Source of the DNA: Candidatus Anderseniibacteriota bacterium
GTDB taxonomy: Bacteria > Patescibacteriota > Andersenbacteria > UBA10190
Assembly: GCA_016197005.1 (NCBI GenBank)
Contig: JACPWO010000002.1
Location: forward strand, 210,178-274,177
Reading direction: 5' to 3'
Length of the DNA: 64,000 nt
The position numbers and the translations under genes are program-made. Below are positions 1 through 64,000 of this stretch, piece after piece. The notes beneath the pieces are model-generated. The model made no database searches. It saw nothing but the letters and a program-made list of their open reading frames with translations, and had not been told where the DNA came from. Positions within the stretch are counted from its first letter, which is position 1; each line of letters begins with the position of its first letter.

Positions 1-369
1 CATAGGAGCCGATCGTTTTTGGAGGCTTTCAAATTTGCTCAGTCCGGTATTTCGCAGGTCTATGCACAGGAATCGAACGTTCGACGCCAACTATGGCTTT
101 TTGTTATAGGTATTGGCTTGGCGCTTGTCTTACGGATATCGGTGCTGGAAATAGCAATGTTAGTGCTGGCAGGCGGAGTTATTATAAGTTTGGAGTTTTT
201 TAATACTGCACTGGAGAAAATAGAAGATCTGGTATGGCCCGAATATCGTGAAGCTGTCCGTTTTTCTAAGGATGCTGCTGCCGGCGCGGTCTTGATTGCC
301 AGTCTGGCGACGGCAATTGTGGCTGCCTTGATTTTTATACCGGCAATTGCTCGACTCCTGGTATACTAG
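1..369 (+). CDS. dgkA: diacylglycerol/undecaprenol kinase DgkA (frame open to nt 1, possibly 5'-partial)
   Basis: ORF 19..369; LNTALEKIED motif and C-terminal TM helices typical of DgkA; frame open upstream to window edge. Confidence 0.7.
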   Translation, partial: HRSRSFLEAFKFAQSGISQVYAQESNVRRQLWLFVIGIGLALVLRISVLEIAMLVLAGGVIISLEFFNTALEKIEDLVWPEYREAVRFSKDAAAGAVLIASLATAIVAALIFIPAIARLLVY

Positions 370-373
370 CCAC

Positions 374-1621
374 ATGTCTCGGATACAAAAAATTGCGGGG
401 ATTGATGCAGGAACATCGAAAGTCCGAGTTATTGTGGCCCAGAAAGACCCAGAAAGTGGGCAAATCGTAGTAAGTGGCAGTGGTATCGCACCGATGGCAG
501 GGATGCAGCGTGGGGTAATTACCGACATTGAAGAGGCGACAAAAGCAGTTAGTAGCGCTCTGGATGCAGCTGAACGAGTGGCCGGGTTCCCGGTTGAGCA
601 AGCGTACGTCAGTATTAATGGCCCCCATTTACATTCTCAAAATTCTCGGGGAGTTATTGCCGTAGGGCGAGCTGATGGCGAAATAGCTTCTGAAGATATC
701 GATCGAGTCATTAATGCGGCGCAAGCAATTTCACTTCCGGCTAACCGTGAGATTCTCCACGTTCTTCCACAGAACTTTATTGTTGATGGGCAGGAGCATA
801 TTCAGGATCCGATCGGGATGACAGGGGTCCGCCTCGAAGTAGAAACTCATGTTATTGAAGGGTCAGCTCCATTTATTAAAAACTTAGCAAAGGTTGTGAA
901 TCAGTCTGGTGTTCACATTGAGGATTTCGTGTTCGCACCACTAGCGGCTGCGCAAGCTGTTTTAGAAAAGCGGCAAAAGGAGCTTGGGGTGGTGCTTATA
1001 GATATGGGCGCTGGTACTACGAGCCTCGCTATTTTTGAAGATAAATCTCTTTTGCATACCGCTGTGTTGCCGGTTGGTAGTGCTCACATTACGAATGATA
1101 TCGCTATTGGTCTGCGTACCTCAATCGAGGTGGCGGAGGAAATAAAGATTCAATACGGAACCGCGTTGCCAGGTACTATAAAAGGAAATGATTCTATTGT
1201 TATTGATGATGGCGCCAAAGACGGCGGAGAAAGTCATAAAGTTTCACGTAAGGAAGTAGCAGAAATTATTGGTGCTCGTCTTGAAGAAATATTTTCTTTT
1301 GTTGATAAGGAGCTAAAAGCAGTCGGACGTTCCGGACTTCTCCCTGCCGGCGCAGTTATTACTGGTGGAGGTGCTCATTTGCCAGGATTGGTTGAAGTGG
1401 CAAAGAAACGTCTGAGGCTGCCGGCGAGAATTGGTCGACCACAAAATATTGGTGGAGTTATTGACCAGGCCGGGGATCCAGCATTTGCCGTTGCGCTTGG
1501 CCTCATTGCGTGGGCGATTGAGCAGGAATCTCGCACCCCAGGGCGCACTTCAATGCGTATTCCTAATATTGGCAAGACAGTTACACAAGTTCGCGATTGG
1601 TTTAGAACCTTTCTTCCGTAA
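374..1621 (+). CDS. ftsA: cell division protein FtsA
   Basis: ORF 347..1621; internal Met MSRIQKIAGIDAGTSKVRV fits FtsA N-terminus; actin-like ATPase motifs; immediately upstream of ftsZ. Confidence 0.9.
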   Translation: MSRIQKIAGIDAGTSKVRVIVAQKDPESGQIVVSGSGIAPMAGMQRGVITDIEEATKAVSSALDAAERVAGFPVEQAYVSINGPHLHSQNSRGVIAVGRADGEIASEDIDRVINAAQAISLPANREILHVLPQNFIVDGQEHIQDPIGMTGVRLEVETHVIEGSAPFIKNLAKVVNQSGVHIEDFVFAPLAAAQAVLEKRQKELGVVLIDMGAGTTSLAIFEDKSLLHTAVLPVGSAHITNDIAIGLRTSIEVAEEIKIQYGTALPGTIKGNDSIVIDDGAKDGGESHKVSRKEVAEIIGARLEEIFSFVDKELKAVGRSGLLPAGAVITGGGAHLPGLVEVAKKRLRLPARIGRPQNIGGVIDQAGDPAFAVALGLIAWAIEQESRTPGRTSMRIPNIGKTVTQVRDWFRTFLP

Positions 1622-1715
1622 AAACATTCAAATTTGTACATATTACGTGTTCAGTTTGAACACGTATTGTTATTGACAGGTAAGCTTCCACCCTCGTATC
1701 CTTCTAAGGAAGTAT

Positions 1716-2921
1716 ATGCCACTCAAGAAACCCACGATTGAAAACGTAGCGAACATAAAAGTCGTTGGTGTTGGTGGTAGCGGAAATGCTGCTTTAAACC
1801 GGATGATTGAAGCGAATATTCAAGGGGTCGACTTTATTGCTGTGAACACTGATGCTCAAGCTCTTCACTATTCCGGAGCGGGAACAAAGATGCATATTGG
1901 TCAAAACGTAACTCGTGGCCTCGGCGCTGGCATGAACCCAGCTGTTGGTCAGCAAGCAGCAGAAGAGAGTCGTGAAGAGATACATGAACTTTTGAAGGGT
2001 TCAGATATGGTTTTCGTCGCCGGTGGATTTGGTGGTGGTACTGCCAGTGGCGCTCTGCCAGTTGTGTCTGAAATTGCCAAAGAACTAGGTGCTTTAACTG
2101 TAGCTGTCGTGACTCGACCATTTTCTTTTGAAGGTCGTCAGCGTGCCACCATTGCTGAAGAAGCCTTAAGCGAACTTCAAGATCGGGTAGACGCTTCTGT
2201 CGTTATTCCGAATGACCGTTTGCTCCAAATTATTGATAAAAAAACAAGCTTAGTTGATGCTTTCCGAGTAGTTGATGACGTGCTGCGCCAAGGTGTCCAA
2301 GGTATTTCTGATCTCATCACCCACCACGGTATGGTAAACGTCGACTTTGCTGATATTAAAGCCATCGTGCAAAATGCTGGATCTGCTCTCATGGGTATTG
2401 GCCGGGCATCTGGGGAGAATCGAGCAACAGAAGCGGCCCGAGCAGCTATTGAAAGCCCTATGCTTGATGTGACTATCGATGGGGCGAAAGGAATTGTGTT
2501 CAATATTACCGCTGGCCCTGATCTACGGATGCATGAAGTGGAAGAAGTAGCTCGCGCTATTACTGAGCATGCTGATCCCAACGCAAAAGTCATCTTCGGA
2601 GCCGTTATGGATGGAGCACAAGTTGAAGAAGGAGAAATAAAAGTAACAGTTGTGGCGACGGGCTTTGATAAACCGGCGCTGCCTTCTAAGCAAAAGCAAC
2701 GTTATGCTGGTGCCACTCCATATCCAGGAGCAGCTCCAGTATTTCCTGGCTCTTCCCAAATGCCCCAACCTACTCCAGCTGTACCGCAAAACCCTGTATA
2801 TCGCGTAAATACACCAACCACCCGTCGCGACTCCATGGGCGAGGGTGAAGAAGACCTAGAGGTACCTACCTTTATTCGCCGTAAAATGCGCGAGCGAAAG
2901 CAACAGCTACCGGAAGAGTAA
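1716..2921 (+). CDS. ftsZ: cell division GTPase FtsZ
   Basis: GGGTASG tubulin signature, [10 protein letters not shown], Pro/Gln-rich C-terminal tail. Confidence 0.95.
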
Positions 2922-2935
2922 GATCTAAATCTTAG

Positions 2936-2957
2936 AACCGCCGCGAGGCGGTTTTTG
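2936..2957 (+). terminator. rho-independent terminator after ftsZ
   Basis: AACCGCC-GCGA-GGCGGTT stem-loop followed by TTTTT. Confidence 0.6.
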
Positions 2958-3003
2958 CTATTATGAAGGCGATGCGTGCTGTGTTGATGCAGTTGATAGT
3001 CGC

Positions 3004-4308
3004 ATGGTTACTTGGAATAACCGTTGGCATACTGCTATGAAAATCCAAGTTCTTGTTGCGGTTAGTGCGATATTTTTTCTTGGGTATCTGTGGGGAGTCA
3101 TTCACCAAGAATCGCTTACTACTTGTCGACTGGCAGATGAGTTTAGTGGCGTGATTACGCGTGTGTATTCGCTCGAGTCTGATCGTGCACAATATGTTGT
3201 CGCTGGTGATAGCGGGTGTTCTACTTTAGTGACCACCCTACGATTGCCAGAGTATGCGGCTGGTCAACGTATCTCTGTTGCTGGTGAAGTCCAGCCCATA
3301 TCCGATCTTCCTGAAGAATACGTAGGGTATCGTGACTACCTTGATCGACAAGCAATCGATGGGACGGTTCGTTTGGCTGATATAGAGGTAACGGGTGGCC
3401 AGCTATTTATAGGAGAGCGTATCCGCCAATCTTTTCGTAAACAAGTGGAAACTGTATTTGGACAGCCCGAAGCAGGAGTTATGAAGGCAATGCTTTTAGG
3501 GGATCGGGGAACGGTTAGCGAAGAGGCGCAGACAGCTTTTGAACGAACTGGAACAACGCATATTCTTTCAATCTCTGGCTTGCATGTTTCTATTCTTGTC
3601 ATTGTGCTCGCTTTTGTACTTGAATCTCTTCCACTTGGCCCGTGGGTACGGTCGAGCATAACGATTGCGCTTCTATGGATGTACATTCTTTTAATTGGTG
3701 CGCCGCCAGCCGCAGTACGAGCAGCGCTCTTTTGTACATGTATTCTATTAGCCCTTCGACTTCGAGTGTTGGTAAGCTTGTCTACCATATTTTTGCTGGC
3801 CGCTACTGCGATGATTTCGAGTAATCCCCATGTACTACAAGACATTGGCTTCCAATTGTCTTTCAGTGCGATTGCCGGCATGGGTCTAGTTCTGTTTTTA
3901 GTAGGACGTCCACAGTCACCACTTCTTAATGCATTTCTCATATCTCTGGGTGCGACCATTGGCACGTGGCCGATTGTGTCGTACCACTTTGGGCAAATCT
4001 CTCTCATTAGTCTGCCGGCAAATGTTTTAATAGTTCCCACGGTTGCACCACTTCTCATCCTGGCACTCTTATCTATTCTAATTAGTTTTGTGGTGCCAGC
4101 GCTCGGACTCGTCGGTGGTTTCTTTGTACACTTACTATGGAAATATATTTTTTCGGTGGCGTTGTTTATGAGCAACATACCTGGAGCAAGTTTTGCGTTT
4201 GCAACACCTTTCTGGCTAGCAGTGGGGTGGTATGGCGTTGTCGTACTAGGTGCAATATATACTTTGTCTCTTCAAAAACGTTCATGGCGCGAGATCTGGG
4301 TCAATTAA
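3004..4308 (+). CDS. comEC: ComEC/Rec2 N-terminal part (DUF4131 + competence domain); frame breaks at an A5 run
   Basis: MKAMLLGDRG...GTTHILSISGLHVSIL competence-domain motif; multiple TM helices; ends 4308 while the MBL domain continues in another frame. Confidence 0.8.
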   Translation: MVTWNNRWHTAMKIQVLVAVSAIFFLGYLWGVIHQESLTTCRLADEFSGVITRVYSLESDRAQYVVAGDSGCSTLVTTLRLPEYAAGQRISVAGEVQPISDLPEEYVGYRDYLDRQAIDGTVRLADIEVTGGQLFIGERIRQSFRKQVETVFGQPEAGVMKAMLLGDRGTVSEEAQTAFERTGTTHILSISGLHVSILVIVLAFVLESLPLGPWVRSSITIALLWMYILLIGAPPAAVRAALFCTCILLALRLRVLVSLSTIFLLAATAMISSNPHVLQDIGFQLSFSAIAGMGLVLFLVGRPQSPLLNAFLISLGATIGTWPIVSYHFGQISLISLPANVLIVPTVAPLLILALLSILISFVVPALGLVGGFFVHLLWKYIFSVALFMSNIPGASFAFATPFWLAVGWYGVVVLGAIYTLSLQKRSWREIWVN

Positions 4309-5132
4309 CAAGTACCGGCATTCTGGCGATTTCGTTCGCCGTGGCTGCTCTGGCCGGCGAGCCAACAAGCAAAGTTGTATTTCTTGATGTCGGCCAAGGC
4401 GATTCTATTTTATTACAAGATGGAATGCAGCAAATCCTTATCGATGGCGGCAAAGGAGACATTGTCCTTGAGCGTTTGGCTGAAGAAGTGCCTTACTTTG
4501 ATAGAAGTATCGAGGTGATTATCTCAACACACCCGGATCAAGATCATTTGGAAGGCTTGCTCCATATTTTACAACGATATGACGTGAAGTTAGTTCTTCT
4601 GCCACAAGCCGCTAAAGAAGATGCGTTGCAAGAAGCGTGGTTAAATCTTCTGCACGAAAAAAATATTCCGTATCGCTTTGCATGGTCAGGACAAACTCTT
4701 AGTGTAGGGAATATGAAGCTTAGTATCTTAGGACCCTTTGATACTGATGCCGCCCGCGCGGCTACTCGCGGTAACATTAATAACGCTTCGGTCTCAACTC
4801 GTCTAGATTACAACGGACTATCCTTTCTCTTAACTGGTGATGCAGAGCTTCAAGCAGAGCAACTTCTTGTGCACACTCTTCCACTTCAACTTAATGTAGA
4901 CATTTTAAAAGCCGGCCACCATGGTAGTAATTCTTCGACTCATACACCGCTTATCCGAGCTGCTTCGCCGGCAGCAGCAGTTATTTCGGTAGGGGCAGAT
5001 AATACGTATGGGCACCCGCATCCCGCCGTATTGCAACGACTTGAAGGGCTACGGCTATGGCGAACCGATGAAGATGGATCTGTACGTTTTCTGTTCAAGA
5101 ATGGACAATGGCTTTCAGCTGTTGCAAAATAA
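4284..5132 (+). CDS. comEC: ComEC C-terminal metallo-beta-lactamase domain (separate frame; probably the same gene as 3004..4308)
   Basis: ORF 4137..5132; VVFLDVGQGDS, HPDQDHLEGL, GHHGSNSS motifs of ComEC MBL domain. Confidence 0.8.
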   Translation: MARDLGQLTSTGILAISFAVAALAGEPTSKVVFLDVGQGDSILLQDGMQQILIDGGKGDIVLERLAEEVPYFDRSIEVIISTHPDQDHLEGLLHILQRYDVKLVLLPQAAKEDALQEAWLNLLHEKNIPYRFAWSGQTLSVGNMKLSILGPFDTDAARAATRGNINNASVSTRLDYNGLSFLLTGDAELQAEQLLVHTLPLQLNVDILKAGHHGSNSSTHTPLIRAASPAAAVISVGADNTYGHPHPAVLQRLEGLRLWRTDEDGSVRFLFKNGQWLSAVAK

Positions 5133-5161
5133 TGCGCTATTAGGTATCAATAATGCAATAT

Positions 5162-5746
5162 ATGGCAATCGAACGAACATTAGTCATTATAAAGCCAGAT
5201 GGGATCCAGCGTGGTCTTATTGGCGAGATTCTTGACCGCTTTGAACAAACGGGTCTTAAGTTCGTTGGAATGAAGATGGTGTGGCCAGACAAGAAACTGG
5301 TTGGCAACCACTATACCGGCGATGAGAAGTACAACACTGAAGTTGGAGAAAAGGCCCTGAAGAACGCCAAGGAACACGGAAAAGAAATGAATGAAAGTGC
5401 GTTAGACATTGGCCTTCGTATTCGAGAAACAAATATCCGCTATCTTTCAACGGGTCCAGTCCTAGCTTTTGTCCTAGAAGGAAATACTGCTATTAAGAGC
5501 GTTCGGAACATTATCGGTGGCACGAATCCTCTGACAGCTGATATTGGAACTATTCGTGGTGATTACACTATTGATGATTTTGCGCAGGCAGATATTGAGA
5601 GTCGTGCAGTGAGGAATTTGATGCATGCATCAAGTGAACCAGATGAAGCCAAACGAGAAATAGCGCTGTGGTTTTCTGACAAGGAACTCTACGATTACCA
5701 AACTGTAATGGATAAAGTTCTACACGATCCAAGTTGGGGAGCGTAA
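5162..5746 (+). CDS. ndk: nucleoside diphosphate kinase (with ~30 aa insertion and C-terminal extension)
   Basis: MAIERTLVIIKPDG...NIIGGTNP motifs. Confidence 0.9.
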   Translation: MAIERTLVIIKPDGIQRGLIGEILDRFEQTGLKFVGMKMVWPDKKLVGNHYTGDEKYNTEVGEKALKNAKEHGKEMNESALDIGLRIRETNIRYLSTGPVLAFVLEGNTAIKSVRNIIGGTNPLTADIGTIRGDYTIDDFAQADIESRAVRNLMHASSEPDEAKREIALWFSDKELYDYQTVMDKVLHDPSWGA

Positions 5747-5761
5747 AATATTTTCGATTTT

Positions 5762-5790
5762 AAAAACGGCGCCGAGAGGCGCTGTTTTTA
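5762..5790. terminator. bidirectional terminator between convergent ndk and NUDIX genes
   Basis: A-run, ACGGCGCC-GAGA-GGCGCTGT hairpin, T-run. Confidence 0.55.
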
Positions 5791-6249
5791 GTCACTAAGC
5801 TTCTGGAGTGCTTCTTTTGCATAGAAGCGAACGAGCCGAAGAATCTTATATTCACTGTTTTTAATGTCTTCACGTGTGAACCAGCGAAAATTGTGATGTT
5901 CTGCTGCGGCCAAAGAAACATTATTGGTAGCACTCTTCCCGAAATATATAAGGCCGATGTGTTGGTGGGGGGGATTAGCACTATGAATATCCATATAGAG
6001 GGGAGCAAGTAAGGGCGTTGCTTCATTATCTTGAATGTCCGGCTTATTTCCTCCTATCAATTCAACCTCAAGACCACACTCTTCTTTTATTTCTCGTATG
6101 AGAGCTTCTTCTGGGTTCTCATGTAGTTCAATGTGCCCGCCGATAGGCAACCAGCTTTTAAGCTTCTTGTGATCTACGAGAAGTACTTTATTTTTGTGAA
6201 CAATGAAGATGGCAACGGTGAAATCAATAAGATTATGTATATGTGCCAT
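5788..6249 (-). CDS. NUDIX hydrolase
   Basis: NUDIX box GGHIELHENPEEALIREIKEECGL. Confidence 0.8.
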   Translation of the reverse strand: MAHIHNLIDFTVAIFIVHKNKVLLVDHKKLKSWLPIGGHIELHENPEEALIREIKEECGLEVELIGGNKPDIQDNEATPLLAPLYMDIHSANPPHQHIGLIYFGKSATNNVSLAAAEHHNFRWFTREDIKNSEYKILRLVRFYAKEALQKLSD

Positions 6250-6254
6250 GCTAG

Positions 6255-6325
6255 TCGGGCTGTCGGGAATCGGACCCGAACTACAAGACCCCCAGCCTTG
6301 CGTACTACCACTATACTACAGCCCG
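6255..6325 (-). tRNA. tRNA-Pro (anticodon GGG), atypical T-loop (C55)
   Basis: Hand-folded cloverleaf: 7-bp acceptor CGGGCUG/CAGCCCG, D-arm with GG, anticodon loop CUGGGGG, T-arm UCGGG/CCCGA; no encoded CCA. Confidence 0.5.
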
Positions 6326-6368
6326 TTGCTGGAAATCCTACGAGGTAAAGAGTATATTCGCAACACGA

Positions 6369-6440
6369 CGGGGCGTAGCGCAGTGGTAGCGCGCATCGTT
6401 CGGGACGATGAGGCCGCAGGTTCGACTCCTGTCGCCCCGA
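6369..6440 (+). tRNA. tRNA-Pro (anticodon CGG)
   Basis: Hand-folded: acceptor CGGGGCG/CGCCCCG, D-stem GCGC/GCGC with AGUGGUA loop, anticodon stem CAUCG/CGAUG with loop UUCGGGA, T-arm GCAGG-UUCGACU-CCUGU. Confidence 0.85.
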
Positions 6441-6696
6441 CAGATAGTAGTTTCTTCTGCACTGTCATTTGGAGACTAACATGATATAGACGAGAGAAAC
6501 ACGGGCAGAAACACTTTTTGGTTTGTTTGGACTATTGATTGTTTTGGTTGCCGGCCCCGGTACTTTGGTAGGGCCCATATCGCTGGGGCATATTGATCTC
6601 ATGCCATTGTAATGATCGTCGGTTGTATCTGTATGTTTGTTCTACCGGATTATCTACGGAGACGCCGGCAAAACCAAGAAAACAGAGAATGACTGA

Positions 6697-6727
6697 GGAA
6701 CGACTACGCGTTCCCTTTTTATTTTTG
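6697..6727 (+). terminator. rho-independent terminator closing the tRNA-Pro/ORF-less spacer transcript
   Basis: GGAACG-ACUACG-CGUUCC hairpin followed by CTTTTTATTTTT. Confidence 0.5.
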
Positions 6728-6734
6728 GTGTTGT

Positions 6735-6941
6735 TTAGGCGCTAACTTTGGTGAGAGTAGCTTTACGGGAATTTGTCTTGATACAAGAAACGCAGGCTAA
6801 TATACGGCGACCCTGGTATTTGGTCTTCTGAAGATTAGGTCGGAAACGACGTTTGGCTGTGACGTTATAATGACCGCGCAAAAGCTTGCGCTGATTTCCA
6901 ACGCTTGGTCCTTTACCGCAAATTTCACAAATTCGAGCCAT
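6735..6941 (-). CDS. rpmB: 50S ribosomal protein L28
   Basis: MARICEICGKGPSVGNQ...HYNVTAKRRFRPNLQ; ORF 6735..6986 trimmed to internal Met. Confidence 0.9.
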   Translation of the reverse strand: MARICEICGKGPSVGNQRKLLRGHYNVTAKRRFRPNLQKTKYQGRRILACVSCIKTNSRKATLTKVSA

Positions 6942-7035
6942 AATTAAGATAAGAAACAAGGTACTAGAGCAAGCCGTTAAACGCAAGCGCTAATTTGTCT
7001 TTCGTGATCACGCACTGCTTGATACACTATGATCT

Positions 7036-7683
7036 ATGCTATTCCAGATGCTAGCGGTTAACCCGGGGTTACAGGTTGGTGCGATGATACTTGGCTTGGC
7101 AATTGCCATTATTTTGCATGAAGTAGCACATGGTTGGGCTGCTCTGTATCTCGGAGATCCAACGGCTAAATATGCTGGACGTCTTACATTGAATCCTATT
7201 GCTCACGTCGATATGTGGGGGACGATCATTATTCCGCTTCTCCTTATTGTATCTGGAACCGGATTTGTATTTGGGTGGGCAAAACCAGTACCGGTAAATT
7301 ATTTCAATCTTCGTAATGGCCGATGGGGACCAGTTCTGGTTGCATTAGCTGGGCCCGCAACGAATCTAATTCTCGTCATTCTCTTCGGTCTTCTTACTCG
7401 GTTTTCGCCAGATGGAACTGCTCTGCCGTATTTATTCTCAACCGTTGCACTCGTGAATGCTATTCTGATGCTATTTAATCTCATTCCTATCCCGCCACTG
7501 GATGGTTCTAAGATTTTATATCTCTTTCTAGAGAGACGTCCGGATATTCAACAAATGCTGGAACAATATGGGATGTGGATTTTCTTTGCCATCATTATTT
7601 TTGCTCAAGGTTTTCTTTCCTCCCTCGTATTTGGACCGGCAGTCTCTTTGGTAGAGTTTTTCGCCGGAAGATTGCCGCTGTAA
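7036..7683 (+). CDS. site-2 protease family zinc metalloprotease (peptidase M50)
   Basis: HEVAHGW (HExxH) and NLIPIPPLDG motifs, polytopic membrane protein. Confidence 0.8.
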   Translation: MLFQMLAVNPGLQVGAMILGLAIAIILHEVAHGWAALYLGDPTAKYAGRLTLNPIAHVDMWGTIIIPLLLIVSGTGFVFGWAKPVPVNYFNLRNGRWGPVLVALAGPATNLILVILFGLLTRFSPDGTALPYLFSTVALVNAILMLFNLIPIPPLDGSKILYLFLERRPDIQQMLEQYGMWIFFAIIIFAQGFLSSLVFGPAVSLVEFFAGRLPL

Positions 7684-7726
7684 TAATGACTCGTTAAGAT
7701 ACGAGGATTAATAGTGGTAAAAATAA

Positions 7727-7753
7727 AAAAGCCGACAGTTTGTGGCTGTCGGC
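7727..7753 (-). terminator. terminator for minus-strand hypothetical gene
   Basis: GCCGACAG-N7-CUGUCGGC hairpin followed on minus strand by TTTTTTATTTTT. Confidence 0.5.
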
Positions 7754-7759
7754 CGTGGC

Positions 7760-8200
7760 TCATCTCATCTTATCAGCTATGGCACACATGTCGGGGTAGG
7801 CGTCATCCCATGCCTTTTCAAGTAATTCCATGGTCTCCATAACTGACCGTGAGCAATTAAATGTCACCTCCCATCTTTCTTCTCGATCCGATAGCTCTTG
7901 CCTAAAGTGTAGAAGGTAGTCTGTCAGAGGAGAATGTTGAGAAAATTCTTTGAGACAGGCACCAAGGTGCCGAGCCAAGTGTTGTGGCGGTGGCACCAAA
8001 AAACGATTGTCTGCTAGTACGTACATTCCTATTGGTATAAGGCCCCCAGGCTCTGGCTTTCGTAAGACGAAGGAAAGTGTTTGCACGCGATCTTTGATAG
8101 CGAGAAATAAGCACATCGCCAGGATTTTTGGAACAGGGTGCATACCGCCAAAAAACTTTTCTCTAACTCTGGTAATAAAGAGAGTTTCGTCGTCAGTCAT
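7760..8200 (-). CDS. hypothetical protein (146 aa), no recognisable family
   Basis: Only long ORF in this interval; own terminator; function unknown. Confidence 0.45.
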   Translation of the reverse strand: MTDDETLFITRVREKFFGGMHPVPKILAMCLFLAIKDRVQTLSFVLRKPEPGGLIPIGMYVLADNRFLVPPPQHLARHLGACLKEFSQHSPLTDYLLHFRQELSDREERWEVTFNCSRSVMETMELLEKAWDDAYPDMCAIADKMR

Positions 8201-8257
8201 GGCTGGGTCCTTTGACCAGGGTGGAAAGAACGATCTCTCCGTTACCCTACTTCTCTT

Positions 8258-8286
8258 TTGACAATCTAGGCAACCTTTTCTATATT
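8258..8286 (+). promoter_or_regulatory. sigma70-like promoter for str operon (TTGACA-17-TATATT)
   Basis: Perfect -35 TTGACA, 17-nt spacer, -10 TATATT about 55 nt upstream of rpsL. Confidence 0.55.
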
Positions 8287-8340
8287 GTGTGCACTGCCCC
8301 GCTTGGCGGGGTTGTTAATTAGTCTATTTATCAGGTAATT

Positions 8341-8763
8341 TTGCCTACTTTAAACCAACTTATCCGCAAGGGACGCACCCGCCGATTGAGAAAACCAAAG
8401 TCTCCGGCTCTTTTACGTGGATACAACGTGTTGAAAGACCGACCAGTTATCTTCAAGAAAGGTTCACCTTTTAAGCGTGGTGTCTGTTTACAAGTAAAGA
8501 CAATGACCCCGAAGAAACCAAATTCCGCTCTGCGTAAAGTTGCTCGTGTTCGTCTATCTAATGGAATGGAAGTAACTGCTTTTATCCCGGGTGAAGGACA
8601 TAATCTTCAGGAGCATTCGATTGTTGTTATCCGTGGTGGTCGTCGAAAGGATTTACCAGGTGTTCGCTATCAAGTAGTTCGAGGTGTACTCGATACCGTT
8701 GGTGTTGAAGCTCGTCGCCGTGGTCGATCTAAATATGGTGCTAAGAAACCAAAGCAAAAGTAA
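8341..8763 (+). CDS. rpsL: 30S ribosomal protein S12 (TTG start)
   Basis: [11 protein letters not shown]...[18 protein letters not shown]. Confidence 0.95.
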
Positions 8764-8768
8764 TACCT

Positions 8769-9242
8769 ATGCCACGAAAAAAGCGCGTATATAAAAATAA
8801 GAGATACATTAAACCGGATCCTAAATTCGGTAACTTAATGTTGTCTCGTTTTATTAATTACATGATGTACGACGGCAAAAAGAGCACGGCGCAAACAGTG
8901 GTTTATGGAGCGCTCGCACAGGTATCAGAGAAGACAAAAAATGATCCGCTCGTGGTCTTTGATGCCGCTCTTCGTAATGTCACTCCTATCCTTGAAGTAA
9001 AAGCTCGCCGCGTTGGTGGTGCTAACTATCAAATTGCTCAGGAAGTACGACCAGAACGACGGGAGATGCTCGCCATGCGCTGGCTGCGAGATGCAGCGCG
9101 TGCTCGTGGTGGCAAAACAATGGCCGAAAAACTGGCGGCTGAACTCATTGATGCTTCCAATAAAGAAGGTGGAGCAATGAAAAAGCGAGAAGATGTACAC
9201 AAGATGGCCGAGGCTAACCGCGCATTCAGCCACTTCTCTTAA
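8769..9242 (+). CDS. rpsG: 30S ribosomal protein S7
   Basis: [22 protein letters not shown] family match. Confidence 0.95.
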
Positions 9243-9255
9243 ATCCGCTTAAGGT

Positions 9256-11361
9256 ATGTCAACTGATTTAAAGAAGTTTCCGAATGTTACTATAGAAAAA
9301 GTACGGAATTTCGGAATTATTGCCCACATTGATGCTGGTAAAACAACCGTGTCTGAGCGCGTGCTCTTCTACACCGGTCTTACGCATAAGATCGGAGAAG
9401 TGCATGAGGGGGAGGCAGTCATGGATTGGATGGAACAGGAACGAGAGCGCGGCATTACAATTACTGCTGCTGCTACGACTACGTTCTGGAAAGACCATCG
9501 CCTAAACCTCATCGATACACCGGGACACGTCGATTTCACTATTGAAGTCGAGCGCAGCTTGCGTGTGCTCGATGGCGCTGTTGTTGTGTTTGACGGTGTA
9601 GCCGGAGTTGAGCCACAAAGCGAAACGGTTTGGCACCAAGCGGAGAAATATAAAGTACCCCGCATGTGTTTTATTAATAAAATTGATCGCACTGGTGCAG
9701 ATTTTTGGAAAGCGGTTGACTCTATTCATGAACGCCTGACCAAAAAAACTGCCATTATGACCCTGCCAATTGGATCGGAAGATAATTTTGAAGGTCTCGT
9801 TGATTTACTTACAGAAAAAGCTTGGTATTTCGAAGGCAAAATGGGAGAAGTAATTATTGAGAAGGAAATTCCAGCCGAATTGCAGGAAGAGGCTAAGAAG
9901 CGCCGCGCTGAACTTGTAGAAAGAATCGCAGAGTTGGATGAAAAACTAACCGAAAAGTTTCTCGAGGCACAACCTATTGCACTCGACGAATTAAACATAG
10001 CGCTTCGTAAGGGAGTTATTGCGAATGAAATTGTCCCAATTTTTTGTGGATCTGCTTTGAAAAACAAAGGCGTGCAGCGAGTGCTGGATGCGGTTGTTGC
10101 GTACTTGCCTTCCCCCATTGATGTGCCACCAGTTGAAGGCACGGATCCTGATGATCTTGAAAAGAAAATTGTTCGTAAACCAGATCCCAGCGAGCCATTT
10201 GCTGCCCTGGCCTTTAAAGTTGCCAACGACCCCTATGTTGGACAGGTGACATTCTTCCGCGTCTACTCAGGCACGATTAAAACTGGCTCATATATTTACA
10301 ACTCGTCTGTAGGCAAAAAGGAACGCGTCAGCCGTATCCTCCGCATGCATGCTAATGATCGAGAAGAAGTAGAAGAAATTTCCGCTGGTGGTATTGGTGC
10401 GCTCGTGGGTATGAAATTTACCACAACTGGTGACACGCTGTGTGATGAAGATCACCCTCTTATTTTGGAACGTATTACTGGCGCTGATCCTGTTATTTCA
10501 ATTGCAGTTGAACCAAAGACTAAAGCTGATCAGGAAAAGATGGGCATGGCGCTCAAGTCCCTCATGAATGAAGACCCAACATTCCGGGTACGCACCGATG
10601 AAGAGACGATGCAGACAATTATGGAAGGAATGGGTGAACTGCATTTGGAAATTATGGTTGACCGTATGAAGCGAGAATTCGGAGTCCAAGTAAACGTTGG
10701 TAAGCCTCAGGTTGCGTACAAAGAAACAATCACCAAGATTACTGAAGCTGAAGGCCGGTACATCAAACAGTCAGGTGGTCGCGGACAATATGGTCATGTC
10801 TGGCTGCGTCTGGAACCGATGGAGCGTGGTAAGGGTGTTGAATTTGAAGATGATATTAAAGGTGGCGCCGTCCCACGGGAATATGTTCCGGCTATTGAAA
10901 AAGGTGTCATTGAATCCGCTCGCAACGGTGCGATTGCTGGATTTCCAGTTGTCGATATCAAAGCCGTTGCCTACGACGGTAGCTACCATGATGTAGATAG
11001 CTCGGAAATTGCCTTCAAAATTGCTGCTTCGATGGCTTTCCGCAGTGGTGTTAAGAATGCTTCACCAGTTCTACTTGAACCTATTATGAAAGTCGAAGTT
11101 ATTACCCCAGAAAATTACATGGGTGATGTAGTCGGAGACTTGAACGCTCGCCGTGGTCAGATTTTAGGCATGAGTGAACGAGGGACAGTAAAAGTTATTG
11201 ATGCATTAGTGCCGCTTGGTTCCATGTTTGGATATGCAACGCAACTCCGTTCCATGAGTTCCGGCCGTGCCAACTATTCGATGCAGTTTGATCATTACCA
11301 AGAAGTACCTCGCAATATTCAGGACGAACTTGTCGGCGCCAAGACAGTCAAAAAGATATAA
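9256..11361 (+). CDS. fusA: elongation factor G
   Basis: [10 protein letters not shown]1 motif, 701 aa, str-operon context. Confidence 0.95.
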
Positions 11362-11462
11362 CAAAATTTTTAAAGAAAAATCCCCGTTGGTTTTGCGCCA
11401 AGGGGATGACTGTGCACTATATGCTGCGAGTCAGCGATGCATGCGGTAGTCCGCCTGCAATT

Positions 11463-12056
11463 TCAAAGCTCACAGCTGAACAAGAAAGCATCTCCATTTA
11501 CGGCGAGTGGGTGTTCTCGAGGCAATTTGCCTCTGAAACGGAAACCAGCAGAACGCAAAATAAACTGAAGGAAATTGCAATCTTGATGCAGATCCATTTG
11601 TATATCGAGACAGCCTCTCATCTTCAAATACGCTAAGGTCTCTTGAACAAGAAGTGGCGCAATCCTGGCGTATAGGGAGATGTTTTTAACGGCAATCTTT
11701 TGGATCTTTCCGATAGTTGGATCGTTAAGATTAATTGAGAATACGCAGCACCCAACAAATCGCCCATTAATGTACCCGAGCACCGCGTTCGTTTCACGGG
11801 TTAGTATGGCCTCGGTGTAATCATATTCTTGCCAGACATCGGAATCCTCTGGACTCATCATCTCTTCCATGGAAGGCGCGTAGGCAAGCGCTACCGCAGG
11901 ATTGACCCGCGCCACTTCAATGATGTCGGTTGCATGATCAATTAAGATGCTCATTAGCCGTCTCCATTGTGAGGGGATCAAGGGAACATTCCACGCGCAC
12001 TGACTGTAACCGTTACAGACTGTTATCTTTTTGCTCTGAAATTGTAACATTGTCAA
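11463..12056 (-). CDS. hypothetical protein with GNAT-like fold (acetyl-CoA motif not evident)
   Basis: 197-aa ORF antisense to operon direction; secondary-structure pattern resembles GNAT but Q/RxxGxG/A motif absent. Confidence 0.45.
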   Translation of the reverse strand: MTMLQFQSKKITVCNGYSQCAWNVPLIPSQWRRLMSILIDHATDIIEVARVNPAVALAYAPSMEEMMSPEDSDVWQEYDYTEAILTRETNAVLGYINGRFVGCCVFSINLNDPTIGKIQKIAVKNISLYARIAPLLVQETLAYLKMRGCLDIQMDLHQDCNFLQFILRSAGFRFRGKLPREHPLAVNGDAFLFSCEL

Positions 12057-12101
12057 CTTTATCCGCTTGAATTCTAGACATACTCACCGTACGTTTATCT
12101 G

Positions 12102-12479
12102 ATGTCCGAAGAATCTCTCAAGTCGGTTTTGGCACCTGTTCTCAAAGTCTTAAAAGATTTAGGCGGTAAGTTTGTGTTTTCAGATGATACCGGCGAGACG
12201 TTTGTTATTATGTCGAAGAAGGAGCTCGTGAAAAATCGCCGGCAGTCGGAAAAACAATTACCTTTGCTTTCGGCAGAAGCTACCGCTAAAGCAGTTCGAG
12301 AACATGTACCAATACAACTTGATGAAGAAATAATTGAAAACATTAACCGAGATATTGCGTTATCACTTACCTCCGAAGACTCGGATGAAAACTTGGCCTG
12401 GGAGGCGGAGCCAGTAAATATGAAGAAGGTAAGATTCGAATCGCTAAAAGGTGACATATCCCCAGATCTCCAAGATTAA
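12102..12479 (+). CDS. hypothetical acidic protein (125 aa)
   Basis: K/E-rich coding-like codon usage; divergent from 11463..12056. Confidence 0.45.
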   Translation: MSEESLKSVLAPVLKVLKDLGGKFVFSDDTGETFVIMSKKELVKNRRQSEKQLPLLSAEATAKAVREHVPIQLDEEIIENINRDIALSLTSEDSDENLAWEAEPVNMKKVRFESLKGDISPDLQD

Positions 12480-12625
12480 CCCCCTGTTATTGACGGGGGA
12501 AAGACGGTATAGTATACAGACAACAATCTCTTGAAGGCGCCTTGCACTTGCAAGGTGGACTACAAACGCTGAAGGAGGCTTTTGCCCGTTTGGGCATTTA
12601 ATTTGTAATTCATAACGTAAAACCT

Positions 12626-13819
12626 ATGGCTGAAAAATTCGAGCGCAATAAGCCTCACGTTAACGTCGGTACGATCGGCCACGTCGACCATGGCAAAACT
12701 ACCCTGACAGCAGCTCTTCTGCATGTTCAGAATATGCGCGGTGGTGTTAAGAAACTTTTGAGTGTTGATGAAATTGATGCTTCACCCGAAGAAAAAGAAC
12801 GTGGTATTACTATTTCAACTACTCACGTAGAGTTTGAATCTGAAAAACGTCACTACGCTCACGTTGATTGTCCTGGACACGCTGATTACATCAAAAACAT
12901 GATCACTGGCGCTGCCCAAATGGATGGAGCAATCCTAGTTGTATCTGCAACTGATGGACCAATGCCACAGACTCGCGAGCACGTTCTGCTTGCTCGTCAG
13001 GTAGGCGTTCCTCAGATCGTTGTCTTCTTGAATAAAGTGGATGCGGTTGATGATCCAGAATTGGTTGACCTCGTTGAAGAGGAAGTTCGCGATCTTTTGA
13101 GCAAATATGAGTTCGATGGCAAGAATGCCAAAATTATTCGTGGCTCAGCTCTAAAAGCACTTGATACCAAGAGCGTTGATGATGAAGCAGCTAAACCAAT
13201 CATTGATTTGGTTACTGCTCTCGACGAAACAATTCCAGATCCAGTTCGTGATACTGACAAGCCATACCTCATGCCAATTGAAGATGTCTTCTCTATTGAA
13301 GGTCGTGGCACGGTAGTAACTGGTCGTATCGAACGTGGTGTTGTAAAGGTTAACGATGAAGTTGAAATCGTTGGTCTCCGCGACACTCAGAAGACAGTTG
13401 TAACCGGAATTGAAATGTTCAACAAACAGCTCGACGAAGGACAAGCTGGTGATAACGCTGGCGTACTTCTCCGCGGTCTTAAGAAAGAAGATGTTGAGCG
13501 CGGACAGGTGGTCGCTGCTCCTAAATCCATTACTCCTCATACTGAATTTGACGCTGAAGTGTACGTTCTGACCAAAGATGAAGGTGGTCGTCACACTCCA
13601 TTCTTCAAAGGATACAAGCCTCAGTTCTACGTTCGTACAACTGACGTAACTGGTGAAGTTCAATTGCCAGAAGGAACTGAAATGGTTATGCCTGGCGATA
13701 CTATCAGCATCAAGGTAAAACTTGGATCTGCTGTCGCTATGGAAGACGGTATGCGCTTCGCTATCCGTGAAGGTGGACGCACTGTTGGTGCCGGAGTTGT
13801 AACGAAGGTTAACAAATAA
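12626..13819 (+). CDS. tuf: elongation factor Tu
   Basis: [22 protein letters not shown] motifs. Confidence 0.97.
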
Positions 13820-13850
13820 CCGAGTAATCTTTACCTCCTAGTACCTTTCA

Positions 13851-14216
13851 ATGGCCACCAAAGAAAAAGCTGAAGAAAAGAAAGAAGAAGCAGTAGCCGT
13901 ACCAGTTGCGGTGCCTCGCATTCGCATTAAGCTCAAAGCATATGATCATAAACTGATCGACCAGTCTGCGAAGCAGATTGTTGATGCAATTGAGCGCGAT
14001 GGCGGTAAAGTATCTGGCCCAGTGCCATTACCAACCGGTAAGAAGAAATACACCGTCAATCGCTCGACGTTCGTCCACAAAGACGCTCGCGATCAATATG
14101 AGATTCGGGTACACAAGCGCCTCATTGATATCACTGAGTCCACCTCACGCACCGTTGACACTCTGATGAGTCTCAACCTGCCAGCTGGAGTCGATGTATC
14201 GATGAAAACAGGCTAG
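13851..14216 (+). CDS. rpsJ: 30S ribosomal protein S10 (N-terminal ~20 aa extension)
   Basis: [17 protein letters not shown]...[20 protein letters not shown]. Confidence 0.93.
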
Positions 14217-14724
14217 GCCTTAGTAAATAGAAACATGACACCACCCCGCATACGCGGGGTGGTTGCGTTATTTTGTACTCAGGATGAGAGCCGACAGCCA
14301 AGAGATCGTCAATGAGGGCGATCTCGTAGCCGTTTTCGGCTGCCCATTGTTCCACGTCCCTGGTGAGGACAACGCGTCCGAAATGGACAAGGACGAGGTT
14401 TCGCGGACCTGGGGGCAGCGACAGCGGACAGCGTTTTTCCGTGATGTCGCCGTTCTTCCCGTCGTAGGCCCCGTCGGCGATGCGGTCACCCAGTGTCTTC
14501 TCCTTTTCAGGGATGACGACACCGGTGAGTTCCATGACGGTCGGGTACAGTTGACCCGAACTGAGGAACTTACGGAACGCTTCGCGGTCCAGATTGCGGT
14601 TGGCCTTGAGAAGGTCGGTAATGAAGCCGCCTTCAATGAGCCATTGCAGTTGCCCGCAGGAGACCTTCTCCTGGGTGAGGATGTTGAGAACTTGCTGGGC
14701 TTGTCGCAGGGTTGCGATGCTCAT
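14173..14724 (-). CDS. high-GC foreign gene fragment, unknown function (start 14724; 3' end runs into host terminator hairpin, probably truncated near 14275)
   Basis: GC3-rich codon usage (CTG, GCC, GAC, ATC) in an about 60% GC block inside a 45% GC operon; Met start inside an 18-nt palindrome. Confidence 0.5.
14240..14276 (+). terminator. strong hairpin/terminator immediately after rpsJ
   Basis: Perfect 10-bp stem ACCACCCCGC-AUAC-GCGGGGUGGU then UGCGUUAUUUUGU. Confidence 0.55.
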
Positions 14725-14889
14725 CGCAATTCCTTTCTACAATAGTGGGATATACAAGAAGTGCCGACACGGCTATTCATGTATATTCCCGGGTGAAATG
14801 AACTAATGAAGGAATAGCAACTTTACGTATAATTGTCAACTATACATAATGATTCAATGCCTACACACCAACCTGTGTTATGGGGAGAC

Positions 14890-14918
14890 TTTACATTTTC
14901 TAGGGGGTCTTCTATAGT
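14890..14918 (+). promoter_or_regulatory. putative promoter for rplC operon (TTTACA-17-TATAGT)
   Basis: Sequence match about 95 nt upstream of rplC ATG. Confidence 0.5.
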
Positions 14919-15013
14919 GTCACACAAGCGCGTATGCGTGGATTTTCTTATTCGCTAAGTAGTCACATATTTCCGGACCATTCTATGGCCCGTAAATCTC
15001 TGGACTCAATGTC

Positions 15014-15622
15014 ATGTCTAAAGCACTCCTTGGTCGAAAACTCGGAATGTCTCAAGTCTTCTCAGAAACCGGAGAAGTTGTTCCAGTTACGCTCGTTGTA
15101 GCCGAACCTAACGTTATTACCATTCGACGCACCAGCGATAAGGACGGTCACAATACGCTCCAACTCGGTCTGCCAGGTAAACGCAAGAACCAAAAGGAAA
15201 ACCAAAAGCTCACGCCTAATACCCTGAAACGTATGTACTCAGCTCGGCGTGAGTTTTCTATTGAAGCTGCCGAAGACGTGAAAGAACTAAGCGTTGAACA
15301 ATTCACTGTTGGGGAAGTAGTCGAGGTATCCGGCATCTCTAAAGGTAAGGGATTCCAAGGTGTCGTGAAGCGTCATGGATTTAAAGGAGGCCCAGCTAGT
15401 CATGGCCATTCAGATTGGGAACGCAAAGCTGGTTCTATTGGTAGCCGTTTTCCTCAGCACGTTCGTAAAGGTAAGCGCATGGCTGGTCGCATGGGAAGTG
15501 ATCGCGTCACTGTAAAAAATCTCGTGGTCGTTTCTATTGATGCTAAGAAAAACTTACTCGCAATTAAAGGTGCCTTGCCCGGAAAGCGTGGCACTGTTTT
15601 AGAAATTAGAAGCAAAGACTAA
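15014..15622 (+). CDS. rplC: 50S ribosomal protein L3
   Basis: Family match; S10 operon order. Confidence 0.93.
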
Positions 15623-16260
15623 TGGCTACAAAATCAACAATTCAAGTAATGGATCTGTCTTCTGGTAAAGAATCCAAAGCAGACGTGCCAGCGTTTCTGA
15701 AAGTTGAATTCAGCCCGTATGCAGTAGCCCAGGCTGTCCACGTTGGTCGTCAGCGCACTCGTATTCGAAGGGCTCACACCAAAGACCGCAGCGAAGTACG
15801 TGGCGGTGGTAAAAAGCCATGGAAACAGAAAGGTACTGGCCGCGCTCGTCATGCTTCAATCCGCTCTCCAATATGGCGTGGTGGTGGTATTACATTTGGT
15901 CCGCGCGTTCGTCGCGAAACCAGGCTGCGTCTGCCAAAGCGCGCAGTGGGACTAGCGCTGGCTGGCACGCTTGCGGCGCAAATTAAAGCTGGATCACTAC
16001 GTTTGGTGCAACTGCCGAAGGAACTTCCTAAGAAGACAAAAGAAGTAGCAGGATATTTTACCGATCACCGTGGCGTTCTCCTGATTGTCTCGGTTGCTAA
16101 TAAAGATTTGATGTCAGCCGTAAAGAATTTACAAAATGTTACTGCTGTTGTTGTGTCAGAAGTTACCGCTGGCCACGTCCTGGACGCAACCCATGTTTTT
16201 ATGGATAAGGATGCACTGCCTGCTTTGGAGGCACGTTGTGGCGTAACTGTTAAGAAATAA
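15622..16260 (+). CDS. rplD: 50S ribosomal protein L4
   Basis: Family match and order. Confidence 0.9.
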
Positions 16261-16268
16261 ATACCTCT

Positions 16269-16661
16269 ATGAGTTTACTTAGCCAAGCAAAACGAATGCT
16301 GCGAAAAGAAGAGAAGGCAGCTGACAAGAAAACCATTAAGAAAGAAAAAAGTGGTTCGACGAAAGACACACCCGAAAAAGTAATTGCTTCTTCTGACGTT
16401 ATAAATCACGTCGAAACGATGTTGACTGAAAAGAGTATGCACGCCCAGGAAAAGAATGTCGTTGTCTTTCGTGTCCATCCTAAGGCTTCCAAGGGACAGA
16501 TTGCCACCGCCATTGAAGCGAAATATGGCGTAAAACCAATTTCAGTTCGTACAATGCGTGTTCGTCCTAAAATGCGACGACGGGGCATGACAATTGGATT
16601 CACAAAAAAGTGGAAAAAAGCATACGTCCAAGTTAAGGACGTAAGTAAGTTCAACGAATAA
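16269..16661 (+). CDS. rplW: 50S ribosomal protein L23 (N-terminal extension)
   Basis: VINHVETMLTEKSM...NVVVFRVHPKASKGQI. Confidence 0.9.
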   Translation: MSLLSQAKRMLRKEEKAADKKTIKKEKSGSTKDTPEKVIASSDVINHVETMLTEKSMHAQEKNVVVFRVHPKASKGQIATAIEAKYGVKPISVRTMRVRPKMRRRGMTIGFTKKWKKAYVQVKDVSKFNE

Positions 16662-16664
16662 CCT

Positions 16665-17501
16665 ATGCCGATAAAGAATTACAAAAGTACTCGTGCTGCT
16701 CGCAAGAAGATGTCAATTGTTGATCGACGCGAGCTTCATAAAGGTCAGCCTCACAAAGCGTTAACACATGGGCGCAAGCGCCTGTCTGGTCGAGGATCAG
16801 CTGGTAAAATTACTATTCGCCATCGTGGTGGTGGTGCCAAGCGCCTCAATCGTAAAGTAGACTTTGGTCAGGATAAACTGGCGATACCAGCTCGAGTTGA
16901 GCGTCTTGAATTCGATCCAATTCGTTCGGCCCATCTTGCTCTTATTATGTTTGTGGATGGTGTTCGTAGATACGTTGTCGCGTGGGAAGGTGCTAAGGCT
17001 GGTGACACTATCGAACGAGGCGAAAAAGCTTTAGAAAAACCAGGGAATCGTAAACAGCTTAAAGACATTACACCCGGCGTCACGGTCTTTAATGTAGAAA
17101 TGATGCCAGGCCGAGGTGGTAAGATGCTGCGATCAGCTGGCTCTTACGGAACAATCATGGATGTACAAGGTGAATACGCACAATTACAGCTTGCGTCTGG
17201 TGAGGTGCGCTTGATTGCGAAGGAAAGTTATGCCACAATCGGCAAGGTCTCTAATCCAGATCATTGGCTGCAAAGAATCGGTTCAGCTGGACGTTCACGA
17301 CGCTTAGGCCGACGGCCTCAAGTTCGTGGCAAGGTTATGAACCCAGTCGACCATCCTCATGGTGGTGGTGAAGGTGCACAACCGATTGGATTAAAAGCTC
17401 CAAAAACAAAATGGGGTAAACCAGCTCTCGGTGTGAAAACCCGTCAAAAGAGAAGGTATTCTGATAATCTTATTCTTGAAAGACGTAATCGTAAGAAATA
17501 A
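16665..17501 (+). CDS. rplB: 50S ribosomal protein L2
   Basis: HRGGGAKRL...[10 protein letters not shown]. Confidence 0.95.
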
Positions 17502-17503
17502 CT

Positions 17504-17833
17504 ATGGCACGATCACTTAAAAAAGGCGCGTTCATTGACGAAAAGTTAATGAAAAAAGTAAAGGCTCTTCGCCCTGGGTCTTCCGCCGTGATCAAAACCT
17601 GGTCTCGCCGTTCTACTATTTTTCCAGAAATGGTTGGTATTAAGTTTGCTGTCCATAACGGCAAAGATCACATTGAAATTTTAGTTACAGAAAATATGGT
17701 GGGTCACAAATTAGGAGAATTTGTGCCAACTCGTAAGTTCGTTCGTCATGGTGGTCGTTTGCAGAAGGAAGCTGAGGCCGCCGCTGCAGCTGCTGCCGCA
17801 CCGGTTGCTGCTCCTAAGACTGAAGGCAAATAA
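17504..17833 (+). CDS. rpsS: 30S ribosomal protein S19 (Ala-rich C-terminal tail)
   Basis: [15 protein letters not shown]...[10 protein letters not shown]. Confidence 0.93.
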
Positions 17834-17834
17834 T

Positions 17835-18407
17835 ATGCAAGTGAAAGCTGTTCATCGTAACGCTCGTATGGCCCCACGGAAAATGCGTCCGCTGGCTACG
17901 ATGCTGCGTGGAATGCCTACCGTCGACGCCGATGCTCAACTTTTATATACCTCTGGAAAAGCTGCTCAGATCATGCGTCGAGTGATTGCCAGCGCTGTTG
18001 CCAATGCTAAAGAAAATCATGGGATGATCGAGGCACTACGAATAAAAGATATTTGGGTGGATGAAGGAATGAAACTGAAGCGTTTTCGGGCTGGTTCTCG
18101 TGGTATGGCTCACCCCTACACAAAAGCGATGGCTCACGTCACGGTTATAATTGAAGGTCAAGAAGCGGAGCAGGTAAAAAAAGCTCCAGCTATTGAGACT
18201 ATTACTGCCGATACCTACGCCGCACTTGATGGGGTAGAAGAGCTGCCAGTAGAAAAAGCTACTGAGACGCCAAGTGAAAACAAAGAAGGACCAGTCCGTT
18301 CAGTTGAAACGAAGACAGACAAAGCAACGGGCGAAGCTTTCCAGAAAACCAAGATGATGCAACAAGGTGGAAACAAGCAAAAATCTTTTAGACGAAAGAG
18401 CGTATAA
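17835..18407 (+). CDS. rplV: 50S ribosomal protein L22 (long C-terminal extension)
   Basis: ORF 17721..18407 trimmed to MQVKAVHRNARMAPRKMRP. Confidence 0.9.
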   Translation: MQVKAVHRNARMAPRKMRPLATMLRGMPTVDADAQLLYTSGKAAQIMRRVIASAVANAKENHGMIEALRIKDIWVDEGMKLKRFRAGSRGMAHPYTKAMAHVTVIIEGQEAEQVKKAPAIETITADTYAALDGVEELPVEKATETPSENKEGPVRSVETKTDKATGEAFQKTKMMQQGGNKQKSFRRKSV

Positions 18408-18410
18408 CCT

Positions 18411-19172
18411 ATGGGACGAAAAACCAATCCAAATATTTTACGCGTCGGCAACATCACTCATAATTGGGAGGGTCGTTGGTTCGCGGATAAAAAAGAAGAA
18501 TTCCGCACGAAACTACAAGAAGATCTACGTATTCGCGTCTATTTTGAGAAAAATCTCCGTCACGCCTCTATTTCTCGATTAGAAATTTCCCGTCAACCTC
18601 GCGAAACTGTGTTAACTATCCATACCTCTCGTCCCGCCGTCGTTATTGGTCGCGGTGGTTCTGGCATTGAAAAGATTCAAAAAGATTTGGCTAAGAAAGT
18701 AAAAGTAATCGGCCGTGTCCGGATTGATGTACAAGAAGTCCGTAACCCTGATACTGACGCCACGGCTGTCGCTACCCAAGTTGTTGATCAGATTGAACGT
18801 CGTATGCCATTTCGCCGTATTTTGAAAGGTTCTCTCCAGCGTATTCTTCAAGCTGGCGCTCGCGGCGCTAAGATTTCTTTGTCTGGTCGTCTGAATGGGT
18901 CGGAAATTGCTCGTACAGAGTGGTTAGCGGAAGGAAACGTTCCTCTGCATACTTTCCGTGCTGATGTCTCTTACGCTTACCGTGTGGCGTTTACTACCTA
19001 CGGAACAATCGGTATAAAAGTTTGGATTAACCGAGGTGACTTAACAGAAGAAAAACCAGAAGAAGCTGGTAAGCCAATCGGAGAACAGAAGCCAGTGGCG
19101 AAGAAACGTAAACGTCGTTCTTCTCTGGCCGAAAAAGCTAAGACAACGAAGAAGATTCCTGCCAAGAAATAA
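18411..19172 (+). CDS. rpsC: 30S ribosomal protein S3
   Basis: KH/S3-C domains, lysine-rich tail. Confidence 0.93.
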   Translation: MGRKTNPNILRVGNITHNWEGRWFADKKEEFRTKLQEDLRIRVYFEKNLRHASISRLEISRQPRETVLTIHTSRPAVVIGRGGSGIEKIQKDLAKKVKVIGRVRIDVQEVRNPDTDATAVATQVVDQIERRMPFRRILKGSLQRILQAGARGAKISLSGRLNGSEIARTEWLAEGNVPLHTFRADVSYAYRVAFTTYGTIGIKVWINRGDLTEEKPEEAGKPIGEQKPVAKKRKRRSSLAEKAKTTKKIPAKK

Positions 19173-19175
19173 CCT

Positions 19176-19586
19176 ATGATGATTCCTAAGAAAGTTAAAC
19201 ACCGAAAGCATCAGAAGGGATCCGTCCGTGGATCTGCGAAGGGTTCACTGTCGGTAGATTTTGGTCAGTGGGGACTGAAGGCACTGGAAAGTCGTTGGGT
19301 GAGCGCTCGCCAGATTGAAGCGGCTCGACGGGCAATGAGTCGGTTTGCTCAGCGTTCCGGTAAAGTATGGATCCGGATTTTTCCTGACAAGCCAGTTACA
19401 AAAAAGGGTCAGGAAACGCCAATGGGTAAAGGTAAGGGTTCAGTTGATCATTTTGTTGCAGTTGTCCACCGCGGACGCATTATGTTTGAAATTGATGGAG
19501 TAGATGAAATAACGGCTCGAGAAGCATTGCGCCTCGCAGCTCATAAACTTCCAGTTAGAACTAGCATTATTAAAAGAGAACTATGA
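19176..19586 (+). CDS. rplP: 50S ribosomal protein L16
   Basis: [15 protein letters not shown]... Confidence 0.93.
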
Positions 19587-19825
19587 AAAAGATTTTACAA
19601 GGCACAGTTAAGAAAAAGTCCGGTATCAAAACCGTGGCCGTTGAAGTGGTGCGACATACTCGTCATCCAAAATATGGCAAGAGTATGCGTCGTTCTAAGA
19701 TCTATTTAGCGCATGATGAAACAGAAAAGGCACAAATTGGTGAGGCTGTCTTTATTCAGGAGTCTCGACCGCTGTCAGCTCGTAAGCGCTGGCGCATTAT
19801 CGATAGTAAAGAAGCAAAAAAGTAA
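19583..19825 (+). CDS. rpsQ: 30S ribosomal protein S17
   Basis: [42 protein letters not shown]; overlaps L16 stop, so no room for rpmC. Confidence 0.9.
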
Positions 19826-19834
19826 CATTTATAT

Positions 19835-20206
19835 ATGATTCAGATGGGTACAAGATTGCAGGTAGCAGATAACTCAGGAGCAAAACTCCTGAAGGTTGTG
19901 AACGTGCTCGGGAATACCGGTAATCGTTACGCTTACCTCGGTGACGTTATCGTTGCCGCCGTCAAAGTAGCTGAACCAAAAGGTACGGTGAAAAAGAGTG
20001 AAGTTGTTCATGCCGTTATTGTTCGTGTTCGCAAGGAACAAAAACGCAGTGATGGCTCAGCAATCCGATTTGATGACAATGCCGCCGTCGTTGTTTTGAA
20101 GGATACGACCGATATGGTTGGTACGCGCGTATTCGGACCAGTGGCGCGTGAAGTCAGGGCGGCTGGATATCAGAAAATTATTTCCTTAGCTCCAGAAGTA
20201 TGGTAA
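19835..20206 (+). CDS. rplN: 50S ribosomal protein L14
   Basis: [17 protein letters not shown]. Confidence 0.95.
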
Positions 20207-20523
20207 TTCCTAAACTCAAAATTAAGAGCGGCGATACTGTCAAAGTTCTTCGTGGCCGCGATCGCGGAAAAACTGGTAAAGTGTTGTCTGTTATTCCGAA
20301 AGAAGAAAAGGTAATTGTGGAAGGCGCGAACATGGTGCACCGTCACATTCGTCCTCGTCGGGCTGGAGAAAAAGGCCAGCGGGTTATTGTAGCGTCCGCT
20401 ACTCGTATTTCGAATGTTATGCTCGTTTGTCCGAAATGTAAGAAGGCAAGTCGAGTTGGACTCAAGCGTGAAGGCGGAGTTCGCCAGCGTATCTGCAAGA
20501 ATTGTGAAGCCGTTATTGATTAA
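20200..20523 (+). CDS. rplX: 50S ribosomal protein L24 with C-terminal CxxC...CxxC zinc-ribbon extension
   Basis: [25 protein letters not shown] domain; tail VCPKCKK...ICKNCEAV. Confidence 0.9.
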
Positions 20524-20527
20524 TCCT

Positions 20528-21109
20528 ATGTCTGTCACTACACCCATGACGAAGCAGCTGCAGAAAGAGTTGAAGATTAAAAATCTTCACGCGGTGCCAC
20601 GCATCACAAAAGTTGTTGTGAACGTTGGCGTTGGCAAGCACCGTGACGATAAAGGATACGTTGAAGCAGTTATGAAAGACCTAGCCGCTATTACTGGCCA
20701 GAAGCCTCGTGAACGACGAGCTCGTAAAGCAGTCGCAGGTTTCAAAGTGCGTGAAGGTAATCTCGTCGGTTACCAAGTAACGCTGCGTGGTAAGCGGATG
20801 GAAGATTTCATCCAGCGCTTTGTAAATATTACGCTACCTCGTGTTCGTGATTTTCGTGGACTGCCTAGCACTAGTTTTGATGGCAGTGGCAATGTCAGTG
20901 TCGGTATGAAAGAGCATATGGCTTTCCCAGAAATTCAAGCAGATAAAACCGACGTTATGTTCGGGGTTGAAGTTACGTTTGTTACGTCGGCTAAAGATAA
21001 TGATGAAGCAAGAAAACTGTTCGCCGCTCTTGGCTTTCCGTTTACAACGAAAGCATCAGAAGTCGCAGGCTTGCCCACAATGGCTACTTCTGGTATAAAA
21101 AAGGACTAA
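20528..21109 (+). CDS. rplE: 50S ribosomal protein L5
   Basis: ORF 20414..21109 trimmed to MSVTT; family match. Confidence 0.92.
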
Positions 21110-21111
21110 TT

Positions 21112-21297
21112 ATGGCAACAGAAGCTCAAATTGCAAAATCGAAGAAAAAGCCGAAATTTTCTAGTCGGCTGGTACGACGCTGTGCTCAATGTGGTCGTCC
21201 ACGAGGGTACATGCGTGATTTCGGGTTGTGTCGTATTTGTTTTAGGGAACGGGCTGAACAAGGTCATATTCCGGGGATTAGAAAGTCTAGCTGGTAG
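21112..21297 (+). CDS. rpsZ: 30S ribosomal protein S14 type Z (zinc-binding)
   Basis: 61 aa, CAQCGRPRG...CRICFRE. Confidence 0.93.
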
Positions 21298-21300
21298 CCT

Positions 21301-21687
21301 ATGGATCCTATTGCTGACATGTTAACGAGTCTCATCAACGCCCAGCGCGCGCAAAAAAAGCGGGTGGCGGTTCCGTATTCTCGTTTTAAGGAAGCGCTGC
21401 TTGCTACACTCCAAGAACAAGGATTTGTTAGCAGCGTTCGCACTCAAGACAGCCCAGCTGCAAAGTTAATTGTATCGTTGGCCTATACAGAAGATGGCAG
21501 TCCTCGTCTTAATGGGGTTAAGCGTCTGTCGACTCCGGGTCGACGTCGCTACGCTGGCGCAACTCAAATGCCCTACAACTACACGGGTTTTGGAAAAATT
21601 ATTGTATCGACGTCGAAGGGTCTGATGGAAGCAGATAAAGCCAAGAAGGAAAAACTTGGTGGAGAATTAGTTTGTGCTATTTGGTAA
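21301..21687 (+). CDS. rpsH: 30S ribosomal protein S8
   Basis: MDPIADMLTSLINAQRA. Confidence 0.93.
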   Translation: MDPIADMLTSLINAQRAQKKRVAVPYSRFKEALLATLQEQGFVSSVRTQDSPAAKLIVSLAYTEDGSPRLNGVKRLSTPGRRRYAGATQMPYNYTGFGKIIVSTSKGLMEADKAKKEKLGGELVCAIW

Positions 21688-21695
21688 CTATTACT

Positions 21696-22241
21696 ATGTC
21701 CCGCATTGGTAAACAACCTATTACATTACCCACCGGTGTTACCGCGACTGTTGAGTATGAAAAAGTAATCATTAAAGGAGCTAAGGGAGAAATTACTCGT
21801 ATCATTCATCCTGATATTAAAGTTGTAGTTGAAGGAAATGTTGTGACCTGTAGCGTTGTTCGTCAGAGCAAGCAAGCCAGTGCATTGTGGGGTACAACCC
21901 GTGCTGTTATTGCTAGTGCTGCTGAAGGTGTCTCAGCCGGAGTTAAGAAACAGCTTGAACTTCAAGGTGTTGGTTATCGCGCCGCGGTAAAAGGAAAGAA
22001 TCTAGAATTACTCGTCGGTTTTTCACATCCAGTTAAAGTTGATGCTCCAGAGCACATAACATTTTCTGTTGAAAAAGAAATCATTACAGTTGAAGGAGTT
22101 GACCCAATTGTTGTCGGTCAAACAGCTGCTAATATTCGAAAGATTCGTCCCCCTGAGCCATACAAAGGTAAGGGCATCCGTTATGTGGGTGAGCATGTTC
22201 GTCGTAAAGCTGGAAAAGTTGTTGGTGCTACTACTGCCTAA
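21696..22241 (+). CDS. rplF: 50S ribosomal protein L6
   Basis: ORF 21672..22241 trimmed to MSRIGKQPI. Confidence 0.92.
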   Translation: MSRIGKQPITLPTGVTATVEYEKVIIKGAKGEITRIIHPDIKVVVEGNVVTCSVVRQSKQASALWGTTRAVIASAAEGVSAGVKKQLELQGVGYRAAVKGKNLELLVGFSHPVKVDAPEHITFSVEKEIITVEGVDPIVVGQTAANIRKIRPPEPYKGKGIRYVGEHVRRKAGKVVGATTA

Positions 22242-22245
22242 TACT

Positions 22246-22551
22246 ATGAATCACGCTTCTCGAGAACAACGAAAACGTCGCATCCGCGCTAAAATCCGCG
22301 GTACTGCTGAGCGTCCTCGCGCCAGCGTCTTTCGCAGTAATACTCGACTGACCGTACAGCTTATTGATGATGTGGCGAGCCGTACTCTTATCAGTGCCTC
22401 TGGTGCTCCAGATACTGTTGGTTCAACTATTGGCGAGGCTGCTAAGAAGTTAGGTGTCGACAAGATTGTGTTTGATCGGGGTGGTTATCGTTATCACGGT
22501 CGAGTAAAAGCAGTCGCTGAAGCAATGCGTGCTAGTGGCCTTAAGTTTTAA
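22246..22551 (+). CDS. rplR: 50S ribosomal protein L18
   Basis: ORF 22069..22551 trimmed to MNHASREQRKRRIRAKIRG. Confidence 0.9.
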   Translation: MNHASREQRKRRIRAKIRGTAERPRASVFRSNTRLTVQLIDDVASRTLISASGAPDTVGSTIGEAAKKLGVDKIVFDRGGYRYHGRVKAVAEAMRASGLKF

Positions 22552-22558
22552 TTCTCCT

Positions 22559-23047
22559 ATGACTGATCAAGTTCTAGCTAAAGACCGTCGCACCATAGCT
22601 GTTTCGAAAGAACGAGCGCAGTACGATCATGAAGTACTCGATATTGCTCGCGTTGTCCGTGTGGTAAAGGGTGGACGTCGTTTCCGATTCCGTGCCAGCG
22701 TATTAGTTGGTAATCGCAACGGCAAAGTTGGTTTTGGTGTCGGCAAAAGCCGAGACGTTCAATCCGCTATCCAAAAAGCTCAGGCTCAGGCTGAGAAAAG
22801 TTTAATTACTATTGTTCTTGATGGCGCTACGATTGCCCATGAAGTATTTGCTCGCTACAAGGGGGCTCAGCTAAAGCTACGTCCAGCGCAACCAGGAACT
22901 GGTGTTATTGCTGGTAACGTCGTTCGTGCTGTGGCGGAACTTGCTGGCGTAAAAGATCTCGTCTCAAAAGCATTTGGTTCGTCCAACAAGATTAATAACG
23001 TGAAAGCCGCTCTGCTTGCTTTTCAGAATGTAAGTAAAAAGAAATAA
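22559..23047 (+). CDS. rpsE: 30S ribosomal protein S5
   Basis: ORF 22529..23047 trimmed to MTDQ; RVVKGGRRFRFRA motif; followed directly by L15 with no rpmD. Confidence 0.92.
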   Translation: MTDQVLAKDRRTIAVSKERAQYDHEVLDIARVVRVVKGGRRFRFRASVLVGNRNGKVGFGVGKSRDVQSAIQKAQAQAEKSLITIVLDGATIAHEVFARYKGAQLKLRPAQPGTGVIAGNVVRAVAELAGVKDLVSKAFGSSNKINNVKAALLAFQNVSKKK

Positions 23048-23051
23048 TCTT

Positions 23052-23492
23052 ATGGCCTTATCACTTCCTAAAATTAGCCGAAGAAAAAAGCGTATTGGGC
23101 GCGGTATTGGTGCTCGTGGCGCTAAGTCTGGTCGTGGTCAAAAAGGACAGAAATCTCGTGCTGGATATACTCGCAAATTTGGTCATGAAGGAGGACAAAC
23201 TCCATTATATATGCGTCTGCCAAAAGGGCGTGGCACAAAACAGTGGCCAGCTTCTCTTCGCGTTAAATCACTTGCCTTAGAAGTAAGTCGTTTACCACAC
23301 GTTGCTCAAGACGGTATTGTTGGACCAGGATCACTGCGCAAAGCTGGAGTTCTAAAGCGTAAAACACATCGCATTAAACTTATTGGCTCCGATAAAGTTG
23401 CCGCTAAGTACACCGTACGAGTTCATGCCGCTAGTCCAGCAGCTGTAAAAGCAGTCGAAGATGCTGGCGGAAAGGTAGAGATTATTAAGTAG
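23052..23492 (+). CDS. rplO: 50S ribosomal protein L15
   Basis: RIGRGIGARGAKSGRGQKGQKSR. Confidence 0.93.
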   Translation: MALSLPKISRRKKRIGRGIGARGAKSGRGQKGQKSRAGYTRKFGHEGGQTPLYMRLPKGRGTKQWPASLRVKSLALEVSRLPHVAQDGIVGPGSLRKAGVLKRKTHRIKLIGSDKVAAKYTVRVHAASPAAVKAVEDAGGKVEIIK

Positions 23493-23560
23493 TAAGGGAG
23501 ATACACAGTGTTACGTAAGTGACCTGTATATCGTATACTTCTCCTTAGTACTCATCCCCT

Positions 23561-24862
23561 ATGCTCGCTTGGAACAAAGTAACTCAATTATTTCGTATCC
23601 CAGAACTGCGTAAGAAAATCCTGGTTGTCTTAGGACTACTAGCTGTTTTCCGTATTGCGGCAATTATTCCTGTGCCCGGTGTTCCGGCCGAGAGCTTGCG
23701 TAGTTTATTTGCTGGTAACCAACTCTTTGGTCTTCTTGATATCTTTTCTGGAGGCGGACTTTCCAAAGTTTCTATTTTGATGTTGGGCGTCGGTCCTTAT
23801 ATCACAGCTTCAATCGTTATGCAGCTTATGACCATGATTATTCCTCGCCTGGAAGAGATGCAGAAAGAAGAAGGAGAAGCTGGTCGTCGCAAACTCAATC
23901 AATGGACACGATTATTGGCAGTCCCACTAGCAGCTCTTCAGGGTTTTGCCTATTTGAATTTACTTCAGCAAGGTGCCGCTCGCGGTGGTGCCGGTTTTGG
24001 TATTTCCTTTACACAGTGGGAAATGATTATTACGCTGGTGGCAGTTACAACCGGCACAATTTTTCTCATGTGGCTGGGTGAACTCATTACTGAGCAAGGT
24101 ATTGGTAATGGTATCTCCCTTATTATTTTCGTCGGTATTATTTCACGACTTCCCCAAGCTACTTCCCAGATCATTGCTACCTGGACACCAGACCAATTAT
24201 TTACCTACGGACTCTTTCTAGCGGTATCCCTAATTGTTATTGCCGGTGTCGTTCTCGTATCTGAGGGCCAGCGCATTATTCCAATTAGCTACGCTCGTCG
24301 TGTCCGAGGCGGACAAGTCCTAGGCGGTGCCTCTACTCATTTACCACTCCGCGTCAACCAAGCGGGAGTTATTCCAATTATCTTTGCCTTGTCAGTCATG
24401 TTATTCCCAGGAGTAGTGGCTAATTTCTTTGTCGGTTCGCAAAACCCCCAAGTAGCTCAAACTGCTTCCTGGATCGTAAACTTGTTCCAAAATCAACTAT
24501 TTTACGGCATTGCCTACTTTGTACTGGTGGTAGCGTTTACCTATTTTTATACCGCGGTTACGTTCGATCCCGATCAAATTGCTGAAAATGTTCAGAAGCA
24601 AGGTGGCTTTATTCCTGGTATTCGCCCTGGTAAGCGTACATCTGAATATCTCAAATATATTTTGAATCGCATCACGCTTACCGGTGCTATTTTCTTGGGC
24701 ATCATTGCGGTGTTGCCACTCGCCGTACAGGGAATAACGGGTATTAGTACACTGACCATTGGTGGGACGGCATTGCTAATCGTTGTTTCAGTTGTTCTCG
24801 AAACAATGAAACAAATTGAGTCCCAACTGACGATGCGAGAATACGAAGGCTTTTTGCGCTAG
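23561..24862 (+). CDS. secY: preprotein translocase SecY
   Basis: 10 TM helices, SecY signature region, operon context. Confidence 0.95.
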   Translation: MLAWNKVTQLFRIPELRKKILVVLGLLAVFRIAAIIPVPGVPAESLRSLFAGNQLFGLLDIFSGGGLSKVSILMLGVGPYITASIVMQLMTMIIPRLEEMQKEEGEAGRRKLNQWTRLLAVPLAALQGFAYLNLLQQGAARGGAGFGISFTQWEMIITLVAVTTGTIFLMWLGELITEQGIGNGISLIIFVGIISRLPQATSQIIATWTPDQLFTYGLFLAVSLIVIAGVVLVSEGQRIIPISYARRVRGGQVLGGASTHLPLRVNQAGVIPIIFALSVMLFPGVVANFFVGSQNPQVAQTASWIVNLFQNQLFYGIAYFVLVVAFTYFYTAVTFDPDQIAENVQKQGGFIPGIRPGKRTSEYLKYILNRITLTGAIFLGIIAVLPLAVQGITGISTLTIGGTALLIVVSVVLETMKQIESQLTMREYEGFLR

Positions 24863-24902
24863 TAGGCGCCTATCGTTTCTCAGATTGTAGTAACATGGGA
24901 AT

Positions 24903-25568
24903 ATGAGTCTCCCCAAAGTAATTTACGTCATGGGTCCTCCTGGTGCCGGTAAAGGCACGCAGTCGGAGTTACTCAGTCAAGAACTTGGATATCATCGCTT
25001 TAGCACCGGTGATGCCTTTCGCCAAATGGCGAGACAAGACACTCCGCTTGGTCGCCGCGTAGACGAAATTATTCACGGTCAAGGAAAACTTATGCCACCG
25101 AAGGAGGCGGCAGAAATTGTTATTGCTGCCGTGAAAGAATACACCGCGGAAGGGAAAGGTATTATTTTTGATGGTACCCCGCGAACGATTGAAGAGTCAG
25201 AAGCAGTCGATGAATTTTTTTTGAAAGAAGGCTATGGGCGACCATTAGCGATTCGCTTAGTAGTTGATCAAGACGAAATGGTAGCGCGTAACAGCAAACG
25301 ACGGTTTTGTATGGATATAAAAAATGATTTTCCTGTCGTAACCGACGAGGATGTAAAAAAGTGTGAAGAATTGGGGGGCCGCATTGGTCGACGTGAAGAT
25401 GACTCACCGGAGATATTTGCAATGCGCTGGAGCGAATTTATGGACAAGACCTGGCCAGTCATTAAGAAATACAAGCAAGAGGGCATCCTGCAAGAAATTG
25501 ATGGCCATCACAGTATTGAGGAAGTTCACGGCGCTGTCATGCAACTCATAAGTCGCCTTCGTGGTTAG
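24903..25568 (+). CDS. adk: adenylate kinase
   Basis: GPPGAGKGTQ P-loop. Confidence 0.93.
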   Translation: MSLPKVIYVMGPPGAGKGTQSELLSQELGYHRFSTGDAFRQMARQDTPLGRRVDEIIHGQGKLMPPKEAAEIVIAAVKEYTAEGKGIIFDGTPRTIEESEAVDEFFLKEGYGRPLAIRLVVDQDEMVARNSKRRFCMDIKNDFPVVTDEDVKKCEELGGRIGRREDDSPEIFAMRWSEFMDKTWPVIKKYKQEGILQEIDGHHSIEEVHGAVMQLISRLRG

Positions 25569-26319
25569 TCTAAAATCAACTGAAGACATTCAACATCTAG
25601 CAGAGGGGGGCGCTTTATTGGGCAACATCTTAGAAGAGCTTGGCAGTATGGTGAAACCGGGTGTTACCGGTCAGGAACTGGAAGTAGTCGCTCGCAAGCG
25701 GATGCAAGAACATAATGTTATACCAGCCTTTCTGGGTTATGGCGGGGGAGGACACACTCCCTATCCGGCCGCTCTCTGTGTTTCTGTTAATGAGGTAGTT
25801 GTGCACGGAATCCCGAGTAGCCAACCTTTCGTTGAAGGTGACATAGTCAGTATTGATGCCGGTCTCATTTACAAAAATAAGTACTACCTTGATAGTGCTC
25901 ACACGTTTGCGGTTGGAACACTCGCACCCCAAACACAACGCTTACTTGATATTACGAAGCAGTCTCTCGATAAGGGAATTGCTGTAGCTCGCATCGGTAA
26001 TACCACCGGCGATATTGGACATGCAGTGCAATCATTTGTGGAAAGTAATGGATTAGGAGTAGTTCATCAACTGGTCGGTCACGGGGTTGGGTTTGACGTT
26101 CATGAAGAGCCCCAAGTACCTAATTTTGGGAAGCCAGGACGTGGGCATATATTAGAGGAAGGTCTGGTTATTGCTATTGAGCCAATGGTGACTATTGGTG
26201 ACCCGGCTGTTATTACTGAAGCGGATGGATGGACTATTTCTACGAAAGCTGGCGGTCTGGCCGCACATTTTGAGCATACCGTGGCAATCACGAAAGACGG
26301 GCCGAAAGTGCTAACCTAA
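25561..26319 (+). CDS. map: methionine aminopeptidase type I
   Basis: Pita-bread fold motifs, operon context. Confidence 0.9.
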   Translation: MVSLKSTEDIQHLAEGGALLGNILEELGSMVKPGVTGQELEVVARKRMQEHNVIPAFLGYGGGGHTPYPAALCVSVNEVVVHGIPSSQPFVEGDIVSIDAGLIYKNKYYLDSAHTFAVGTLAPQTQRLLDITKQSLDKGIAVARIGNTTGDIGHAVQSFVESNGLGVVHQLVGHGVGFDVHEEPQVPNFGKPGRGHILEEGLVIAIEPMVTIGDPAVITEADGWTISTKAGGLAAHFEHTVAITKDGPKVLT

Positions 26320-26324
26320 GGTAC

Positions 26325-26726
26325 ATGATTTTGGCAGTAGATTTAGGAGATAGGCACGTGGGAATGGCTTTGGGAAATCCACCGGAGATTCCAGTGCATC
26401 GATATACCACGTTGGATCGCAAGCTGAAAGATGCGTTGGTCGAGATTGCGGGCATTGTCGAAAAAGAACACGTAAAGACGGTGATTGTTGGTGTACCGAT
26501 CAGTTTATCGGGTGAGGAAACAGAACAGACATATAAAAGTCTCGCCTTCTTAGAGCAGCTAACTAGAAAACTTCATCCTGATGTCGAAGTAGAAAGCGTT
26601 GATGAAACGCTTACTTCGGTTGAGGCTCGGCGGATTATCTCAGTAGAAGGTGGAAAACCGGAGGATGAACATATGGAGGCGGCGCGACTTATGCTTGTGC
26701 AGTACTTGCATGAACGCAATACCTAG
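26325..26726 (+). CDS. ruvX: Holliday junction resolvase-like RuvX/YqgF (putative pre-16S rRNA nuclease)
   Basis: MILAVDLGDRHVGMALG N-terminus, 133 aa. Confidence 0.8.
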   Translation: MILAVDLGDRHVGMALGNPPEIPVHRYTTLDRKLKDALVEIAGIVEKEHVKTVIVGVPISLSGEETEQTYKSLAFLEQLTRKLHPDVEVESVDETLTSVEARRIISVEGGKPEDEHMEAARLMLVQYLHERNT

Positions 26727-27405
26727 ACACGTTGCTATTATCCCTGACGGCAATCGCCGGTGGGCAAAAGGGCAAGGATTATCTGCTTTTGATGGTCATC
26801 AAAAGGGAGTCGATATTTTTCGTGATGTTGTAAATCATGCCGCTGATAAAGGGGTGCGGGCTATTTCCCTGTGGGGTATGTCGATCGATAACTTTGTTAA
26901 GCGAAGTCCTTTGGAAATAAAGGGACTCGTAAATATTTTTCAGAAGGAGTTTGAACGCATGTTAACAGATAGCGATATCCATGAGAGAAAAATGCGCGTG
27001 CGCGTGTTTGGCCGATGGCAAGAAAAATTTCCTCGGAAACTTAGGAGCGCAATAGAGGCGGTTGAAGAGGCCACTGCGAAATATTCTAATTACGCTATGA
27101 ATCTATTTTTGGCATATAACGGAACCGATGAAATGATTCAAGCGGTTCAGAAAATTGTTGAGAGTGGTCAAAAAAAGATAACCTCGAGTGTTATTAAAGA
27201 GCATTTATTTACGAAAGATCTACCCTCTGTAGATTTGCTTATCCGCACAGGTGGAGAACCACACTTATCAGCTGGGTTTATGATGTGGGATGTGGCTGAT
27301 TCGGAACTCTATTTTACCGATACCTATTGGCCGGCCTTTACTACTAATGAATTTGATATAGCTCTGAGTGAATACGCTACACGACGAAGAAAACATGGGA
27401 AATAA
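26710..27405 (+). CDS. uppS: undecaprenyl diphosphate synthase (cis-prenyltransferase)
   Basis: ORF 26650..27405 trimmed to MNAIPRHVAIIPDGNRRWA. Confidence 0.9.
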   Translation: MNAIPRHVAIIPDGNRRWAKGQGLSAFDGHQKGVDIFRDVVNHAADKGVRAISLWGMSIDNFVKRSPLEIKGLVNIFQKEFERMLTDSDIHERKMRVRVFGRWQEKFPRKLRSAIEAVEEATAKYSNYAMNLFLAYNGTDEMIQAVQKIVESGQKKITSSVIKEHLFTKDLPSVDLLIRTGGEPHLSAGFMMWDVADSELYFTDTYWPAFTTNEFDIALSEYATRRRKHGK

Positions 27406-27442
27406 AAACTCCTGACCCACAAAGTGTCAGGAGAGTTTTTTT
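27405..27442. terminator. bidirectional terminator between convergent uppS and GNAT genes
   Basis: CTCCTGAC-N9-GTCAGGAG hairpin flanked by A-run and T7. Confidence 0.6.
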
Positions 27443-27954
27443 AGGTCCAGCCAGTACTGAACCTCTTGGACCATCGTATGCTCAAGCGGACGTTCCACAG
27501 GAACACCGTCAGTGGTCATGCCAAGTGATTCGTAGAATCTACGGCCTCGCTCGTTACTTGCAAGCGTCCACACAAATACTTTTTTCACTCTGTGTTCGTG
27601 CAGGAGCCCAAAGGCTAGGTTGGCCAGAGACGCACCGACCTTTTGTCCCCAGTAACCTGGATGGACGTACAGAACGTAAATCTCGCCTAGTAACTCTCGG
27701 CGATCGTGCTCGCTGCTAACACCGAATCGAATGAAGCCAATCGTCTGACGATTGAAGCGCGCCACGTAAGTTTGGATCTTCGTGGGTGGCTCCAAGAGTC
27801 GCTTCCATACTCGAGGCTGTGTTTCTTTTGTACACATCTGCAGCTGCTCCGGAGTGAGCAAATTCTCATAGGCTACTTGCCAAGCCTCAGCGTGAAGCTC
27901 AGCAATGCCGTCGGCATCGTCAAGCTGCGCCGGTCGAATGAACCAAGGGGGCAT
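27427..27954 (-). CDS. GNAT family N-acetyltransferase
   Basis: YVHPGYWGQKVGASL motif A, 175 aa. Confidence 0.8.
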   Translation of the reverse strand: MPPWFIRPAQLDDADGIAELHAEAWQVAYENLLTPEQLQMCTKETQPRVWKRLLEPPTKIQTYVARFNRQTIGFIRFGVSSEHDRRELLGEIYVLYVHPGYWGQKVGASLANLAFGLLHEHRVKKVFVWTLASNERGRRFYESLGMTTDGVPVERPLEHTMVQEVQYWLDLKKLS

Positions 27955-28027
27955 TTCTATACCGTTTGTTCAATGGAGGGTACAAGTTGGTAGGTACAGA
28001 ATACTTATTTATTATTATTTGTCAAAT

Positions 28028-29092
28028 TTACTCTACCGGTTCAGGAACCTTTTGTTCACGTAAGAACTCTGCCGCTTCTTCTGGTGCCATAGTATTAATT
28101 TCAAGGCCCGTACCTAACTCAAATCCACCCCACTGTCCCAGTCTAGGCAAAATAGAGACATGCCAACGAAAATTGCCGAACAGGCGATCGTCGCAAACAA
28201 ATCCGTTATCGTCGCATGGAGCGGAATGAATGTAATAGTTGTACGCTGGGTTTTTTAATCCGACTGCAATTCTGCCGAGTGCCTGCCGCATCGCTTCCGC
28301 CAAGGAACGCTGCTGCGAAGAATCGATTGATTCAAAATGCGGATTGGATTTATTTGGCAGTACCCACGTTTCAAAAGGGACACGAGAAGCAAAAGGACAA
28401 AACACAGTGAAATCCTCATTTTCCCACACAATGCGCCGCCCATCAGATTTTTCGAAATCAAGAATAATAGTAAATGCCTTCTGATCGTTTTTAGCCGCGT
28501 ACCGCTCAGTTCCATGTAAGAGGTCACTTATATCATTAGGAAGAACCGGAACAGTAAATATTTGGTGATGTGGATGCTCCAGTGAACCGCCTGCCTCTGG
28601 CCCTTGGTTTTTAATGATCTGAATGTAGTTTACGGATTGTTTAATCTGCAGTTGTCTATATCGCAGCACGAGCGCCTCAATTTCCATCGCCATTAGTTGT
28701 TCCGAGGCGTAGCCACCAAATTGATTGTGCCACCGAGTAGCTAGAATTTCGTGGTAGCCAACTGCCTCCGCTGCCCGATACGGACCAACTTGCCAGTGAC
28801 GTAGCTCGTCATGTGGTTGAAAAGCCGGATATTTATTACCAAAGATATGTACTTGCCAACGTTCAGGATCATCTGGGAGACGCAGCACATCAGGCTCTTG
28901 GGTAAACTTTCCCAGATTACAAAAAGGGCAGTCGTCTTTATATTTCGGCGTTTTATATGCATTAAATGAATGCCGCTTAGAGTCGCCGGCAAAATCATCG
29001 GGTCGTTTACCACGTCCAGTGGCAAGGACAACCCATTTTTCGGTTATCGGATCTTGTCTAAGCTCTCCTAGTTCGTGCGGACGTTTCATCAT
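28028..29092 (-). CDS. galT: galactose-1-phosphate uridylyltransferase (class I, HIT-like)
   Basis: CPFC zinc motif and HPHHQI active-site motif. Confidence 0.85.
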   Translation of the reverse strand: MMKRPHELGELRQDPITEKWVVLATGRGKRPDDFAGDSKRHSFNAYKTPKYKDDCPFCNLGKFTQEPDVLRLPDDPERWQVHIFGNKYPAFQPHDELRHWQVGPYRAAEAVGYHEILATRWHNQFGGYASEQLMAMEIEALVLRYRQLQIKQSVNYIQIIKNQGPEAGGSLEHPHHQIFTVPVLPNDISDLLHGTERYAAKNDQKAFTIILDFEKSDGRRIVWENEDFTVFCPFASRVPFETWVLPNKSNPHFESIDSSQQRSLAEAMRQALGRIAVGLKNPAYNYYIHSAPCDDNGFVCDDRLFGNFRWHVSILPRLGQWGGFELGTGLEINTMAPEEAAEFLREQKVPEPVE

Positions 29093-29813
29093 ATATGCCC
29101 TTCCACATATTGATTCTGACTTGTACTACCTCTAATAAAACATCGATGTATGCCTTTGTGGATACTTTACTGTCGGGGTCGTTTACCCAGTGAATTGGCT
29201 GTTCGGAAATTTTATAGCCTTTACGTCGGGCGACGGCGAGGGCTTCAACATCAAATCCCCAGCGGTCGATAGTAAGAACGGGGAAGACATCGTCGGAAGC
29301 TTGGGCGGTAAACACTTTAAATCCAGCTTGCGTATCTTTTATTCCAGGAATAGCCCAAAACTGAATCCATAAATTACCCATATCTCCCATAAGTTCTTTA
29401 TATTTTGGCTGGTGAACAGCAATTTGGGCACCCCTTATGTCCCGAGAACCAATGACAACATCATTGCCACGTTGGAGGAATGGTAAAAACTTCGCGAAGT
29501 GATCAATGGCAGTAGAATTATCTGCATCCATGAATAGTCGGTATTGTCCGGAAACGTGGGTCATACCAAAACGGACAGCGTATCCCTTGCCGTGGTTGCG
29601 ACCATATTGGAGTAATTTGATGCGAGGCTCAATGATCGCATGTTCGCGAACGAGATTCGCGGTATCGTCTTTAGAACCATCATCAACTACGGCAATTTCC
29701 CAGGTGTATGACTGCCGCTTTAAGTACTCAGTTGTTGCCTTTAGGGTGTGGGGTAAACGCTGTTCTTCGTTGTATGCTGGGATAACAACGGAAAGAAATA
29801 TTTTCTCTGCCAT
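29058..29813 (-). CDS. family 2 glycosyltransferase (polyprenol-phosphate sugar synthase-like)
   Basis: ORF 29058..29996 trimmed to MAEKIFLSVVIPAYNEE; DxD in VVDDGSKDDT. Confidence 0.8.
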   Translation of the reverse strand: MAEKIFLSVVIPAYNEEQRLPHTLKATTEYLKRQSYTWEIAVVDDGSKDDTANLVREHAIIEPRIKLLQYGRNHGKGYAVRFGMTHVSGQYRLFMDADNSTAIDHFAKFLPFLQRGNDVVIGSRDIRGAQIAVHQPKYKELMGDMGNLWIQFWAIPGIKDTQAGFKVFTAQASDDVFPVLTIDRWGFDVEALAVARRKGYKISEQPIHWVNDPDSKVSTKAYIDVLLEVVQVRINMWKGIYDETSARTRRA

Positions 29814-29841
29814 GCTCTTAGTATAGCGTATACTTATAGAT

Positions 29842-30621
29842 ATGAAGAAACGCCCAATTGTTGTCGGGAACTGGAAGATGGAGCTCTCACATAAAGCTGA
29901 GCTCGAACTCATTCGCGCCCTCAAAAATATGTTGAAAGGGGTACCAATCAAGAGTGAGGTGGTAGTGTGCCCATCGTATCCATCTTTACCAGCCATCGCT
30001 GAGGCGCTAAAGAAAAATAGTAAAATAGCAGTAGGAGCACAGAATGTTTTTTTAGAAGAAAAAGGCGCCTACACCGGCCAGGTTTCTGTCTTGGATATTA
30101 AGCCGTTCGTGAATTGGTCTTTAGTGGGACATTCTGAGGTACGAGCAGCAGCGGGAGTTACTGATGACATAGTTGTGAAAACGGCGGCTATGCTACGAGG
30201 ACACAATATTAATCCAATTGTCTGTATAGGGGAAAGTGAAGAGGAACGCAGAAGCGAACAGACCGTTACAAAAATTCGCACTCAGGTTGCCAGCTTAATT
30301 GAAGGCCTTGATCGTACTTCTCTGGTGCAAACAGTTATTGCGTATGAGCCAATATGGGCAATTGGAAGTGGGCAAACACCGGATCCTGATGACGTTGCTC
30401 AAATTGTTCTTCTCATTCGACGTCAACTGACTGATCGGTATGACCAGGAACTGGCTGAGCGGGTGCGGATTATATATGGAGGCAGCGTTACTCCAGAAAA
30501 CGCTGGACATTACGTCGGCGGTCCCAATGCAGACGGATTGCTAATTGGAGGAGCTTCTCTTCACCCCCAAAAATTCATGGAAATTATTCAAGCGGTGGAT
30601 TCCGCTTTCGGCGAGGCCTAA
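29842..30621 (+). CDS. tpiA: triosephosphate isomerase
   Basis: VVGNWKM, AYEPIWAIGSG motifs. Confidence 0.93.
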   Translation: MKKRPIVVGNWKMELSHKAELELIRALKNMLKGVPIKSEVVVCPSYPSLPAIAEALKKNSKIAVGAQNVFLEEKGAYTGQVSVLDIKPFVNWSLVGHSEVRAAAGVTDDIVVKTAAMLRGHNINPIVCIGESEEERRSEQTVTKIRTQVASLIEGLDRTSLVQTVIAYEPIWAIGSGQTPDPDDVAQIVLLIRRQLTDRYDQELAERVRIIYGGSVTPENAGHYVGGPNADGLLIGGASLHPQKFMEIIQAVDSAFGEA

Positions 30622-30641
30622 AAATTGATATACTGAGTCAG

Positions 30642-31643
30642 ATGAATCAGGAGGAATTTCAGCATGATGTGGTAGCCATCGGCGACTCAACCCAGGATAT
30701 TTTCTTGGGAATGTCTGATGCTAATGTCTTATGTGATATCGATCAGAAAAACTGCAAAATTTGTTTTGATTATGCCGATAAGATTGCAGTAGATAAAAAA
30801 ACTGATGTACCAGCTGTAGGAAATGCGGCTAATCATGCTATTGGTGTCGCTCGCCTTGGTTTGAGGTCAGCTATTTACACGGTTGTAGGTGATGATGATC
30901 AGGGAAAGAAGACTAAAAGTGTCTTTGAGGAGAACGGCGTTGTGACAGACTACATGGCGTTTGATCCGAAGCATGGCACAAACCTTTCTATTGTTATTAA
31001 CTATCGTTCTGAACGCACTATTTTTGTCTATCACGAGCCTCGCGCCTATGATTTGCCTGCTCTCAAGCCAACTCAATGGATTTATCTCACCTCAGCGTCA
31101 GGTGAAGGGGTGAACGAGCTCCATCAGCAGACACTCGATTTTTTGCGGAAGAACCCAAATGTGAAGCTAGCCTTTAATCCTGGTACCCACCAGATACATT
31201 TAGGTAAGGAAAAACTGCTACCGCTTCTAGAGCGATGTGACATGCTATTCCTGAATCGAGAAGAGAGTGCGGAGATACTTGAAGCAAAAACACTCGACGT
31301 ACGCGAACTTATGAACGTCTATCACGGAATTGGGGCAAAAACGATGGTGATGACAGACGGACCGAAAGGATCGTATGTATCTGATGGTAAAACAATCTGG
31401 TATGCCAAGATTTTTGATGGCCCGGTTATTGAACGCACTGGTGCCGGTGACAGTTTTGGTTCCGCGTTCTTGTCAGCGACCATCAAGGGAAAACCAATTC
31501 CGGAAGCCATGATGTGGGGGAATGCAAATTCTACTTCGGTAGTGCAGTTTATTGGCGCTCGAGAAGGCTTGCTGACTGAAGAAGCAGTCGCGAAAATGAT
31601 AGAAGAGAATTCATCCATAACAGCAGAAGTCTATGCCGGTTAA
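30642..31643 (+). CDS. PfkB-family carbohydrate kinase (candidate phosphofructokinase or ribokinase-like)
   Basis: TGAGDSFGSAFL motif; embedded in glycolytic operon. Confidence 0.75.
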   Translation: MNQEEFQHDVVAIGDSTQDIFLGMSDANVLCDIDQKNCKICFDYADKIAVDKKTDVPAVGNAANHAIGVARLGLRSAIYTVVGDDDQGKKTKSVFEENGVVTDYMAFDPKHGTNLSIVINYRSERTIFVYHEPRAYDLPALKPTQWIYLTSASGEGVNELHQQTLDFLRKNPNVKLAFNPGTHQIHLGKEKLLPLLERCDMLFLNREESAEILEAKTLDVRELMNVYHGIGAKTMVMTDGPKGSYVSDGKTIWYAKIFDGPVIERTGAGDSFGSAFLSATIKGKPIPEAMMWGNANSTSVVQFIGAREGLLTEEAVAKMIEENSSITAEVYAG

Positions 31644-32637
31644 ACTCGCAATCAATGGTTTTGGTCGGATTGGTCGGGCAGCGTTTAAAATTGCCTTGGC
31701 TAATCCAGAAGTAGAAGTTGTTGCTATTAATGATCTCGGAGATTTAACAAATCTTGCCTATCTTCTTAAATTTGATAGTGCCTATGGAAGATATTCTCAT
31801 GATGTACGGGCCGAAGAAGGCAAGTTAGTCGTAGGAGAGAAGATCATCCAAGTGTTTCAAGAAAAAGAGCCGGCGAAGTTGCCATGGAAAGATCTTGGTG
31901 TTGATGTCGTCATTGAATCCACTGGATTCTTTACGGAAGAAGAGGGAGCGCGCGGACATATTACCGCCGGTGCAAAGCGAGTCATCATTTCTGCTCCAAC
32001 TAAGAGCGAAAGTCTACCGACAGTGGTGCTCGGAGTTAACAATAAAGATCTTGAGGGTAAAGAGATAATTTCCAATGCTTCCTGTACAACGAACTGTTCT
32101 GCCCCAGTTATGGCAGTACTGAACGACGTGTTTGGCGTAAAAAAAGCTCTTCTTACAACTGCGCATGCGTACACTGCAACACAAAGTCTAGTTGATGGCC
32201 CGGGTAAAAAAGATGATTTTCGGCGTGGACGTGCTGCCGCTATTAATATGGTACCAGCCGAAACTGGTGCCGCTATTGCTGCAACCAAAACGATTCCGGA
32301 GCTCGAAGGAAAGTTTGATGGTGTCTCGATTCGCGTACCAGTGCCTGTCGTTTCAATTTCGGACATTACAGCGGTACTTAAAAAAGATGTGACAGCGGAG
32401 GAAATTAACAACGCGTTTATTGAAGCTTCAGAGCAAGATAATTATCGGGGTATTTTGACAGTCACAAACGAGCCGGCAGTTTCAACTGATTTTATTGGCG
32501 ATCCACACTCCGCGATTGTTGATTTGGAAATGACAAGAGTAGTGGATGGTGACCTCGTGAAAGTAATGGCTTGGTATGACAACGAGTGGGGATATTCGAA
32601 TAGGCTGATAGAGCAAGTAGTGAAAATTGGAAAATAG
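31633..32637 (+). CDS. gap: glyceraldehyde-3-phosphate dehydrogenase
   Basis: INGFGRIGR, ASCTTNC motifs. Confidence 0.95.
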   Translation: MPVKLAINGFGRIGRAAFKIALANPEVEVVAINDLGDLTNLAYLLKFDSAYGRYSHDVRAEEGKLVVGEKIIQVFQEKEPAKLPWKDLGVDVVIESTGFFTEEEGARGHITAGAKRVIISAPTKSESLPTVVLGVNNKDLEGKEIISNASCTTNCSAPVMAVLNDVFGVKKALLTTAHAYTATQSLVDGPGKKDDFRRGRAAAINMVPAETGAAIAATKTIPELEGKFDGVSIRVPVPVVSISDITAVLKKDVTAEEINNAFIEASEQDNYRGILTVTNEPAVSTDFIGDPHSAIVDLEMTRVVDGDLVKVMAWYDNEWGYSNRLIEQVVKIGK

Positions 32638-32805
32638 ACAATCTAAATTAGATCTGGTCGAGTACTAAATAACATTACTAGTGCTCTTCTTTTCGTTTTT
32701 TGCATTAATTTATCATTTATAAAGAAAGAAAAAGCGTTCCGCGACGTAGAAACCAGAAGCTCTAGTAATTAGTCAAACACACAGGATAACCGTTACTATA
32801 CGTAG

Positions 32806-33981
32806 ATGAGACGTCTTCGGACAATGGATGATATTCCCCTCGATGGAAAACGAGTACTTGTGCGGGCTGACTTCAACGTAAGTTCAGGCCCAGACGGAAA
32901 GATTCACGATGATGAAGATTATCGGCTGGAAGCAGCTATCGAGACTATCCAAGAACTTCGCCGTCGTCGCTGTAAAGTTATAATTCTTCCTCGACGAGGT
33001 CGACCAGAAGAAGATCCAGAGGGAGCAGATATTACCCCAGTGTGGCACCGACTGCAGGATTTACTTCGAGAAGATATTCAACTTATTCATCATTTATATG
33101 GTGAACCAGTCGAAGCAGCCGTCCAAGGAATGGAACAGGGAAGTATGCTTATGCTTTCCAATGTTCGGGAAGATCCTCGTGAGAAAAAAGAGAATAAGAA
33201 ATTTGCCGAGCAACTAGCGGCCGTTGCGGATGTATACGTGAGTGAATCTTTCAGTGAAGTACACCGCGCTCGAACATCTTTGTCTCTCGTCCCGACGCTT
33301 CTACCAAGTTGCGCTGGCCGAAGAACAGTTCTGGAAGTAGAAATGTTATCTCGTCTCTCGGCTAATGCTAAACGACCATATGTGGCTATTGTCAGTGGCT
33401 CAAAGGTTACTACCAAGGTTGCACTGCTGCAGCGTCTACTCACCCAAGTAGATACCCTTTGTCTTGGTGGTAAAATTGCCAACGTATTTTTGGCAGCCAG
33501 TGGACATTGGAAGGATGGGAATGACCAAGCCGAAATTGAGGCAGCAAAACAGATCATGCAAGAAGCTGGCCCAAAGTTGCTGTTACCAATTGACGTAATC
33601 ATCGGTAACGATGATGGAACGGATGTACGGGAGGTAAGTATTCAAGAAATACCAGAAGGAACAAAAGCTATCTGGGATATTGGTCATAAGTCAACCCAAG
33701 GAATCATTAAAGTATGTGAAACTGCGCAAACTATTATGTGGAATGGGCCGGTAGGACGCTTTGAAGTAGACGCATATGGTCTGGCTACTAAAGCTATTTC
33801 TCAAGCACTGGCTGAACTTTCTTCGTATCGTTTAGTTGGTGGCGGAGATACGGTCAATGCTCTTGAAAAATATCGGCTCACAAAGAAGTACGACCACGTG
33901 TCAGTTGGCGGAGGAGCAATGGTGGCGTTCCTAGAAGGTAAAGTAATGCCAGGGTTAGAACCCTTGTACACCGATGGCTAA
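32806..33981 (+). CDS. pgk: phosphoglycerate kinase
   Basis: VLVRADFNV N-terminal motif, 391 aa. Confidence 0.92.
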   Translation: MRRLRTMDDIPLDGKRVLVRADFNVSSGPDGKIHDDEDYRLEAAIETIQELRRRRCKVIILPRRGRPEEDPEGADITPVWHRLQDLLREDIQLIHHLYGEPVEAAVQGMEQGSMLMLSNVREDPREKKENKKFAEQLAAVADVYVSESFSEVHRARTSLSLVPTLLPSCAGRRTVLEVEMLSRLSANAKRPYVAIVSGSKVTTKVALLQRLLTQVDTLCLGGKIANVFLAASGHWKDGNDQAEIEAAKQIMQEAGPKLLLPIDVIIGNDDGTDVREVSIQEIPEGTKAIWDIGHKSTQGIIKVCETAQTIMWNGPVGRFEVDAYGLATKAISQALAELSSYRLVGGGDTVNALEKYRLTKKYDHVSVGGGAMVAFLEGKVMPGLEPLYTDG

Positions 33982-35317
33982 GATTGAACAAATCACGGCG
34001 CAAGAAGTGCTCGATTCTCGGGGAATTCCTACTGTCCGAGCCACTGTTGTCGTGACAGGTGGATATTTAGGAACAGCAACTGTGCCATCAGGAGCCTCGA
34101 CTGGCTCGCACGAGGCTCATGAATTACGTGATGGAGATGAAAAACGGTATGGCGGAAAAGGGGTGCAGCAAGCTGTAAAAAACGTAACGACAAGTATTCA
34201 CGCTGCTCTTATTGGAAAAGATACCGGTAATCAAGCCAAGATTGATCGCACCATGATTGAACTTGACGGCACTCCTCAAAAAACAAAACTCGGAGCCAAC
34301 GCCATTCTCGCTGTTTCGCTGGCATGTGCTCGAGCGGAAGCGGCTGCTCAGAACTTGCCTTTGTACTTGTACCTTCAAGAATTACTTCCCAACCAAAAAG
34401 CAGTGCTGCCGGTACCACAGATGAACCTCATAAACGGTGGTACTCATGCCAGTAATGGTATTTCCATTCAGGAATACCACGTCGTACCGGCGGGTGCTTC
34501 CAGTTTTGCCGAAGCGCTGCGAATGGGAACAGAAGTAAGCTATGCTCTAAAAACTCTTTTACTAAAGGATGGTTTTCGAGTTGAGGTTGGAGACGAAGGT
34601 GGTTTTGCACCAGCAATTAGCAAAAGTGATGACGCCTTTAATTACTTAGTACGAGCAATTGAAGAGGCCGGATACATTCCCGGGTCTGACATCTGGCTTG
34701 GAATAGATGCGGCGGCATCAGAATTTTATGACAGTGAACAACATATCTATACCCTTGATGGTGGTCCGCTTGCTCCTGCTGATTTAGCGGCGCGCTACCG
34801 AGATTGGCGAGAACGATATCCCCTTATTTCTGTAGAAGATCCGTTTGCCGAGGATCGCTGGGATGAGTGGCAAGTGTTTACGGAGAAACATAAAGAAGTA
34901 ATGCAGATTGTTGGGGATGATTTGTTTGTCACAAATACCCAGCGCATTCAAGAAGGAATTGTGCGGGGGGTTGCTAATGCTGTTCTTATTAAGCCAAATC
35001 AGATTGGTACGTTATCGGAAACATTGCAGGCAGTGGCATTAACACAACGGGCTGAATATAACGTCATTATTTCGCATCGCTCCGGTGAAACCGAAGATAC
35101 CTTTATTGCTGACTTGTCGGTAGCTGTCGGAGCCGGTCAAATTAAAACTGGCGCCCCCGTGCGTTCAGAGCGAACAGGCAAATACAATCGGTTACTAGAG
35201 ATAGAAGCTCAGATGCAAGGCATAAAGCTCGGACATAGCCTGCAACGCTTCCTCGAGCGGCAAACGTCACATTTTGCGGCTGCTGGAATTGAAATTGAGC
35301 GTCGTCCCGCTCGATGA
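33974..35317 (+). CDS. eno: enolase
   Basis: SHRSGETED, LLIKPNQIGT motifs. Confidence 0.95.
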   Translation: MAKIEQITAQEVLDSRGIPTVRATVVVTGGYLGTATVPSGASTGSHEAHELRDGDEKRYGGKGVQQAVKNVTTSIHAALIGKDTGNQAKIDRTMIELDGTPQKTKLGANAILAVSLACARAEAAAQNLPLYLYLQELLPNQKAVLPVPQMNLINGGTHASNGISIQEYHVVPAGASSFAEALRMGTEVSYALKTLLLKDGFRVEVGDEGGFAPAISKSDDAFNYLVRAIEEAGYIPGSDIWLGIDAAASEFYDSEQHIYTLDGGPLAPADLAARYRDWRERYPLISVEDPFAEDRWDEWQVFTEKHKEVMQIVGDDLFVTNTQRIQEGIVRGVANAVLIKPNQIGTLSETLQAVALTQRAEYNVIISHRSGETEDTFIADLSVAVGAGQIKTGAPVRSERTGKYNRLLEIEAQMQGIKLGHSLQRFLERQTSHFAAAGIEIERRPAR

Positions 35318-35342
35318 TAGAATACTAAGCACACATCCTTCT

Positions 35343-35768
35343 ATGACTGATCACGGATCTACTTGGGAGCATCGTCGTACGGAACTTTGGGACCGTATTT
35401 TTCAAGTTACCCAGGACGTCGTAACACTTGCTGAACAAATGACTGAAACGCCTGGGACAAATGTCCTGCGGGGACAACTTGTCCAAGCTGCCATGGATGT
35501 TGGTAAGTTCTTAGCGCGTGCCACGGCCGCTCATGGTGAGGGAGATTTCCAGAGGAATATTGAAGAATCTCGTCTGAAAGCAATTGAATCGGATTACTGG
35601 CTGCGACTGGCATATATTGTGCAGCAACGTGAGGAAGTACAGCGTGATCTCTCAAGTGTAATCTCTCAGTACGGTAGTATTGTTGATTTACTTAATAAAC
35701 TGGGCCGTCACGTCCAAGACACTCATGACGTCGGCCTGCACACTCGCGGCCCGAAAGTGAATTTGTAA
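35343..35768 (+). CDS. four-helix-bundle protein (23S rRNA IVS-type family)
   Basis: ORF 35274..35768 trimmed to MTDHGS; helical, family-like pattern. Confidence 0.6.
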   Translation: MTDHGSTWEHRRTELWDRIFQVTQDVVTLAEQMTETPGTNVLRGQLVQAAMDVGKFLARATAAHGEGDFQRNIEESRLKAIESDYWLRLAYIVQQREEVQRDLSSVISQYGSIVDLLNKLGRHVQDTHDVGLHTRGPKVNL

Positions 35769-37453
35769 TGAAGCGTACGTGGAAGGTCACCGGTGATACC
35801 ACTCCGATTGAAGAGTTGGTGGCGCTGCAACTACAGTTGTGCCGACTCCGAAATATTGATGAAGCAGGAAGTGACCTTTTTTTTGCGCCCAACTACGACT
35901 CTATCATTCATAATCCTCATGAGTTGACGGATATGAGTGAAGCAGTGGAACGAATCACTTCTGCTGTGAAAAAGGGAGAACATATTCTCGTGTGGGGAGA
36001 TTACGACGCCGATGGAGTATCGGCCACTGCAGTATTAACGGAAGCGCTCATAGCAGTCGGTGCTGCCGTTGCTCCGTACCTTCCGCATCGTACCGATGAA
36101 GGGTACGGTCTCAATTTAAAGACACTTAAGACATTGGCTGGTGGATTTGATCTTCTTATAACCGTTGACTGTGGTATTGGGAACTTGGAAGAAATTAACT
36201 GGCTCAAAAGTCAGGGGAAGGATGTTATTGTGGTTGACCACCACGAAATTCCAAAGGAGCTTCCTCCCGCCCGGGCCATTCTGCATCCGCGGCATCCCGC
36301 GGGCAACTACCCCTGGCCACACCTATGTGGTGCGGGCGTAGCCTGGAAACTCTCGCAGGCTCTCTTTCGCCACGAGCCACTGGGCCCACGATCACAGGAT
36401 GATGAAAAATGGTTGCTCGATCTTCCTTTACTTGGAACCCTTGGGGACGTTATGCCGCTCATGGGGGAGAATCGTGGCATTGTTCGGTTTGGTCTTGAGG
36501 TATTGCGGCGGACAAGACGTCCTGGTCTGCGTGCGCTCATGGAAGCAACTCGAGTAGAGCGACAAACGATCACTGCTCGGCAGGTTGTCTTCCGCCTCGT
36601 TCCTCTTATTAACGCAGCGGGTCGAATGGATCACCCGCAAGCGGCACTTGATGTCCTGCTCGCTAAAACAATGGAGCAAGGACAGCTAAAGGCGCAGATA
36701 CTAATGCAATTAAATGCACAACGACGCATCCTGACACGAAAAATATTAAAAGAAGCGGAAGAAAAAGTAGATCCGGCCTTGCCAGTTGTTTTTGCGTTTG
36801 ATAAACGCTGGGCACCAGGAGTTGTCGGTATTGTGGCTGGGCAGCTCGCGCAAAAACATGGCAAGCCCGCGTTAGTTATTGGCAGCAATGGTCGCGAAGC
36901 AGTGGGTTCTGCTCGTACCGCCGCTGGTATTGATATTCACGCTGTTTTGCAGCAGGCAGCAAAACACACCATAAAGTTAGGTGGGCATAAACAGGCAGCT
37001 GGCTTTTCCTTGGCTGAAGGAAGTATTGTCGATTTTCGTGACGCTGTAACTCAAATACTAATGCAGGATTTTGTTGCTGCGAATGATGGAACTTCTTTGT
37101 CGGCTGATGCCATTATTACCCCGCGCCTACTACAATGGGATACACATGCATTGCTTCAGCGATTTGAGCCATTCGGAGAGGGTAATCCAGCTCCCAAATT
37201 TGTTATTCGCAATGTCCCCGTCGTTCGAGTGCGACGAGTCGGGAAAGACCAAAGTCATTTGAAGTTAACTCTCAAAGCAGAAAACCAAGACATTGAAGCA
37301 ATTGGGTTTGGACTGGGGGAAAATGTTGCCGGGTTACCAAAAACAGTAGATGTATTAGGAACACTCAATATTAATACCTTTCGTGGAGTGGGGAATCTGG
37401 AAGTGGCCATGGATGATGTTGCTCCAGCTGGATCTGTTACGATTACGGAATGA
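35768..37453 (+). CDS. recJ: single-stranded-DNA-specific exonuclease RecJ
   Basis: DHH motifs GDYDADGVSAT, VVDHHE; DHHA1 domain. Confidence 0.9.
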   Translation: MKRTWKVTGDTTPIEELVALQLQLCRLRNIDEAGSDLFFAPNYDSIIHNPHELTDMSEAVERITSAVKKGEHILVWGDYDADGVSATAVLTEALIAVGAAVAPYLPHRTDEGYGLNLKTLKTLAGGFDLLITVDCGIGNLEEINWLKSQGKDVIVVDHHEIPKELPPARAILHPRHPAGNYPWPHLCGAGVAWKLSQALFRHEPLGPRSQDDEKWLLDLPLLGTLGDVMPLMGENRGIVRFGLEVLRRTRRPGLRALMEATRVERQTITARQVVFRLVPLINAAGRMDHPQAALDVLLAKTMEQGQLKAQILMQLNAQRRILTRKILKEAEEKVDPALPVVFAFDKRWAPGVVGIVAGQLAQKHGKPALVIGSNGREAVGSARTAAGIDIHAVLQQAAKHTIKLGGHKQAAGFSLAEGSIVDFRDAVTQILMQDFVAANDGTSLSADAIITPRLLQWDTHALLQRFEPFGEGNPAPKFVIRNVPVVRVRRVGKDQSHLKLTLKAENQDIEAIGFGLGENVAGLPKTVDVLGTLNINTFRGVGNLEVAMDDVAPAGSVTITE

Positions 37454-37854
37454 AGGCGAAGCTTTTTACTGATGGAGGGGCTCGTGGTAACCCCGGCCCG
37501 GCGGGAATTGGGTATGTTTTGGATATTGAAGGAAAAGACGCACTTGAACGTGGTGAATATATTGGCGAGACAACAAATAACCAGGCAGAGTATAAAGCTC
37601 TTATTGCTGGTCTTACTTTAGCTCAGTCCGAAGAAGTTTCAGAACTTCATTGTTTTCTAGATAGCGAGCTGGTGGTGAAACAAATGAATGGGCAGTATCG
37701 GGTAAAGCACGTAGACATGAAGCCGCTCCATAAGGAAGCAAAAAGAATCGCCGCTGACTTTACTAAAATTACATTTGCTCATGTTCTCAGGAGTAAAAAT
37801 GAGAAAGCAGATTTTCTGGTAAATAAAGCGATTGACGCAGCAATAGGAAAATAA
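37450..37854 (+). CDS. rnhA: ribonuclease HI
   Basis: FTDGGARGNPGPAGIG ... NNQAEYKALIAG. Confidence 0.88.
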   Translation: MKAKLFTDGGARGNPGPAGIGYVLDIEGKDALERGEYIGETTNNQAEYKALIAGLTLAQSEEVSELHCFLDSELVVKQMNGQYRVKHVDMKPLHKEAKRIAADFTKITFAHVLRSKNEKADFLVNKAIDAAIGK

Positions 37855-37881
37855 AAAATCACCCGGGTGGGTGATCTTTTA
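37855..37881. terminator. bidirectional terminator shared by rnhA (+) and RNase P RNA (-)
   Basis: AUCACCC-GGGU-GGGUGAU hairpin; U-tracts on both strands. Confidence 0.65.
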
Positions 37882-37883
37882 AG

Positions 37884-38306
37884 TGCGAAGATAAGCTATA
37901 AGCCGGATTCTGTCAGGGATGATCATCTATCTAGGCGTACTGTCGCCAGTAAGCTCATGCTCTCTACCTGCTTTGTTCGTTTGAACAAAGCTGCTTGAGA
38001 TTGCATCAGGTGGGGTTTGCCCGCTCCACTTGTTACCAAGCAGGGCCGTGGTCTCTTACACCACAATTTCACCTTTACCTTAGATCGCGCCGCGACCACA
38101 CGGGGATTACCCGTAAAAATCACATGAAGATCGTAAGGAAGTTTGTTTCTGTTGCACTCTTCGCTCCGTATATACGGAGTCCCTCAGCTTACGCTGGGCA
38201 GGAGTTAGCTGCCACCTTTTTCTGTTGTAAAACAACGTTGGATGTCCGGACTTTCCTCTATGTCTCATCTTGCGACGAGCCACAGCAATCATCCACTTAT
38301 CTTCGC
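37884..38306 (-). ncRNA. rnpB: RNase P RNA, bacterial type A (M1 RNA)
   Basis: Minus-strand reads GAGGAAAGUCCGGAC (P4), GGUGAAAUUGUGGUGUAAGAGACCACGG, ACAGAAUCCGGCUUAU; 12-bp P1 helix pairs the two ends; no credible ORF. Confidence 0.85.
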
Positions 38307-38311
38307 ATCGC

Positions 38312-38340
38312 AAATATACGCACATTGAAAGCATTTGTCA
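38312..38340 (-). promoter_or_regulatory. rnpB promoter (TTGACA-17-TATATT on minus strand)
   Basis: Consensus hexamers; -10 lies 6 nt upstream of the inferred mature 5' end. Confidence 0.6.
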
Positions 38341-38352
38341 ACCGCCGTATAC
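38324..38352 (+). promoter_or_regulatory. promoter for polysaccharide cluster (TTGAAA-17-TATACT), back-to-back with rnpB promoter
   Basis: Sequence match about 80 nt upstream of 38431 start. Confidence 0.5.
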
Positions 38353-38430
38353 TCAGCGAAGATGCCAAATTGTATTGACATTTCTGCGTTTACCCGCTAT
38401 TCCTTACCCGTTACCCATTACCTTTAAACT

Positions 38431-39852
38431 ATGAAACGCTCGGAACTTTTCTTTGGAGCGATGCTTGTACCCGTCGATTATTTTGCGCTGCTCGTGGCCG
38501 GAGCAGGTGCATATTTTTTGCGTGTTAGCGGCCCAGCTCAGGAGCTGCGTCCAGTAGCATTCGCGCTTGATCTACCGTTGACAGAATACATGCAACTCGT
38601 GGCAATTGTATCCGCTGCCATTATTGGCGTGTTTGCCATTCAAGGGCTATATACCTTGCAGGCAACTCGCCGAACGGTTGATGAATTCACCCGTATTTTG
38701 GGTGGTATCACGATCGGCTTCATGTTAGTTATTGGTTACATTTTCTTTAGCGCCGAACTTTTCCAATCTCGTTTCATTGTGCTAGCTGCTTATGCGCTAG
38801 CTATTGTATTCGTGACGTTTGGTCGTATTTTCATAAAACGCACGCAGCAAACATTATTGCGGCGAGGCATGGGCGTACATCGGGTACTGCTGGCTGGTAA
38901 CGGCCAATTTGCTGATGAGCTCATCAACCTTTTTCAACAGCGACCGCAATTAGGATATCGGGTGGTAGGCACGGTTGCTCATGTGGAGTGGGCGATGCTG
39001 GAAGAAGTGTATCGTCGCATGGGCATTGATGAAGTTATACAGACCGACCCGACAATGCCGGCCGACGACAACTTACTGCTGCTCGATTTTTGCGAACAAT
39101 ACAAAATTGATTATCGGTATGTACCAAATCTTTTTGAAACCCACGCCGTAAACGTGCATTATCGACAGCTTGGAACTGTGCCACTACTTGAGCTCTCGCG
39201 TACGCCTTTGGAAGGATGGGGGAGGATCGCCAAGCGCACATTTGATGTGATCGGTTCTTTCATTGGACTTATTGTGTCTTTGCCTATATTACTCATTGCT
39301 TCCTTTGCTATAAAAAGTAACTCAGCCGGCCCGATATTTTACCGACAAGTACGAGTGGGGAGAAACATGAAGCCCTTTGAAATTATCAAATTCCGCAGCA
39401 TGTACTTAAAAGATTGTGTGGGACCTCGGTATGGCGGCCGGCAAGCAGCGGAAAAGTACGAAAAGCTACGGTCAGCCGCGAACGAACGTAGCGGACCACT
39501 GTTTAAGATGCGAAATGATCCACGGATTACCAAGGTAGGGCGATTCCTCCGTCGCTGGCGAGTTGATGAACTTCCTCAGCTCATTAACGTACTCAAAGGA
39601 GAGATGAGTTTGTTTGGACCGCGGCCACACTTGGCAGAAGAAATTGCTCGTTATGATAAATATCAACGGAAGTTATTTACAATAAAGCCAGGAGTATCGG
39701 GTATGGCGCAGGTTGCGGGTAATGCCGGTCTTCCCTTTGATGAAGAGGCCCGGATTGATATCGCCTATATTGAAAGCTGGTCGCTGCGACTTGATTTCAT
39801 TTTGCTTCTCAAGACGCTCAAGATTCTGTTTACGGATAGAAACGCGATATAA
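38431..39852 (+). CDS. polyprenyl-phosphate sugar phosphotransferase (WbaP/WcaJ-like bacterial sugar transferase)
   Basis: N-terminal TM helices; C-terminal domain with KFRSM, PLFKMRNDPRIT, ELPQLINVLKGEMSLFGPRP. Confidence 0.85.
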   Translation: MKRSELFFGAMLVPVDYFALLVAGAGAYFLRVSGPAQELRPVAFALDLPLTEYMQLVAIVSAAIIGVFAIQGLYTLQATRRTVDEFTRILGGITIGFMLVIGYIFFSAELFQSRFIVLAAYALAIVFVTFGRIFIKRTQQTLLRRGMGVHRVLLAGNGQFADELINLFQQRPQLGYRVVGTVAHVEWAMLEEVYRRMGIDEVIQTDPTMPADDNLLLLDFCEQYKIDYRYVPNLFETHAVNVHYRQLGTVPLLELSRTPLEGWGRIAKRTFDVIGSFIGLIVSLPILLIASFAIKSNSAGPIFYRQVRVGRNMKPFEIIKFRSMYLKDCVGPRYGGRQAAEKYEKLRSAANERSGPLFKMRNDPRITKVGRFLRRWRVDELPQLINVLKGEMSLFGPRPHLAEEIARYDKYQRKLFTIKPGVSGMAQVAGNAGLPFDEEARIDIAYIESWSLRLDFILLLKTLKILFTDRNAI

Positions 39853-39974
39853 AAAGCTCAGTTTTCTGTCGTCGGAACAGAAAACTGCGTAGTGAGGTGG
39901 ACAAGTTACATAACTTGTTTCCACTAAGAATTAGGAAAGAGTCTAAACCGTAGACAGGACAGTAAATCAAGGAG

Positions 39975-41132
39975 TTGAGAACGCCAATGATGTACTTTAT
40001 CCTTAATCAGATGCGCGTTGCTTTAGTCCATGACTATCTAACACATTTCGGTGGAGCCGAACGTGTGCTTTTAGCTCTGATGGAGCTATACCCCAACGCA
40101 CCCGTCTACACTCTTGTTCACGACAAGGAAAATACTTCTCTAAAAATTGACTCTCGCAGAATTCGAACTTCTTTCTTACAAAAAATTCCTGGAGCAGCTC
40201 GCGCTCATCGATATTGGCCCCTTGCCCTTATGCCAACGGCTACAGAACAATGGGATTTTTCAGATTTCGATGTTGTAATCTCAACGAGTCACAGCTTTAG
40301 TAAAGGAATCATAACTGGCCCGAAGACTTTGCATATCTCGTATTGTTTTACTCCTACGCGCTACGCCTGGGACGACAGTCACCGATACGTACGTGAATTT
40401 TCCCAGAGCCCGTCATTTCAAAAAGTAGCTCCAGTTGCTTTGTCATATATTCGTCTCTGGGACTATTACGCTTCGCAGCGGCCTGACGTGTATGTGACTA
40501 TCTCTCACTATGTTGCTCGGCGCATTGAGAAGTATTATCGGCGGCCAGCAAAGGTAATATATCCTCCGGTCGATGTGAAGCGATTTGCGGTGCAGTCGCA
40601 GAACGACGGATATTACTTAGTTGTTTCTAGGCTCGTCCCGTATAAGCGCATAGATATCGCTATCGAAGCGTGCAAACAACTAGGGCGCCGGCTTCGGATT
40701 GCCGGAGTAGGACCGGAGCTAGAGGCTTTAAAGAAATTAGCTGGAGAAGAGACAGAACTCTTAGGATTTGTTCCTGATGAAAAGTTACCAAGTCTGTACG
40801 CTGGAGCAAAGGCGTTGTTATTTCCACAAGAAGAAGATTTTGGTATTACGCCCTTGGAAGCGGCAGCCAGCGGCAAGCCCACTATCGCTTTTGATGCCGG
40901 AGGCGCTTCCGAAACAATAATTAATGGCAAAACTGGTATTCTGGTGCCCGACCAGACAACTGAAGCTTTGATGCAAGGCATTTTGCAATCTGAAGATACC
41001 ACCTGGGATCCACTCGCTATCCGCCGTCACGCCCAAACTTATGATCGAGAAACCTTCTTGCATGCAATGGAAACCCTAGTGCACAATGAGATGATTTCTC
41101 ATGAATACGCTCGGGGGAAAGCCTTACGTTGA
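39975..41132 (+). CDS. GT4 family glycosyltransferase (start may be an internal Met near 40011)
   Basis: EAAASGKPTIAFDAGGASETI motif. Confidence 0.8.
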   Translation: MRTPMMYFILNQMRVALVHDYLTHFGGAERVLLALMELYPNAPVYTLVHDKENTSLKIDSRRIRTSFLQKIPGAARAHRYWPLALMPTATEQWDFSDFDVVISTSHSFSKGIITGPKTLHISYCFTPTRYAWDDSHRYVREFSQSPSFQKVAPVALSYIRLWDYYASQRPDVYVTISHYVARRIEKYYRRPAKVIYPPVDVKRFAVQSQNDGYYLVVSRLVPYKRIDIAIEACKQLGRRLRIAGVGPELEALKKLAGEETELLGFVPDEKLPSLYAGAKALLFPQEEDFGITPLEAAASGKPTIAFDAGGASETIINGKTGILVPDQTTEALMQGILQSEDTTWDPLAIRRHAQTYDRETFLHAMETLVHNEMISHEYARGKALR

Positions 41133-41754
41133 AGCATTAAAACGGTCACTGTTGTGGCTGCTGGGGTTTAGTGTAGCGCTAGCGGTCTTAGCCTGGGCCG
41201 TCGCCAGCACAATTAAGCCCTCGCACCAAGTATATTTTTCATATCTCGTCTCTTTAGCGGAACGAGAGCCGGCTGAAGAATTCCGGTTTGATGGCTACTA
41301 CGCCATACAAGCAACTGATCTGTTCGCCGCTACGCTTGCAAAATGGATTGGAACTCCGGAAGTAATTTCTGCAGCCTATGAGGCAGCGGAAATTGAGGAA
41401 ATAGGGAGTGATCCCCGACAACTCGTGCGGGCAGTGCACGCCGAAAAGACAGCGCCACAGTTAGTTGAAGTAGTTGTCCAACATAAAAACCCAGATACGG
41501 CTAAAAAATTAGCCAGTGGGCTCATGTCGGTAATGGATCGAAATATTGATCAGTATCATGATCAAGGTATTCCGGCTCTTCAATTTCGCGTCGTTACAAC
41601 TGAGCCTTGGCAAGGGGCTACTTCTATTTCTCGGGGTGTTATTGCGGTTGCGACATTCGTTCTCGTATTGTTTCTTGGTATTAATATCGTGCTGCTTATA
41701 GAAGCAACCAAGCAGAGTAGCGGACAAGAACGACCGGCTGGTCGTACCTGGTAG
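41101..41754 (+). CDS. Wzz/YveK-like polysaccharide chain-length determinant (two flanking TM helices)
   Basis: TM - soluble domain - TM topology typical of PCP family. Confidence 0.6.
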   Translation: MNTLGGKPYVEALKRSLLWLLGFSVALAVLAWAVASTIKPSHQVYFSYLVSLAEREPAEEFRFDGYYAIQATDLFAATLAKWIGTPEVISAAYEAAEIEEIGSDPRQLVRAVHAEKTAPQLVEVVVQHKNPDTAKKLASGLMSVMDRNIDQYHDQGIPALQFRVVTTEPWQGATSISRGVIAVATFVLVLFLGINIVLLIEATKQSSGQERPAGRTW

Positions 41755-41756
41755 CG

Positions 41757-42875
41757 ATGAAGATAGCTATCGACGTTCGATCGTTGATGGAGGGGCGACA
41801 TAGCGGTGTGGAAGAATATACAGTGCAGATTATTCGCGCGCTGATTCGAGTAGCTCCACAACATTCATACCACTTGTTTTACAACTCATATAAAGATGTA
41901 CGGCTGCCAGATTTCGGAAAGGGGCGAGTTATTACCCATGGATTTCGGTTTCCTAATAAAATATTTAACGTCTGGCAGTTAGTAACCGGTCACCCTCATT
42001 GGGACAACCTCATAGACCAGCACGTTGACGTGATATTTGTACCAAGCGTTCGCCTTACACCTCTTTCTGCAGATGTTCCGCTCGTAGCTGTTATGCACGA
42101 CTTATCGTACGAGCGGTTTCCTGAATTCTTAAATGCCTGGCGCCGCGTGTGGCATCGTATGATGCGACCACGTCTCATGATGGAAAATGCGGATCACGTT
42201 ATTAGCGACTCGGAACATACTAAGCAAGATTTAATTCATTTATATAAATTACCAGAAGCGAAAATATCAGTGGTGTATCCAGGAGCTCCAACCTTACCGG
42301 TGCCCCGAGCAGCGGATATACATGCTGTGCGTCGGCGATATGTCTTGCCGGACAAGTTTGTGCTTTCATTTGGCTCGATTGAACCTCGTAAAAATGTCGC
42401 TAGTATTATTCGAGCATGGTCAGCCATTGCTTCTCGTGTGCCACATGATTTGGTCATTGCTGGAGATAAGGGATGGCGGCAGAATGAAATAGAAAAAGTG
42501 ATTCAAAGTTCTTCTTTTAAAAAGCGAATTCATCAAATTGGTTTTGTGGCCGAAGAGGAAAAACTTGCCGTTTACGCGGCTGCAGATTTATTTGTTTATC
42601 CTAGCTTCTACGAAGGATTTGGATTTCCACCACTAGAATCGTTGCTGGCTGGAACACCTGTTATTACGTCTTTTAATTCCGCGCTGCCGGAAGTGGTAGG
42701 AAAATGGGCGACTCTCATCGATCCATATAACCCCTCTCAACTAGCGGCGGTTATGCAGGAAATGTTGCAGCGTCCAGAGCGAGTTTTAGCAGAAACGAAA
42801 AAGGAAATTAGCCGGATATTTTCTTGGGATGGTGCAGCTCGACAGATAGTCCGGATTCTGGAAAAAGCATCGTAG
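41757..42875 (+). CDS. GT4 family glycosyltransferase
   Basis: FVYPSFYEGFGFPPLESLLAGTPVITS. Confidence 0.8.
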   Translation: MKIAIDVRSLMEGRHSGVEEYTVQIIRALIRVAPQHSYHLFYNSYKDVRLPDFGKGRVITHGFRFPNKIFNVWQLVTGHPHWDNLIDQHVDVIFVPSVRLTPLSADVPLVAVMHDLSYERFPEFLNAWRRVWHRMMRPRLMMENADHVISDSEHTKQDLIHLYKLPEAKISVVYPGAPTLPVPRAADIHAVRRRYVLPDKFVLSFGSIEPRKNVASIIRAWSAIASRVPHDLVIAGDKGWRQNEIEKVIQSSSFKKRIHQIGFVAEEEKLAVYAAADLFVYPSFYEGFGFPPLESLLAGTPVITSFNSALPEVVGKWATLIDPYNPSQLAAVMQEMLQRPERVLAETKKEISRIFSWDGAARQIVRILEKAS

Positions 42876-42893
42876 GTCTGTATCCTTATCAGC

Positions 42894-44021
42894 ATGAAGA
42901 TTGCTATCGATGCCCGCTCGTGGGACTGGACTGGTGTTGGGCGATATATCCGCAGTCTGGTGCATGAATATGCCCGTCTAAAAACAGAACATACGTTTAC
43001 TCTCGTTGTGCCTCGAGAAGCGGAGTTATCAGCCGAAGTTCTGAAACAGCCCAATCTTTTCCAGATCGAGAGAACCGACGCTAGTTACTATTCTTTTTCA
43101 GAACAAACGACGTTTCTTCGTGAGATATCACGAATAAAAGCAGATCTTTTTCATTTTCCACATTTCAATGTACCGCTTAGGTTCGGGCGGCCATATGTCG
43201 TGACTATTCACGATACTACCCGCTTTGTTTTTTCAGGACAGCGCCGAACGGGACTCTTCAGCCAAATCGCTTACGAAATCGTATTTGCCCATGCCGTAAA
43301 GAAAGCACGCAAAATTATTTGTGTATCTAAACATACTCAGGAAGAACTTCTCAGTCTTCCCATTTTGAGAGCGGGAGATGTAGCACGTAAGAATGTACAA
43401 ACTATTTACGAGGGAGTGGATGAAGAATTTTTTCGTCCCGTACCAGAACTTGATCGAGCGAAAGTACGAGCCATGCTCGGAACCAAAAATCCATATGTCT
43501 TATACGTCGGTGTGTGGATGAGCCATAAAAACTTACCTCGTCTTTTAGAGTCGTTTCAGTTAGTTAAGGAAAAATATCCTCAGCTCAGGCTTGTGGTAAC
43601 CGGAAAACCAGTACCGACGTACACAAAGGTTCTTGATCGCGTGAAAGAATTGCACTTAGAAAAAGAAGTCATATTTTCTGGATTTGTACCGCATCCGCTG
43701 CTACCAGCTCTCTACCGAGAAGCGGAACTGTTAATCGTACCAAGTTTGTATGAAGGGTTTGGACTGCCAGCACTAGAAGCGGCCGCGCTTGGTACGCCAG
43801 TTGTCGCTTCTAATGTTACGAGTCTACCGGAAATCATGGGAGAAGCAGCTGAGTACGTAAATCCTGAAAATACGGCGAGTATTGCCGACGGAATTCAGCA
43901 CTTACTTGCGAATGACCAGCGCAGTGAAGAGCTCGTTAAAAAAGGTGCCAGCCAAGCTGGAAAGTTTTCGTGGAAGACGTGCGCGGAAGAGACATTATCC
44001 ATATACAACGGTACCAATTAA
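42894..44021 (+). CDS. GT4 family glycosyltransferase
   Basis: [27 protein letters not shown]. Confidence 0.8.
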
Positions 44022-44036
44022 TCGTATATTGTAGGT

Positions 44037-44702
44037 GTGCTTGACGTGATTCCTTCAGGAGCGTCTTCGTATAACCCTCGACCACGACGATCTCGTCGTA
44101 GGCGTTCTGTTCCTAGTCCGAATGTTGTTCAGGTGGAATGGAAATTACCAGCTCGTCTCCGAAAACCAGTCCGTCAACAATTTGCCCAGGAACGTGCCCA
44201 GCGTCGTAGGCGTCAAACAGTCGTTCAATTTCAGCGTCGACCTTTGCATACCCAAGCATTACTGGCTGCGGACAGAGATAGTGCCCGAACAGGTAACCGT
44301 GTTCGTAAGCCTACTCGCCGGTTCTTTGGCGATGCACTTTCTGCTCAGACCAGCGACGTAACCGAAGCAAGTCGCCCACAATTACAGCTCGCTCCACCCC
44401 CATACGTCGGATCATTTGTTGCTAGCCGTCCCACTCAAAGTAAAGCGTCTTCTGTTTCTGCACCACGATTGAAGAAACAGAAAACGTTATCGTATACCAC
44501 TGGTGAACGAGATATTCCAATAACAATTGGTGATGGAGCTCCGGTGCAAGCTACAAATAATGAAGATCTCTTTGTTCAAGTAAAACCTAAGCGCGTAGCG
44601 GCTGGTGTGACGTTTAGTTTGTGGCCAGGAAATTGGTTTCAAAAGCAACCAGCTGCCAAGCAGCCGCAAACAAGTAAAAAAAAACTGATTTCGCAATATT
44701 AG
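44037..44702 (+). CDS. Arg-rich low-complexity protein; probably the N-terminal part of the DUF4012 gene (frame break at A9 run 44676..44684)
   Basis: Disordered R/Q/P-rich sequence; downstream frame open from 44678 and encodes a TM helix straight after the A-run. Confidence 0.55.
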   Translation: MLDVIPSGASSYNPRPRRSRRRRSVPSPNVVQVEWKLPARLRKPVRQQFAQERAQRRRRQTVVQFQRRPLHTQALLAADRDSARTGNRVRKPTRRFFGDALSAQTSDVTEASRPQLQLAPPPYVGSFVASRPTQSKASSVSAPRLKKQKTLSYTTGERDIPITIGDGAPVQATNNEDLFVQVKPKRVAAGVTFSLWPGNWFQKQPAAKQPQTSKKKLISQY

Positions 44703-44812
44703 TCGCGGGGTGTCTTCTTGCTACTGGGCTGGTCTGGCAAGCACAACGTATCGGTATCGCAGTCTCTCGCTTTGATGGTATTCAAGCAGCAGCGGAGGGA
44801 GCAGTAGATAAG

Positions 44813-46666
44813 TTGTTGCAAGGGCAGCAAGTATTAGCGCAAGGAGATTTTGCGGCGGGACAAGAATCATTCGGTGAAGCAAACGTTTTGGTGCAAGAAG
44901 CACAAGGTCAATTACATGATGCGTTATCTTCTTCCCAAACAGTCCTGCAATTCTTGGACGTAAGTGGCACAGTAAAATCTGGTGATAGTATGTTGGCTGC
45001 AACTGCTGCTTTAGCACAAGCTGGTGAGCATACGGCTTCAGGACTAGAAATTCTTTCTCAAGAAAAATCTCTTTCAGAAGCAGTTACAACCGCTCTTCCC
45101 GATATTCGTAGTGCTGCTGAACAGCTAGGCAAAGTGGAAGAAGCATTAAGCCATGTCAATGACGGGATTATTCCGGCTACCGTCCAACCGCAATTTATGA
45201 TGCTTAAGACACTTGTGCCACAAGCTCGCGTTCTGCTAGATCGCTTTCTTAGCCAGGCCGATACTCTTCTCTATCTGTTAGGTACTGAACACGATCGTCA
45301 GTATTTGGTACTGCTGGCTAATAACCATGAACTGCGGCCCGTAGGCGGATTCATCGGTACAACTGCTCTGGTAAATGTGGACAGAGGAGAAGTTGAACAA
45401 GTAGACGTAGCGAGTGTGTATGACGGTGATGGACAACTAAAACAATTTATTGCTCCTCCTGATCCTTTGTCTCCCATAGTTGATCGTTGGTACCTGCGGG
45501 ACTCTAACTGGTTTGTAGATTTCAAAACGTCTGCCCAAAAAGCAGCTGAACTTTTTGAAAAAGAAGGTGGCCCAACAGTGGACGGAGTTATTTTGATGAC
45601 GCCCGAAGTAATTCGAGAAATTCTCGAATTTACGGGCCCCATTGCTGTTCCTGGATATGATCAGCCCATATCTGCCGACACCTTTGTGGAGGTAACCCAG
45701 CGCGAGGTGACCTATGAATATGACCGACAAATTAATCGCCCGAAGCAATTCTTAGCAGATCTTACGCCTATCCTCTTGGAAAAACTTTTCACTGGATCAG
45801 ATAATAAGCTTCAGGTACTGGGAGCGTTGACGCGTTCACTTTCTAAGAAAGATTTATTATTGTCCTTCCGGGATGAAGCCGCCCAAGAGCAAGTAGAGCA
45901 ACTAGGATGGGCAGGAAGTCTGCCCGTTGACGCTCCCGGCTTTTTACACGTGAATAACGCGAATATTGGGGGACATAAAAGTGATGAATTTATTGAGCAA
46001 GAAATAGATTATCGAGTACAAGTTGATGAGAACGGTCAAGCTCAGGCAACGGTAACCATTCGACGTACCCATAACGGACCTACAGAAAAAGGAAACCGCG
46101 AGTTCCCGATAGGTGACGACCCAACGCAAAAAGATAATATTATTTTCCAGCGAGTACTGGTACCAAGCGGCTCGCAGTTACTAGAAGCTAAAGGATTTTC
46201 TCCGAGGCCAACAGATAGTGCTTGGGGATTCAGTCCACCCCAGCCACCAGATGGCGTTACGCTTGAAGCTGATGCTGATCTCGCTGTCTGGCAATCGGGT
46301 CAACAACATGATGCCAGTGGCACCATCATTGGTAAAGAAGCTGGATACACGATGTTTGGGAACTGGATTGTGACCGAGCCGGGCCAGACCTCAGTCGTTC
46401 TGTATCGTTATCAACTGCCCACGCTGATTGAAATGCCTGGCTTATTTAAACCAGCGGCATCAACTTCATTCTTTGTGGCTAAACAATCGGGGGCTAATCG
46501 AACAAGTATCCGGACTGAATTTGCGCTGCCAGTGGGTTACAGAGTTCTACACACAATCCCCGACACTGGAATTACCCGAGAAAGTGATGAAATAACGGTG
46601 TATCGAGGAGATCTATCAACTGATAAGCTTTTCGGAATTGTATTTGAGAAAGCCTCGCGGCTCTAA
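44813..46666 (+). CDS. DUF4012 domain protein (polysaccharide-cluster associated); true N-terminus likely upstream
   Basis: LANNHELRPVGGFIGTTALVNVDRGEV matches DUF4012 core; frame open upstream to 44678. Confidence 0.7.
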   Translation: MLQGQQVLAQGDFAAGQESFGEANVLVQEAQGQLHDALSSSQTVLQFLDVSGTVKSGDSMLAATAALAQAGEHTASGLEILSQEKSLSEAVTTALPDIRSAAEQLGKVEEALSHVNDGIIPATVQPQFMMLKTLVPQARVLLDRFLSQADTLLYLLGTEHDRQYLVLLANNHELRPVGGFIGTTALVNVDRGEVEQVDVASVYDGDGQLKQFIAPPDPLSPIVDRWYLRDSNWFVDFKTSAQKAAELFEKEGGPTVDGVILMTPEVIREILEFTGPIAVPGYDQPISADTFVEVTQREVTYEYDRQINRPKQFLADLTPILLEKLFTGSDNKLQVLGALTRSLSKKDLLLSFRDEAAQEQVEQLGWAGSLPVDAPGFLHVNNANIGGHKSDEFIEQEIDYRVQVDENGQAQATVTIRRTHNGPTEKGNREFPIGDDPTQKDNIIFQRVLVPSGSQLLEAKGFSPRPTDSAWGFSPPQPPDGVTLEADADLAVWQSGQQHDASGTIIGKEAGYTMFGNWIVTEPGQTSVVLYRYQLPTLIEMPGLFKPAASTSFFVAKQSGANRTSIRTEFALPVGYRVLHTIPDTGITRESDEITVYRGDLSTDKLFGIVFEKASRL

Positions 46667-46679
46667 TACAATCCTCTTA

Positions 46680-48296
46680 ATGGTAAAGAATGGGAAATCG
46701 GGCAACGGATCTATTGTATCCGCTGCCTTTATTATCGGGGTTGCTTCACTGGCTAGTGCTTTTGTTGGCCTTGTTCGCCAGCGTGTCTTTTCGACTCATT
46801 TTGGAGCAGGTGATACTTTTGATGCCTTCATTGCTGCTTTTCGTGTCCCAGATCTTATTTTCAATTTAGTTGTCATCGGTGCCTTGTCGGCTGCTTTCAT
46901 TCCGATGTTTACAGAAAAATTAGTTAAGAAGAGCGGTGAAGAGGAAGCATATACCTTTGCCTCTGCCGTTCTAAACATTCTTATTATCGCGGTCGTTGTT
47001 TTGGCGGTAGTGTATGCTGCCTTGGCTCCATGGTTTGTGCCATTAATAGCACCAGGATTTGAAGGGGAGAAACTACAACTGACGATTCGTTTATCCCAGA
47101 TAATGTCAGTACAACCAATTTTATTGGGAGCAAGTTTTGTGTTTTCTGGAATTCTGAATTCCTACAAGCGTTTTGTTGCGTACGCCCTTGCCCCTATTTT
47201 CTACAACCTAGGTATTATCGCCGGTGTCATCTGGCTGGTACCTATGATGGGAATAAATGGACTGGGATGGGGAGTAGTATTAGGAGCTGCCCTTCATATT
47301 CTCGTTCAATTTCCAGCTGTTCTACGAGTTGGTTTTAAGTGGAAACCAGTTCTTACTTCTTCAAATAGTGATTTAAAAAAGTTGTGGAAGATGATGGTTC
47401 CACGTGTGTTTGGTTTAGCTGCCCAGCAAATTAATCTTTTAGTAGTAACTATTTTAGGGTCAGGTCTTTTAGTTGGAAGTATTGCCGTGTTTAACCTAGC
47501 GAATAATATTTACAACTTACCAATTACCATTTTCGGGATTGCTTTTTCACAGGCTGCTTTCCCGACGTTGGCTGAGTATGCTGCGACCAAACGTCACAGT
47601 GAATTTCGCGGAACTTTAACCCGAACCTTTCGCTATATTCTTTTCTTTGCTATTCCCCTATCTGCTCTCTTCTACTTATTCCGTGCTCAAATAGTCCGTG
47701 TTCTTTTTGGAGATGGTGCGTTCGACTGGGAAGATACCGTAATGACGTTCGAGACACTTGGTTTCTTGGTTATTAGTATTTTTGCCCAAGCCACCATTCC
47801 TCTCCTCACTCGCGCGTTCTATGCGAAGCAGGACACAAAGACACCAGTCATTATCTCCATTATTAGTATTGTCGCGAACGTTGCGTTAGCACTGTGGCTC
47901 GCACCGCGTATGGGCGTACAGGGTCTCGCGCTTGCTTTTTCAATTGGTGCCATTATCCAACTGTTACTTTTGCTAGGTATTCTTCATCGTCAGTTAGAAG
48001 GATTCGATGATGTTAAAGTCCTAGCTAGTCTTATGAAAATCGTTGTTGCCTCTATTGCTGGCGCAATCGCCGCCCAGCTCCTTAAATATCCCATTGCCTC
48101 CTTCGTCGATATGCAACGCTTCTGGGGTGTATTAACGCAGCTCATTGGAGCAGTATTCGGTGGTTTACTTGTGTACCTAGTGATCTGTTGGTTAGTTGGA
48201 AGTCCAGAACTTGAAGCACTAAAGCGTTATCTCCCACGTCGATTTAAGATGGCGAGTGGCACCGATACGCCCCGTTTTGAAGGCCACCAGGAGTAG
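46680..48296 (+). CDS. murJ: lipid II / polysaccharide flippase MurJ (MviN family)
   Basis: ORF 46638..48296 trimmed to MVKNGK; 14-TM MOP family, FRVPDLIFNL motif. Confidence 0.85.
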   Translation: MVKNGKSGNGSIVSAAFIIGVASLASAFVGLVRQRVFSTHFGAGDTFDAFIAAFRVPDLIFNLVVIGALSAAFIPMFTEKLVKKSGEEEAYTFASAVLNILIIAVVVLAVVYAALAPWFVPLIAPGFEGEKLQLTIRLSQIMSVQPILLGASFVFSGILNSYKRFVAYALAPIFYNLGIIAGVIWLVPMMGINGLGWGVVLGAALHILVQFPAVLRVGFKWKPVLTSSNSDLKKLWKMMVPRVFGLAAQQINLLVVTILGSGLLVGSIAVFNLANNIYNLPITIFGIAFSQAAFPTLAEYAATKRHSEFRGTLTRTFRYILFFAIPLSALFYLFRAQIVRVLFGDGAFDWEDTVMTFETLGFLVISIFAQATIPLLTRAFYAKQDTKTPVIISIISIVANVALALWLAPRMGVQGLALAFSIGAIIQLLLLLGILHRQLEGFDDVKVLASLMKIVVASIAGAIAAQLLKYPIASFVDMQRFWGVLTQLIGAVFGGLLVYLVICWLVGSPELEALKRYLPRRFKMASGTDTPRFEGHQE

Positions 48297-48304
48297 CGGC
48301 CAGA

Positions 48305-48332
48305 TTGAAAATTATCGTCAAATGGGTATAAT
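48305..48332 (+). promoter_or_regulatory. lepA promoter (TTGAAA-16-TATAAT)
   Basis: Consensus hexamers about 33 nt upstream of lepA ATG. Confidence 0.55.
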
Positions 48333-48364
48333 GCCTCTTCACTACTACCTACCCATATCTCACC

Positions 48365-50137
48365 ATGAGCATTCGTAACTTTGTGATTATTGCGCATATC
48401 GACCACGGTAAATCTACCTTGGCGGATCGGATGATGGAATTGACCCATACGGTCGAGAAACGAAAAATGAAAGAGCAGTTACTCGATTCCATGGAACTAG
48501 AGCGAGAAAAAGGAATCACCATTAAGCTTCAGCCTGTTCGAATGGAATACAAAGGAAATACGCTGAACCTTATTGATACCCCTGGTCACGTCGACTTTCA
48601 GTATGAAGTAAGCCGGAGCCTCCAAGCAGTTGAAGGAGCAATTTTGTTGGTAGATGCGACACAAGGAGTACAAGCGCAAACAGTCTCCAACTTGTATCTT
48701 GCTATGGGGCAGAATCTCGAGATCATTCCGGTACTCAATAAGATTGACCTACCGGCAGCAGATCCAGCAGCCCGTGGGCAAGAGTTGTCTGAACTTCTTG
48801 GTATTGCGAGTGGAGACATTTTACATATCTCCGCTAAAACTGGAAAAGGAGTTGAGGCACTCCTGGACCGCATTACGGAAAAAGTACCACTGGCAAAACA
48901 AGAAACAGGACGGCCACTGCGTGCTCTTGTTTTTGACTCCGTCTATGACGATTACAAAGGAGTTGTGACCTATGTACGAATTGTCGAAGGAAGTGTCTCG
49001 GTTGGTCAGACCATCTCTTTTTTAGGAACAGGAGTTCAAGACAAAGCCATTGAAGTGGGAACATTTGGTCCAGATTTTCGACCAAAGAAAAGTTTATCAG
49101 CAGGAGAGATTGGATATATTGCCACTGGCCTCAAAGACGTTCGTGAGGCCCGCGTTGGAGATACGGTGGTTCTCGCGCAAGAGAAAAGTAAGCTCGAAGC
49201 GCTCGCTGGCTTTAAAATACCGCAACCAAAAGTATTTGCCGGTCTTTACCCTATTGATGGTGGTAAATTTGGTGATCTACGAGAAGCACTTGAACGTCTG
49301 CAACTAAACGATGCCAGCTTAACCGTTCACATTGAGCGTAGCCGTGCTCTGGGCCAAGGATTTCGTGGTGGTTTTTTGGGAATGCTTCATCTAGAAATTA
49401 TTCAAGAACGCCTGCGGCGTGAATTTGAGCTTGAACTCATTATTACCACTCCTAGCGTTCTCTTCCGTGTCCATACGACCGGAGGAAAAATAAAAGAAGT
49501 GCATACAGCCGATGAGTTTCCTGACCCGTCTCACATTGAGTCGGTTGAGGAGCAATTTTGTAAAACAGAAATCATTGTCCCGAATGAATACTTAGGAGCA
49601 GTCTTTGATATGATGCGCAGTCATGAAGGTACGCTGCTGCATCAAGAAACATTGGGTACCGATAGAGCACAGCTGAAATATGAATTACCACTTCGGGAGC
49701 TAGTAGTAAATCTTTATGACCAATTAAAATCTGCTACCGCTGGATTTGGTTCTCTCTCTTATGAGGCTATTGATTGGCGTTTAGCTGATGTGGTGAAACT
49801 TTCTATCATGGTAAATCACGAGGAAGTAGAGGCACTGGCTACAATTATCCCGCGTCACAAAGCGCAAGCACTCGGGCGCAGGGCGGTTGAAAAAATGAAG
49901 GAAGTGTTGCCCCAACAATTGTTTGCTGTACCAATTCAGGCTGCGGTTGGCGGTAATGTCTTAGCACGCGAGACGATCTCGGCTATGCGTAAGGATGTTA
50001 CAGCGAAACTGTATGGTGGAGATTACAGTCGTAAGCGTAAACTGCTCGAGAAGCAAAAGAAGGGGAAAAAACGAATGGCTTCCTCCAGTTCTGTAGACAT
50101 TCCTCCGGAAGCGTATGTAAAAATGTTAAAGAGGTAG
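48365..50137 (+). CDS. lepA: elongation factor 4 (LepA)
   Basis: IIAHIDHGKSTLADR; LepA C-terminal domain. Confidence 0.93.
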   Translation: MSIRNFVIIAHIDHGKSTLADRMMELTHTVEKRKMKEQLLDSMELEREKGITIKLQPVRMEYKGNTLNLIDTPGHVDFQYEVSRSLQAVEGAILLVDATQGVQAQTVSNLYLAMGQNLEIIPVLNKIDLPAADPAARGQELSELLGIASGDILHISAKTGKGVEALLDRITEKVPLAKQETGRPLRALVFDSVYDDYKGVVTYVRIVEGSVSVGQTISFLGTGVQDKAIEVGTFGPDFRPKKSLSAGEIGYIATGLKDVREARVGDTVVLAQEKSKLEALAGFKIPQPKVFAGLYPIDGGKFGDLREALERLQLNDASLTVHIERSRALGQGFRGGFLGMLHLEIIQERLRREFELELIITTPSVLFRVHTTGGKIKEVHTADEFPDPSHIESVEEQFCKTEIIVPNEYLGAVFDMMRSHEGTLLHQETLGTDRAQLKYELPLRELVVNLYDQLKSATAGFGSLSYEAIDWRLADVVKLSIMVNHEEVEALATIIPRHKAQALGRRAVEKMKEVLPQQLFAVPIQAAVGGNVLARETISAMRKDVTAKLYGGDYSRKRKLLEKQKKGKKRMASSSSVDIPPEAYVKMLKR

Positions 50138-50174
50138 CATCTAAGTCTATCTCGGGTGTATAAAGACAAAAGAT

Positions 50175-50396
50175 ATGATCACATATATTGTTATCGTTAT
50201 TATTGCCACCGCTGCGCTTTTAGTACTTCTTGTTAGTAAGCGCAAGCGTCCGGCAATACAGATTATGCCTACCCCTAAGCAATTACTTGATGGACAAGAA
50301 GACTCGGTAGCAGTTTCAGCAGAAAGTTTTGAAAAACTTCCACCTGACAAGGCACGAGAGTGGCTCGATGATTTTTTACAGAAACAGCAGAAATAA
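50175..50396 (+). CDS. small membrane-anchored hypothetical protein (73 aa)
   Basis: N-terminal TM helix IVIVIIATAALLVLLV, KRKRP, acidic tail. Confidence 0.4.
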   Translation: MITYIVIVIIATAALLVLLVSKRKRPAIQIMPTPKQLLDGQEDSVAVSAESFEKLPPDKAREWLDDFLQKQQK

Positions 50397-50400
50397 TTCT

Positions 50401-50955
50401 ATGCCATTTGAATTTCAGGAAACAAAACTAGCTGGCGTTTTTGTCGTTTCCTCCCAAGCTCTCACTGATAATCGCGGATCATTTGCCGAACTATTTAAAA
50501 AGGATACCTTTGCTGAAATACATGCTGGCAACCCTCTCACACAAATAAATTGGTCTCGCAGTAAGAAGAATGTACTGCGCGGGATGCATTACCAATTGCC
50601 ACCCAAAGCGCAATCGAAGCTGGTCGCATGCGTGGCAGGAGAAATATTTGATGTGGCCGTAGATATTCGCAAGGGATCACCAACATACGGGCAATGGGTA
50701 GGGCAGATACTTTCCGCGGAAAGCAAGACAATGCTGTATATTCCCCAAGGATTTGCGCATGGCTTTTGTGTGACGTCAGAGGAAGCGGAAGTTATTTATT
50801 TCTGCGACGAACAGTATTCTCCAGAAAACGAAGGAGGACTCGTGTGGAATGACGTCGAAGTTGCCATCAGCTGGCCGAGAGAAAATCCAATTTTAGCTGA
50901 GCGTGATTTAGCTTTTCCTCCGCTTGCCGCGGTAAAGAACACGTTTACATTGTAA
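50401..50955 (+). CDS. rmlC: dTDP-4-dehydrorhamnose 3,5-epimerase
   Basis: ORF 50329..50955 trimmed to MPFEF; cupin RmlC motifs. Confidence 0.85.
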   Translation: MPFEFQETKLAGVFVVSSQALTDNRGSFAELFKKDTFAEIHAGNPLTQINWSRSKKNVLRGMHYQLPPKAQSKLVACVAGEIFDVAVDIRKGSPTYGQWVGQILSAESKTMLYIPQGFAHGFCVTSEEAEVIYFCDEQYSPENEGGLVWNDVEVAISWPRENPILAERDLAFPPLAAVKNTFTL

Positions 50956-50957
50956 GT

Positions 50958-51920
50958 ATGGCTAAGATCCTAATAACGGGTGGTGCTGGCTTCATTGGCT
51001 CATTCGTTGCCAAGGCTCTCGTTGAAGCAGGGGAAGAAGTTGTTTTGCTTGATAACTTCGATGACTTTTTATATCCAGCTACCTTTAAGCAGGCTCGAAT
51101 TGAACATCTTTTCAAAAAAGAAAAGCGTCCCCAAGTTGTGACTGGGGATATTTTAGATGGAAAGCTCCTGGGAGATGTATTTACTGACGGTCAGTTTAAT
51201 GCCGTCCTTCACTTTGCTGCACTGGCTAATCCTGGTCGTTCCATGACAGAAGCAGGACCGTATACGCTCGTAAACGTAAATGGCACGGTCAATGTACTAG
51301 AGGCAGTATCCCAGCACGAAGTTCCGCACCTCATCGTTGCTGGCAGCTCATCGGTGTACGACGATACCCAAACTCCCTTCAAAGAAGATTCTTACCCGCT
51401 TCGTCCCCATTCTCCTTATGGGGCTTCGAAAGCAGCGATGGAGACATATGTGCAGTTGTGGCACGAAATGCACGGTATTCCGACCACTATTTTCCGTTTC
51501 TTTAGCGTGTACGGCCCGTGGGGACGACCAGATATGGCCCCGATGATTTTTACTGACAGCGTTATGAATGAAAAGAAACTAGAACTTTCCACTGACCGAC
51601 AGCGGGACTTTACTTACATCGATGATATTGTGAGCGGCCTTATGTTGGGTCTCGAACGTACATTAGAATTTGAAATTATTAATCTTGGTCGAGGGGAACC
51701 GCACCCAATTGAAGATTTCGTACAATCGATTGAAAAAGCTGCTGGCAAAAAAGCCATTGTTACTTCCCGGGAAGCACCCGCTGGCGAGATGCGAGTAACG
51801 TACGCAGATATATCAAAGGCAAAAAAGCTCTTCGGATATGCACCAAAAGTTTCAGTCGACGAAGGAGCAGCTAAATTGGTTGACTGGTACAAACAGTACG
51901 GTAGTCTAGTGGCTAGATGA
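50958..51920 (+). CDS. NAD-dependent nucleotide-sugar epimerase/dehydratase (SDR family)
   Basis: TGGAGFIGS Rossmann, YGASK catalytic YxxxK. Confidence 0.8.
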   Translation: MAKILITGGAGFIGSFVAKALVEAGEEVVLLDNFDDFLYPATFKQARIEHLFKKEKRPQVVTGDILDGKLLGDVFTDGQFNAVLHFAALANPGRSMTEAGPYTLVNVNGTVNVLEAVSQHEVPHLIVAGSSSVYDDTQTPFKEDSYPLRPHSPYGASKAAMETYVQLWHEMHGIPTTIFRFFSVYGPWGRPDMAPMIFTDSVMNEKKLELSTDRQRDFTYIDDIVSGLMLGLERTLEFEIINLGRGEPHPIEDFVQSIEKAAGKKAIVTSREAPAGEMRVTYADISKAKKLFGYAPKVSVDEGAAKLVDWYKQYGSLVAR

Positions 51921-52732
51921 ATACTGCAGAGCTTCAGGACGTAGCCCGACGACTTCGCTTTGATGCGATTGATGCTATTTACCGAGCACAATCTGGACAT
52001 CCCGGGAGCTCGCTTTCAACGATGGAAATGCTTGTTGCTCTCTATATTGGTGGCGTCCTAAAGCATGACCCAAAAAATCCACAGAGTGATGACCGTGATT
52101 ATTTTCTGTTAAGTAATGGTCATGCGTGTCCTGGTTGGTACGCTGTTTTAGCTGAAGCGGGATATTTTCCAAAAAATGAGCTACAAAAATTGCGCCAACT
52201 CGACGCTGCTGCTCAAGGTCATCCTCATCGCGGAAGTCTGCCAGGAGTTGAAATTTCCTCTGGCAGTTTAGGACAAGGACTCTCCGTTGGTATTGGTATT
52301 GCGGCTGGTCTCAAGCTTGCGGGCAAAACAAGTCACGTCTACGTCATGATGAGTGATGGTGAGCAACAGGAAGGATCAACCTGGGAGGCAATAATGTCCG
52401 CTCCCAAATTTGGTCTCACGAACCTGATTGCAATTGTAGATAAAAATAAGTTCCAGATTGATGGAGCCACTGAAGATGTTATGCCAGGGCTAGACCCATT
52501 GGCCGACAAGTATCGAGCCTTTAACTGGGATGTACAGGAAATTGACGGTCACCAGTTTGAAGAAATATTTTCGGCTCTCACCAAAGCACAAAGAGCAGAT
52601 AAACCCGCCGTCATTATTTCACACACTAGTCGTGGTAAAGGTGTGTCGTTTATGGAGAACAGTGATCACTGGCATGCTGGGGCAATTACCGATGAACAAT
52701 TTGCGACTGCTAAAAAAGATTTAGGAGTATAA
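51917..52732 (+). CDS. transketolase N-terminal subunit
   Basis: SGHPGSSLS TPP-binding motif; 271 aa split form. Confidence 0.88.
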   Translation: MNTAELQDVARRLRFDAIDAIYRAQSGHPGSSLSTMEMLVALYIGGVLKHDPKNPQSDDRDYFLLSNGHACPGWYAVLAEAGYFPKNELQKLRQLDAAAQGHPHRGSLPGVEISSGSLGQGLSVGIGIAAGLKLAGKTSHVYVMMSDGEQQEGSTWEAIMSAPKFGLTNLIAIVDKNKFQIDGATEDVMPGLDPLADKYRAFNWDVQEIDGHQFEEIFSALTKAQRADKPAVIISHTSRGKGVSFMENSDHWHAGAITDEQFATAKKDLGV

Positions 52733-52735
52733 CTT

Positions 52736-53671
52736 ATGGCCCAAGAACTTATTGCAACCAGGCAAGCATTTGGAGAAGAACTGACGGCAATTATGAAAGA
52801 ACATAATGAAGTAGTCGCCCTAACAGCCGATTTAGGAGAATCACTGCGCATGCTCAAGATCCGAGACGAGATGCCAAATCGATTCTTTGATACTGGAGTC
52901 GCGGAAGCAAATATGGTGGGAATGGCTGCTGGACTTTCGATTGCTGGCTTTATCCCGTTTGCCGGTACATTCGGTGTGTTTATGACCCGGGCTTTTGATC
53001 ACATTCGCGTCCAGATCTGCCAGAATAATCTGCAGGCGGTTATGGTAGGCTCTCATGGAGGAGTATCTAATGCCTTAGACGGGGCATCGGCTCATGCCTT
53101 AGAAGATATTGCCTATATGCGGGCGCTGCCTAACATGACTGTGTTATTTCCTTCCGACGCTAACCAAATGCGAGGAGCGGTACGAACTTTATTAAAACAC
53201 AAGGGTCCAACATATCTGCGCATGTACCGCGAACCAACACCAGTATTTTCTGATCCAAAACGTCCATTTGAAATTGGCAAAGCATATATAGAAAAAGAAG
53301 GAATAGATATTAGTATTATTGCGACTGGCCCACAGGTGGCGTTTGCGCTAGAGGCAGCAGAGCAACTAAAGAAAGATGGAATAAATGCAGAGGTTATAAA
53401 TGTCTCAACGATTCAACCGCTTGATGTCCAAGTAATTGCTCATTCGGCGACCAAGACTGGAAAAGTTCTGACAGTTGAAGATCACAGTATTAATGGTGGC
53501 TTGGGATCGGCAGTAGCAGAAGCGCTAGGCGAGAATGCACCAACACCTATGCGACGAATCGGCGTCCGTCAATTTGGAGAATCAGGAAAATATCATGATC
53601 TTATTGCTAAACTTGGAATTGACTCAGCTGGAATTAGAAAAGTGGCAAAAGATTTCTTGCAAACCAAGTGA
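52736..53671 (+). CDS. transketolase C-terminal subunit
   Basis: Pyr and C-terminal domains, 311 aa. Confidence 0.88.
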   Translation: MAQELIATRQAFGEELTAIMKEHNEVVALTADLGESLRMLKIRDEMPNRFFDTGVAEANMVGMAAGLSIAGFIPFAGTFGVFMTRAFDHIRVQICQNNLQAVMVGSHGGVSNALDGASAHALEDIAYMRALPNMTVLFPSDANQMRGAVRTLLKHKGPTYLRMYREPTPVFSDPKRPFEIGKAYIEKEGIDISIIATGPQVAFALEAAEQLKKDGINAEVINVSTIQPLDVQVIAHSATKTGKVLTVEDHSINGGLGSAVAEALGENAPTPMRRIGVRQFGESGKYHDLIAKLGIDSAGIRKVAKDFLQTK

Positions 53672-53715
53672 CAAACCACAAAGACACGATTGTATAGTTG
53701 TAAAAAAAATATAAA

Positions 53716-53750
53716 ACAAGCTCGATCAAGTTGATCGAGCTTTGATGTTT
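53716..53750 (+). terminator. terminator after transketolase genes
   Basis: AAGCUCGAUCAA/UUGAUCGAGCUU inverted repeat followed by TTTGATGTTT. Confidence 0.6.
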
Positions 53751-53752
53751 AC

Positions 53753-54067
53753 TCAAGCGGGCTCAAGGCAATAGCCGGAGAAGTTCTGAATACTTCCGTC
53801 TGGCATCTCCAAGCCTACAACCTGAGTATGTCCCACATCTTGGGTAGAGGACAGGCGAGAGTCACAGTGAGGCCAATGACCCCCGTCTTGTCTCTTGCAG
53901 GAACAATCCGGGGTGAGAGCAGTCGGTGCAGCATCAACGGCTACAACCCTAAATGGACCCTCACCATGCTCTTTTTCGAGGAGCAGAGAAGTCAAATTTC
54001 GGACGAACACTTTCTGTCCGTGCCGAAAGAGATGAAGTTTTATCTCAGCACGACCGGAATTCGGCAT
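53753..54067 (-). CDS. doubtful small ORF (104 aa) in a slightly GC-elevated spacer; possible histidine-phosphatase remnant (LFRHGQ)
   Basis: Only weak RHG-like motif; equally long ORF on + strand (53828..54082). Confidence 0.2.
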   Translation of the reverse strand: MPNSGRAEIKLHLFRHGQKVFVRNLTSLLLEKEHGEGPFRVVAVDAAPTALTPDCSCKRQDGGHWPHCDSRLSSTQDVGHTQVVGLEMPDGSIQNFSGYCLEPA

Positions 54068-54136
54068 AATGCCTCCATGTAGGTGGAAACTCCTTAGGGT
54101 GTGGAAAAGAACTTAAGATAATAGACTATAATTACA

Positions 54137-55012
54137 TTGATGTCAAATATCCGCTTAACGGAAACTAAGTTATTCATTGACGGTGGTGATCCCACAGAAA
54201 CCGCGGAAGCTACTCATTTCCTCACCCAGGCGGGATACAAGGGACTAGATGGCCAGACTACGAATCCAAGTTTAGTCGCAAAAAATCCAGATATTGTTGC
54301 GAAAATAAAAGCAGACGAAAAACTAACAGCGGCGGAACTACTGCAGAAATATAAAGAGATCGTACAAGATATAGAAAAGTCTGCAGCCGGCGAAATTAGT
54401 ATTGAGGTGTACGCTGATCAAAATACGACAGCAGAAGAAATGGTAGCGCAGGCGCGAGAGATGGGAACTTGGATACAATCACGAGTCATCAAACTTCCGA
54501 CGACGGAACAAGGTTTGTTGGCGGCGGAACAACTCAAGGGAGAGTTACCCTTAAACTTGACACTCTGTTTTTCCCAGCAGCAAGCTGCTGCAATTTACAG
54601 CGCAACTCAGGGATCAGCTTATCCTGTTTTCATTTCTCCTTTTATTGGTCGACTTGATGACAGAGGAGAAAACGGAATTGATCTCGTTGCAAACATCTTA
54701 CGAATGGTTGGCCATCAATCTCATGTGCAGATTCTCACTGCAAGTATTAGAAGTGTTGAACATATTTTAGGGGCTCTTGCTTTAGGTACTCATGCCTTGA
54801 CGCTCCCTTTTGCAAAAGCATTCAAACCCTGGGCAGAGAAAGGATTTCCGCTACCAGGCGAAGATTATGAATATCACTTCAACGGTTCACCGATTCCGTA
54901 CGAAGAATTGGATTTGGCAGCGGATTGGCGCTCGTTTGATCTCCACCACGATTTAACGGCTGTGGGCTTGCAAAAGTTCGTTGATGACTGGAATAGTTTG
55001 TTAGATGGATAA
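54137..55012 (+). CDS. tal: transaldolase
   Basis: LFIDGGDP, TTNPSL motifs. Confidence 0.85.
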   Translation: MMSNIRLTETKLFIDGGDPTETAEATHFLTQAGYKGLDGQTTNPSLVAKNPDIVAKIKADEKLTAAELLQKYKEIVQDIEKSAAGEISIEVYADQNTTAEEMVAQAREMGTWIQSRVIKLPTTEQGLLAAEQLKGELPLNLTLCFSQQQAAAIYSATQGSAYPVFISPFIGRLDDRGENGIDLVANILRMVGHQSHVQILTASIRSVEHILGALALGTHALTLPFAKAFKPWAEKGFPLPGEDYEYHFNGSPIPYEELDLAADWRSFDLHHDLTAVGLQKFVDDWNSLLDG

Positions 55013-55033
55013 ATCCGAGGCTACAATCTAATC

Positions 55034-55864
55034 ATGAAGACTCTCATCATTGGTGCTAAAGGCATGCTAGGAAGCATGCTGGCACAAGTGTTTTCCGACT
55101 GGAAACCCACGGCGTGGGATAGAGCCGAGGTAGATATTACTGATCTTCATGATGTACGGGAGAAGTTACGTGCCCTTGCTCCAAAAGTAATTATTAACGC
55201 TGCAGCATACACAGATGTTGATGGTGCTGAAACGCAGCAGGAATTGGCTTTTGCGGTCAACGAAGGAGGAGTGCGTAATCTCGCAATAGTTGCTAAAGAA
55301 ATTGATGCAACACTTATTCATTACAGCACTGATTATGTTTTTGATGGACAGAAAAAAGAGGGGTATTCAGAAAACGATTCACCGGGACCAGCCGTAAATG
55401 TATATGGGCAATCTAAATTAGCTGGTGAGCGAGCTTTAGTTGAAATAAAGCCGAAGTTTTATCTGCAGCGCAGTGCGTGGCTATATGGTCCAGGCGGGAA
55501 AAACTTTGTCGATACGATGCTGGAGATGGGAAAAACAAATGATAACGTAACGGTGGTAGCGGATCAGTATGGCAGTCCTACATTTACAAAAGACTTAGCG
55601 TTAGCAACTCGAGCTCTCGTATCTGAGAAGTATCCATTTGGCATTTACCATAGTGTTAACGTAGGAACGGCTAGTTGGTTTGATTTCGCTAATAAGATAT
55701 TCCAGATTAAGCATATGCAGGTAGACGCCAAGCCGGTGAATAGTACTGCCTTTCCACGTCCAGCCAGGCGTCCCCAATGGAGTGTGCTCTTGAACGAAAA
55801 TGGTCCTGCCATGAGACCCTGGGAAAAAGCGCTTGAGGAATACCTCGGTCCATCCGAAGAATAA
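55034..55864 (+). CDS. rmlD: dTDP-4-dehydrorhamnose reductase
   Basis: MKTLIIGAKGMLGS, YSTDYVFDG, YGQSK. Confidence 0.85.
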   Translation: MKTLIIGAKGMLGSMLAQVFSDWKPTAWDRAEVDITDLHDVREKLRALAPKVIINAAAYTDVDGAETQQELAFAVNEGGVRNLAIVAKEIDATLIHYSTDYVFDGQKKEGYSENDSPGPAVNVYGQSKLAGERALVEIKPKFYLQRSAWLYGPGGKNFVDTMLEMGKTNDNVTVVADQYGSPTFTKDLALATRALVSEKYPFGIYHSVNVGTASWFDFANKIFQIKHMQVDAKPVNSTAFPRPARRPQWSVLLNENGPAMRPWEKALEEYLGPSEE

Positions 55865-55957
55865 TTCGAATCCATTTCGCTTTCTTTAGGCTCACGGTAA
55901 ACTTTTGAGCTGTAGTGGAAACAGCAGCTAAATGGACTTGACTAAATATAACAATTA

Positions 55958-57568
55958 GTGTATTTTCCTGACATGAATAAAAACTACCAAAACCACTCTA
56001 ATGAGCTCCGAAGGGCTATTGATAGCCTTGAACCGTGGTATGACCAAGTGGAAAAAGCAGTAGACCTTCTTAAAGCCGGTTTTAAGGCTGGCAAAACCGT
56101 GTATGTTGCTGGTAATGGCGGATCCGCTACCTTAGCTCAGCATCTCTCTGATGAAATGGTTGGTCGCTATGAATCTGACCGCCCAGCGTACCCAGTAGTT
56201 GCGCTAACAACCGATGGAGCAGTCCTTACGGTTATTGGTAATGATTATGGCTACGAGCATACGTTTAGTCGGCAAATTGAGGCGCTCGGACGAGAAGGGG
56301 ATATCTTTATGGGCTTCTCTACATCAGGTACATCAAAAAATATTTTAATGGCAGCAGAAATGGCAAGGAAGAAAGGAATGAAAATCATTTCTTTCACCGG
56401 GAATACCGGAACGTTTAAAGACTTAGCTGACGTTGCTGTTGTTTCACCAGCGAAAGCCACTTCTCGCATTCAAGAACTTGATTTACACGCTATTCATTTA
56501 ATGTGTGAGGCCTTTGAGCCAGAACAAAAACAACGCCGTATGGGAATGGATCGGATTGAGGAGCTCTTGGGTCACTTTGTGGGCAAGCGGATTATGGTTG
56601 TTGGTGACGTCATGTTGGATAAATATCTGGCCGGGATTGTCGAACGAGTAAACCCAGAAGCTCCAGTTCCAGTACTGCGTGCTCAGCAAGAACGTGAAGT
56701 AACCGGGGGTGCTGGTAACGCTGCGAAAAATGCTGCCACTCTTGGCGCCAAAGTAATTTTAGTGAGCGTTGTTGGACAAGATGATATGGCTGCCCGCATT
56801 GACAAAGCTGCTCAGAGCGAAGGATATGAATCTCGATTCATTCAAGATCCTAGTCGTCCTACTATTAGCAAAACTCGTTTCTTAGCTAAGATTCGGGAAT
56901 CAAATATTTTATCGGCTGATCCGATTGAAGGTAGTCAACAACTTCTTCGTGTTGATTGGGAGAACCGTGACAAAATATCTGGTGTAGTTGAAGAAAAAGT
57001 CATTCAAACTATTAAACAGATTGCTGGTAACGGTATTGATGGCATCCTTGTATCGGATTACGACAAAGGCGTAATTACTAAAAACGTTGCTGCCGCCATC
57101 ATGGAAGTAGCTCGTAAGCACAATATCGTTGTTGCCGCTGACTTAAAGCCTTCCAATGGCCCTCTTTTCAAAGGAGCAAATATTATTAGCCCGAACCGTA
57201 AAGAGGCACACGAATATTTAGGCCTTGATCCAATTGCTCAACCGACTGGACCTGCCGAAATTGCCAAGCGTCTGCGAGAGAGAATGGATACTGGTGTATT
57301 CGTAACTCTTGGACCAGATGGAATGTATGTAAATGCCGGTGGAGTAAACCAGCATGTACCACAGGATCATGTCGTGAAAGTATATGACGTCTCTGGAGCT
57401 GGTGATACTGCTGTTGTTACGCTTCTTTTATCACGACTGGCTGGAGCTAATCCGCTTGAGGCTGCCAAGCTCGCGAATGCTGCTGGGGCAGTAGTTGTCG
57501 GAAAAGTTGGAACGGTTGCTATTACTCCCGACGAGCTGCGTAGCATGCTTTTGCATCGACATAAATAA
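55958..57568 (+). CDS. fusion protein: sedoheptulose-7-P isomerase (GmhA, SIS domain) + D-glycero-D-manno-heptose-7-P kinase (HldE/RfaE domain I)
   Basis: N-terminal GNGGSATLAQHLSDE SIS motif; C-terminal PfkB-type kinase MVVGDVMLDKY, VTGGAGNAAKN, DVSGAGDT. Confidence 0.8.
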   Translation: MYFPDMNKNYQNHSNELRRAIDSLEPWYDQVEKAVDLLKAGFKAGKTVYVAGNGGSATLAQHLSDEMVGRYESDRPAYPVVALTTDGAVLTVIGNDYGYEHTFSRQIEALGREGDIFMGFSTSGTSKNILMAAEMARKKGMKIISFTGNTGTFKDLADVAVVSPAKATSRIQELDLHAIHLMCEAFEPEQKQRRMGMDRIEELLGHFVGKRIMVVGDVMLDKYLAGIVERVNPEAPVPVLRAQQEREVTGGAGNAAKNAATLGAKVILVSVVGQDDMAARIDKAAQSEGYESRFIQDPSRPTISKTRFLAKIRESNILSADPIEGSQQLLRVDWENRDKISGVVEEKVIQTIKQIAGNGIDGILVSDYDKGVITKNVAAAIMEVARKHNIVVAADLKPSNGPLFKGANIISPNRKEAHEYLGLDPIAQPTGPAEIAKRLRERMDTGVFVTLGPDGMYVNAGGVNQHVPQDHVVKVYDVSGAGDTAVVTLLLSRLAGANPLEAAKLANAAGAVVVGKVGTVAITPDELRSMLLHRHK

Positions 57569-57605
57569 AAAAATACCTCTCGGCCGCGAAGGCGAAAGGT
57601 AAGAA

Positions 57606-58295
57606 CTACAACTGATGAAGCTTTTCAAGAGTGACCTCTTTCCAGCTTCGGAACACTGCCCTGGCGCCCGCCGCCAGGAGTTTTTCGACTGTCTCCTTAT
57701 AGTAAATGGGCATTCCGATAACGGGAGATCCGGCCGCAACTGCTGCTCGTACTCCCACTTCAGAACCCCCAAATACTAACTGCCGCGCTGGATCGATGTT
57801 GAAGCGTCGCGCTGTCTCCAGATATACGTCGGGAGCTGGCTTACCGTAAGCAACATCTTCGCGTAGGACTGTGTTGCGTTCGTTGAAGATGTCACCTAGT
57901 CCAGAAGCTCGAATGAGTCGCCACGTATAGCGAATTCCCCTAAGGGATCCAATGGCAATCGGCAGGTGCGCTTTCTCCGCTGCATTGAGGAATTTCACGA
58001 AACCTTCCCGAGGATTGATGTCCCCCCAGTGTTCGAGCTCAACAAGCTTCGCATCGTACTGGTCACGTTTAAGTTGAAGAATTTCCTCCGCATTTCCACC
58101 GGTGAGGTGCGCGAATCTCTTCGCAACTTCTGGATCACCCGAACCAATGTAGTCCGGCACTTTCTCCAGCATTTCCTCAAATGTACTCGCAATACGGAGA
58201 TCACTTGCTATCTCTAACCACAGGGGGGTGTGAGCAAGTGTTTCTAGGTCAATGCTGGCACCCTCTAAGTCGTTTGTTATAAGTTCAAAGTCCAT
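57606..58295 (-). CDS. HAD-superfamily hydrolase (subfamily IA-like) with divergent motif I
   Basis: C-terminal LVFGGSEVGVRAAVAAGSPVIGMP typical of HAD motif IV; motif I reads NDLEG instead of DxDGT. Confidence 0.6.
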   Translation of the reverse strand: MDFELITNDLEGASIDLETLAHTPLWLEIASDLRIASTFEEMLEKVPDYIGSGDPEVAKRFAHLTGGNAEEILQLKRDQYDAKLVELEHWGDINPREGFVKFLNAAEKAHLPIAIGSLRGIRYTWRLIRASGLGDIFNERNTVLREDVAYGKPAPDVYLETARRFNIDPARQLVFGGSEVGVRAAVAAGSPVIGMPIYYKETVEKLLAAGARAVFRSWKEVTLEKLHQL

Positions 58296-58363
58296 TCACG
58301 TTCTCCAAGAGAGGTCAGTAAGGAGTGTTGTTATTACTGGCATAAAGGCATAGTATTGTCAAT

Positions 58364-58903
58364 ATGCAAAAAGTTGTTTTCCTTGATCGGGATGGGACTC
58401 TCAATATAGATCCTGGTACTCCCGTTTTTTTGCCAGAGCATTGGGAGTGGCACGATAAAGTTTTTGAGGCACTTCGTCTGCTTCAGGATGCTGGCTACGT
58501 TCTTGCTGTCGTTACGAATCAAACTGGTATAGGTCATAAATTATATACTGAGGAGCAGATGGCAGAGTTACACCGTTTTATGTTGAAAGAACTAGAAGAA
58601 AAAGGTTTGGATATAGCTGTCGTGGCATATTGCCCGCATCATCGCGAAGAAAATTGTGATTGTCGAAAACCAAATATTGGCATGGCGAAACAGGTAGAAA
58701 AGAAAATAGGTACTATCGATTACGCGAGTAGCTGGATGATAGGAGATAAAGTAGCTGATTTTGAGTTTGGTAGAAATATAGGTGCAAAAACTACCCTTAT
58801 TCGCAGTCAATATTGGACCGAAGATACTTTAACGGCGCAGCCAGACCTGATTGTTGACTCACTCTTTGAGGCAGCGCAGCATATAACTAATGATCATGCG
58901 TAA
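58364..58903 (+). CDS. gmhB: D,D-heptose 1,7-bisphosphate phosphatase (GmhB, HAD IIIA)
   Basis: FLDRDGTLN motif I, CPHHREENCDCRKP zinc loop. Confidence 0.8.
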   Translation: MQKVVFLDRDGTLNIDPGTPVFLPEHWEWHDKVFEALRLLQDAGYVLAVVTNQTGIGHKLYTEEQMAELHRFMLKELEEKGLDIAVVAYCPHHREENCDCRKPNIGMAKQVEKKIGTIDYASSWMIGDKVADFEFGRNIGAKTTLIRSQYWTEDTLTAQPDLIVDSLFEAAQHITNDHA

Positions 58904-59966
58904 AGTTTCTGATAAAATTACAACTCGCGAAGAACTTGCTCCGAAAGTAGCCAAGTGGCGCGAGGAAGGAAAAATCGTCGGCTTCACCTCTGGAAGTTTT
59001 GATATTATTCACGCTGGTCACGTTAGCTATCTAGAGAAAGCAAAAGAAAAGTGTGACATCCTTATTGCTGGAATAAACACTGATGCTTCTGTTCAAAGTT
59101 ATAAAGGGCCGGATCGACCAATTGTCCCAGAGGCAGGGCGAGTCAAAATGATGGCTGGTCTTGAGAGCATAGATTACGTCTTTACATTTGAAGAGCGACG
59201 TAATCGCACAAATCTTGAGGTTCTTAAGCCGTCTTTATATATCAAAGCGGGTGACTATACCGCTAAGCAATTAACGAGCGGGGATGTGGTAAAGAAATAC
59301 GGGGGAGATATTCTCCTGCTGCCGATGGAAGAAGGATTTTCTACTACTAATCTCATTAAGAAAATAGTGAAGCTGTATGGTGGCACGGTAGAAGATGAAG
59401 CTGACGAGAGTGTGAAAGCAAAGACAGAAAAGCGAGATCCACAAAAGGCCATACTTATTGATCGTGACGGGACAATTAATGAAGATATTGAGTATTTACA
59501 TGAGCCGGAAAAATTTAAGCTGTTGCCGAATGTTGGTGAAGGATTGAAGAAATTTCAAGAAATGGGATACAAAATTGCGGTCATTACGTTGCAAGCAGGT
59601 ATAGGTGTTGGTTATTTTACCAAGGAAGACTTTTTTAAGGTAAACCGTGAGATGTTTAAGCAACTGGCGCCATTTGGTATCACGATTGATAAAATATACT
59701 TTGCTACGCACAGTAAAACAGAAGATGGGAAAAATCCGAAAGAGGCTCTCCTCGAACGAGCATGTGAAGAATTGGACCTCGATCTAACTCAATCTATAGT
59801 CATTGGTGATAAAACGACTGATCTTTCTGTGGGTGAAGTAAGAGGTTGTATAAAGATTGGTGTTAAGACAGGGAAAGCCTTGCAAGATGGACAAGTGGAA
59901 GTAACACCAGACTATATAGCGAAGGATATTTTGGATGCAGCAACGTGGATAGAATCACGGAAATAG
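58890..59966 (+). CDS. fusion protein: heptose-1-P adenylyltransferase (HldE/RfaE domain II, cytidylyltransferase fold) + GmhB-like HAD phosphatase
   Basis: N-terminal GFTSGSFDIIHAGHVSYL; C-terminal ILIDRDGTINED HAD domain. Confidence 0.78.
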   Translation: MIMRKVSDKITTREELAPKVAKWREEGKIVGFTSGSFDIIHAGHVSYLEKAKEKCDILIAGINTDASVQSYKGPDRPIVPEAGRVKMMAGLESIDYVFTFEERRNRTNLEVLKPSLYIKAGDYTAKQLTSGDVVKKYGGDILLLPMEEGFSTTNLIKKIVKLYGGTVEDEADESVKAKTEKRDPQKAILIDRDGTINEDIEYLHEPEKFKLLPNVGEGLKKFQEMGYKIAVITLQAGIGVGYFTKEDFFKVNREMFKQLAPFGITIDKIYFATHSKTEDGKNPKEALLERACEELDLDLTQSIVIGDKTTDLSVGEVRGCIKIGVKTGKALQDGQVEVTPDYIAKDILDAATWIESRK

Positions 59967-60706
59967 CAAGCATCGCCCAGAAGGCTGGTGCGTGGTTGGC
60001 AGAGATGTTCACACGTAATGAATCTTCTTCAGCAGCTGATATTGCCTCACAGCAGATTATTGTGCCTGAGTTACAAAAGTATTTTCCTACTATTCCAATT
60101 TTAGCCGAGGAACGTATGGAAGGTGCTTCACTACTCCCTTCCAGTGATGATACGAAGGACCTTCCGTTTACATATTGGTCAGTTGACCCACTAGATGGCA
60201 GTGCTGTTTTTGATAACAAATGTTCTGAATGGGCAGTAAGTATTGCCCTTATTGAAAACCACAGACCAACACTCGGAGTATTGCATTTTCCGAGATTTGA
60301 AATAACCGTACAAGCAGAAGAAGGAAAAGGGTGCTGGCTAAACGGAAAGCAAATTCACGTTTCTGCCAAACGACCTCTTAGTGAGTGGCTTATTGGAGTA
60401 GATCTTTGTAGATCAGTTGAAGACGAATTTGTGGTAGATACGCTCCTGCCCCTTATTCGTAAATTCAGATACGTGCGGAATTTTCCTACAGTTGCCAGTA
60501 ATCTAGAACTGTTATTGGGTCACACTGGTCTCTGGATTACTAATAATGTGAGAAATTGGGATCTAGCTGCGGCTGCTATTGCTGTGCAAGAAGCAGGTGG
60601 AGTCGTGCAGCAACTTGATGGGCAACCAATAAATTGGAAAAGCGTACGTATGCCTCCTATTATTTCCGTTGCAGATAAAAGCCTCCTTGCGGAAATACCA
60701 TCTTAA
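59945..60706 (+). CDS. inositol monophosphatase / CysQ family phosphatase
   Basis: YWSVDPLDGSAVF metal-binding motif. Confidence 0.7.
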   Translation: MDRITEIASIAQKAGAWLAEMFTRNESSSAADIASQQIIVPELQKYFPTIPILAEERMEGASLLPSSDDTKDLPFTYWSVDPLDGSAVFDNKCSEWAVSIALIENHRPTLGVLHFPRFEITVQAEEGKGCWLNGKQIHVSAKRPLSEWLIGVDLCRSVEDEFVVDTLLPLIRKFRYVRNFPTVASNLELLLGHTGLWITNNVRNWDLAAAAIAVQEAGGVVQQLDGQPINWKSVRMPPIISVADKSLLAEIPS

Positions 60707-60732
60707 TGGTATAGAAATGGTGCCACAATTGT

Positions 60733-61374
60733 GTGGCAATAGCTTCAATTCGAATCCTGGAGTACAACATGGAGACACGGCCGATTCTTATAACCGATCA
60801 CGCCGGAACGGTAGTCAAAGAGGTCTGGGATGGAAAGAACAAGCGATATGGCTATCCCTTCGCTAACGCTGGCATTGAACTTTCATATGGCGCTGGCAAA
60901 GCGCTCCGTGCTTTTCAAGACAGCGGGCTGCTAATTGTCGTGGCAGCTAGTCATTCTGGAGTGGCACGTGACTACTATACCGAGGAGCAAATGCATCAAC
61001 ATCATGCCGAGTTAAATCAGATACTCGAGAATGAATTTGGTGTGCATGTGATGGCGCTGGGTCTTTGTCCACATCTGCCCGATGCAGGATGCGAGTGTCG
61101 GAAACCTGGTATTGGCATGCCAATACAGATCCAGCAACAGCTACGGGAGAAAGAGATCGAGATTGATCTCGCCCGCAGTATTGGAGTGGGTGATAAAATA
61201 GAGGATTGCCAGATGGCTCGTAACTTTGAGATTCGAACGACGATCCTGATCGAAGGCGGACAATGGACCCGCAACCGTCTCCCGAAGGATTCCCCTGAGA
61301 CTGTCATCGTTGGCAGCTTAATTGAAGGAGCATACTGGTTTCGGACAGGTAAGACGTGCCTTGATCTCGTATGA
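60733..61374 (+). CDS. GmhB-like HAD IIIA paralog with altered catalytic motif (TDHAGT in place of DRDGT)
   Basis: CPHLPDAGCECRKPG zinc loop conserved; second Asp of DxD replaced. Confidence 0.65.
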   Translation: MAIASIRILEYNMETRPILITDHAGTVVKEVWDGKNKRYGYPFANAGIELSYGAGKALRAFQDSGLLIVVAASHSGVARDYYTEEQMHQHHAELNQILENEFGVHVMALGLCPHLPDAGCECRKPGIGMPIQIQQQLREKEIEIDLARSIGVGDKIEDCQMARNFEIRTTILIEGGQWTRNRLPKDSPETVIVGSLIEGAYWFRTGKTCLDLV

Positions 61375-61517
61375 CCATGCCTCATAACGCGCCTCGTTCA
61401 AATTGGACGGGGTTTTTCTTTTGACAAAACCTGAATATTTTGCTATTACATACAAGTCGCCATGGGGCGATAACGGAGAAATCCGCAACTGAAACTTGCC
61501 AATTTGGAGAGTCAACA

Positions 61518-62123
61518 ATGTCGCAAGAAATCATTTTGAAAGTCGCGCCGCTGGGTGATGCAGTTATGTGTGCTACTATTGCAAGCAGACTCATTTCCTA
61601 CGGGCTTTCTGTTCGTATGGCCGTCAGCAAGCTCGGAGCAACCCTGTTGGGGAATACTGGTATTCCTTTGACTACGGAAGCTGTCACTGCGCCGCTTGTG
61701 ATCGATGTGTGTGACTATTTGAAACAAGATTGTCATCACGCAAAATTCAAAGGGAGTATTGTCAACGACAACTACCTTCGGGGTGGGTTTGCTCATCTTG
61801 TGACGTGGATGACTCGTCACATTGAAATGGAGTTGGGGCGCATGGAAGTTACATTGCCGACTAGTCTTGATGTTGGTCCTTGCAATGTGAAATTGCCGGT
61901 TACAGAGCTTCAACAGAAAAAGGTACACCAACTTCTTTTAACAGAAGGTATTATGTCGGGGAAGCGGCCGCTTGTGATTATGGCAGCGGAGGCAGGGAGT
62001 CCGAACCGTCGGATTAGTCCGGAAACGTTGCAAGAAGTTGCAATAGGTCTTGAAGAACAAATGGATATTGCGCTTCTGACACCCTTGCCGACTCTTAGCA
62101 TGCAACTCGTAATTAAGGGTTAA
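61518..62123 (+). CDS. GT9 family heptosyltransferase, N-terminal half only (C-terminal nucleotide-sugar domain missing; apparently interrupted by integrated element)
   Basis: ORF 61440..62123 trimmed to MSQEIILKVAPLGDAVMCAT (GT9 N-terminal ALGD motif) preceded by GGAG; only about 200 aa vs about 330 expected. Confidence 0.6.
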   Translation: MSQEIILKVAPLGDAVMCATIASRLISYGLSVRMAVSKLGATLLGNTGIPLTTEAVTAPLVIDVCDYLKQDCHHAKFKGSIVNDNYLRGGFAHLVTWMTRHIEMELGRMEVTLPTSLDVGPCNVKLPVTELQQKKVHQLLLTEGIMSGKRPLVIMAAEAGSPNRRISPETLQEVAIGLEEQMDIALLTPLPTLSMQLVIKG

Positions 62124-63719
62124 GTTCGGTGATGGTAGCTCAATATGGGCCTGAATATCAAACTCCTGGCGCCATACCACTATTCTATCAACTACACCCC
62201 GAATCGTCCGCTTTTTGCTCTGCGGCAGCATGGTCTTAAAGACGCGAGTTGCCTCAATGCACATCGCCCATAGCTCATCTTCGGGGCTGAGAGAGTTAGT
62301 CTGGCTTTGCTGCTGGAGCTCTTCCACTTGTTTGTGGTATCCCGCCTCTCGGTTTTTACTTTCACGAACCAGCTTCTGGTAAATGCCGAGCTCCATATCG
62401 CCTGTGCCGAGCCCCAGGGCGTATTGCTCCCGAATTTTTACTTCTTTGTCGATGAGCTCTTGTAGTCGCGCATTATCTTGTTGAGTGCTTGTATTTTCAG
62501 CGACGGCTTGCAGATGAAATTTGCCGTGCTTATGGAGCAGGTCAGGATCAGTCATGTGAGTCACGAGACCGGTCCACACCGCTTTATCCAAAGCCTTTGT
62601 GTTGACACCTGGATAGGTGCACTCAGTCGGCAGGGGATGCTTTAAGATTTTTTGCGTGCAGCTGTAATATGAGTGTCCGACTTGTCGGCCGTTGCCGGTG
62701 CGCTTGTAGCCGCAACCGCACATCACCAGGCTGGTTAGAAGATAGGCATTCTTCCGATTTTTCTTGGCGTACCTTTGATTGCGCGTCAGCATTTCCAGTG
62801 CCTTCTCGTATGCCCCATCGTCTTCGATGATGGTTGGCACCGCATACGGAATCCACTCTTCTTTGGGACGTACTTTCCGGCTACTCTTTTTTACCTTCTT
62901 ATACTTTTCATGGTTAGTCGGATTTTTCGCTACAATCGCTTCGTTCTTGTTGAAGTAGATAAAACCTTTAGAGTAGGTGTCATATTTGAGAGTGCGGATG
63001 ATTGATTCTTTGACCCAGTGATCCTGCTTTTTCTTAGGCGGCATAATGCCGAGCTTGTAGAGCTTCTCAATAATTTTTCGCAGGCTTACCTGCTCATGCA
63101 CGAACCATTTATAGATCAGGCGGACTACTCGCGCCTCGGGTTCGCTGATCTCGTACCGAGGAGGCTGACCGGGTTCGCGGACAATGCGGTAGCCATAGAT
63201 GGCGTGGCCGTTAATGAGCTTGCCCGCTTTCGCTTTGAACATTTTGCCGCGCCGGAACCGCTCGGCGATTTTTAAGCGTTCATATTCATGGAAAATACCT
63301 TGTACCGATTGCATCAGTTTGGCTTCAGGTGTTATGGCATCAATGTCGTGGAGGGTCACGAACTTGAGACCGAGCTCGCTGAGTTCGTTGATGACTAACT
63401 CTTGATGGTAAAAGATACGAGAGAGACGTCCTCGGTCGTAGACATACAGAATCTGGAACTTGCTTGCAGTAGCGGCATCACGCATGGCATCAAGGCCGGG
63501 GCGCTGCAAAATTGAGCCGGTCCAGCCGTCATCCTTGAACAGAAACTCCGGCGGGAGAATGTGGCCATCATTTTTGATGCGGGATACGACCTCATCGATC
63601 TGCGACTCGATGGTAGCTTCATTCTCCTGTCCCTCAGTCGAGACACGCACGTACGCTGCGGCGATGAGCGATTGCACGGCAGGGGAAGGAGTAATAGTAT
63701 TGGTTTTAGGTGATTGCAT
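61938..63719 (-). CDS. large serine recombinase (resolvase/invertase N-domain + recombinase + zinc-ribbon domains)
   Basis: AAYVRVSTEGQ catalytic Ser motif, 593 aa, coiled-coil/zinc region; 3' end overlaps GT9 ORF. Confidence 0.85.
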   Translation of the reverse strand: MQSPKTNTITPSPAVQSLIAAAYVRVSTEGQENEATIESQIDEVVSRIKNDGHILPPEFLFKDDGWTGSILQRPGLDAMRDAATASKFQILYVYDRGRLSRIFYHQELVINELSELGLKFVTLHDIDAITPEAKLMQSVQGIFHEYERLKIAERFRRGKMFKAKAGKLINGHAIYGYRIVREPGQPPRYEISEPEARVVRLIYKWFVHEQVSLRKIIEKLYKLGIMPPKKKQDHWVKESIIRTLKYDTYSKGFIYFNKNEAIVAKNPTNHEKYKKVKKSSRKVRPKEEWIPYAVPTIIEDDGAYEKALEMLTRNQRYAKKNRKNAYLLTSLVMCGCGYKRTGNGRQVGHSYYSCTQKILKHPLPTECTYPGVNTKALDKAVWTGLVTHMTDPDLLHKHGKFHLQAVAENTSTQQDNARLQELIDKEVKIREQYALGLGTGDMELGIYQKLVRESKNREAGYHKQVEELQQQSQTNSLSPEDELWAMCIEATRVFKTMLPQSKKRTIRGVVDRIVVWRQEFDIQAHIELPSPNLTLNYELHAKSRQGCQKRNIHLFFKTYCNFLQRFRTNPTVRTPCLRCHNHKRPLPRHNTFC

Positions 63720-63770
63720 ATTAGGTCATCTGCCAGAGGCTCCAGTTCCAAATGAGGCCTCTGGTTTTAT

Positions 63771-63980
63771 TTACGGATCAAAGAGCTCAGCTAATTTTTT
63801 GCTGCTCACACGCCACGCCTTGCCAAGCTTTACTGCTGGTAGCTGTTTGCGGCGGACCATACGGTAGACCGTAATGCGGGCTACTTGTAGCTTTTTGGCC
63901 ACTTGTTCGAGGGTTAGGTACTGGTCTTCCTTATTCATATCTCTTTCATTATACCATATGTATCTTTCGTAATCATCCAC
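63771..63980 (-). CDS. excisionase-family helix-turn-helix DNA-binding protein
   Basis: LTLEQVAKKLQVARITVYRMV HTH, 69 aa, immediately upstream of recombinase. Confidence 0.75.
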   Translation of the reverse strand: MDDYERYIWYNERDMNKEDQYLTLEQVAKKLQVARITVYRMVRRKQLPAVKLGKAWRVSSKKLAELFDP

Positions 63981-64000
63981 AGGCTAATATGCCGGATTTG

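What the first reader, a model, noticed from the sequence alone, without database searches (positions are those of the whole stretch)
51917..62123. Transketolase/transaldolase placed directly upstream of an ADP-heptose pathway built from unusual fusions plus redundant GmhB-like phosphatases
Split transketolase and transaldolase, which generate sedoheptulose-7-P, sit directly upstream of the ADP-heptose enzymes. The four activities are arranged differently from Gram-negative organisms:
- GmhA is fused to the HldE kinase domain (55958..57568).
- The HldE adenylyltransferase domain is fused to a GmhB-type HAD phosphatase (58890..59966).
- A canonical stand-alone GmhB (58364..58903) is also present.
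- A further GmhB-like paralog (60733..61374) has the second catalytic Asp of DxDGT replaced (TDHAGT), a possible pseudo-phosphatase or altered specificity.
- A divergently transcribed HAD (57606..58295) also has a degenerate motif I (NDLEG).
- An IMPase/CysQ-family phosphatase (59945..60706) is also present.
- A GT9 heptosyltransferase is the likely consumer.

The layout suggests a self-contained S7P to nucleotide-heptose to glycoconjugate supply line in an organism that likely lacks LPS.
Basis: partly seen in the sequence, partly recalled or inferred. Interest (0 to 1): 0.65.

Follow-up and report, generated by a model that had tools for sequence, protein, structure and literature searches.

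The report
Heptose sugar operon in a CPR bacterium
This is a sugar-precursor operon of an ultra-small groundwater bacterium (Candidatus Andersenbacteria) that encodes the known four-step nucleotide-heptose pathway as two fused enzymes plus spare phosphatases; it is an unusual packaging of ordinary chemistry, and the supposed heptose-using transferase next to it is a truncated remnant beside a mobile element.

Summary
The window is from a Candidatus Andersenbacteria (CPR/Patescibacteria) groundwater MAG.

**Confirmed**

**Corrections**
1. The nucleotidyltransferase-GmhB fusion is common: more than 1,000 database proteins across many phyla.
2. The GmhA-kinase fusion is rare. It arose recently by stop-codon loss between overlapping genes. 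Other lineages carry the reverse order.
3. Transketolase/transaldolase sit inside the cluster in only 4 of 8 close relatives and in 0 of 80 diverse heptose loci.
4. The HAD-IA protein keeps its nucleophile Asp. Its motif I is D-L-E-G, as in its two orthologs examined.
5. The paralog also lacks the motif II Thr and has no close relative anywhere. It is probably decaying.
6. The "GT9" ORF is only the N-terminal ~200 residues of a ~350-residue divergent GT9-like protein. It ends where a serine-integrase element begins.

**Verdict**
This is a surface-glycan precursor operon (dTDP-rhamnose genes plus NDP-heptose genes). It is a variant packaging of a known pathway, and interest is modest.

The parts
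50329..50955 (+). rmlC, dTDP-4-dehydrorhamnose 3,5-epimerase. NCBI calls the start at 50401.
   Evidence: PF00908, 219 bits. TIGR01221, 209 bits, above its cutoff of 156. Conserved at this position in L003, L084, L085 and L090.
50958..51920 (+). Extended-SDR NDP-sugar epimerase/dehydratase of unassigned specificity. It cannot be called HldD.
   Evidence: PF01370 and PF16363. Best NCBIfam scores are GalE 158, RmlB 150 and HldD 119 bits, all far below their cutoffs. It overlaps the TK-N start by 4 nt.
51917..52732 (+). Transketolase, N-terminal (thiamine-diphosphate-binding) subunit.
   Evidence: PF00456, 197 bits. Orthologs at the same place in L003, L084 and L092; absent from the cluster in L085, L090, L091 and the JGI contig.
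52736..53671 (+). Transketolase, C-terminal (pyrimidine-binding plus C-terminal domain) subunit.
   Evidence: PF02779, 142 bits, and PF02780, 121 bits.
54137..55012 (+). Transaldolase/FSA-family aldolase.
   Evidence: PF00923, 129 bits. 61-70% identical orthologs in L003 and L084.
55034..55864 (+). rmlD, dTDP-4-dehydrorhamnose reductase.
   Evidence: TIGR01214, 304 bits, above its cutoff of 224.
55973..57568 (+). Didomain GmhA (S7P isomerase, about aa 20-185) fused to an HldA/HldE-I-type heptose-7-P kinase (about aa 195-531). The linker is EPEQKQRRMG. These are pathway steps 1 and 2.
   Evidence: Domain scores: SIS_2, PfkB, TIGR00441 180 bits, TIGR02198 290 bits. PDB alignments to Burkholderia GmhA (150 bits) and HldA 4E84 (154 bits) keep AQH..E, STSG, IQE..H and GAGD. 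The 531-aa product equals P0001 of NCBI. Unfused relatives have an ATGA overlap at this junction.
57606..58295 (-). HAD-IA (beta-PGM/CbbY-like) sugar-phosphatase-like protein. Motif I is D-L-E-G. Motif IV is degenerate in this copy (FGGS).
   Evidence: PF00702 and PF13419. TIGR02009, 56 bits. Alignment with the L003 and L084 orthologs. PDB hits are HAD-IA v3, CbbY and HDHD1A.
58364..58903 (+). Canonical stand-alone GmhB (heptose-1,7-bisphosphate 7-phosphatase). This is step 3.
   Evidence: NF006506, 164 bits. 98 bits to E. coli GmhB 3L8E. It keeps DRDGT, TNQ, the CPH..CDC zinc loop, RKP and GDK..D. Orthologs are present in L084, L085 and L090.
58896..59966 (+). Didomain HldC/HldE-II-type heptose-1-P nucleotidyltransferase (about aa 20-160) fused to a GmhB-type phosphatase (about aa 185-357) that lacks the zinc loop. 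These are steps 4 and 3.
   Evidence: TIGR02199, 163 bits, and NF006506, 132 bits. HAGH and MEEGFSTT motifs are present, with no Arg at STT-5. The phosphatase domain keeps DRDGT, T and GDK..D, but has ATH..DG in place of CPH..CxC and KNPK in place of RKP.
59945..60706 (+). IMPase/CysQ-family phosphatase of unassigned substrate.
   Evidence: PF00459, 119 bits. CysQ 97, HisN 80 and FBPase/IMPase 70 bits, all below cutoffs. The DPLDGS and WDLAAA motifs are visible in the translation. Homologs follow the heptose genes in L084 and L090.
60769..61374 (+). Orphan GmhB-like paralog with two catalytic substitutions: Asp+2 to Ala, and motif II Thr to Ala. Probably inactive or decaying.
   Evidence: NF006506, 102 bits. 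Alignment A1. The homolog search returned only itself plus 3 hits of at most 39% identity. There is no ortholog in L003, L084 or L085.
61391..61413 (+). Terminator-like hairpin with a T-run. Likely the end of the gmhB / hldC-gmhB / IMPase / paralog transcription unit.
61518..62123 (+). Truncated N-terminal ~200 aa of a divergent GT9-like glycosyltransferase. Homology ends near 62093.
   Evidence: No Pfam hit at E<=10. Five remote homologs of 298-372 aa align over query residues 4-193. Four of them have weak PF01075 hits of 20-29 bits. Alignment A4 shows the DSGPxHIAAA region and the C-terminus missing. The C-terminal half was not found within 10 kb.
61938..63719 (-). Large serine integrase at the left end of an integrative element that abuts and truncates the GT9-like gene. 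It is not part of the pathway.
   Evidence: PF00239, PF07508 and PF13408. phrog_95 integrase covers aa 5-531 of 593, so the last ~60 codons run antisense into the remnant. The element continues with an excisionase-like HTH, a small resolvase and a primase-like ORF.

Best explanation
**What it is.** The region is a nucleotide-sugar supply operon for surface glycans of a monoderm CPR bacterium (Candidatus Andersenbacteria).

- GmhA and the heptose-7-P 1-kinase are one polypeptide (steps 1 and 2).
- The heptose-1-P nucleotidyltransferase and a GmhB-type 7-phosphatase are a second polypeptide (steps 4 and 3).
- A canonical zinc-loop GmhB is encoded separately.
- The heptose genes are interleaved with rmlC and rmlD. 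In relatives they are followed by rmlB, rmlA, GT2, GT4 and PMT_2 genes. The products therefore probably feed one rhamnose- and heptose-containing cell-surface glycan.

**How the arrangement arose.**
- Transketolase and transaldolase were inserted into this operon in one Andersenbacteria sub-lineage. They make the precursor S7P, but they are most simply the cell's general non-oxidative pentose-phosphate enzymes. Co-expression is plausible; dedicated coupling is inferred, not shown.
- The GmhA-kinase fusion arose recently by loss of the stop codon between translationally coupled genes.
- The nucleotidyltransferase-GmhB fusion is old and widespread.

**The extras.** At the 3' end, the orphan GmhB-like paralog (two catalytic residues replaced) and the truncated GT9-like ORF lie against an integrative element and are probably non-functional remnants. 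The real heptose-using transferase must be encoded elsewhere.

**Shown versus inferred.** Shown: domain content, motif states, synteny, truncation. Inferred: enzyme activities, nucleotide specificity, fate of the heptose.
For: **Source and domain assignments**
- The source is GCA_016178385.1, Candidatus Andersenbacteria.
- The heptose families are by far the best hits for all four activities.
- Catalytic and binding motifs are kept in GmhA and the kinase, in the nucleotidyltransferase (HAGH, GFSTT) and in the stand-alone GmhB.
- In the fused phosphatase domain, D11, D13 and D136 are invariant and T53 is Thr or Ser (110 T, 8 S) across 118 fused homologs.
- rmlC and rmlD score above their equivalog cutoffs.

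**Synteny**
- The order LepA-rmlC-(SDR)-[TK-TK-TAL]-rmlD-gmhA/kinase-(gmhB)-hldC::gmhB-...-rmlB-rmlA-GT2-GT4 is seen in L003, L084, L085, L090 and L092.
- Genuine GT9 genes flank the same heptose genes in L091, a JGI contig and L004.

**Origin of the GmhA-kinase fusion**
- L085 and L090 have ATGA overlaps and L092 a 4-nt gap exactly where the window has the linker EPEQKQRRMG.

**Literature**
- CPR are reported as monoderm with an S-layer (PMC6146748).
- An ADP-heptose module has been noted in the CPR class Paceibacteria (PMC9166423).
- The absence of Arg at STT-5 fits ADP preference under the rule summarised in PMC11461863.

**Remnants**
-.
Against: - The kinase (290 vs 345 bits), nucleotidyltransferase (163 vs 181.5), GmhA (180 vs 209) and GmhB (164 vs 178) all score below NCBIfam's equivalog cutoffs. 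Exact specificity is therefore not guaranteed.
- No HldD epimerase can be assigned.
- In this clade the fused phosphatase domain has lost the zinc loop and has Asn at the position of the catalytic Lys111.
- No intact heptosyltransferase is present in the window. The rmlB-rmlA-GT2-GT4 block of the relatives is missing from the window and from the next 10 kb.
- No experiment exists for any of these proteins.
Confidence: 0.75

Rival explanations
1. This is a dedicated, self-contained supply line in which cluster-specific transketolase and transaldolase exist to feed S7P into heptose synthesis. The adjacent GT9 enzyme consumes the product. The extra GmhB-like and HAD proteins are specialised pseudo-phosphatases or altered-specificity enzymes of the pathway.
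For: - TK-N overlaps the upstream sugar-nucleotide SDR gene by 4 nt, and TK/TAL stay inside the cluster in four relatives that have diverged to about 70% identity.
- The HAD-IA gene moves position and strand but stays in the cluster in three genomes, and its D-L-E-G motif is conserved.
- Stand-alone GmhB and IMPase recur in relatives.
- A full-length member of the same divergent GT9-like family lies 3 kb from the heptose genes in L004.
Against: - TK/TAL are absent from the cluster in 4 of 8 relatives and from 80 of 80 diverse heptose loci.
- The GT9-like ORF lacks its whole donor-binding half.
- The paralog has no ortholog in 5.8 billion proteins, so no selection for a special role can be shown.
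- The window's HAD-IA copy alone has lost the motif IV acidic pair.
Confidence: 0.2
2. The product is not ADP-D,D-heptose. It is another activated heptose (CDP-, UDP- or GDP-linked), or a modified heptose such as a 6-deoxy or epimerised form made with the neighbouring SDR, RmlC-like and RmlD-like enzymes, as in Campylobacter or Burkholderia capsule heptose pathways.
For: - The kinase and nucleotidyltransferase score below equivalog cutoffs.
- An unassigned SDR epimerase/dehydratase, a cupin 3,5-epimerase and a 4-reductase are interleaved with the heptose genes.
- HldE-type nucleotidyltransferases can be NTP-promiscuous, and the STTR5 rule is not absolute (PMC11461863).
Against: - RmlC and RmlD exceed their dTDP-rhamnose equivalog cutoffs, and relatives carry rmlA and rmlB a few genes downstream. 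The simple reading is therefore a separate dTDP-rhamnose pathway.
- The kinase is PfkB-type and the transferase HldC-type. Neither is of the GHMP/HddC type used by GDP-alpha-heptose pathways.
- There is no Arg at STT-5 in the window protein, nor in any of the 35 listed homologs in which the motif was found.
Confidence: 0.15
3. In this clade the fused GmhB domain is catalytically dead or re-purposed, for example as a scaffold or a heptose-phosphate-binding module. The stand-alone canonical GmhB is then the real pathway phosphatase, which would explain the apparent redundancy.
For: - All 37 Andersenbacteria-type fused proteins lack the CxH..CxC zinc loop, and 36 of 37 have Asn where 81 of 81 zinc-type fused proteins have the motif III Lys.
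- A canonical GmhB sits immediately upstream in the window, L084, L085 and L090.
Against: - L003, L092, L091 and the JGI contig have the zinc-less fused domain but no adjacent stand-alone GmhB.
- The motif I DxD and the motif IV Asp are invariant and the motif II residue is Thr or Ser. A Lys two residues downstream (NPK) is kept in 36 of 37, which suggests a shifted register rather than loss.
Confidence: 0.2

Closest known systems
[quoted passage not shown] Split HldA/HldC in Burkholderia and Neisseria.
   Same: - The same four enzyme families in the same chemical order.
- Best PDB matches are Burkholderia HldA (4E84) and GmhA, and E. coli GmhB (3L8E).
- Catalytic motifs are retained.
   Different: - The domains are paired differently: isomerase-kinase and nucleotidyltransferase-phosphatase, instead of kinase-nucleotidyltransferase.
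- No assignable HldD.
- The host is a monoderm CPR bacterium without an LPS context.
- The scores are below equivalog cutoffs.
The three published architectures of heptose nucleotidyltransferases (Tang et al., Science 2024, as summarised in PMC11573728 and PMC11461863): monodomain, kinase-nucleotidyltransferase, and isomerase-kinase-nucleotidyltransferase.
   Same: - An HldC-type nucleotidyltransferase with the xxGxSTT motif.
- Isomerase-kinase linkage also exists in the tridomain class.
   Different: - Here the nucleotidyltransferase is fused to the phosphatase, and the isomerase-kinase pair lacks the transferase.
- Neither arrangement is among the three listed classes.
- I read only the commentaries, not the Science paper itself.
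'2+2' heptose clusters in other uncultured lineages: L004 ('archaeon' MAG), L091 (GCA_053532455.1) and JGI 3300072015.
   Same: - An HldC-GmhB didomain 53-70% identical to the window's.
- The isomerase and kinase are in one polypeptide.
- Surface-glycan genes are nearby.
   Different: - There the order is kinase-GmhA (the reverse).
- A second PfkB kinase and intact GT9 genes are present.
- No TK/TAL and no rml genes are interleaved.
GDP-D-glycero-alpha-D-manno-heptose pathway of Gram-positive S-layer glycans (Aneurinibacillus thermoaerophilus GmhA, HddA, GmhB, HddC). This comparison is from my own knowledge of Kneidinger et al. 2001.
   Same: - Heptose made from S7P in a monoderm organism for a surface glycan.
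- GmhA and GmhB are shared.
   Different: - That pathway uses a GHMP-family kinase and an NTP_transferase-family guanylyltransferase.
- The window has a PfkB kinase and a cytidylyltransferase-like HldC.
- The window therefore encodes the beta/ADP-type route, not the alpha/GDP-type.

Membership tests
NDP-beta-D-manno-heptose biosynthesis (GmhA / HldA / GmhB / HldC) | GmhA: SIS-fold S7P isomerase with the His/Glu/Gln/His site and the STSG phosphate loop. | tested here: met
   TIGR00441, 180 bits: best family, but below the 209 cutoff. The alignment to Burkholderia GmhA keeps AQH..E, STSG and IQE..H.
NDP-beta-D-manno-heptose biosynthesis (GmhA / HldA / GmhB / HldC) | PfkB-family heptose-7-P 1-kinase (HldA / HldE domain I). 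| tested here: inconclusive
   TIGR02198, 290 bits, is the best hit by about 220 bits over ribokinase but is below the 345 cutoff. 154 bits to HldA 4E84, with GAGD kept. Substrate not assayed.
NDP-beta-D-manno-heptose biosynthesis (GmhA / HldA / GmhB / HldC) | GmhB: HAD-IIIA motifs I-IV (DxD, T, K, GDxxxD), with or without the CxH..CxC zinc loop. | tested here: met
   The stand-alone GmhB has all motifs and the zinc loop. The fused domain has motifs I, II and IV, but lacks the zinc loop and has KNPK in place of RKP.
NDP-beta-D-manno-heptose biosynthesis (GmhA / HldA / GmhB / HldC) | HldC / HldE domain II nucleotidyltransferase with HxGH and (F/L)xxGxSTT. | tested here: met
   TIGR02199, 163 bits: best family, cutoff 181.5. 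HAGH and MEEGFSTT are present.
NDP-beta-D-manno-heptose biosynthesis (GmhA / HldA / GmhB / HldC) | Formation of NDP-heptose from S7P. | not testable with these tools
   Needs enzyme assays.
[quoted passage not shown] | An HldD equivalog is present. | tested here: not met
   The only candidate SDR (50958-51920) scores 119 bits on TIGR02197 (cutoff 275). That is lower than its GalE and RmlB scores.
GT9 heptosyltransferase (for ORF 61518-62123) | Match to Pfam PF01075 Glyco_transf_9. | tested here: not met
   No family at E<=10, for either start codon.
GT9 heptosyltransferase (for ORF 61518-62123) | C-terminal GT-B domain with the D(S/T)GxxH(I/L/V)AAA donor-binding motif. | tested here: not met
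   The ORF stops after ALLTPLP, whereas its homologs continue for about 150 more residues that include DSGPxHIAAA. That motif is the part that matches WaaF 1PSW. The missing half was not found within 10 kb.
GT9 heptosyltransferase (for ORF 61518-62123) | Homology of the N-terminal domain to GT9-like proteins. | tested here: inconclusive
   Five remote homologs (E 4e-8 to 2e-6, 29-37% identity). Four have weak PF01075 hits of 20-29 bits, and two of those reach the 22-bit cutoff.
Active HAD phosphatase (for paralog 60769-61374) | Motif I DxD (nucleophile plus general acid/base) and the motif II Thr/Ser. | tested here: not met
   D-H-A in place of D-R-D. VVAASHSG in place of VVVTNQSG, so T53 aligns to Ala with a Ser at the next position. 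Motifs III (RKP) and IV (GDK..D) and the zinc loop are kept.
GDP-alpha-heptose (HddA/HddC) pathway of S-layer or capsule glycans | GHMP-family kinase and NTP_transferase-family guanylyltransferase. | tested here: not met
   The kinase is PfkB and the transferase is CTP_transf_like.

The most novel reading that the evidence does not exclude
In this CPR lineage, pairwise fusion of consecutive pathway steps together with physical linkage to the S7P-producing enzymes would form a channelled heptose 'assembly line'. The clade-specific fused GmhB domain (zinc loop lost, motif III Lys shifted), the conserved D-x-E HAD-IA protein and the IMPase-family protein would then have diverged into new roles in heptose-phosphate metabolism. 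Possible roles are anomer-specific proofreading, a beta-PGM-like 7-P/1-P heptose mutase bypass, or a sedoheptulose-bisphosphatase feeding S7P. Separately, the serine-integrase element could act as an excisable switch that interrupts the heptosyltransferase gene.
Probability: 0.08. Interest if true: 0.55.

Novelty: new variant of a known kind. Interest (0 to 1): 0.3.

Why it matters
**Main point.** Nucleotide-heptose synthesis, best known from Gram-negative LPS, is conserved in a branch of the ultra-small CPR bacteria. These have no outer membrane and live attached to other cells. There it is packaged with rhamnose and surface-glycan genes. The heptose presumably decorates an S-layer or wall glycan that could matter for host attachment.

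**Architecture.** The '2+2' domain packaging (isomerase-kinase plus nucleotidyltransferase-phosphatase) is not among the three enzyme architectures listed in the commentaries on the 2024 cross-kingdom survey (PMC11461863, PMC11573728), although the second didomain is abundant in databases. It is usually annotated only as 'HAD-IIIA family hydrolase'. Recognising it would improve annotation and pathway calls in metagenomes.

**Limits.** The chemistry is expected to be the ordinary one, and the more exotic-looking pieces (the degenerate paralog and the GT9 ORF) look like decay next to a mobile element. The finding is useful but not surprising.

Tried and rejected
- **Exact look-up of the 536-aa ORF from GTG 55958.** Nothing found. 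The databases call the ATG at 55973 (531 aa).
- **Scan of GTDB genomes with an alignment of fused HldC-GmhB proteins.** It could not be used for close synteny. I used it instead as a diverse background set for TK/TAL linkage. Close relatives came from exact-protein look-ups.
- **Search for the missing C-terminal half of the GT9-like gene.** I looked across the integrative element and 10 kb beyond it with five full-length homologs. Only noise came back. A weak 65-aa match at 62212-62373 lies inside the integrase gene and was dismissed.
- **Profile search of the GT9-like family against PDB.** One marginal hit: WaaF 1PSW, E 0.31, at the DSGxxHxAAA motif. This is too weak to claim membership.
- **Is the SDR at 50958-51920 HldD?** Rejected on scores.
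- **Do RmlC and RmlD modify heptose?** Not favoured, because both pass the dTDP-rhamnose equivalog cutoffs.
- **Rfam scan.** No RNA family in 50-64 kb.
- **Promoter scan.** Counts equal the shuffled expectation (21 vs 21.1), so only the single 11/12 match was noted.
- **Search for orthologs of rmlA, rmlB, GT2, GT4 or true GT9 in the window.** None found, apart from unrelated paralogous hits.
- **Literature searches.** A search combining GmhB, HldC and 'fusion' returned one paper, which I did not open, so I found no published description of an HldC-GmhB fusion. A search for SepB of septacidin returned nothing.

Full report
**Source and setting**

The GmhA-kinase protein of the window is 100% identical to an NCBI protein of a Candidatus Andersenbacteria MAG. 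The exact-protein look-up places the window on contig JACOTL010000006.1 of GCA_016178385.1, a 492-kb contig, and on several Logan assemblies of related runs. NCBI taxonomy puts Andersenbacteria in the Patescibacteria/Parcubacteria group. CPR bacteria are described as monoderm with a distinct S-layer (PMC6146748).

**Check of the observation**

Pfam and NCBIfam give these assignments:

| Coordinates | Assignment | Score |
|---|---|---|
| 51917-52732 | Transketolase N | PF00456, 197 bits |
| 52736-53671 | Transketolase C | PF02779 and PF02780 |
| 54137-55012 | Transaldolase | PF00923, 129 bits |
| 55034-55864 | RmlD | TIGR01214, 304 bits, above cutoff |
| 55958/55973-57568 | SIS_2/GmhA plus HldE domain I kinase | TIGR00441, 180 bits; TIGR02198, 290 bits |
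| 57606-58295 (-) | HAD-IA hydrolase | PF00702, PF13419 |
| 58364-58903 | GmhB | NF006506, 164 bits |
| 58890-59966 | HldE domain II plus GmhB | TIGR02199, 163 bits; NF006506, 132 bits |
| 59945-60706 | IMPase family | PF00459, 119 bits |
| 60733-61374 | GmhB-like | 102 bits |

The heptose-family scores are the best hits by wide margins, but all lie somewhat below NCBIfam's equivalog cutoffs. Upstream are RmlC (above cutoff) and an extended SDR that cannot be assigned: GalE 158, RmlB 150 and HldD 119 bits.

Alignments to solved structures show the expected catalytic and binding motifs:
- GmhA and the kinase, against Burkholderia GmhA and HldA 4E84.
- The stand-alone GmhB, against E. coli 3L8E.

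**The three GmhB-like sequences**

I aligned them to E. coli GmhB.
- The stand-alone protein is canonical: DRDGT, TNQ, the CPH..CDC zinc loop, RKP and GDK..D.
It also has Ala at the motif II Thr (VVAASHSG). It keeps the zinc loop, RKP and motif IV.
- The fused domain keeps motifs I, II and IV. It has ATH..DG instead of the zinc ligands, and KNPK instead of RKP.

Across 118 fused homologs, 81 have the zinc loop and RKP. The other 37 have no zinc loop, and 36 of these have Asn at the Lys111 position. These 37 are exactly the ones at least 60% identical to the window. In that clade a Lys two residues downstream (NPK) is kept in 36 of 37. So is another Lys in HSKT. I read this as a shifted motif III rather than loss, but that is inference.

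**The HAD-IA protein**

The two orthologs read FDLEG, and D-L-E-G is invariant across the three proteins. The nucleophile is kept and Asp+2 is Glu, as a family trait. What is odd in this genome's copy is motif IV: FGGS instead of FEDS.

**How unusual are the fusions?**

*Nucleotidyltransferase-GmhB didomain.* It is common.
- The search gave 1,111 hits at E<=1e-10.
- All of the best 120 that are longer than 330 aa (118 proteins) are full-length didomains. Named sources include KSB1, Sumerlaeota and Bacteroidetes.
- The GTDB scan found it in MAGs labelled archaeon, Micrarchaeota, Nanoarchaeota, Saccharibacteria, Bdellovibrionota, Geobacter and others.

*GmhA-kinase didomain.* It is rare.
- Among the best 120 kinase homologs, only P0001-P0006 have this order.
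- Three others (P0025, P0084, P0091), and the proteins in L004, L091 and a JGI contig, have the reverse order, kinase-GmhA.
- In L085 and L090 the two genes are separate and overlap by ATGA. In L092 they are 4 nt apart. In the window, L003 and L084 the same junction reads CEAFEPEQKQRR(M/L)(G/S)M.
- The fusion is therefore a recent stop-codon loss between translationally coupled genes.

*Published classes.* According to the commentaries on Tang et al. 2024, three architectures of heptose nucleotidyltransferases are recognised: monodomain, kinase-transferase, and isomerase-kinase-transferase (PMC11461863, PMC11573728). The window's 2+2 packaging is not among them, but it is clearly a repackaging of the same four activities. 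The transferase has MEEGFSTT, with no Arg five residues before STT. Under the rule summarised in those papers this fits ADP-heptose, although the rule is not absolute.

**Synteny**

Eight related loci were compared (tblastn).

| Locus | TK/TAL in cluster | GmhA and kinase | Stand-alone GmhB | HAD-IA | IMPase | GT9 |
|---|---|---|---|---|---|---|
| Window | yes | fused | yes | yes | yes | remnant only |
| L003 | yes | fused | no | yes | no | none |
| L084 | yes | fused | yes | yes | yes | none |
| L092 | yes | separate | no | no | no | none |
| L085 | no | separate | yes | no | no | none |
| L090 | no | separate | yes | no | yes | none |
| L091 | no | fused, reverse order | no | no | no | two intact genes |
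| JGI contig | no | fused, reverse order | no | no | no | two intact genes |

- The common frame in the Andersenbacteria-type loci is LepA, rmlC, (SDR), rmlD, gmhA, kinase, (gmhB), hldC::gmhB, then rmlB, rmlA, GT2, GT4 and a further SDR gene; a PMT_2-type transferase follows in L084. L091 and the JGI contig are arranged differently.
- TK-TK-TAL is inserted between the SDR and rmlD.
- L091 and the JGI contig also carry a second PfkB kinase.
- None of 80 diverse heptose loci from GTDB has TK or TAL within 10 kb.

TK/TAL linkage is thus one lineage-specific insertion that has been retained down to about 70% protein identity. It is not a general design. Because the enzymes are the standard non-oxidative pentose-phosphate pair, I consider them housekeeping genes that happen to supply S7P. 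The window also carries a separate glycolysis block. A dedicated role is possible but unshown.

**The supposed consumer**

ORF 61440-62123 has no Pfam hit even at E<=10, and NCBI did not call it.
- An exhaustive HMMER search found itself plus five remote homologs of 298-372 aa. These align only to its residues 4-193.
- Four of them carry weak PF01075 (GT9) hits that lie mostly beyond the part the window ORF covers.
- In the alignment the window ORF stops after ALLTPLP. The homologs continue through DSGPxHIAAA and a Cys-rich C-terminus. That motif gives the family's only, marginal, PDB match: WaaF.
- The integrase on the opposite strand matches phage integrase profiles only over residues 5-531 of 593. 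Its last ~60 codons therefore run antisense across the remnant.
- The element continues with an excisionase-like HTH, a small resolvase and a primase-like protein.
- The missing half of the transferase is not within 10 kb. The rmlB-rmlA-GT2-GT4 block is also absent there.
- A full-length member of the same divergent family lies 3 kb from the heptose genes in L004. The family link to heptose is therefore plausible, but this copy is broken.

The neighbouring paralog is likewise an orphan. The homolog search returned only itself and three GmhB proteins at 35-39% identity. It has no ortholog in L003, L084 or L085.

**Interpretation**

The best-supported reading is a surface-glycan precursor operon that makes dTDP-rhamnose intermediates and an NDP-beta-heptose, probably ADP-D,D-heptose. 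It uses two didomain enzymes and a separate GmhB.
- Conserved accessories: IMPase and HAD-IA, of unknown substrate.
- A decaying 3' edge: the paralog and the GT9 remnant, next to an integrative element.
- An upstream cluster is a candidate user of the activated sugars. It encodes a phosphoglycosyl transferase, three GT4 enzymes, DUF4012 and MurJ at 38431-48296. That link is inference.
- An ADP-heptose module in CPR (class Paceibacteria) has already been noted at the KEGG-module level (PMC9166423).

**Verdict**

This is a variant packaging of a known pathway and not a new system. Interest 0.3.

Noticed in passing
window 61938-64000 and beyond (L086 3750-11782): An integrative element of about 8.4 kb. 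It carries a large serine integrase, an HTH_17 excisionase-like protein, a small resolvase/invertase, a 743-aa primase-like protein and several unknown ORFs. It abuts the truncated GT9-like ORF. Beyond it lie SNase, ThiF, an autoinducer-synthase/FeeM-like acyltransferase and a histidine kinase, where relatives have the rmlB-rmlA-GT2-GT4 block.
   Followed up: partly
window 53672-54136: A 465-bp spacer between transketolase-C and transaldolase that is absent in L003, L084 and L092. It holds a 104-aa ORF on the minus strand (53753-54067), an 11/12 sigma-70-like promoter (54146-54118) and a perfect 11-bp bidirectional hairpin (53718-53742). There is no family match above noise.
   Followed up: partly
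window 38431-48296: A surface-polysaccharide assembly cluster: a Bac_transf phosphoglycosyl transferase, three GT4 glycosyltransferases, two unknown ORFs, DUF4012 and a MurJ-type flippase. It lies directly upstream of LepA and the sugar-nucleotide operon and is a candidate user of the activated sugars.
   Followed up: partly
window 29842-35317: A glycolysis block: TIM, a PfkB-family sugar kinase of unassigned substrate (30642-31643), GAPDH, PGK and enolase. It is preceded by divergent GT2 and GalT-like genes (28028-29996).
   Followed up: no
window 37883-38304 (-) and 6254-6441: A bacterial class A RNase P RNA (202 bits), and a divergently oriented pair of tRNA-Pro genes (GGG and CGG anticodons).
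   Followed up: no
L004 4411-16334; L091 5069-14260; JGI 3300072015 contig: A recurrent alternative heptose cluster: kinase-GmhA (reverse-order fusion), HldC-GmhB, a second PfkB kinase, intact GT9 genes and a PMT_2 transferase. L004 also carries a radical SAM gene, and L091 and the JGI contig an Epimerase_2 gene. L004 is labelled 'archaeon', yet its HldC-GmhB is the GTDB hit most similar to the CPR proteins (53%).
   Followed up: partly
window 59442-59960 (fused GmhB domain) and 37 homologs: A clade-wide remodelling of the GmhB active-site loop. The CxH..CxC zinc ligands are lost, RKP becomes (K/R)NPK, and a new near-invariant Lys appears in HSKT. Motifs I, II and IV stay invariant.
   Followed up: partly

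What the first reader, a model, noticed from the sequence alone, without database searches (positions are those of the whole stretch)
61440..64000. Integrated element (large serine recombinase + excisionase HTH) apparently inserted into the GT9 heptosyltransferase gene
The GT9 ORF keeps only its N-terminal ALGD domain (about 200 aa from MSQEIIL) and ends inside the 3' end of a 593-aa large serine recombinase gene on the opposite strand. A small excisionase-type HTH gene lies just upstream of the recombinase, separated by an 8-bp-stem hairpin. The element runs out of the window.

Large serine recombinases commonly integrate within ORFs. Disruption of the last glycosyltransferase of the heptose cluster could act as a lysogenic-conversion or receptor-modification switch. 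The att core should lie near 62000..62130.
Basis: partly seen in the sequence, partly recalled or inferred. Interest (0 to 1): 0.65.

Follow-up and report, generated by a model that had tools for sequence, protein, structure and literature searches.

The report
Serine-recombinase element splitting a heptosyltransferase-like gene
A mobile DNA element that moves with a large serine recombinase sits in the middle of a sugar-transferase gene at the end of a heptose-sugar cluster and has inactivated it; this is an ordinary kind of event, but the second half of the gene could not be found, so the proposed reversible switch is unproven.

Summary
The ORF at 61518-62123 has no Pfam, NCBIfam or PDB sequence match. 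An exhaustive HMMER scan found five 298-372 aa relatives that are GT9-like by Pfam and by predicted fold. The window ORF matches only their first ~192 residues.

That homology stops at nt 62093. Homology of the opposite-strand large serine recombinase (LSR) stops at about aa 531-537, nt 62109-62127. The last ~55-60 codons of the 593-aa ORF are therefore read-through, antisense to the remnant. The two homologies abut within 33 nt or less, as expected for an LSR attachment junction.

An HTH_17 excisionase-type gene precedes the LSR. Extending the contig (GCA_016178385.1) shows at least 8 kb more. It carries a primase/helicase, a Ser-to-Ala resolvase-like protein, unknown ORFs and a LOOT RNA (Rfam RF03000). 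No virion genes are present.

The missing GT9 C-terminal half is absent from all 73.7 kb examined. The far end of the element was not reached, so neither reversibility nor the "switch" idea can be tested.

Verdict: a new member of a known kind. The LOOT RNA proved strongly associated with LSR-carrying temperate phages, which may be the more interesting lead.

The parts
61391..61423 (+). Terminator-like hairpin plus T-run after the last heptose-cluster gene (the HAD/GmhB-like gene ending at 61374). It separates that operon from the GT9-like gene.
   Evidence: stem 61391-61413, tail TTTTCTTTTG. A TTGACA-17 nt-TATTAC promoter-like site at 61421-61449 was read directly.
61518..62123 (+). Truncated GT9-like (heptosyltransferase-like) gene of 201 codons. 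Residues 2-192 (nt 61521-62093) are homologous to the N-terminal Rossmann domain and the first strand-helix of the C-domain of 340-372 aa relatives. The last 9 codons (LSMQLVIKG*) are junction-derived.
   Evidence: (family HMM positions 4-195, 104 bits).
62094..62126 (.). Junction interval holding the candidate attL-type site. It lies between the end of GT9-like homology (62093) and the end of LSR homology (62127 by PHROG profile; possibly 62109 by BLASTP to L019). It contains the palindrome GCATGC (62098-62103) inside a weak dyad, CCCTT..AAGGG.
   Evidence: The dyad was read and is not statistically supported.
61938..63719 (-). Large serine recombinase ORF of 593 aa. Residues 1 to about 531-537 form the conserved enzyme (catalytic YVRVST motif). 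The last ~55-60 residues (61938 to about 62108-62126) are read-through, antisense to the GT9-like remnant.
   Evidence: phrog_95 residues 5-531; L019 relative of 544 aa, alignment ends at residue 537.
63733..63764 (-). 8-bp stem hairpin between the HTH gene and the LSR gene. Real, but not statistically unusual.
63771..63980 (-). HTH_17 / excisionase-family small DNA-binding protein (69 aa from GTG; 55 aa from ATG 63938). It sits directly upstream of the LSR, as it does in LSR relatives L019 and L021.
63935..64000 (-). 3' end of the next element gene, a 63-aa ORF cut by the window edge. Beyond the window, in L001 coordinates (L001 position = 73720 minus window position), the element continues with these genes:
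- 71-aa ORF at 9373-9588
- resolvase-domain-only protein with Ser-to-Ala change at 8804-9376
- primase/helicase at 6576-8807
- ORFs of 90, 410, 112 and 209 aa at 3750-6488
- LOOT RNA at 3535-3655 on the opposite strand
- SNase-type nuclease at 2411-3475

Best explanation
A mobile element that integrates with a large serine recombinase (LSR) has inserted at about codon 192 of a ~345-codon divergent GT9-like (heptosyltransferase-like) gene. That gene lies next to a nucleotide-heptose biosynthesis cluster.

**Shown:**
- The gene fragment keeps the acceptor-side N-domain and lacks the nucleotide-sugar-binding C-domain with its DSGxxHxAAA motif. It cannot be an active transferase.
- Host-gene homology and recombinase homology abut within 33 nt or less, at 62094-62126.
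- The LSR ORF has lost its natural stop and runs on for ~55-60 codons, antisense through the remnant.
- The element carries an excisionase-type HTH gene directly upstream of the LSR, a primase/helicase, a catalytically dead resolvase-like protein, several unknown ORFs and a LOOT RNA. No virion genes occur in the 12 kb seen.
- It shares LOOT, two small genes and its divergent-operon layout with LSR-carrying tailed temperate phages.

**Inferred:**
- Integration was an LSR-catalysed attP x attB exchange, and the attP site overlaps the 3' end of the LSR gene.
- The HTH protein is a directionality or regulatory factor.
- The nuclease gene downstream of LOOT belongs to the element.
- The element is a prophage-derived island, a remnant or a satellite rather than a complete phage.

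**Not established:** where the far end lies, and whether the other half of the gene survives. If it does not, the insertion is a fixed gene inactivation, not a switch.
For: - **Truncation.** Relatives of 298-372 aa align to residues 4-192 only. tblastn from four of the five relatives ends at nt 62090-62093 (the fifth at 62060). The family HMM matches positions 4-195 at 104 bits.
- **GT9-like identity.** PF01075 hits fall in the relatives' C-halves. The only PDB profile hit is WaaF. The top Foldseek hits are all GT9. Relative P0006 is followed by an HldD-like heptose epimerase. Upstream neighbours in the window include GmhA-kinase, GmhB-like, nucleotidyltransferase, transketolase and transaldolase genes.
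- **LSR.** Three diagnostic domains are present. The PHROG integrase profile covers residues 5-531. A 34%-identical relative is 544 aa and its alignment ends at residue 537. The catalytic Ser motif is conserved.
- **Parallel case.** The 3' end of the L019 LSR ORF overlaps the start of ychF.
- **HTH-LSR pair.** It is conserved in L019 and L021.
- **Reality of the junction.** It appears in four independent assemblies.
- **Element content.**
- **Link to LSR phages.** LOOT is at L001 3535-3655 (85.7 bits versus gathering score 46.4). Gene families are shared with LOOT-bearing phage contigs, which carry terminase genes.
Against: - The C-terminal half of the gene is absent from the whole window and from L001 1-21782 on both strands.
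- No inverted copy of the junction half-site, and no direct repeat, marks a second junction in the far flank available.
- No empty-site allele or close orthologue exists in the protein collections searched. The MAG's genome is not in the genome collection. attB therefore cannot be reconstructed.
- The far flank has intermediate composition: the ThiF and HisK genes look host-like, while the SNase and FeeM-like genes look element-like.
- The att site itself is only delimited by homology ends, not identified.
Confidence: 0.65

Rival explanations
1. Degraded insertion. The element integrated into the gene as above. A later deletion then removed the rest of the prophage, the second att junction and the GT9 C-terminal half. 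What remains is an ~8-9 kb remnant fused to unrelated host genes. The gene loss is permanent.
For: - No virion genes and no GT9 C-half occur in the 12 kb beyond the junction.
- LOOT-bearing relatives are full tailed phages with terminase genes within a few kb of LOOT.
- The ThiF and HisK genes left of the nuclease gene are compositionally host-like.
- No second half-site was found.
Against: - All element ORFs are intact and tightly packed.
- The nuclease gene follows LOOT at the same spacing as the LOOT-downstream genes in phages. The LOOT side therefore looks undisturbed.
Confidence: 0.35
2. The element is an intact, excision-competent gene-interrupting element, like skin, SPbeta or the Listeria comK prophage. 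The C-terminal half lies beyond the sequence examined, and excision restores heptosyltransferase activity. Surface glycan, and perhaps a phage receptor, would be toggled.
For: - The LSR is intact and has an adjacent excisionase-type gene.
- The junction is clean.
- By analogy with L023, L024, L038 and L059, the element probably continues past LOOT. The far end may simply not have been reached.
Against: - No C-half was found in 73.7 kb.
- No empty-site or circular-junction sequence was found in any assembly or protein collection.
- There is no evidence of regulated excision.
- The 3.5 kb beyond LOOT carries no phage-like genes.
Confidence: 0.12
3. The GT9-like fragment is not the integration target. 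Either it was truncated by an unrelated event, or it is carried as cargo at the end of the element. In that case the true host-element boundary lies upstream of it, near 61424-61517.
For: - A terminator-like site and a separate promoter-like site isolate the fragment from the heptose operon.
- One Logan contig ends at window position 61507.
Against: - The fragment's GC content (0.47) is close to the host's (0.46), while the element is at 0.49-0.56.
- A family relative also sits next to a heptose-pathway gene, so this locus is a natural home for the gene.
- The GT9 and LSR homologies abut with no spare DNA between them.
- Logan contig ends are inconsistent between samples.
Confidence: 0.08
4. 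The element is a serine-recombinase transposon or integrative mobilisable element (Tn4451/TnpX-like), or a phage satellite, inserted at a loosely specified target rather than a dedicated attB.
For: - It is small and has no virion genes.
- It has a primase/helicase replication module and an integrase, as satellites do.
- It shares LOOT and two genes with full phages that could serve as helpers.
Against: - No relaxase or mobilisation gene and no packaging gene was recognised.
- The ends are undefined.
- The closest phage-database relatives of the LSR are prophage integrases such as Wolbachia WO at 32% identity.
Confidence: 0.15

Closest known systems
Gene-interrupting LSR prophages and elements: Listeria A118/phi10403S in comK, Bacillus subtilis SPbeta (SprA/SprB) in spsM, and skin (SpoIVCA) in sigK (from established knowledge)
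   Same: The LSR gene sits at one end of an element lodged inside a coding sequence, and a small accessory DNA-binding gene lies next to it. In SPbeta the interrupted gene is also a surface-polysaccharide gene.
   Different: In those systems both gene halves flank the element and excision rebuilds the ORF. Here only the 5' half was found. The LSR is only distantly related. No virion genes were seen.
Anabaena fdxN-element recombinase XisF (NCBIfam NF041201)
   Same: It is the best NCBIfam match, spanning residues 22-515. It too is a developmental gene-interrupting element that uses an LSR.
   Different: The score is 77.8 bits against a family cut-off of 375, so this LSR is not an orthologue. 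No XisH/XisI-like partners were recognised.
Wolbachia phage WO large serine recombinase
   Same: It is the closest annotated phage relative: 32% identity over 80% of the LSR.
   Different: WO is a complete tailed prophage in an unrelated host, and its target sites are unrelated.
Mycobacteriophage BPs-type integration-dependent immunity, where attP lies inside the integrase gene (from established knowledge)
   Same: The crossover lies at or inside the 3' end of the integrase ORF. Integrated and excised forms would therefore encode different C-termini.
   Different: BPs uses a tyrosine integrase whose C-terminal degradation tag is removed on integration. Here a serine recombinase gains a ~55-60 aa tail, and no functional consequence is shown.
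GT9 heptosyltransferases WaaC, WaaF and TibC
   Same: The full-length relatives share the GT-B fold and the DSGxxHxAAA motif, and lie in a heptose-pathway context. Their Cys-rich C-terminal insert resembles the iron-binding insert of TibC.
   Different: Sequence identity is 12-16%. PF01075 scores are marginal (20-29 bits). The family is very rare, with 6 members among 1.84 billion cluster representatives. The window copy lacks the donor-binding domain.
LOOT RNA (Rfam RF03000)
   Same: The match is full length and well above the gathering score, at the distal end of the element.
   Different: Rfam lists LOOT as a metagenome-derived sRNA of unknown function (PMC7779021). The links seen here are to LSR phages, a downstream ORF at fixed spacing and a long-range 3' helix. 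I could not find them described in the text available to me. The discoverers' supplement was not readable.

Membership tests
Large serine recombinase (phage-type integrase) | N-terminal resolvase catalytic domain with the nucleophilic serine | tested here: met
   PF00239 scores 90 bits over residues 20-167. The YVRVST motif aligns with YARVST of gamma-delta resolvase.
Large serine recombinase (phage-type integrase) | Recombinase domain plus zinc-ribbon domain C-terminal to the catalytic domain | tested here: met
   PF07508 scores 41.5 bits (residues 195-311) and PF13408 scores 34.1 bits (residues 327-384). The PHROG integrase profile covers residues 5-531.
Large serine recombinase (phage-type integrase) | Defined attL/attR junctions with a 2-bp crossover, and a reconstructable attB and attP | tested here: inconclusive
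   One junction is delimited to 62094-62126 by homology ends. No second junction, empty site or circular form was found.
Large serine recombinase (phage-type integrase) | Demonstrated integration and excision activity | not testable with these tools
   Requires an experiment or read-level data.
GT9 heptosyltransferase | Match of the window ORF itself to PF01075 Glyco_transf_9 | tested here: not met
   The ORF has no Pfam hit even at E<=10.
GT9 heptosyltransferase | GT-B two-domain fold and GT9 signature in full-length family members | tested here: met
   Four of five relatives hit PF01075, two of them above the 22-bit cut-off. The P0006 model matches 3TOV, 1PSW, 4RAP and 6DFE with Foldseek E-values of 7e-10 to 6e-6.
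GT9 heptosyltransferase | C-terminal nucleotide-sugar-binding domain (DSGxxHxAAA region) present | tested here: not met
   The window ORF ends at family HMM position 195 of 348. The remainder is absent from 73.7 kb.
GT9 heptosyltransferase | Heptose as donor sugar | not testable with these tools
   Only genomic context supports it, namely the adjacent heptose pathway here and an HldD-like gene after P0006.
Reversible gene-interrupting element ('active lysogeny' type) | Both halves of the interrupted gene flank the element, in frame | tested here: inconclusive
   The 5' half is present. The 3' half was not found in any sequence obtainable, but the far end of the element was not reached.
Reversible gene-interrupting element ('active lysogeny' type) | Excision restores the ORF | not testable with these tools
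   No empty-site allele exists in any collection searched.
Excisionase / recombination directionality factor | Small HTH_17 / TIGR01764 'excise' domain protein encoded next to the integrase | tested here: met
   PF12728 scores 49 bits and TIGR01764 scores 42 bits (cut-off 28.8). The same gene pair occurs in L019 and L021.
Excisionase / recombination directionality factor | Controls the direction of the LSR reaction | not testable with these tools
   Known LSR directionality factors are structurally diverse, so the function is only inferred here.
Complete tailed prophage | Terminase, portal, capsid and tail genes | tested here: not met
   None were found among the 10 element genes or the 4 genes beyond LOOT (Pfam and PHROGs). 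Related LOOT loci do carry TerS and TerL.
LOOT RNA (RF03000) | Covariance-model score at or above the Rfam gathering score over the full model | tested here: met
   85.7 bits versus 46.4, covering model positions 1-121.

The most novel reading that the evidence does not exclude
Two readings remain open.

**LOOT as a leader RNA.** LOOT, an orphan RNA of unknown function, may be a dedicated cis-acting leader of LSR-type temperate phages and their derivatives. In every copy examined it heads an accessory gene (nuclease, restriction-modification or membrane protein) at a fixed distance. It also forms a long-range helix that sequesters the U-tract at its 3' end. That suggests a transcription-termination or antitermination device controlling prophage-expressed genes.

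**A state-dependent recombinase.** In this element the crossover lies in the 3' end of the LSR gene. Integrated and excised forms would then make recombinases with different C-termini. If the distal half of the GT9-like gene survives further along the contig, the whole element would be a reversible switch of surface heptosylation.
Probability: 0.25. Interest if true: 0.65.

Novelty: new member of a known kind. Interest (0 to 1): 0.4.

Why it matters
An LSR element inserted in a gene is a familiar event, so the core finding mainly documents the inactivation of a surface-glycan gene in an uncultured groundwater bacterium. Three by-products have more value.

- **A rare GT9-like family.** It has six members among 1.84 billion cluster representatives, carries a Cys-rich, TibC-like insert, and is linked to heptose pathways outside classical LPS. 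It is invisible to Pfam in its N-terminal half.
- **A genomic home for LOOT RNA.** LOOT turns up in LSR-carrying temperate phages, upstream of accessory or defence-type genes. That gives a testable hypothesis for an RNA with no known function.
- **Catalytically dead resolvase-like proteins.** Resolvase-domain-only proteins with a Ser-to-Ala change are encoded beside LSRs in two unrelated elements. They are candidate regulators of serine recombination.

LSRs are genome-engineering tools, so new LSR and att pairs, and new accessory factors, have practical interest.

Tried and rejected
- **Pfam, NCBIfam, PHROGs and PDB sequence searches of the 201-aa ORF.** No hits.
- **AlphaFold of the 201-aa ORF alone.** Unusable, pLDDT 33.
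- **Word-indexed homologue searches.** One used the ORF and one the family alignment. They returned only the ORF itself and P0006.
- **Third homologue search.** It used the partial histidine-kinase gene, in the hope of extending the contig, and returned nothing. The contig therefore could not be extended beyond L001 position 1.
- **Genome-collection scan with the ThiF-like flank gene.** The MAG is not in that collection, and only distant hits came back, from a Bacillus and an Acidimicrobiales genome.
- **Exact-protein look-ups of the LSR and the HAD-like gene.** Every context found carries the element, with no empty site.
- **LSR scan of IMG/VR.** No relatives. The primase scan found only distant N-terminal matches. 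The metagenome scan with the LSR found three distant relatives.
- **Search for terminal direct or inverted repeats, or a second half-site.** The only result was an 11-of-13 direct match (L001 3712-3724 versus 11613-11625). About 0.4 such matches are expected by chance, and recombination there would fuse the LSR in frame to the next ORF. I rejected it.
- **Weak collinear tblastn hits of GT9 C-halves antisense to the LSR (62212-62373, 62490-62588).** The family HMM does not support them (scores 0.7-3 bits), so I rejected them as chance.
- **Composition test of the far flank.** Intermediate and not decisive.
- **Logan contig ends as boundary markers.** Inconsistent between samples.
- **Literature.** No paper mentions the assembly or its runs. 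LOOT is not discussed in the main text of its discovery paper, and the supplement is not held.
Full report
**1. What is at 61440-64000**

The + strand carries an ORF at 61440-62123. The likely start is ATG 61518 (MSQEIIL..., 201 aa), 6 nt after GGAGAG. On the - strand lie a 593-aa ORF (61938-63719) and a 69-aa ORF (63771-63980). An 8-bp stem hairpin sits between them (63733-63740 / 63757-63764). The hairpin folds at -17 kcal/mol, but 17 of 200 shuffles fold as well.

- The 593-aa protein has the three domains of a large serine recombinase: Resolvase 90 bits, Recombinase 41.5 bits, Zn_ribbon_recom 34 bits.
- The 69-aa protein is an HTH_17 / TIGR01764 'excise' protein.
- The two long ORFs overlap by 186 nt.

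**2. Is the + strand ORF a truncated GT9 gene?**

Standard libraries do not recognise it. Pfam (even at E<=10), NCBIfam, PHROGs and PDB sequences gave no match. The word-indexed search of 5.8 billion proteins returned only the ORF itself.

The exhaustive HMMER scan of 1.84 billion cluster representatives found five relatives: P0002-P0006, 298-372 aa, 29-37% identity, E 4e-8 to 3e-6. All align to query residues 4-192 and to their own first ~195 residues. In the alignment, homology runs through ...LLTPLPT. The last nine residues of the window ORF (LSMQLVIKG) are unrelated, while the relatives continue for about 150 more residues. That extra stretch includes a DSGPxHIAAA motif and a Cys-rich segment.

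Several results identify the family as GT9-like:

- Four of the five relatives hit PF01075 Glyco_transf_9 in that C-terminal part, at 20-29 bits against a cut-off of 22.
- The family profile's only PDB sequence hit is heptosyltransferase II, WaaF (1PSW), through the same motif.
- An AlphaFold model of P0006 built on the six-sequence alignment has pLDDT 77 and pTM 0.81.
- The model's best Foldseek matches are all GT9: 3TOV, 1PSW, TibC (4RAP/4RB4) and WaaC (6DFE), with E-values from 7e-10 to 6e-6.
- P0006 is followed by an HldD-like ADP-heptose epimerase gene.
- The window ORF follows a cluster encoding the following:
  - transketolase and transaldolase;
  - a GmhA-kinase fusion;
  - GmhB-like phosphatases;
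  - a nucleotidyltransferase.

The ORF is thus the N-terminal ~55% of a rare, divergent GT9-like glycosyltransferase. It lacks the donor-binding domain. Relatives are not naturally ~200 aa. A terminator-like site (61391-61423) and a promoter-like site separate the gene from the heptose operon.

**3. The junction**

On the host side, tblastn with four of the five relatives ends at nt 62090-62093 (the fifth ends earlier, at 62060). The family HMM (348 positions) matches positions 4-195 at 104 bits, ending at 62093.

On the other strand, the PHROG integrase profile covers LSR residues 5-531, ending at nt 62127. A 34%-identical metagenomic relative (L019) is 544 aa, and its BLASTP alignment ends at residue 537, nt 62109.

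Host-gene homology and recombinase homology therefore abut within 15-33 nt (62094-62126). The last ~55-60 codons of the 593-aa ORF are read-through, antisense to the remnant.

L019 shows the same habit. Its LSR ORF runs about 50 nt into the start of an intact-looking ychF gene. In this LSR lineage the attachment site seems to overlap the 3' end of the recombinase gene.

The interval contains a GCATGC palindrome inside a weak dyad. I give this no statistical weight. The same junction is present in the NCBI MAG contig and in three independent Logan assemblies of different runs. That rules out a chimera.

**4. The rest of the element**

The LSR protein is encoded on GCA_016178385.1 contig JACOTL010000006.1 (492 kb). 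Locus L001 gives 9.7 kb beyond the window edge (L001 position = 73720 minus window position).

Upstream of the LSR, all on one strand, lie the following genes:

| L001 position | Gene | Evidence |
|---|---|---|
| 9740-9949 | HTH gene | |
| 9373-9785 | ORFs of 63 and 71 aa | |
| 8804-9376 | 190-aa resolvase-domain-only protein | |
| 6576-8807 | 743-aa primase/helicase (phrog_6088, 82 bits; CHC2 zinc finger) | |
| 3750-6488 | ORFs of 90, 410, 112 and 209 aa with no family match | |

No terminase, portal, capsid or tail gene is present. Element GC is 0.49-0.56, against 0.46 for the window.

**5. The far end and the missing half**

Left of the 209-aa gene, on the opposite strand, Rfam finds a full-length LOOT RNA (RF03000) at L001 3535-3655. 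It scores 85.7 bits against a gathering score of 46.4.

After LOOT come four closely spaced genes on that strand:

- a membrane-anchored SNase-type nuclease;
- a ThiF-like gene;
- an autoinducer-synthase/FeeM-like gene;
- a 7TM histidine-kinase gene.

The family HMM and tblastn find nothing resembling GT9 positions 196-348 anywhere in the window or in L001 1-21782, on either strand. No second half-site or terminal repeat is detectable.

I could not extend the contig further. Look-ups are restricted to window proteins. My last homologue search failed. The MAG is not in the genome collection.

Is LOOT the end of the element? Probably not, as section 6 shows. Composition of the far flank is intermediate.

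**6. LOOT RNA and LSR phages (a side result)**

Pattern scans of IMG/VR, filtered by nhmmer and by Rfam, gave eight further LOOT copies above gathering score. They are L023, L024, L031, L038, L059, L077, L086 and L155. One more copy, L119, was found by nhmmer only.

**Association with LSRs.** Eight of nine LOOT-bearing contigs carry an LSR gene within the fetched locus. Only 2 of 125 other loci from the same scans do (Fisher p = 2e-10). The LOOT contigs are related phages, so these are not independent events.

**Shared phage genes.** The LOOT contigs share ParB-methylase, small and large terminase genes (phrog_38, 278 bits) and restriction-modification-type methylase genes. The first two genes of the window's element (209 and 112 aa) have homologues just upstream of the LSR in L059.

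**Two layouts occur**:

- LSR followed by LOOT 49-58 nt downstream on the same strand (L077, L155).
- LOOT at a divergent promoter region, 2.7-6.3 kb from the LSR, reading away from it (L001, L023, L024, L038, L059).

**A downstream ORF at fixed distance.** In six of the eight loci that extend far enough to show it, an ORF on the LOOT strand starts 140-176 nt after the GCATGG motif. The automated search gave 77 and 112 nt for L038 and L086; I take these for upstream alternative starts, and the L086 gene as called starts about 160 nt out. The proteins differ:

- a membrane protein;
- a NucS-like protein;
- a type I-like methylase plus specificity subunit;
- the SNase gene in L001.

By this analogy the nuclease gene belongs to the element, and the element continues past LOOT.

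**A long-range helix.** All ten copies can pair the apex of the central hairpin with a 3' tail that includes the U-tract. Duplex energies are -23 to -41 kcal/mol, z -3 to -6.9, and at most 3 of 300 shuffles do as well. The sequences differ between copies, and the U-G pairs favour this strand. The tail lies beyond the end of the Rfam model.

**Tertiary-contact motifs.** LOOT also carries a CCUAAAC/GCAUGG element that resembles the 11-nt GNRA-tetraloop receptor, and two GAAA loops. The receptor comparison rests on my own knowledge.

**What is published.** Rfam papers describe LOOT only as a metagenome-derived RNA (PMC7779021). Another paper notes its unusual cross-covariations (PMC7657543). I could not read the discoverers' supplement, so I cannot say whether the phage/LSR link is already recorded.

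**7. Mechanism**

The best-supported reading is an LSR-catalysed attP x attB integration at about codon 192 of the GT9-like gene. The insertion removed the donor-binding domain and so inactivated the enzyme (confidence 0.65).

- *Shown:* the truncation, the abutting homologies, the intact LSR with its catalytic serine, the conserved HTH-LSR pair, and the kinship with LSR phages.
- *Inferred:* the exact crossover, the role of the HTH protein, and the extent of the element.

The main open alternative concerns the other side. One possibility is a later deletion that removed the distal prophage, attR and the C-half, leaving a remnant and permanent loss (0.35). Less likely readings are that the fragment is cargo or was truncated independently (0.08), or that the element is a transposon or satellite with loose target choice (0.15, and not exclusive of the others).

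**8. Comparison with known systems**

The closest analogues are gene-interrupting LSR elements: the Listeria comK prophages, SPbeta in spsM, skin in sigK, and the fdxN element with XisF.

- The LSR is not an orthologue of any of them. Its XisF score is 78 bits against a cut-off of 375. The best phage relative is the Wolbachia WO recombinase at 32% identity.
- The defining feature of those systems, two in-frame halves flanking the element, could not be shown.
- It is not a complete prophage on present evidence.

**9. Verdict**

This is a new member of a known kind, with an interest score of 0.4. The routine step that would settle it is to read the remainder of the public contig. The LOOT-LSR-phage association and the Ser-to-Ala resolvase-like partner proteins are the leads most worth following.

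Noticed in passing
L001 3535-3655 (- strand), about 6.1 kb beyond the window end. Other copies: L023 4386-4511, L024 5922-6043, L031 5520-5654, L038 8399-8517, L059 7852-7981, L077 1287-1423, L086 2421-2538, L155 194-323.: LOOT RNA (Rfam RF03000, function unknown) lies at the distal side of the element. Among IMG/VR loci, 8 of 9 LOOT-bearing contigs carry a large serine recombinase, against 2 of 125 control loci. The contigs are related tailed temperate phages with terminase genes. An ORF for a nuclease, restriction-modification or membrane protein follows LOOT on the same strand. In six of the eight loci that extend far enough, it starts 140-176 nt after the GCATGG motif.
   Followed up: partly
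LOOT copies listed above, plus about 45 nt 3' of the Rfam model end (for example L001 3495-3534).: All ten LOOT copies can form a 12-20 bp long-range helix between the apex of the central hairpin and a 3' tail (GCYGGCGG..GAGSC-UUUUGUGUUU) that includes the U-tract. The sequences covary between copies, and the U-G pairs favour this strand. The tail lies outside the Rfam model. It could be a long-range terminator or attenuator.
   Followed up: partly
L001 8804-9376 (+) and L020 361-882 (+): These are resolvase-domain-only proteins of 190 and 173 aa, encoded near or next to LSR genes in two unrelated elements. Both have Ala in place of the catalytic serine (YCRTAA and YARTAT versus YARVST) and lack any DNA-binding domain. 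They may be inactive partners or regulators of the LSR.
   Followed up: partly
P0002-P0006 (relatives of window 61518-62123): The GT9-like family is extremely rare, with 6 members among 1.84 billion cluster representatives. It has a conserved Cys-rich C-terminal segment (CPxxPCGxHGY...SACIY...APCM). Its model matches the iron-containing protein heptosyltransferase TibC almost as well as it matches LPS heptosyltransferases, so a protein or non-LPS acceptor is possible.
   Followed up: partly
L019 991-2625 and about 2573 onward: A 34%-identical LSR, also preceded by an HTH_17 gene, has its last ~17 codons overlapping the start of an apparently intact ychF gene. This is a second case in which the 3' end of this LSR lineage's gene spans the element-host junction.
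   Followed up: partly
L001 1-2366 (- strand): The genes beyond the nuclease are tightly spaced and co-oriented: a ThiF-like gene, an autoinducer-synthase/FeeM-like N-acyl synthase gene and a 7TM-HisKA histidine-kinase gene. They may form a signalling module. Whether they belong to the host or the element is unresolved, since their composition is mixed.
   Followed up: partly
window 37883-38304 (-); window 6254-6325 (-) and 6369-6441 (+): Bacterial RNase P RNA class A (202 bits), and two divergently arranged tRNA-Pro genes (anticodons GGG and CGG) 44 nt apart.
   Followed up: no
L001 6055-6070 / 6105-6120: A perfect 16-bp inverted repeat with a 34-nt spacer lies between the 410-aa and 90-aa element genes. 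It may be a terminator or a protein-binding site.
   Followed up: no
L002 position 1 (= L001 3634) and L003 end (= L001 12213 = window 61507): Two Logan assemblies break their contigs inside LOOT and just upstream of the GT9-like start codon respectively. This may reflect repeated LOOT sequence or strain heterogeneity in those samples. The breaks are not consistent between samples.
   Followed up: no
L024 41-127 (+): A tRNA gene lies about 880 nt beyond the 3' end of the LSR gene in a LOOT-bearing phage contig. It may mark the host flank or attachment region of that prophage.
   Followed up: no
window 39975-48296: Upstream of the heptose genes lie three GT4 glycosyltransferase genes, a DUF4012 gene and a MurJ-type flippase gene. 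The locus is therefore a larger cell-envelope glycan region.
   Followed up: no
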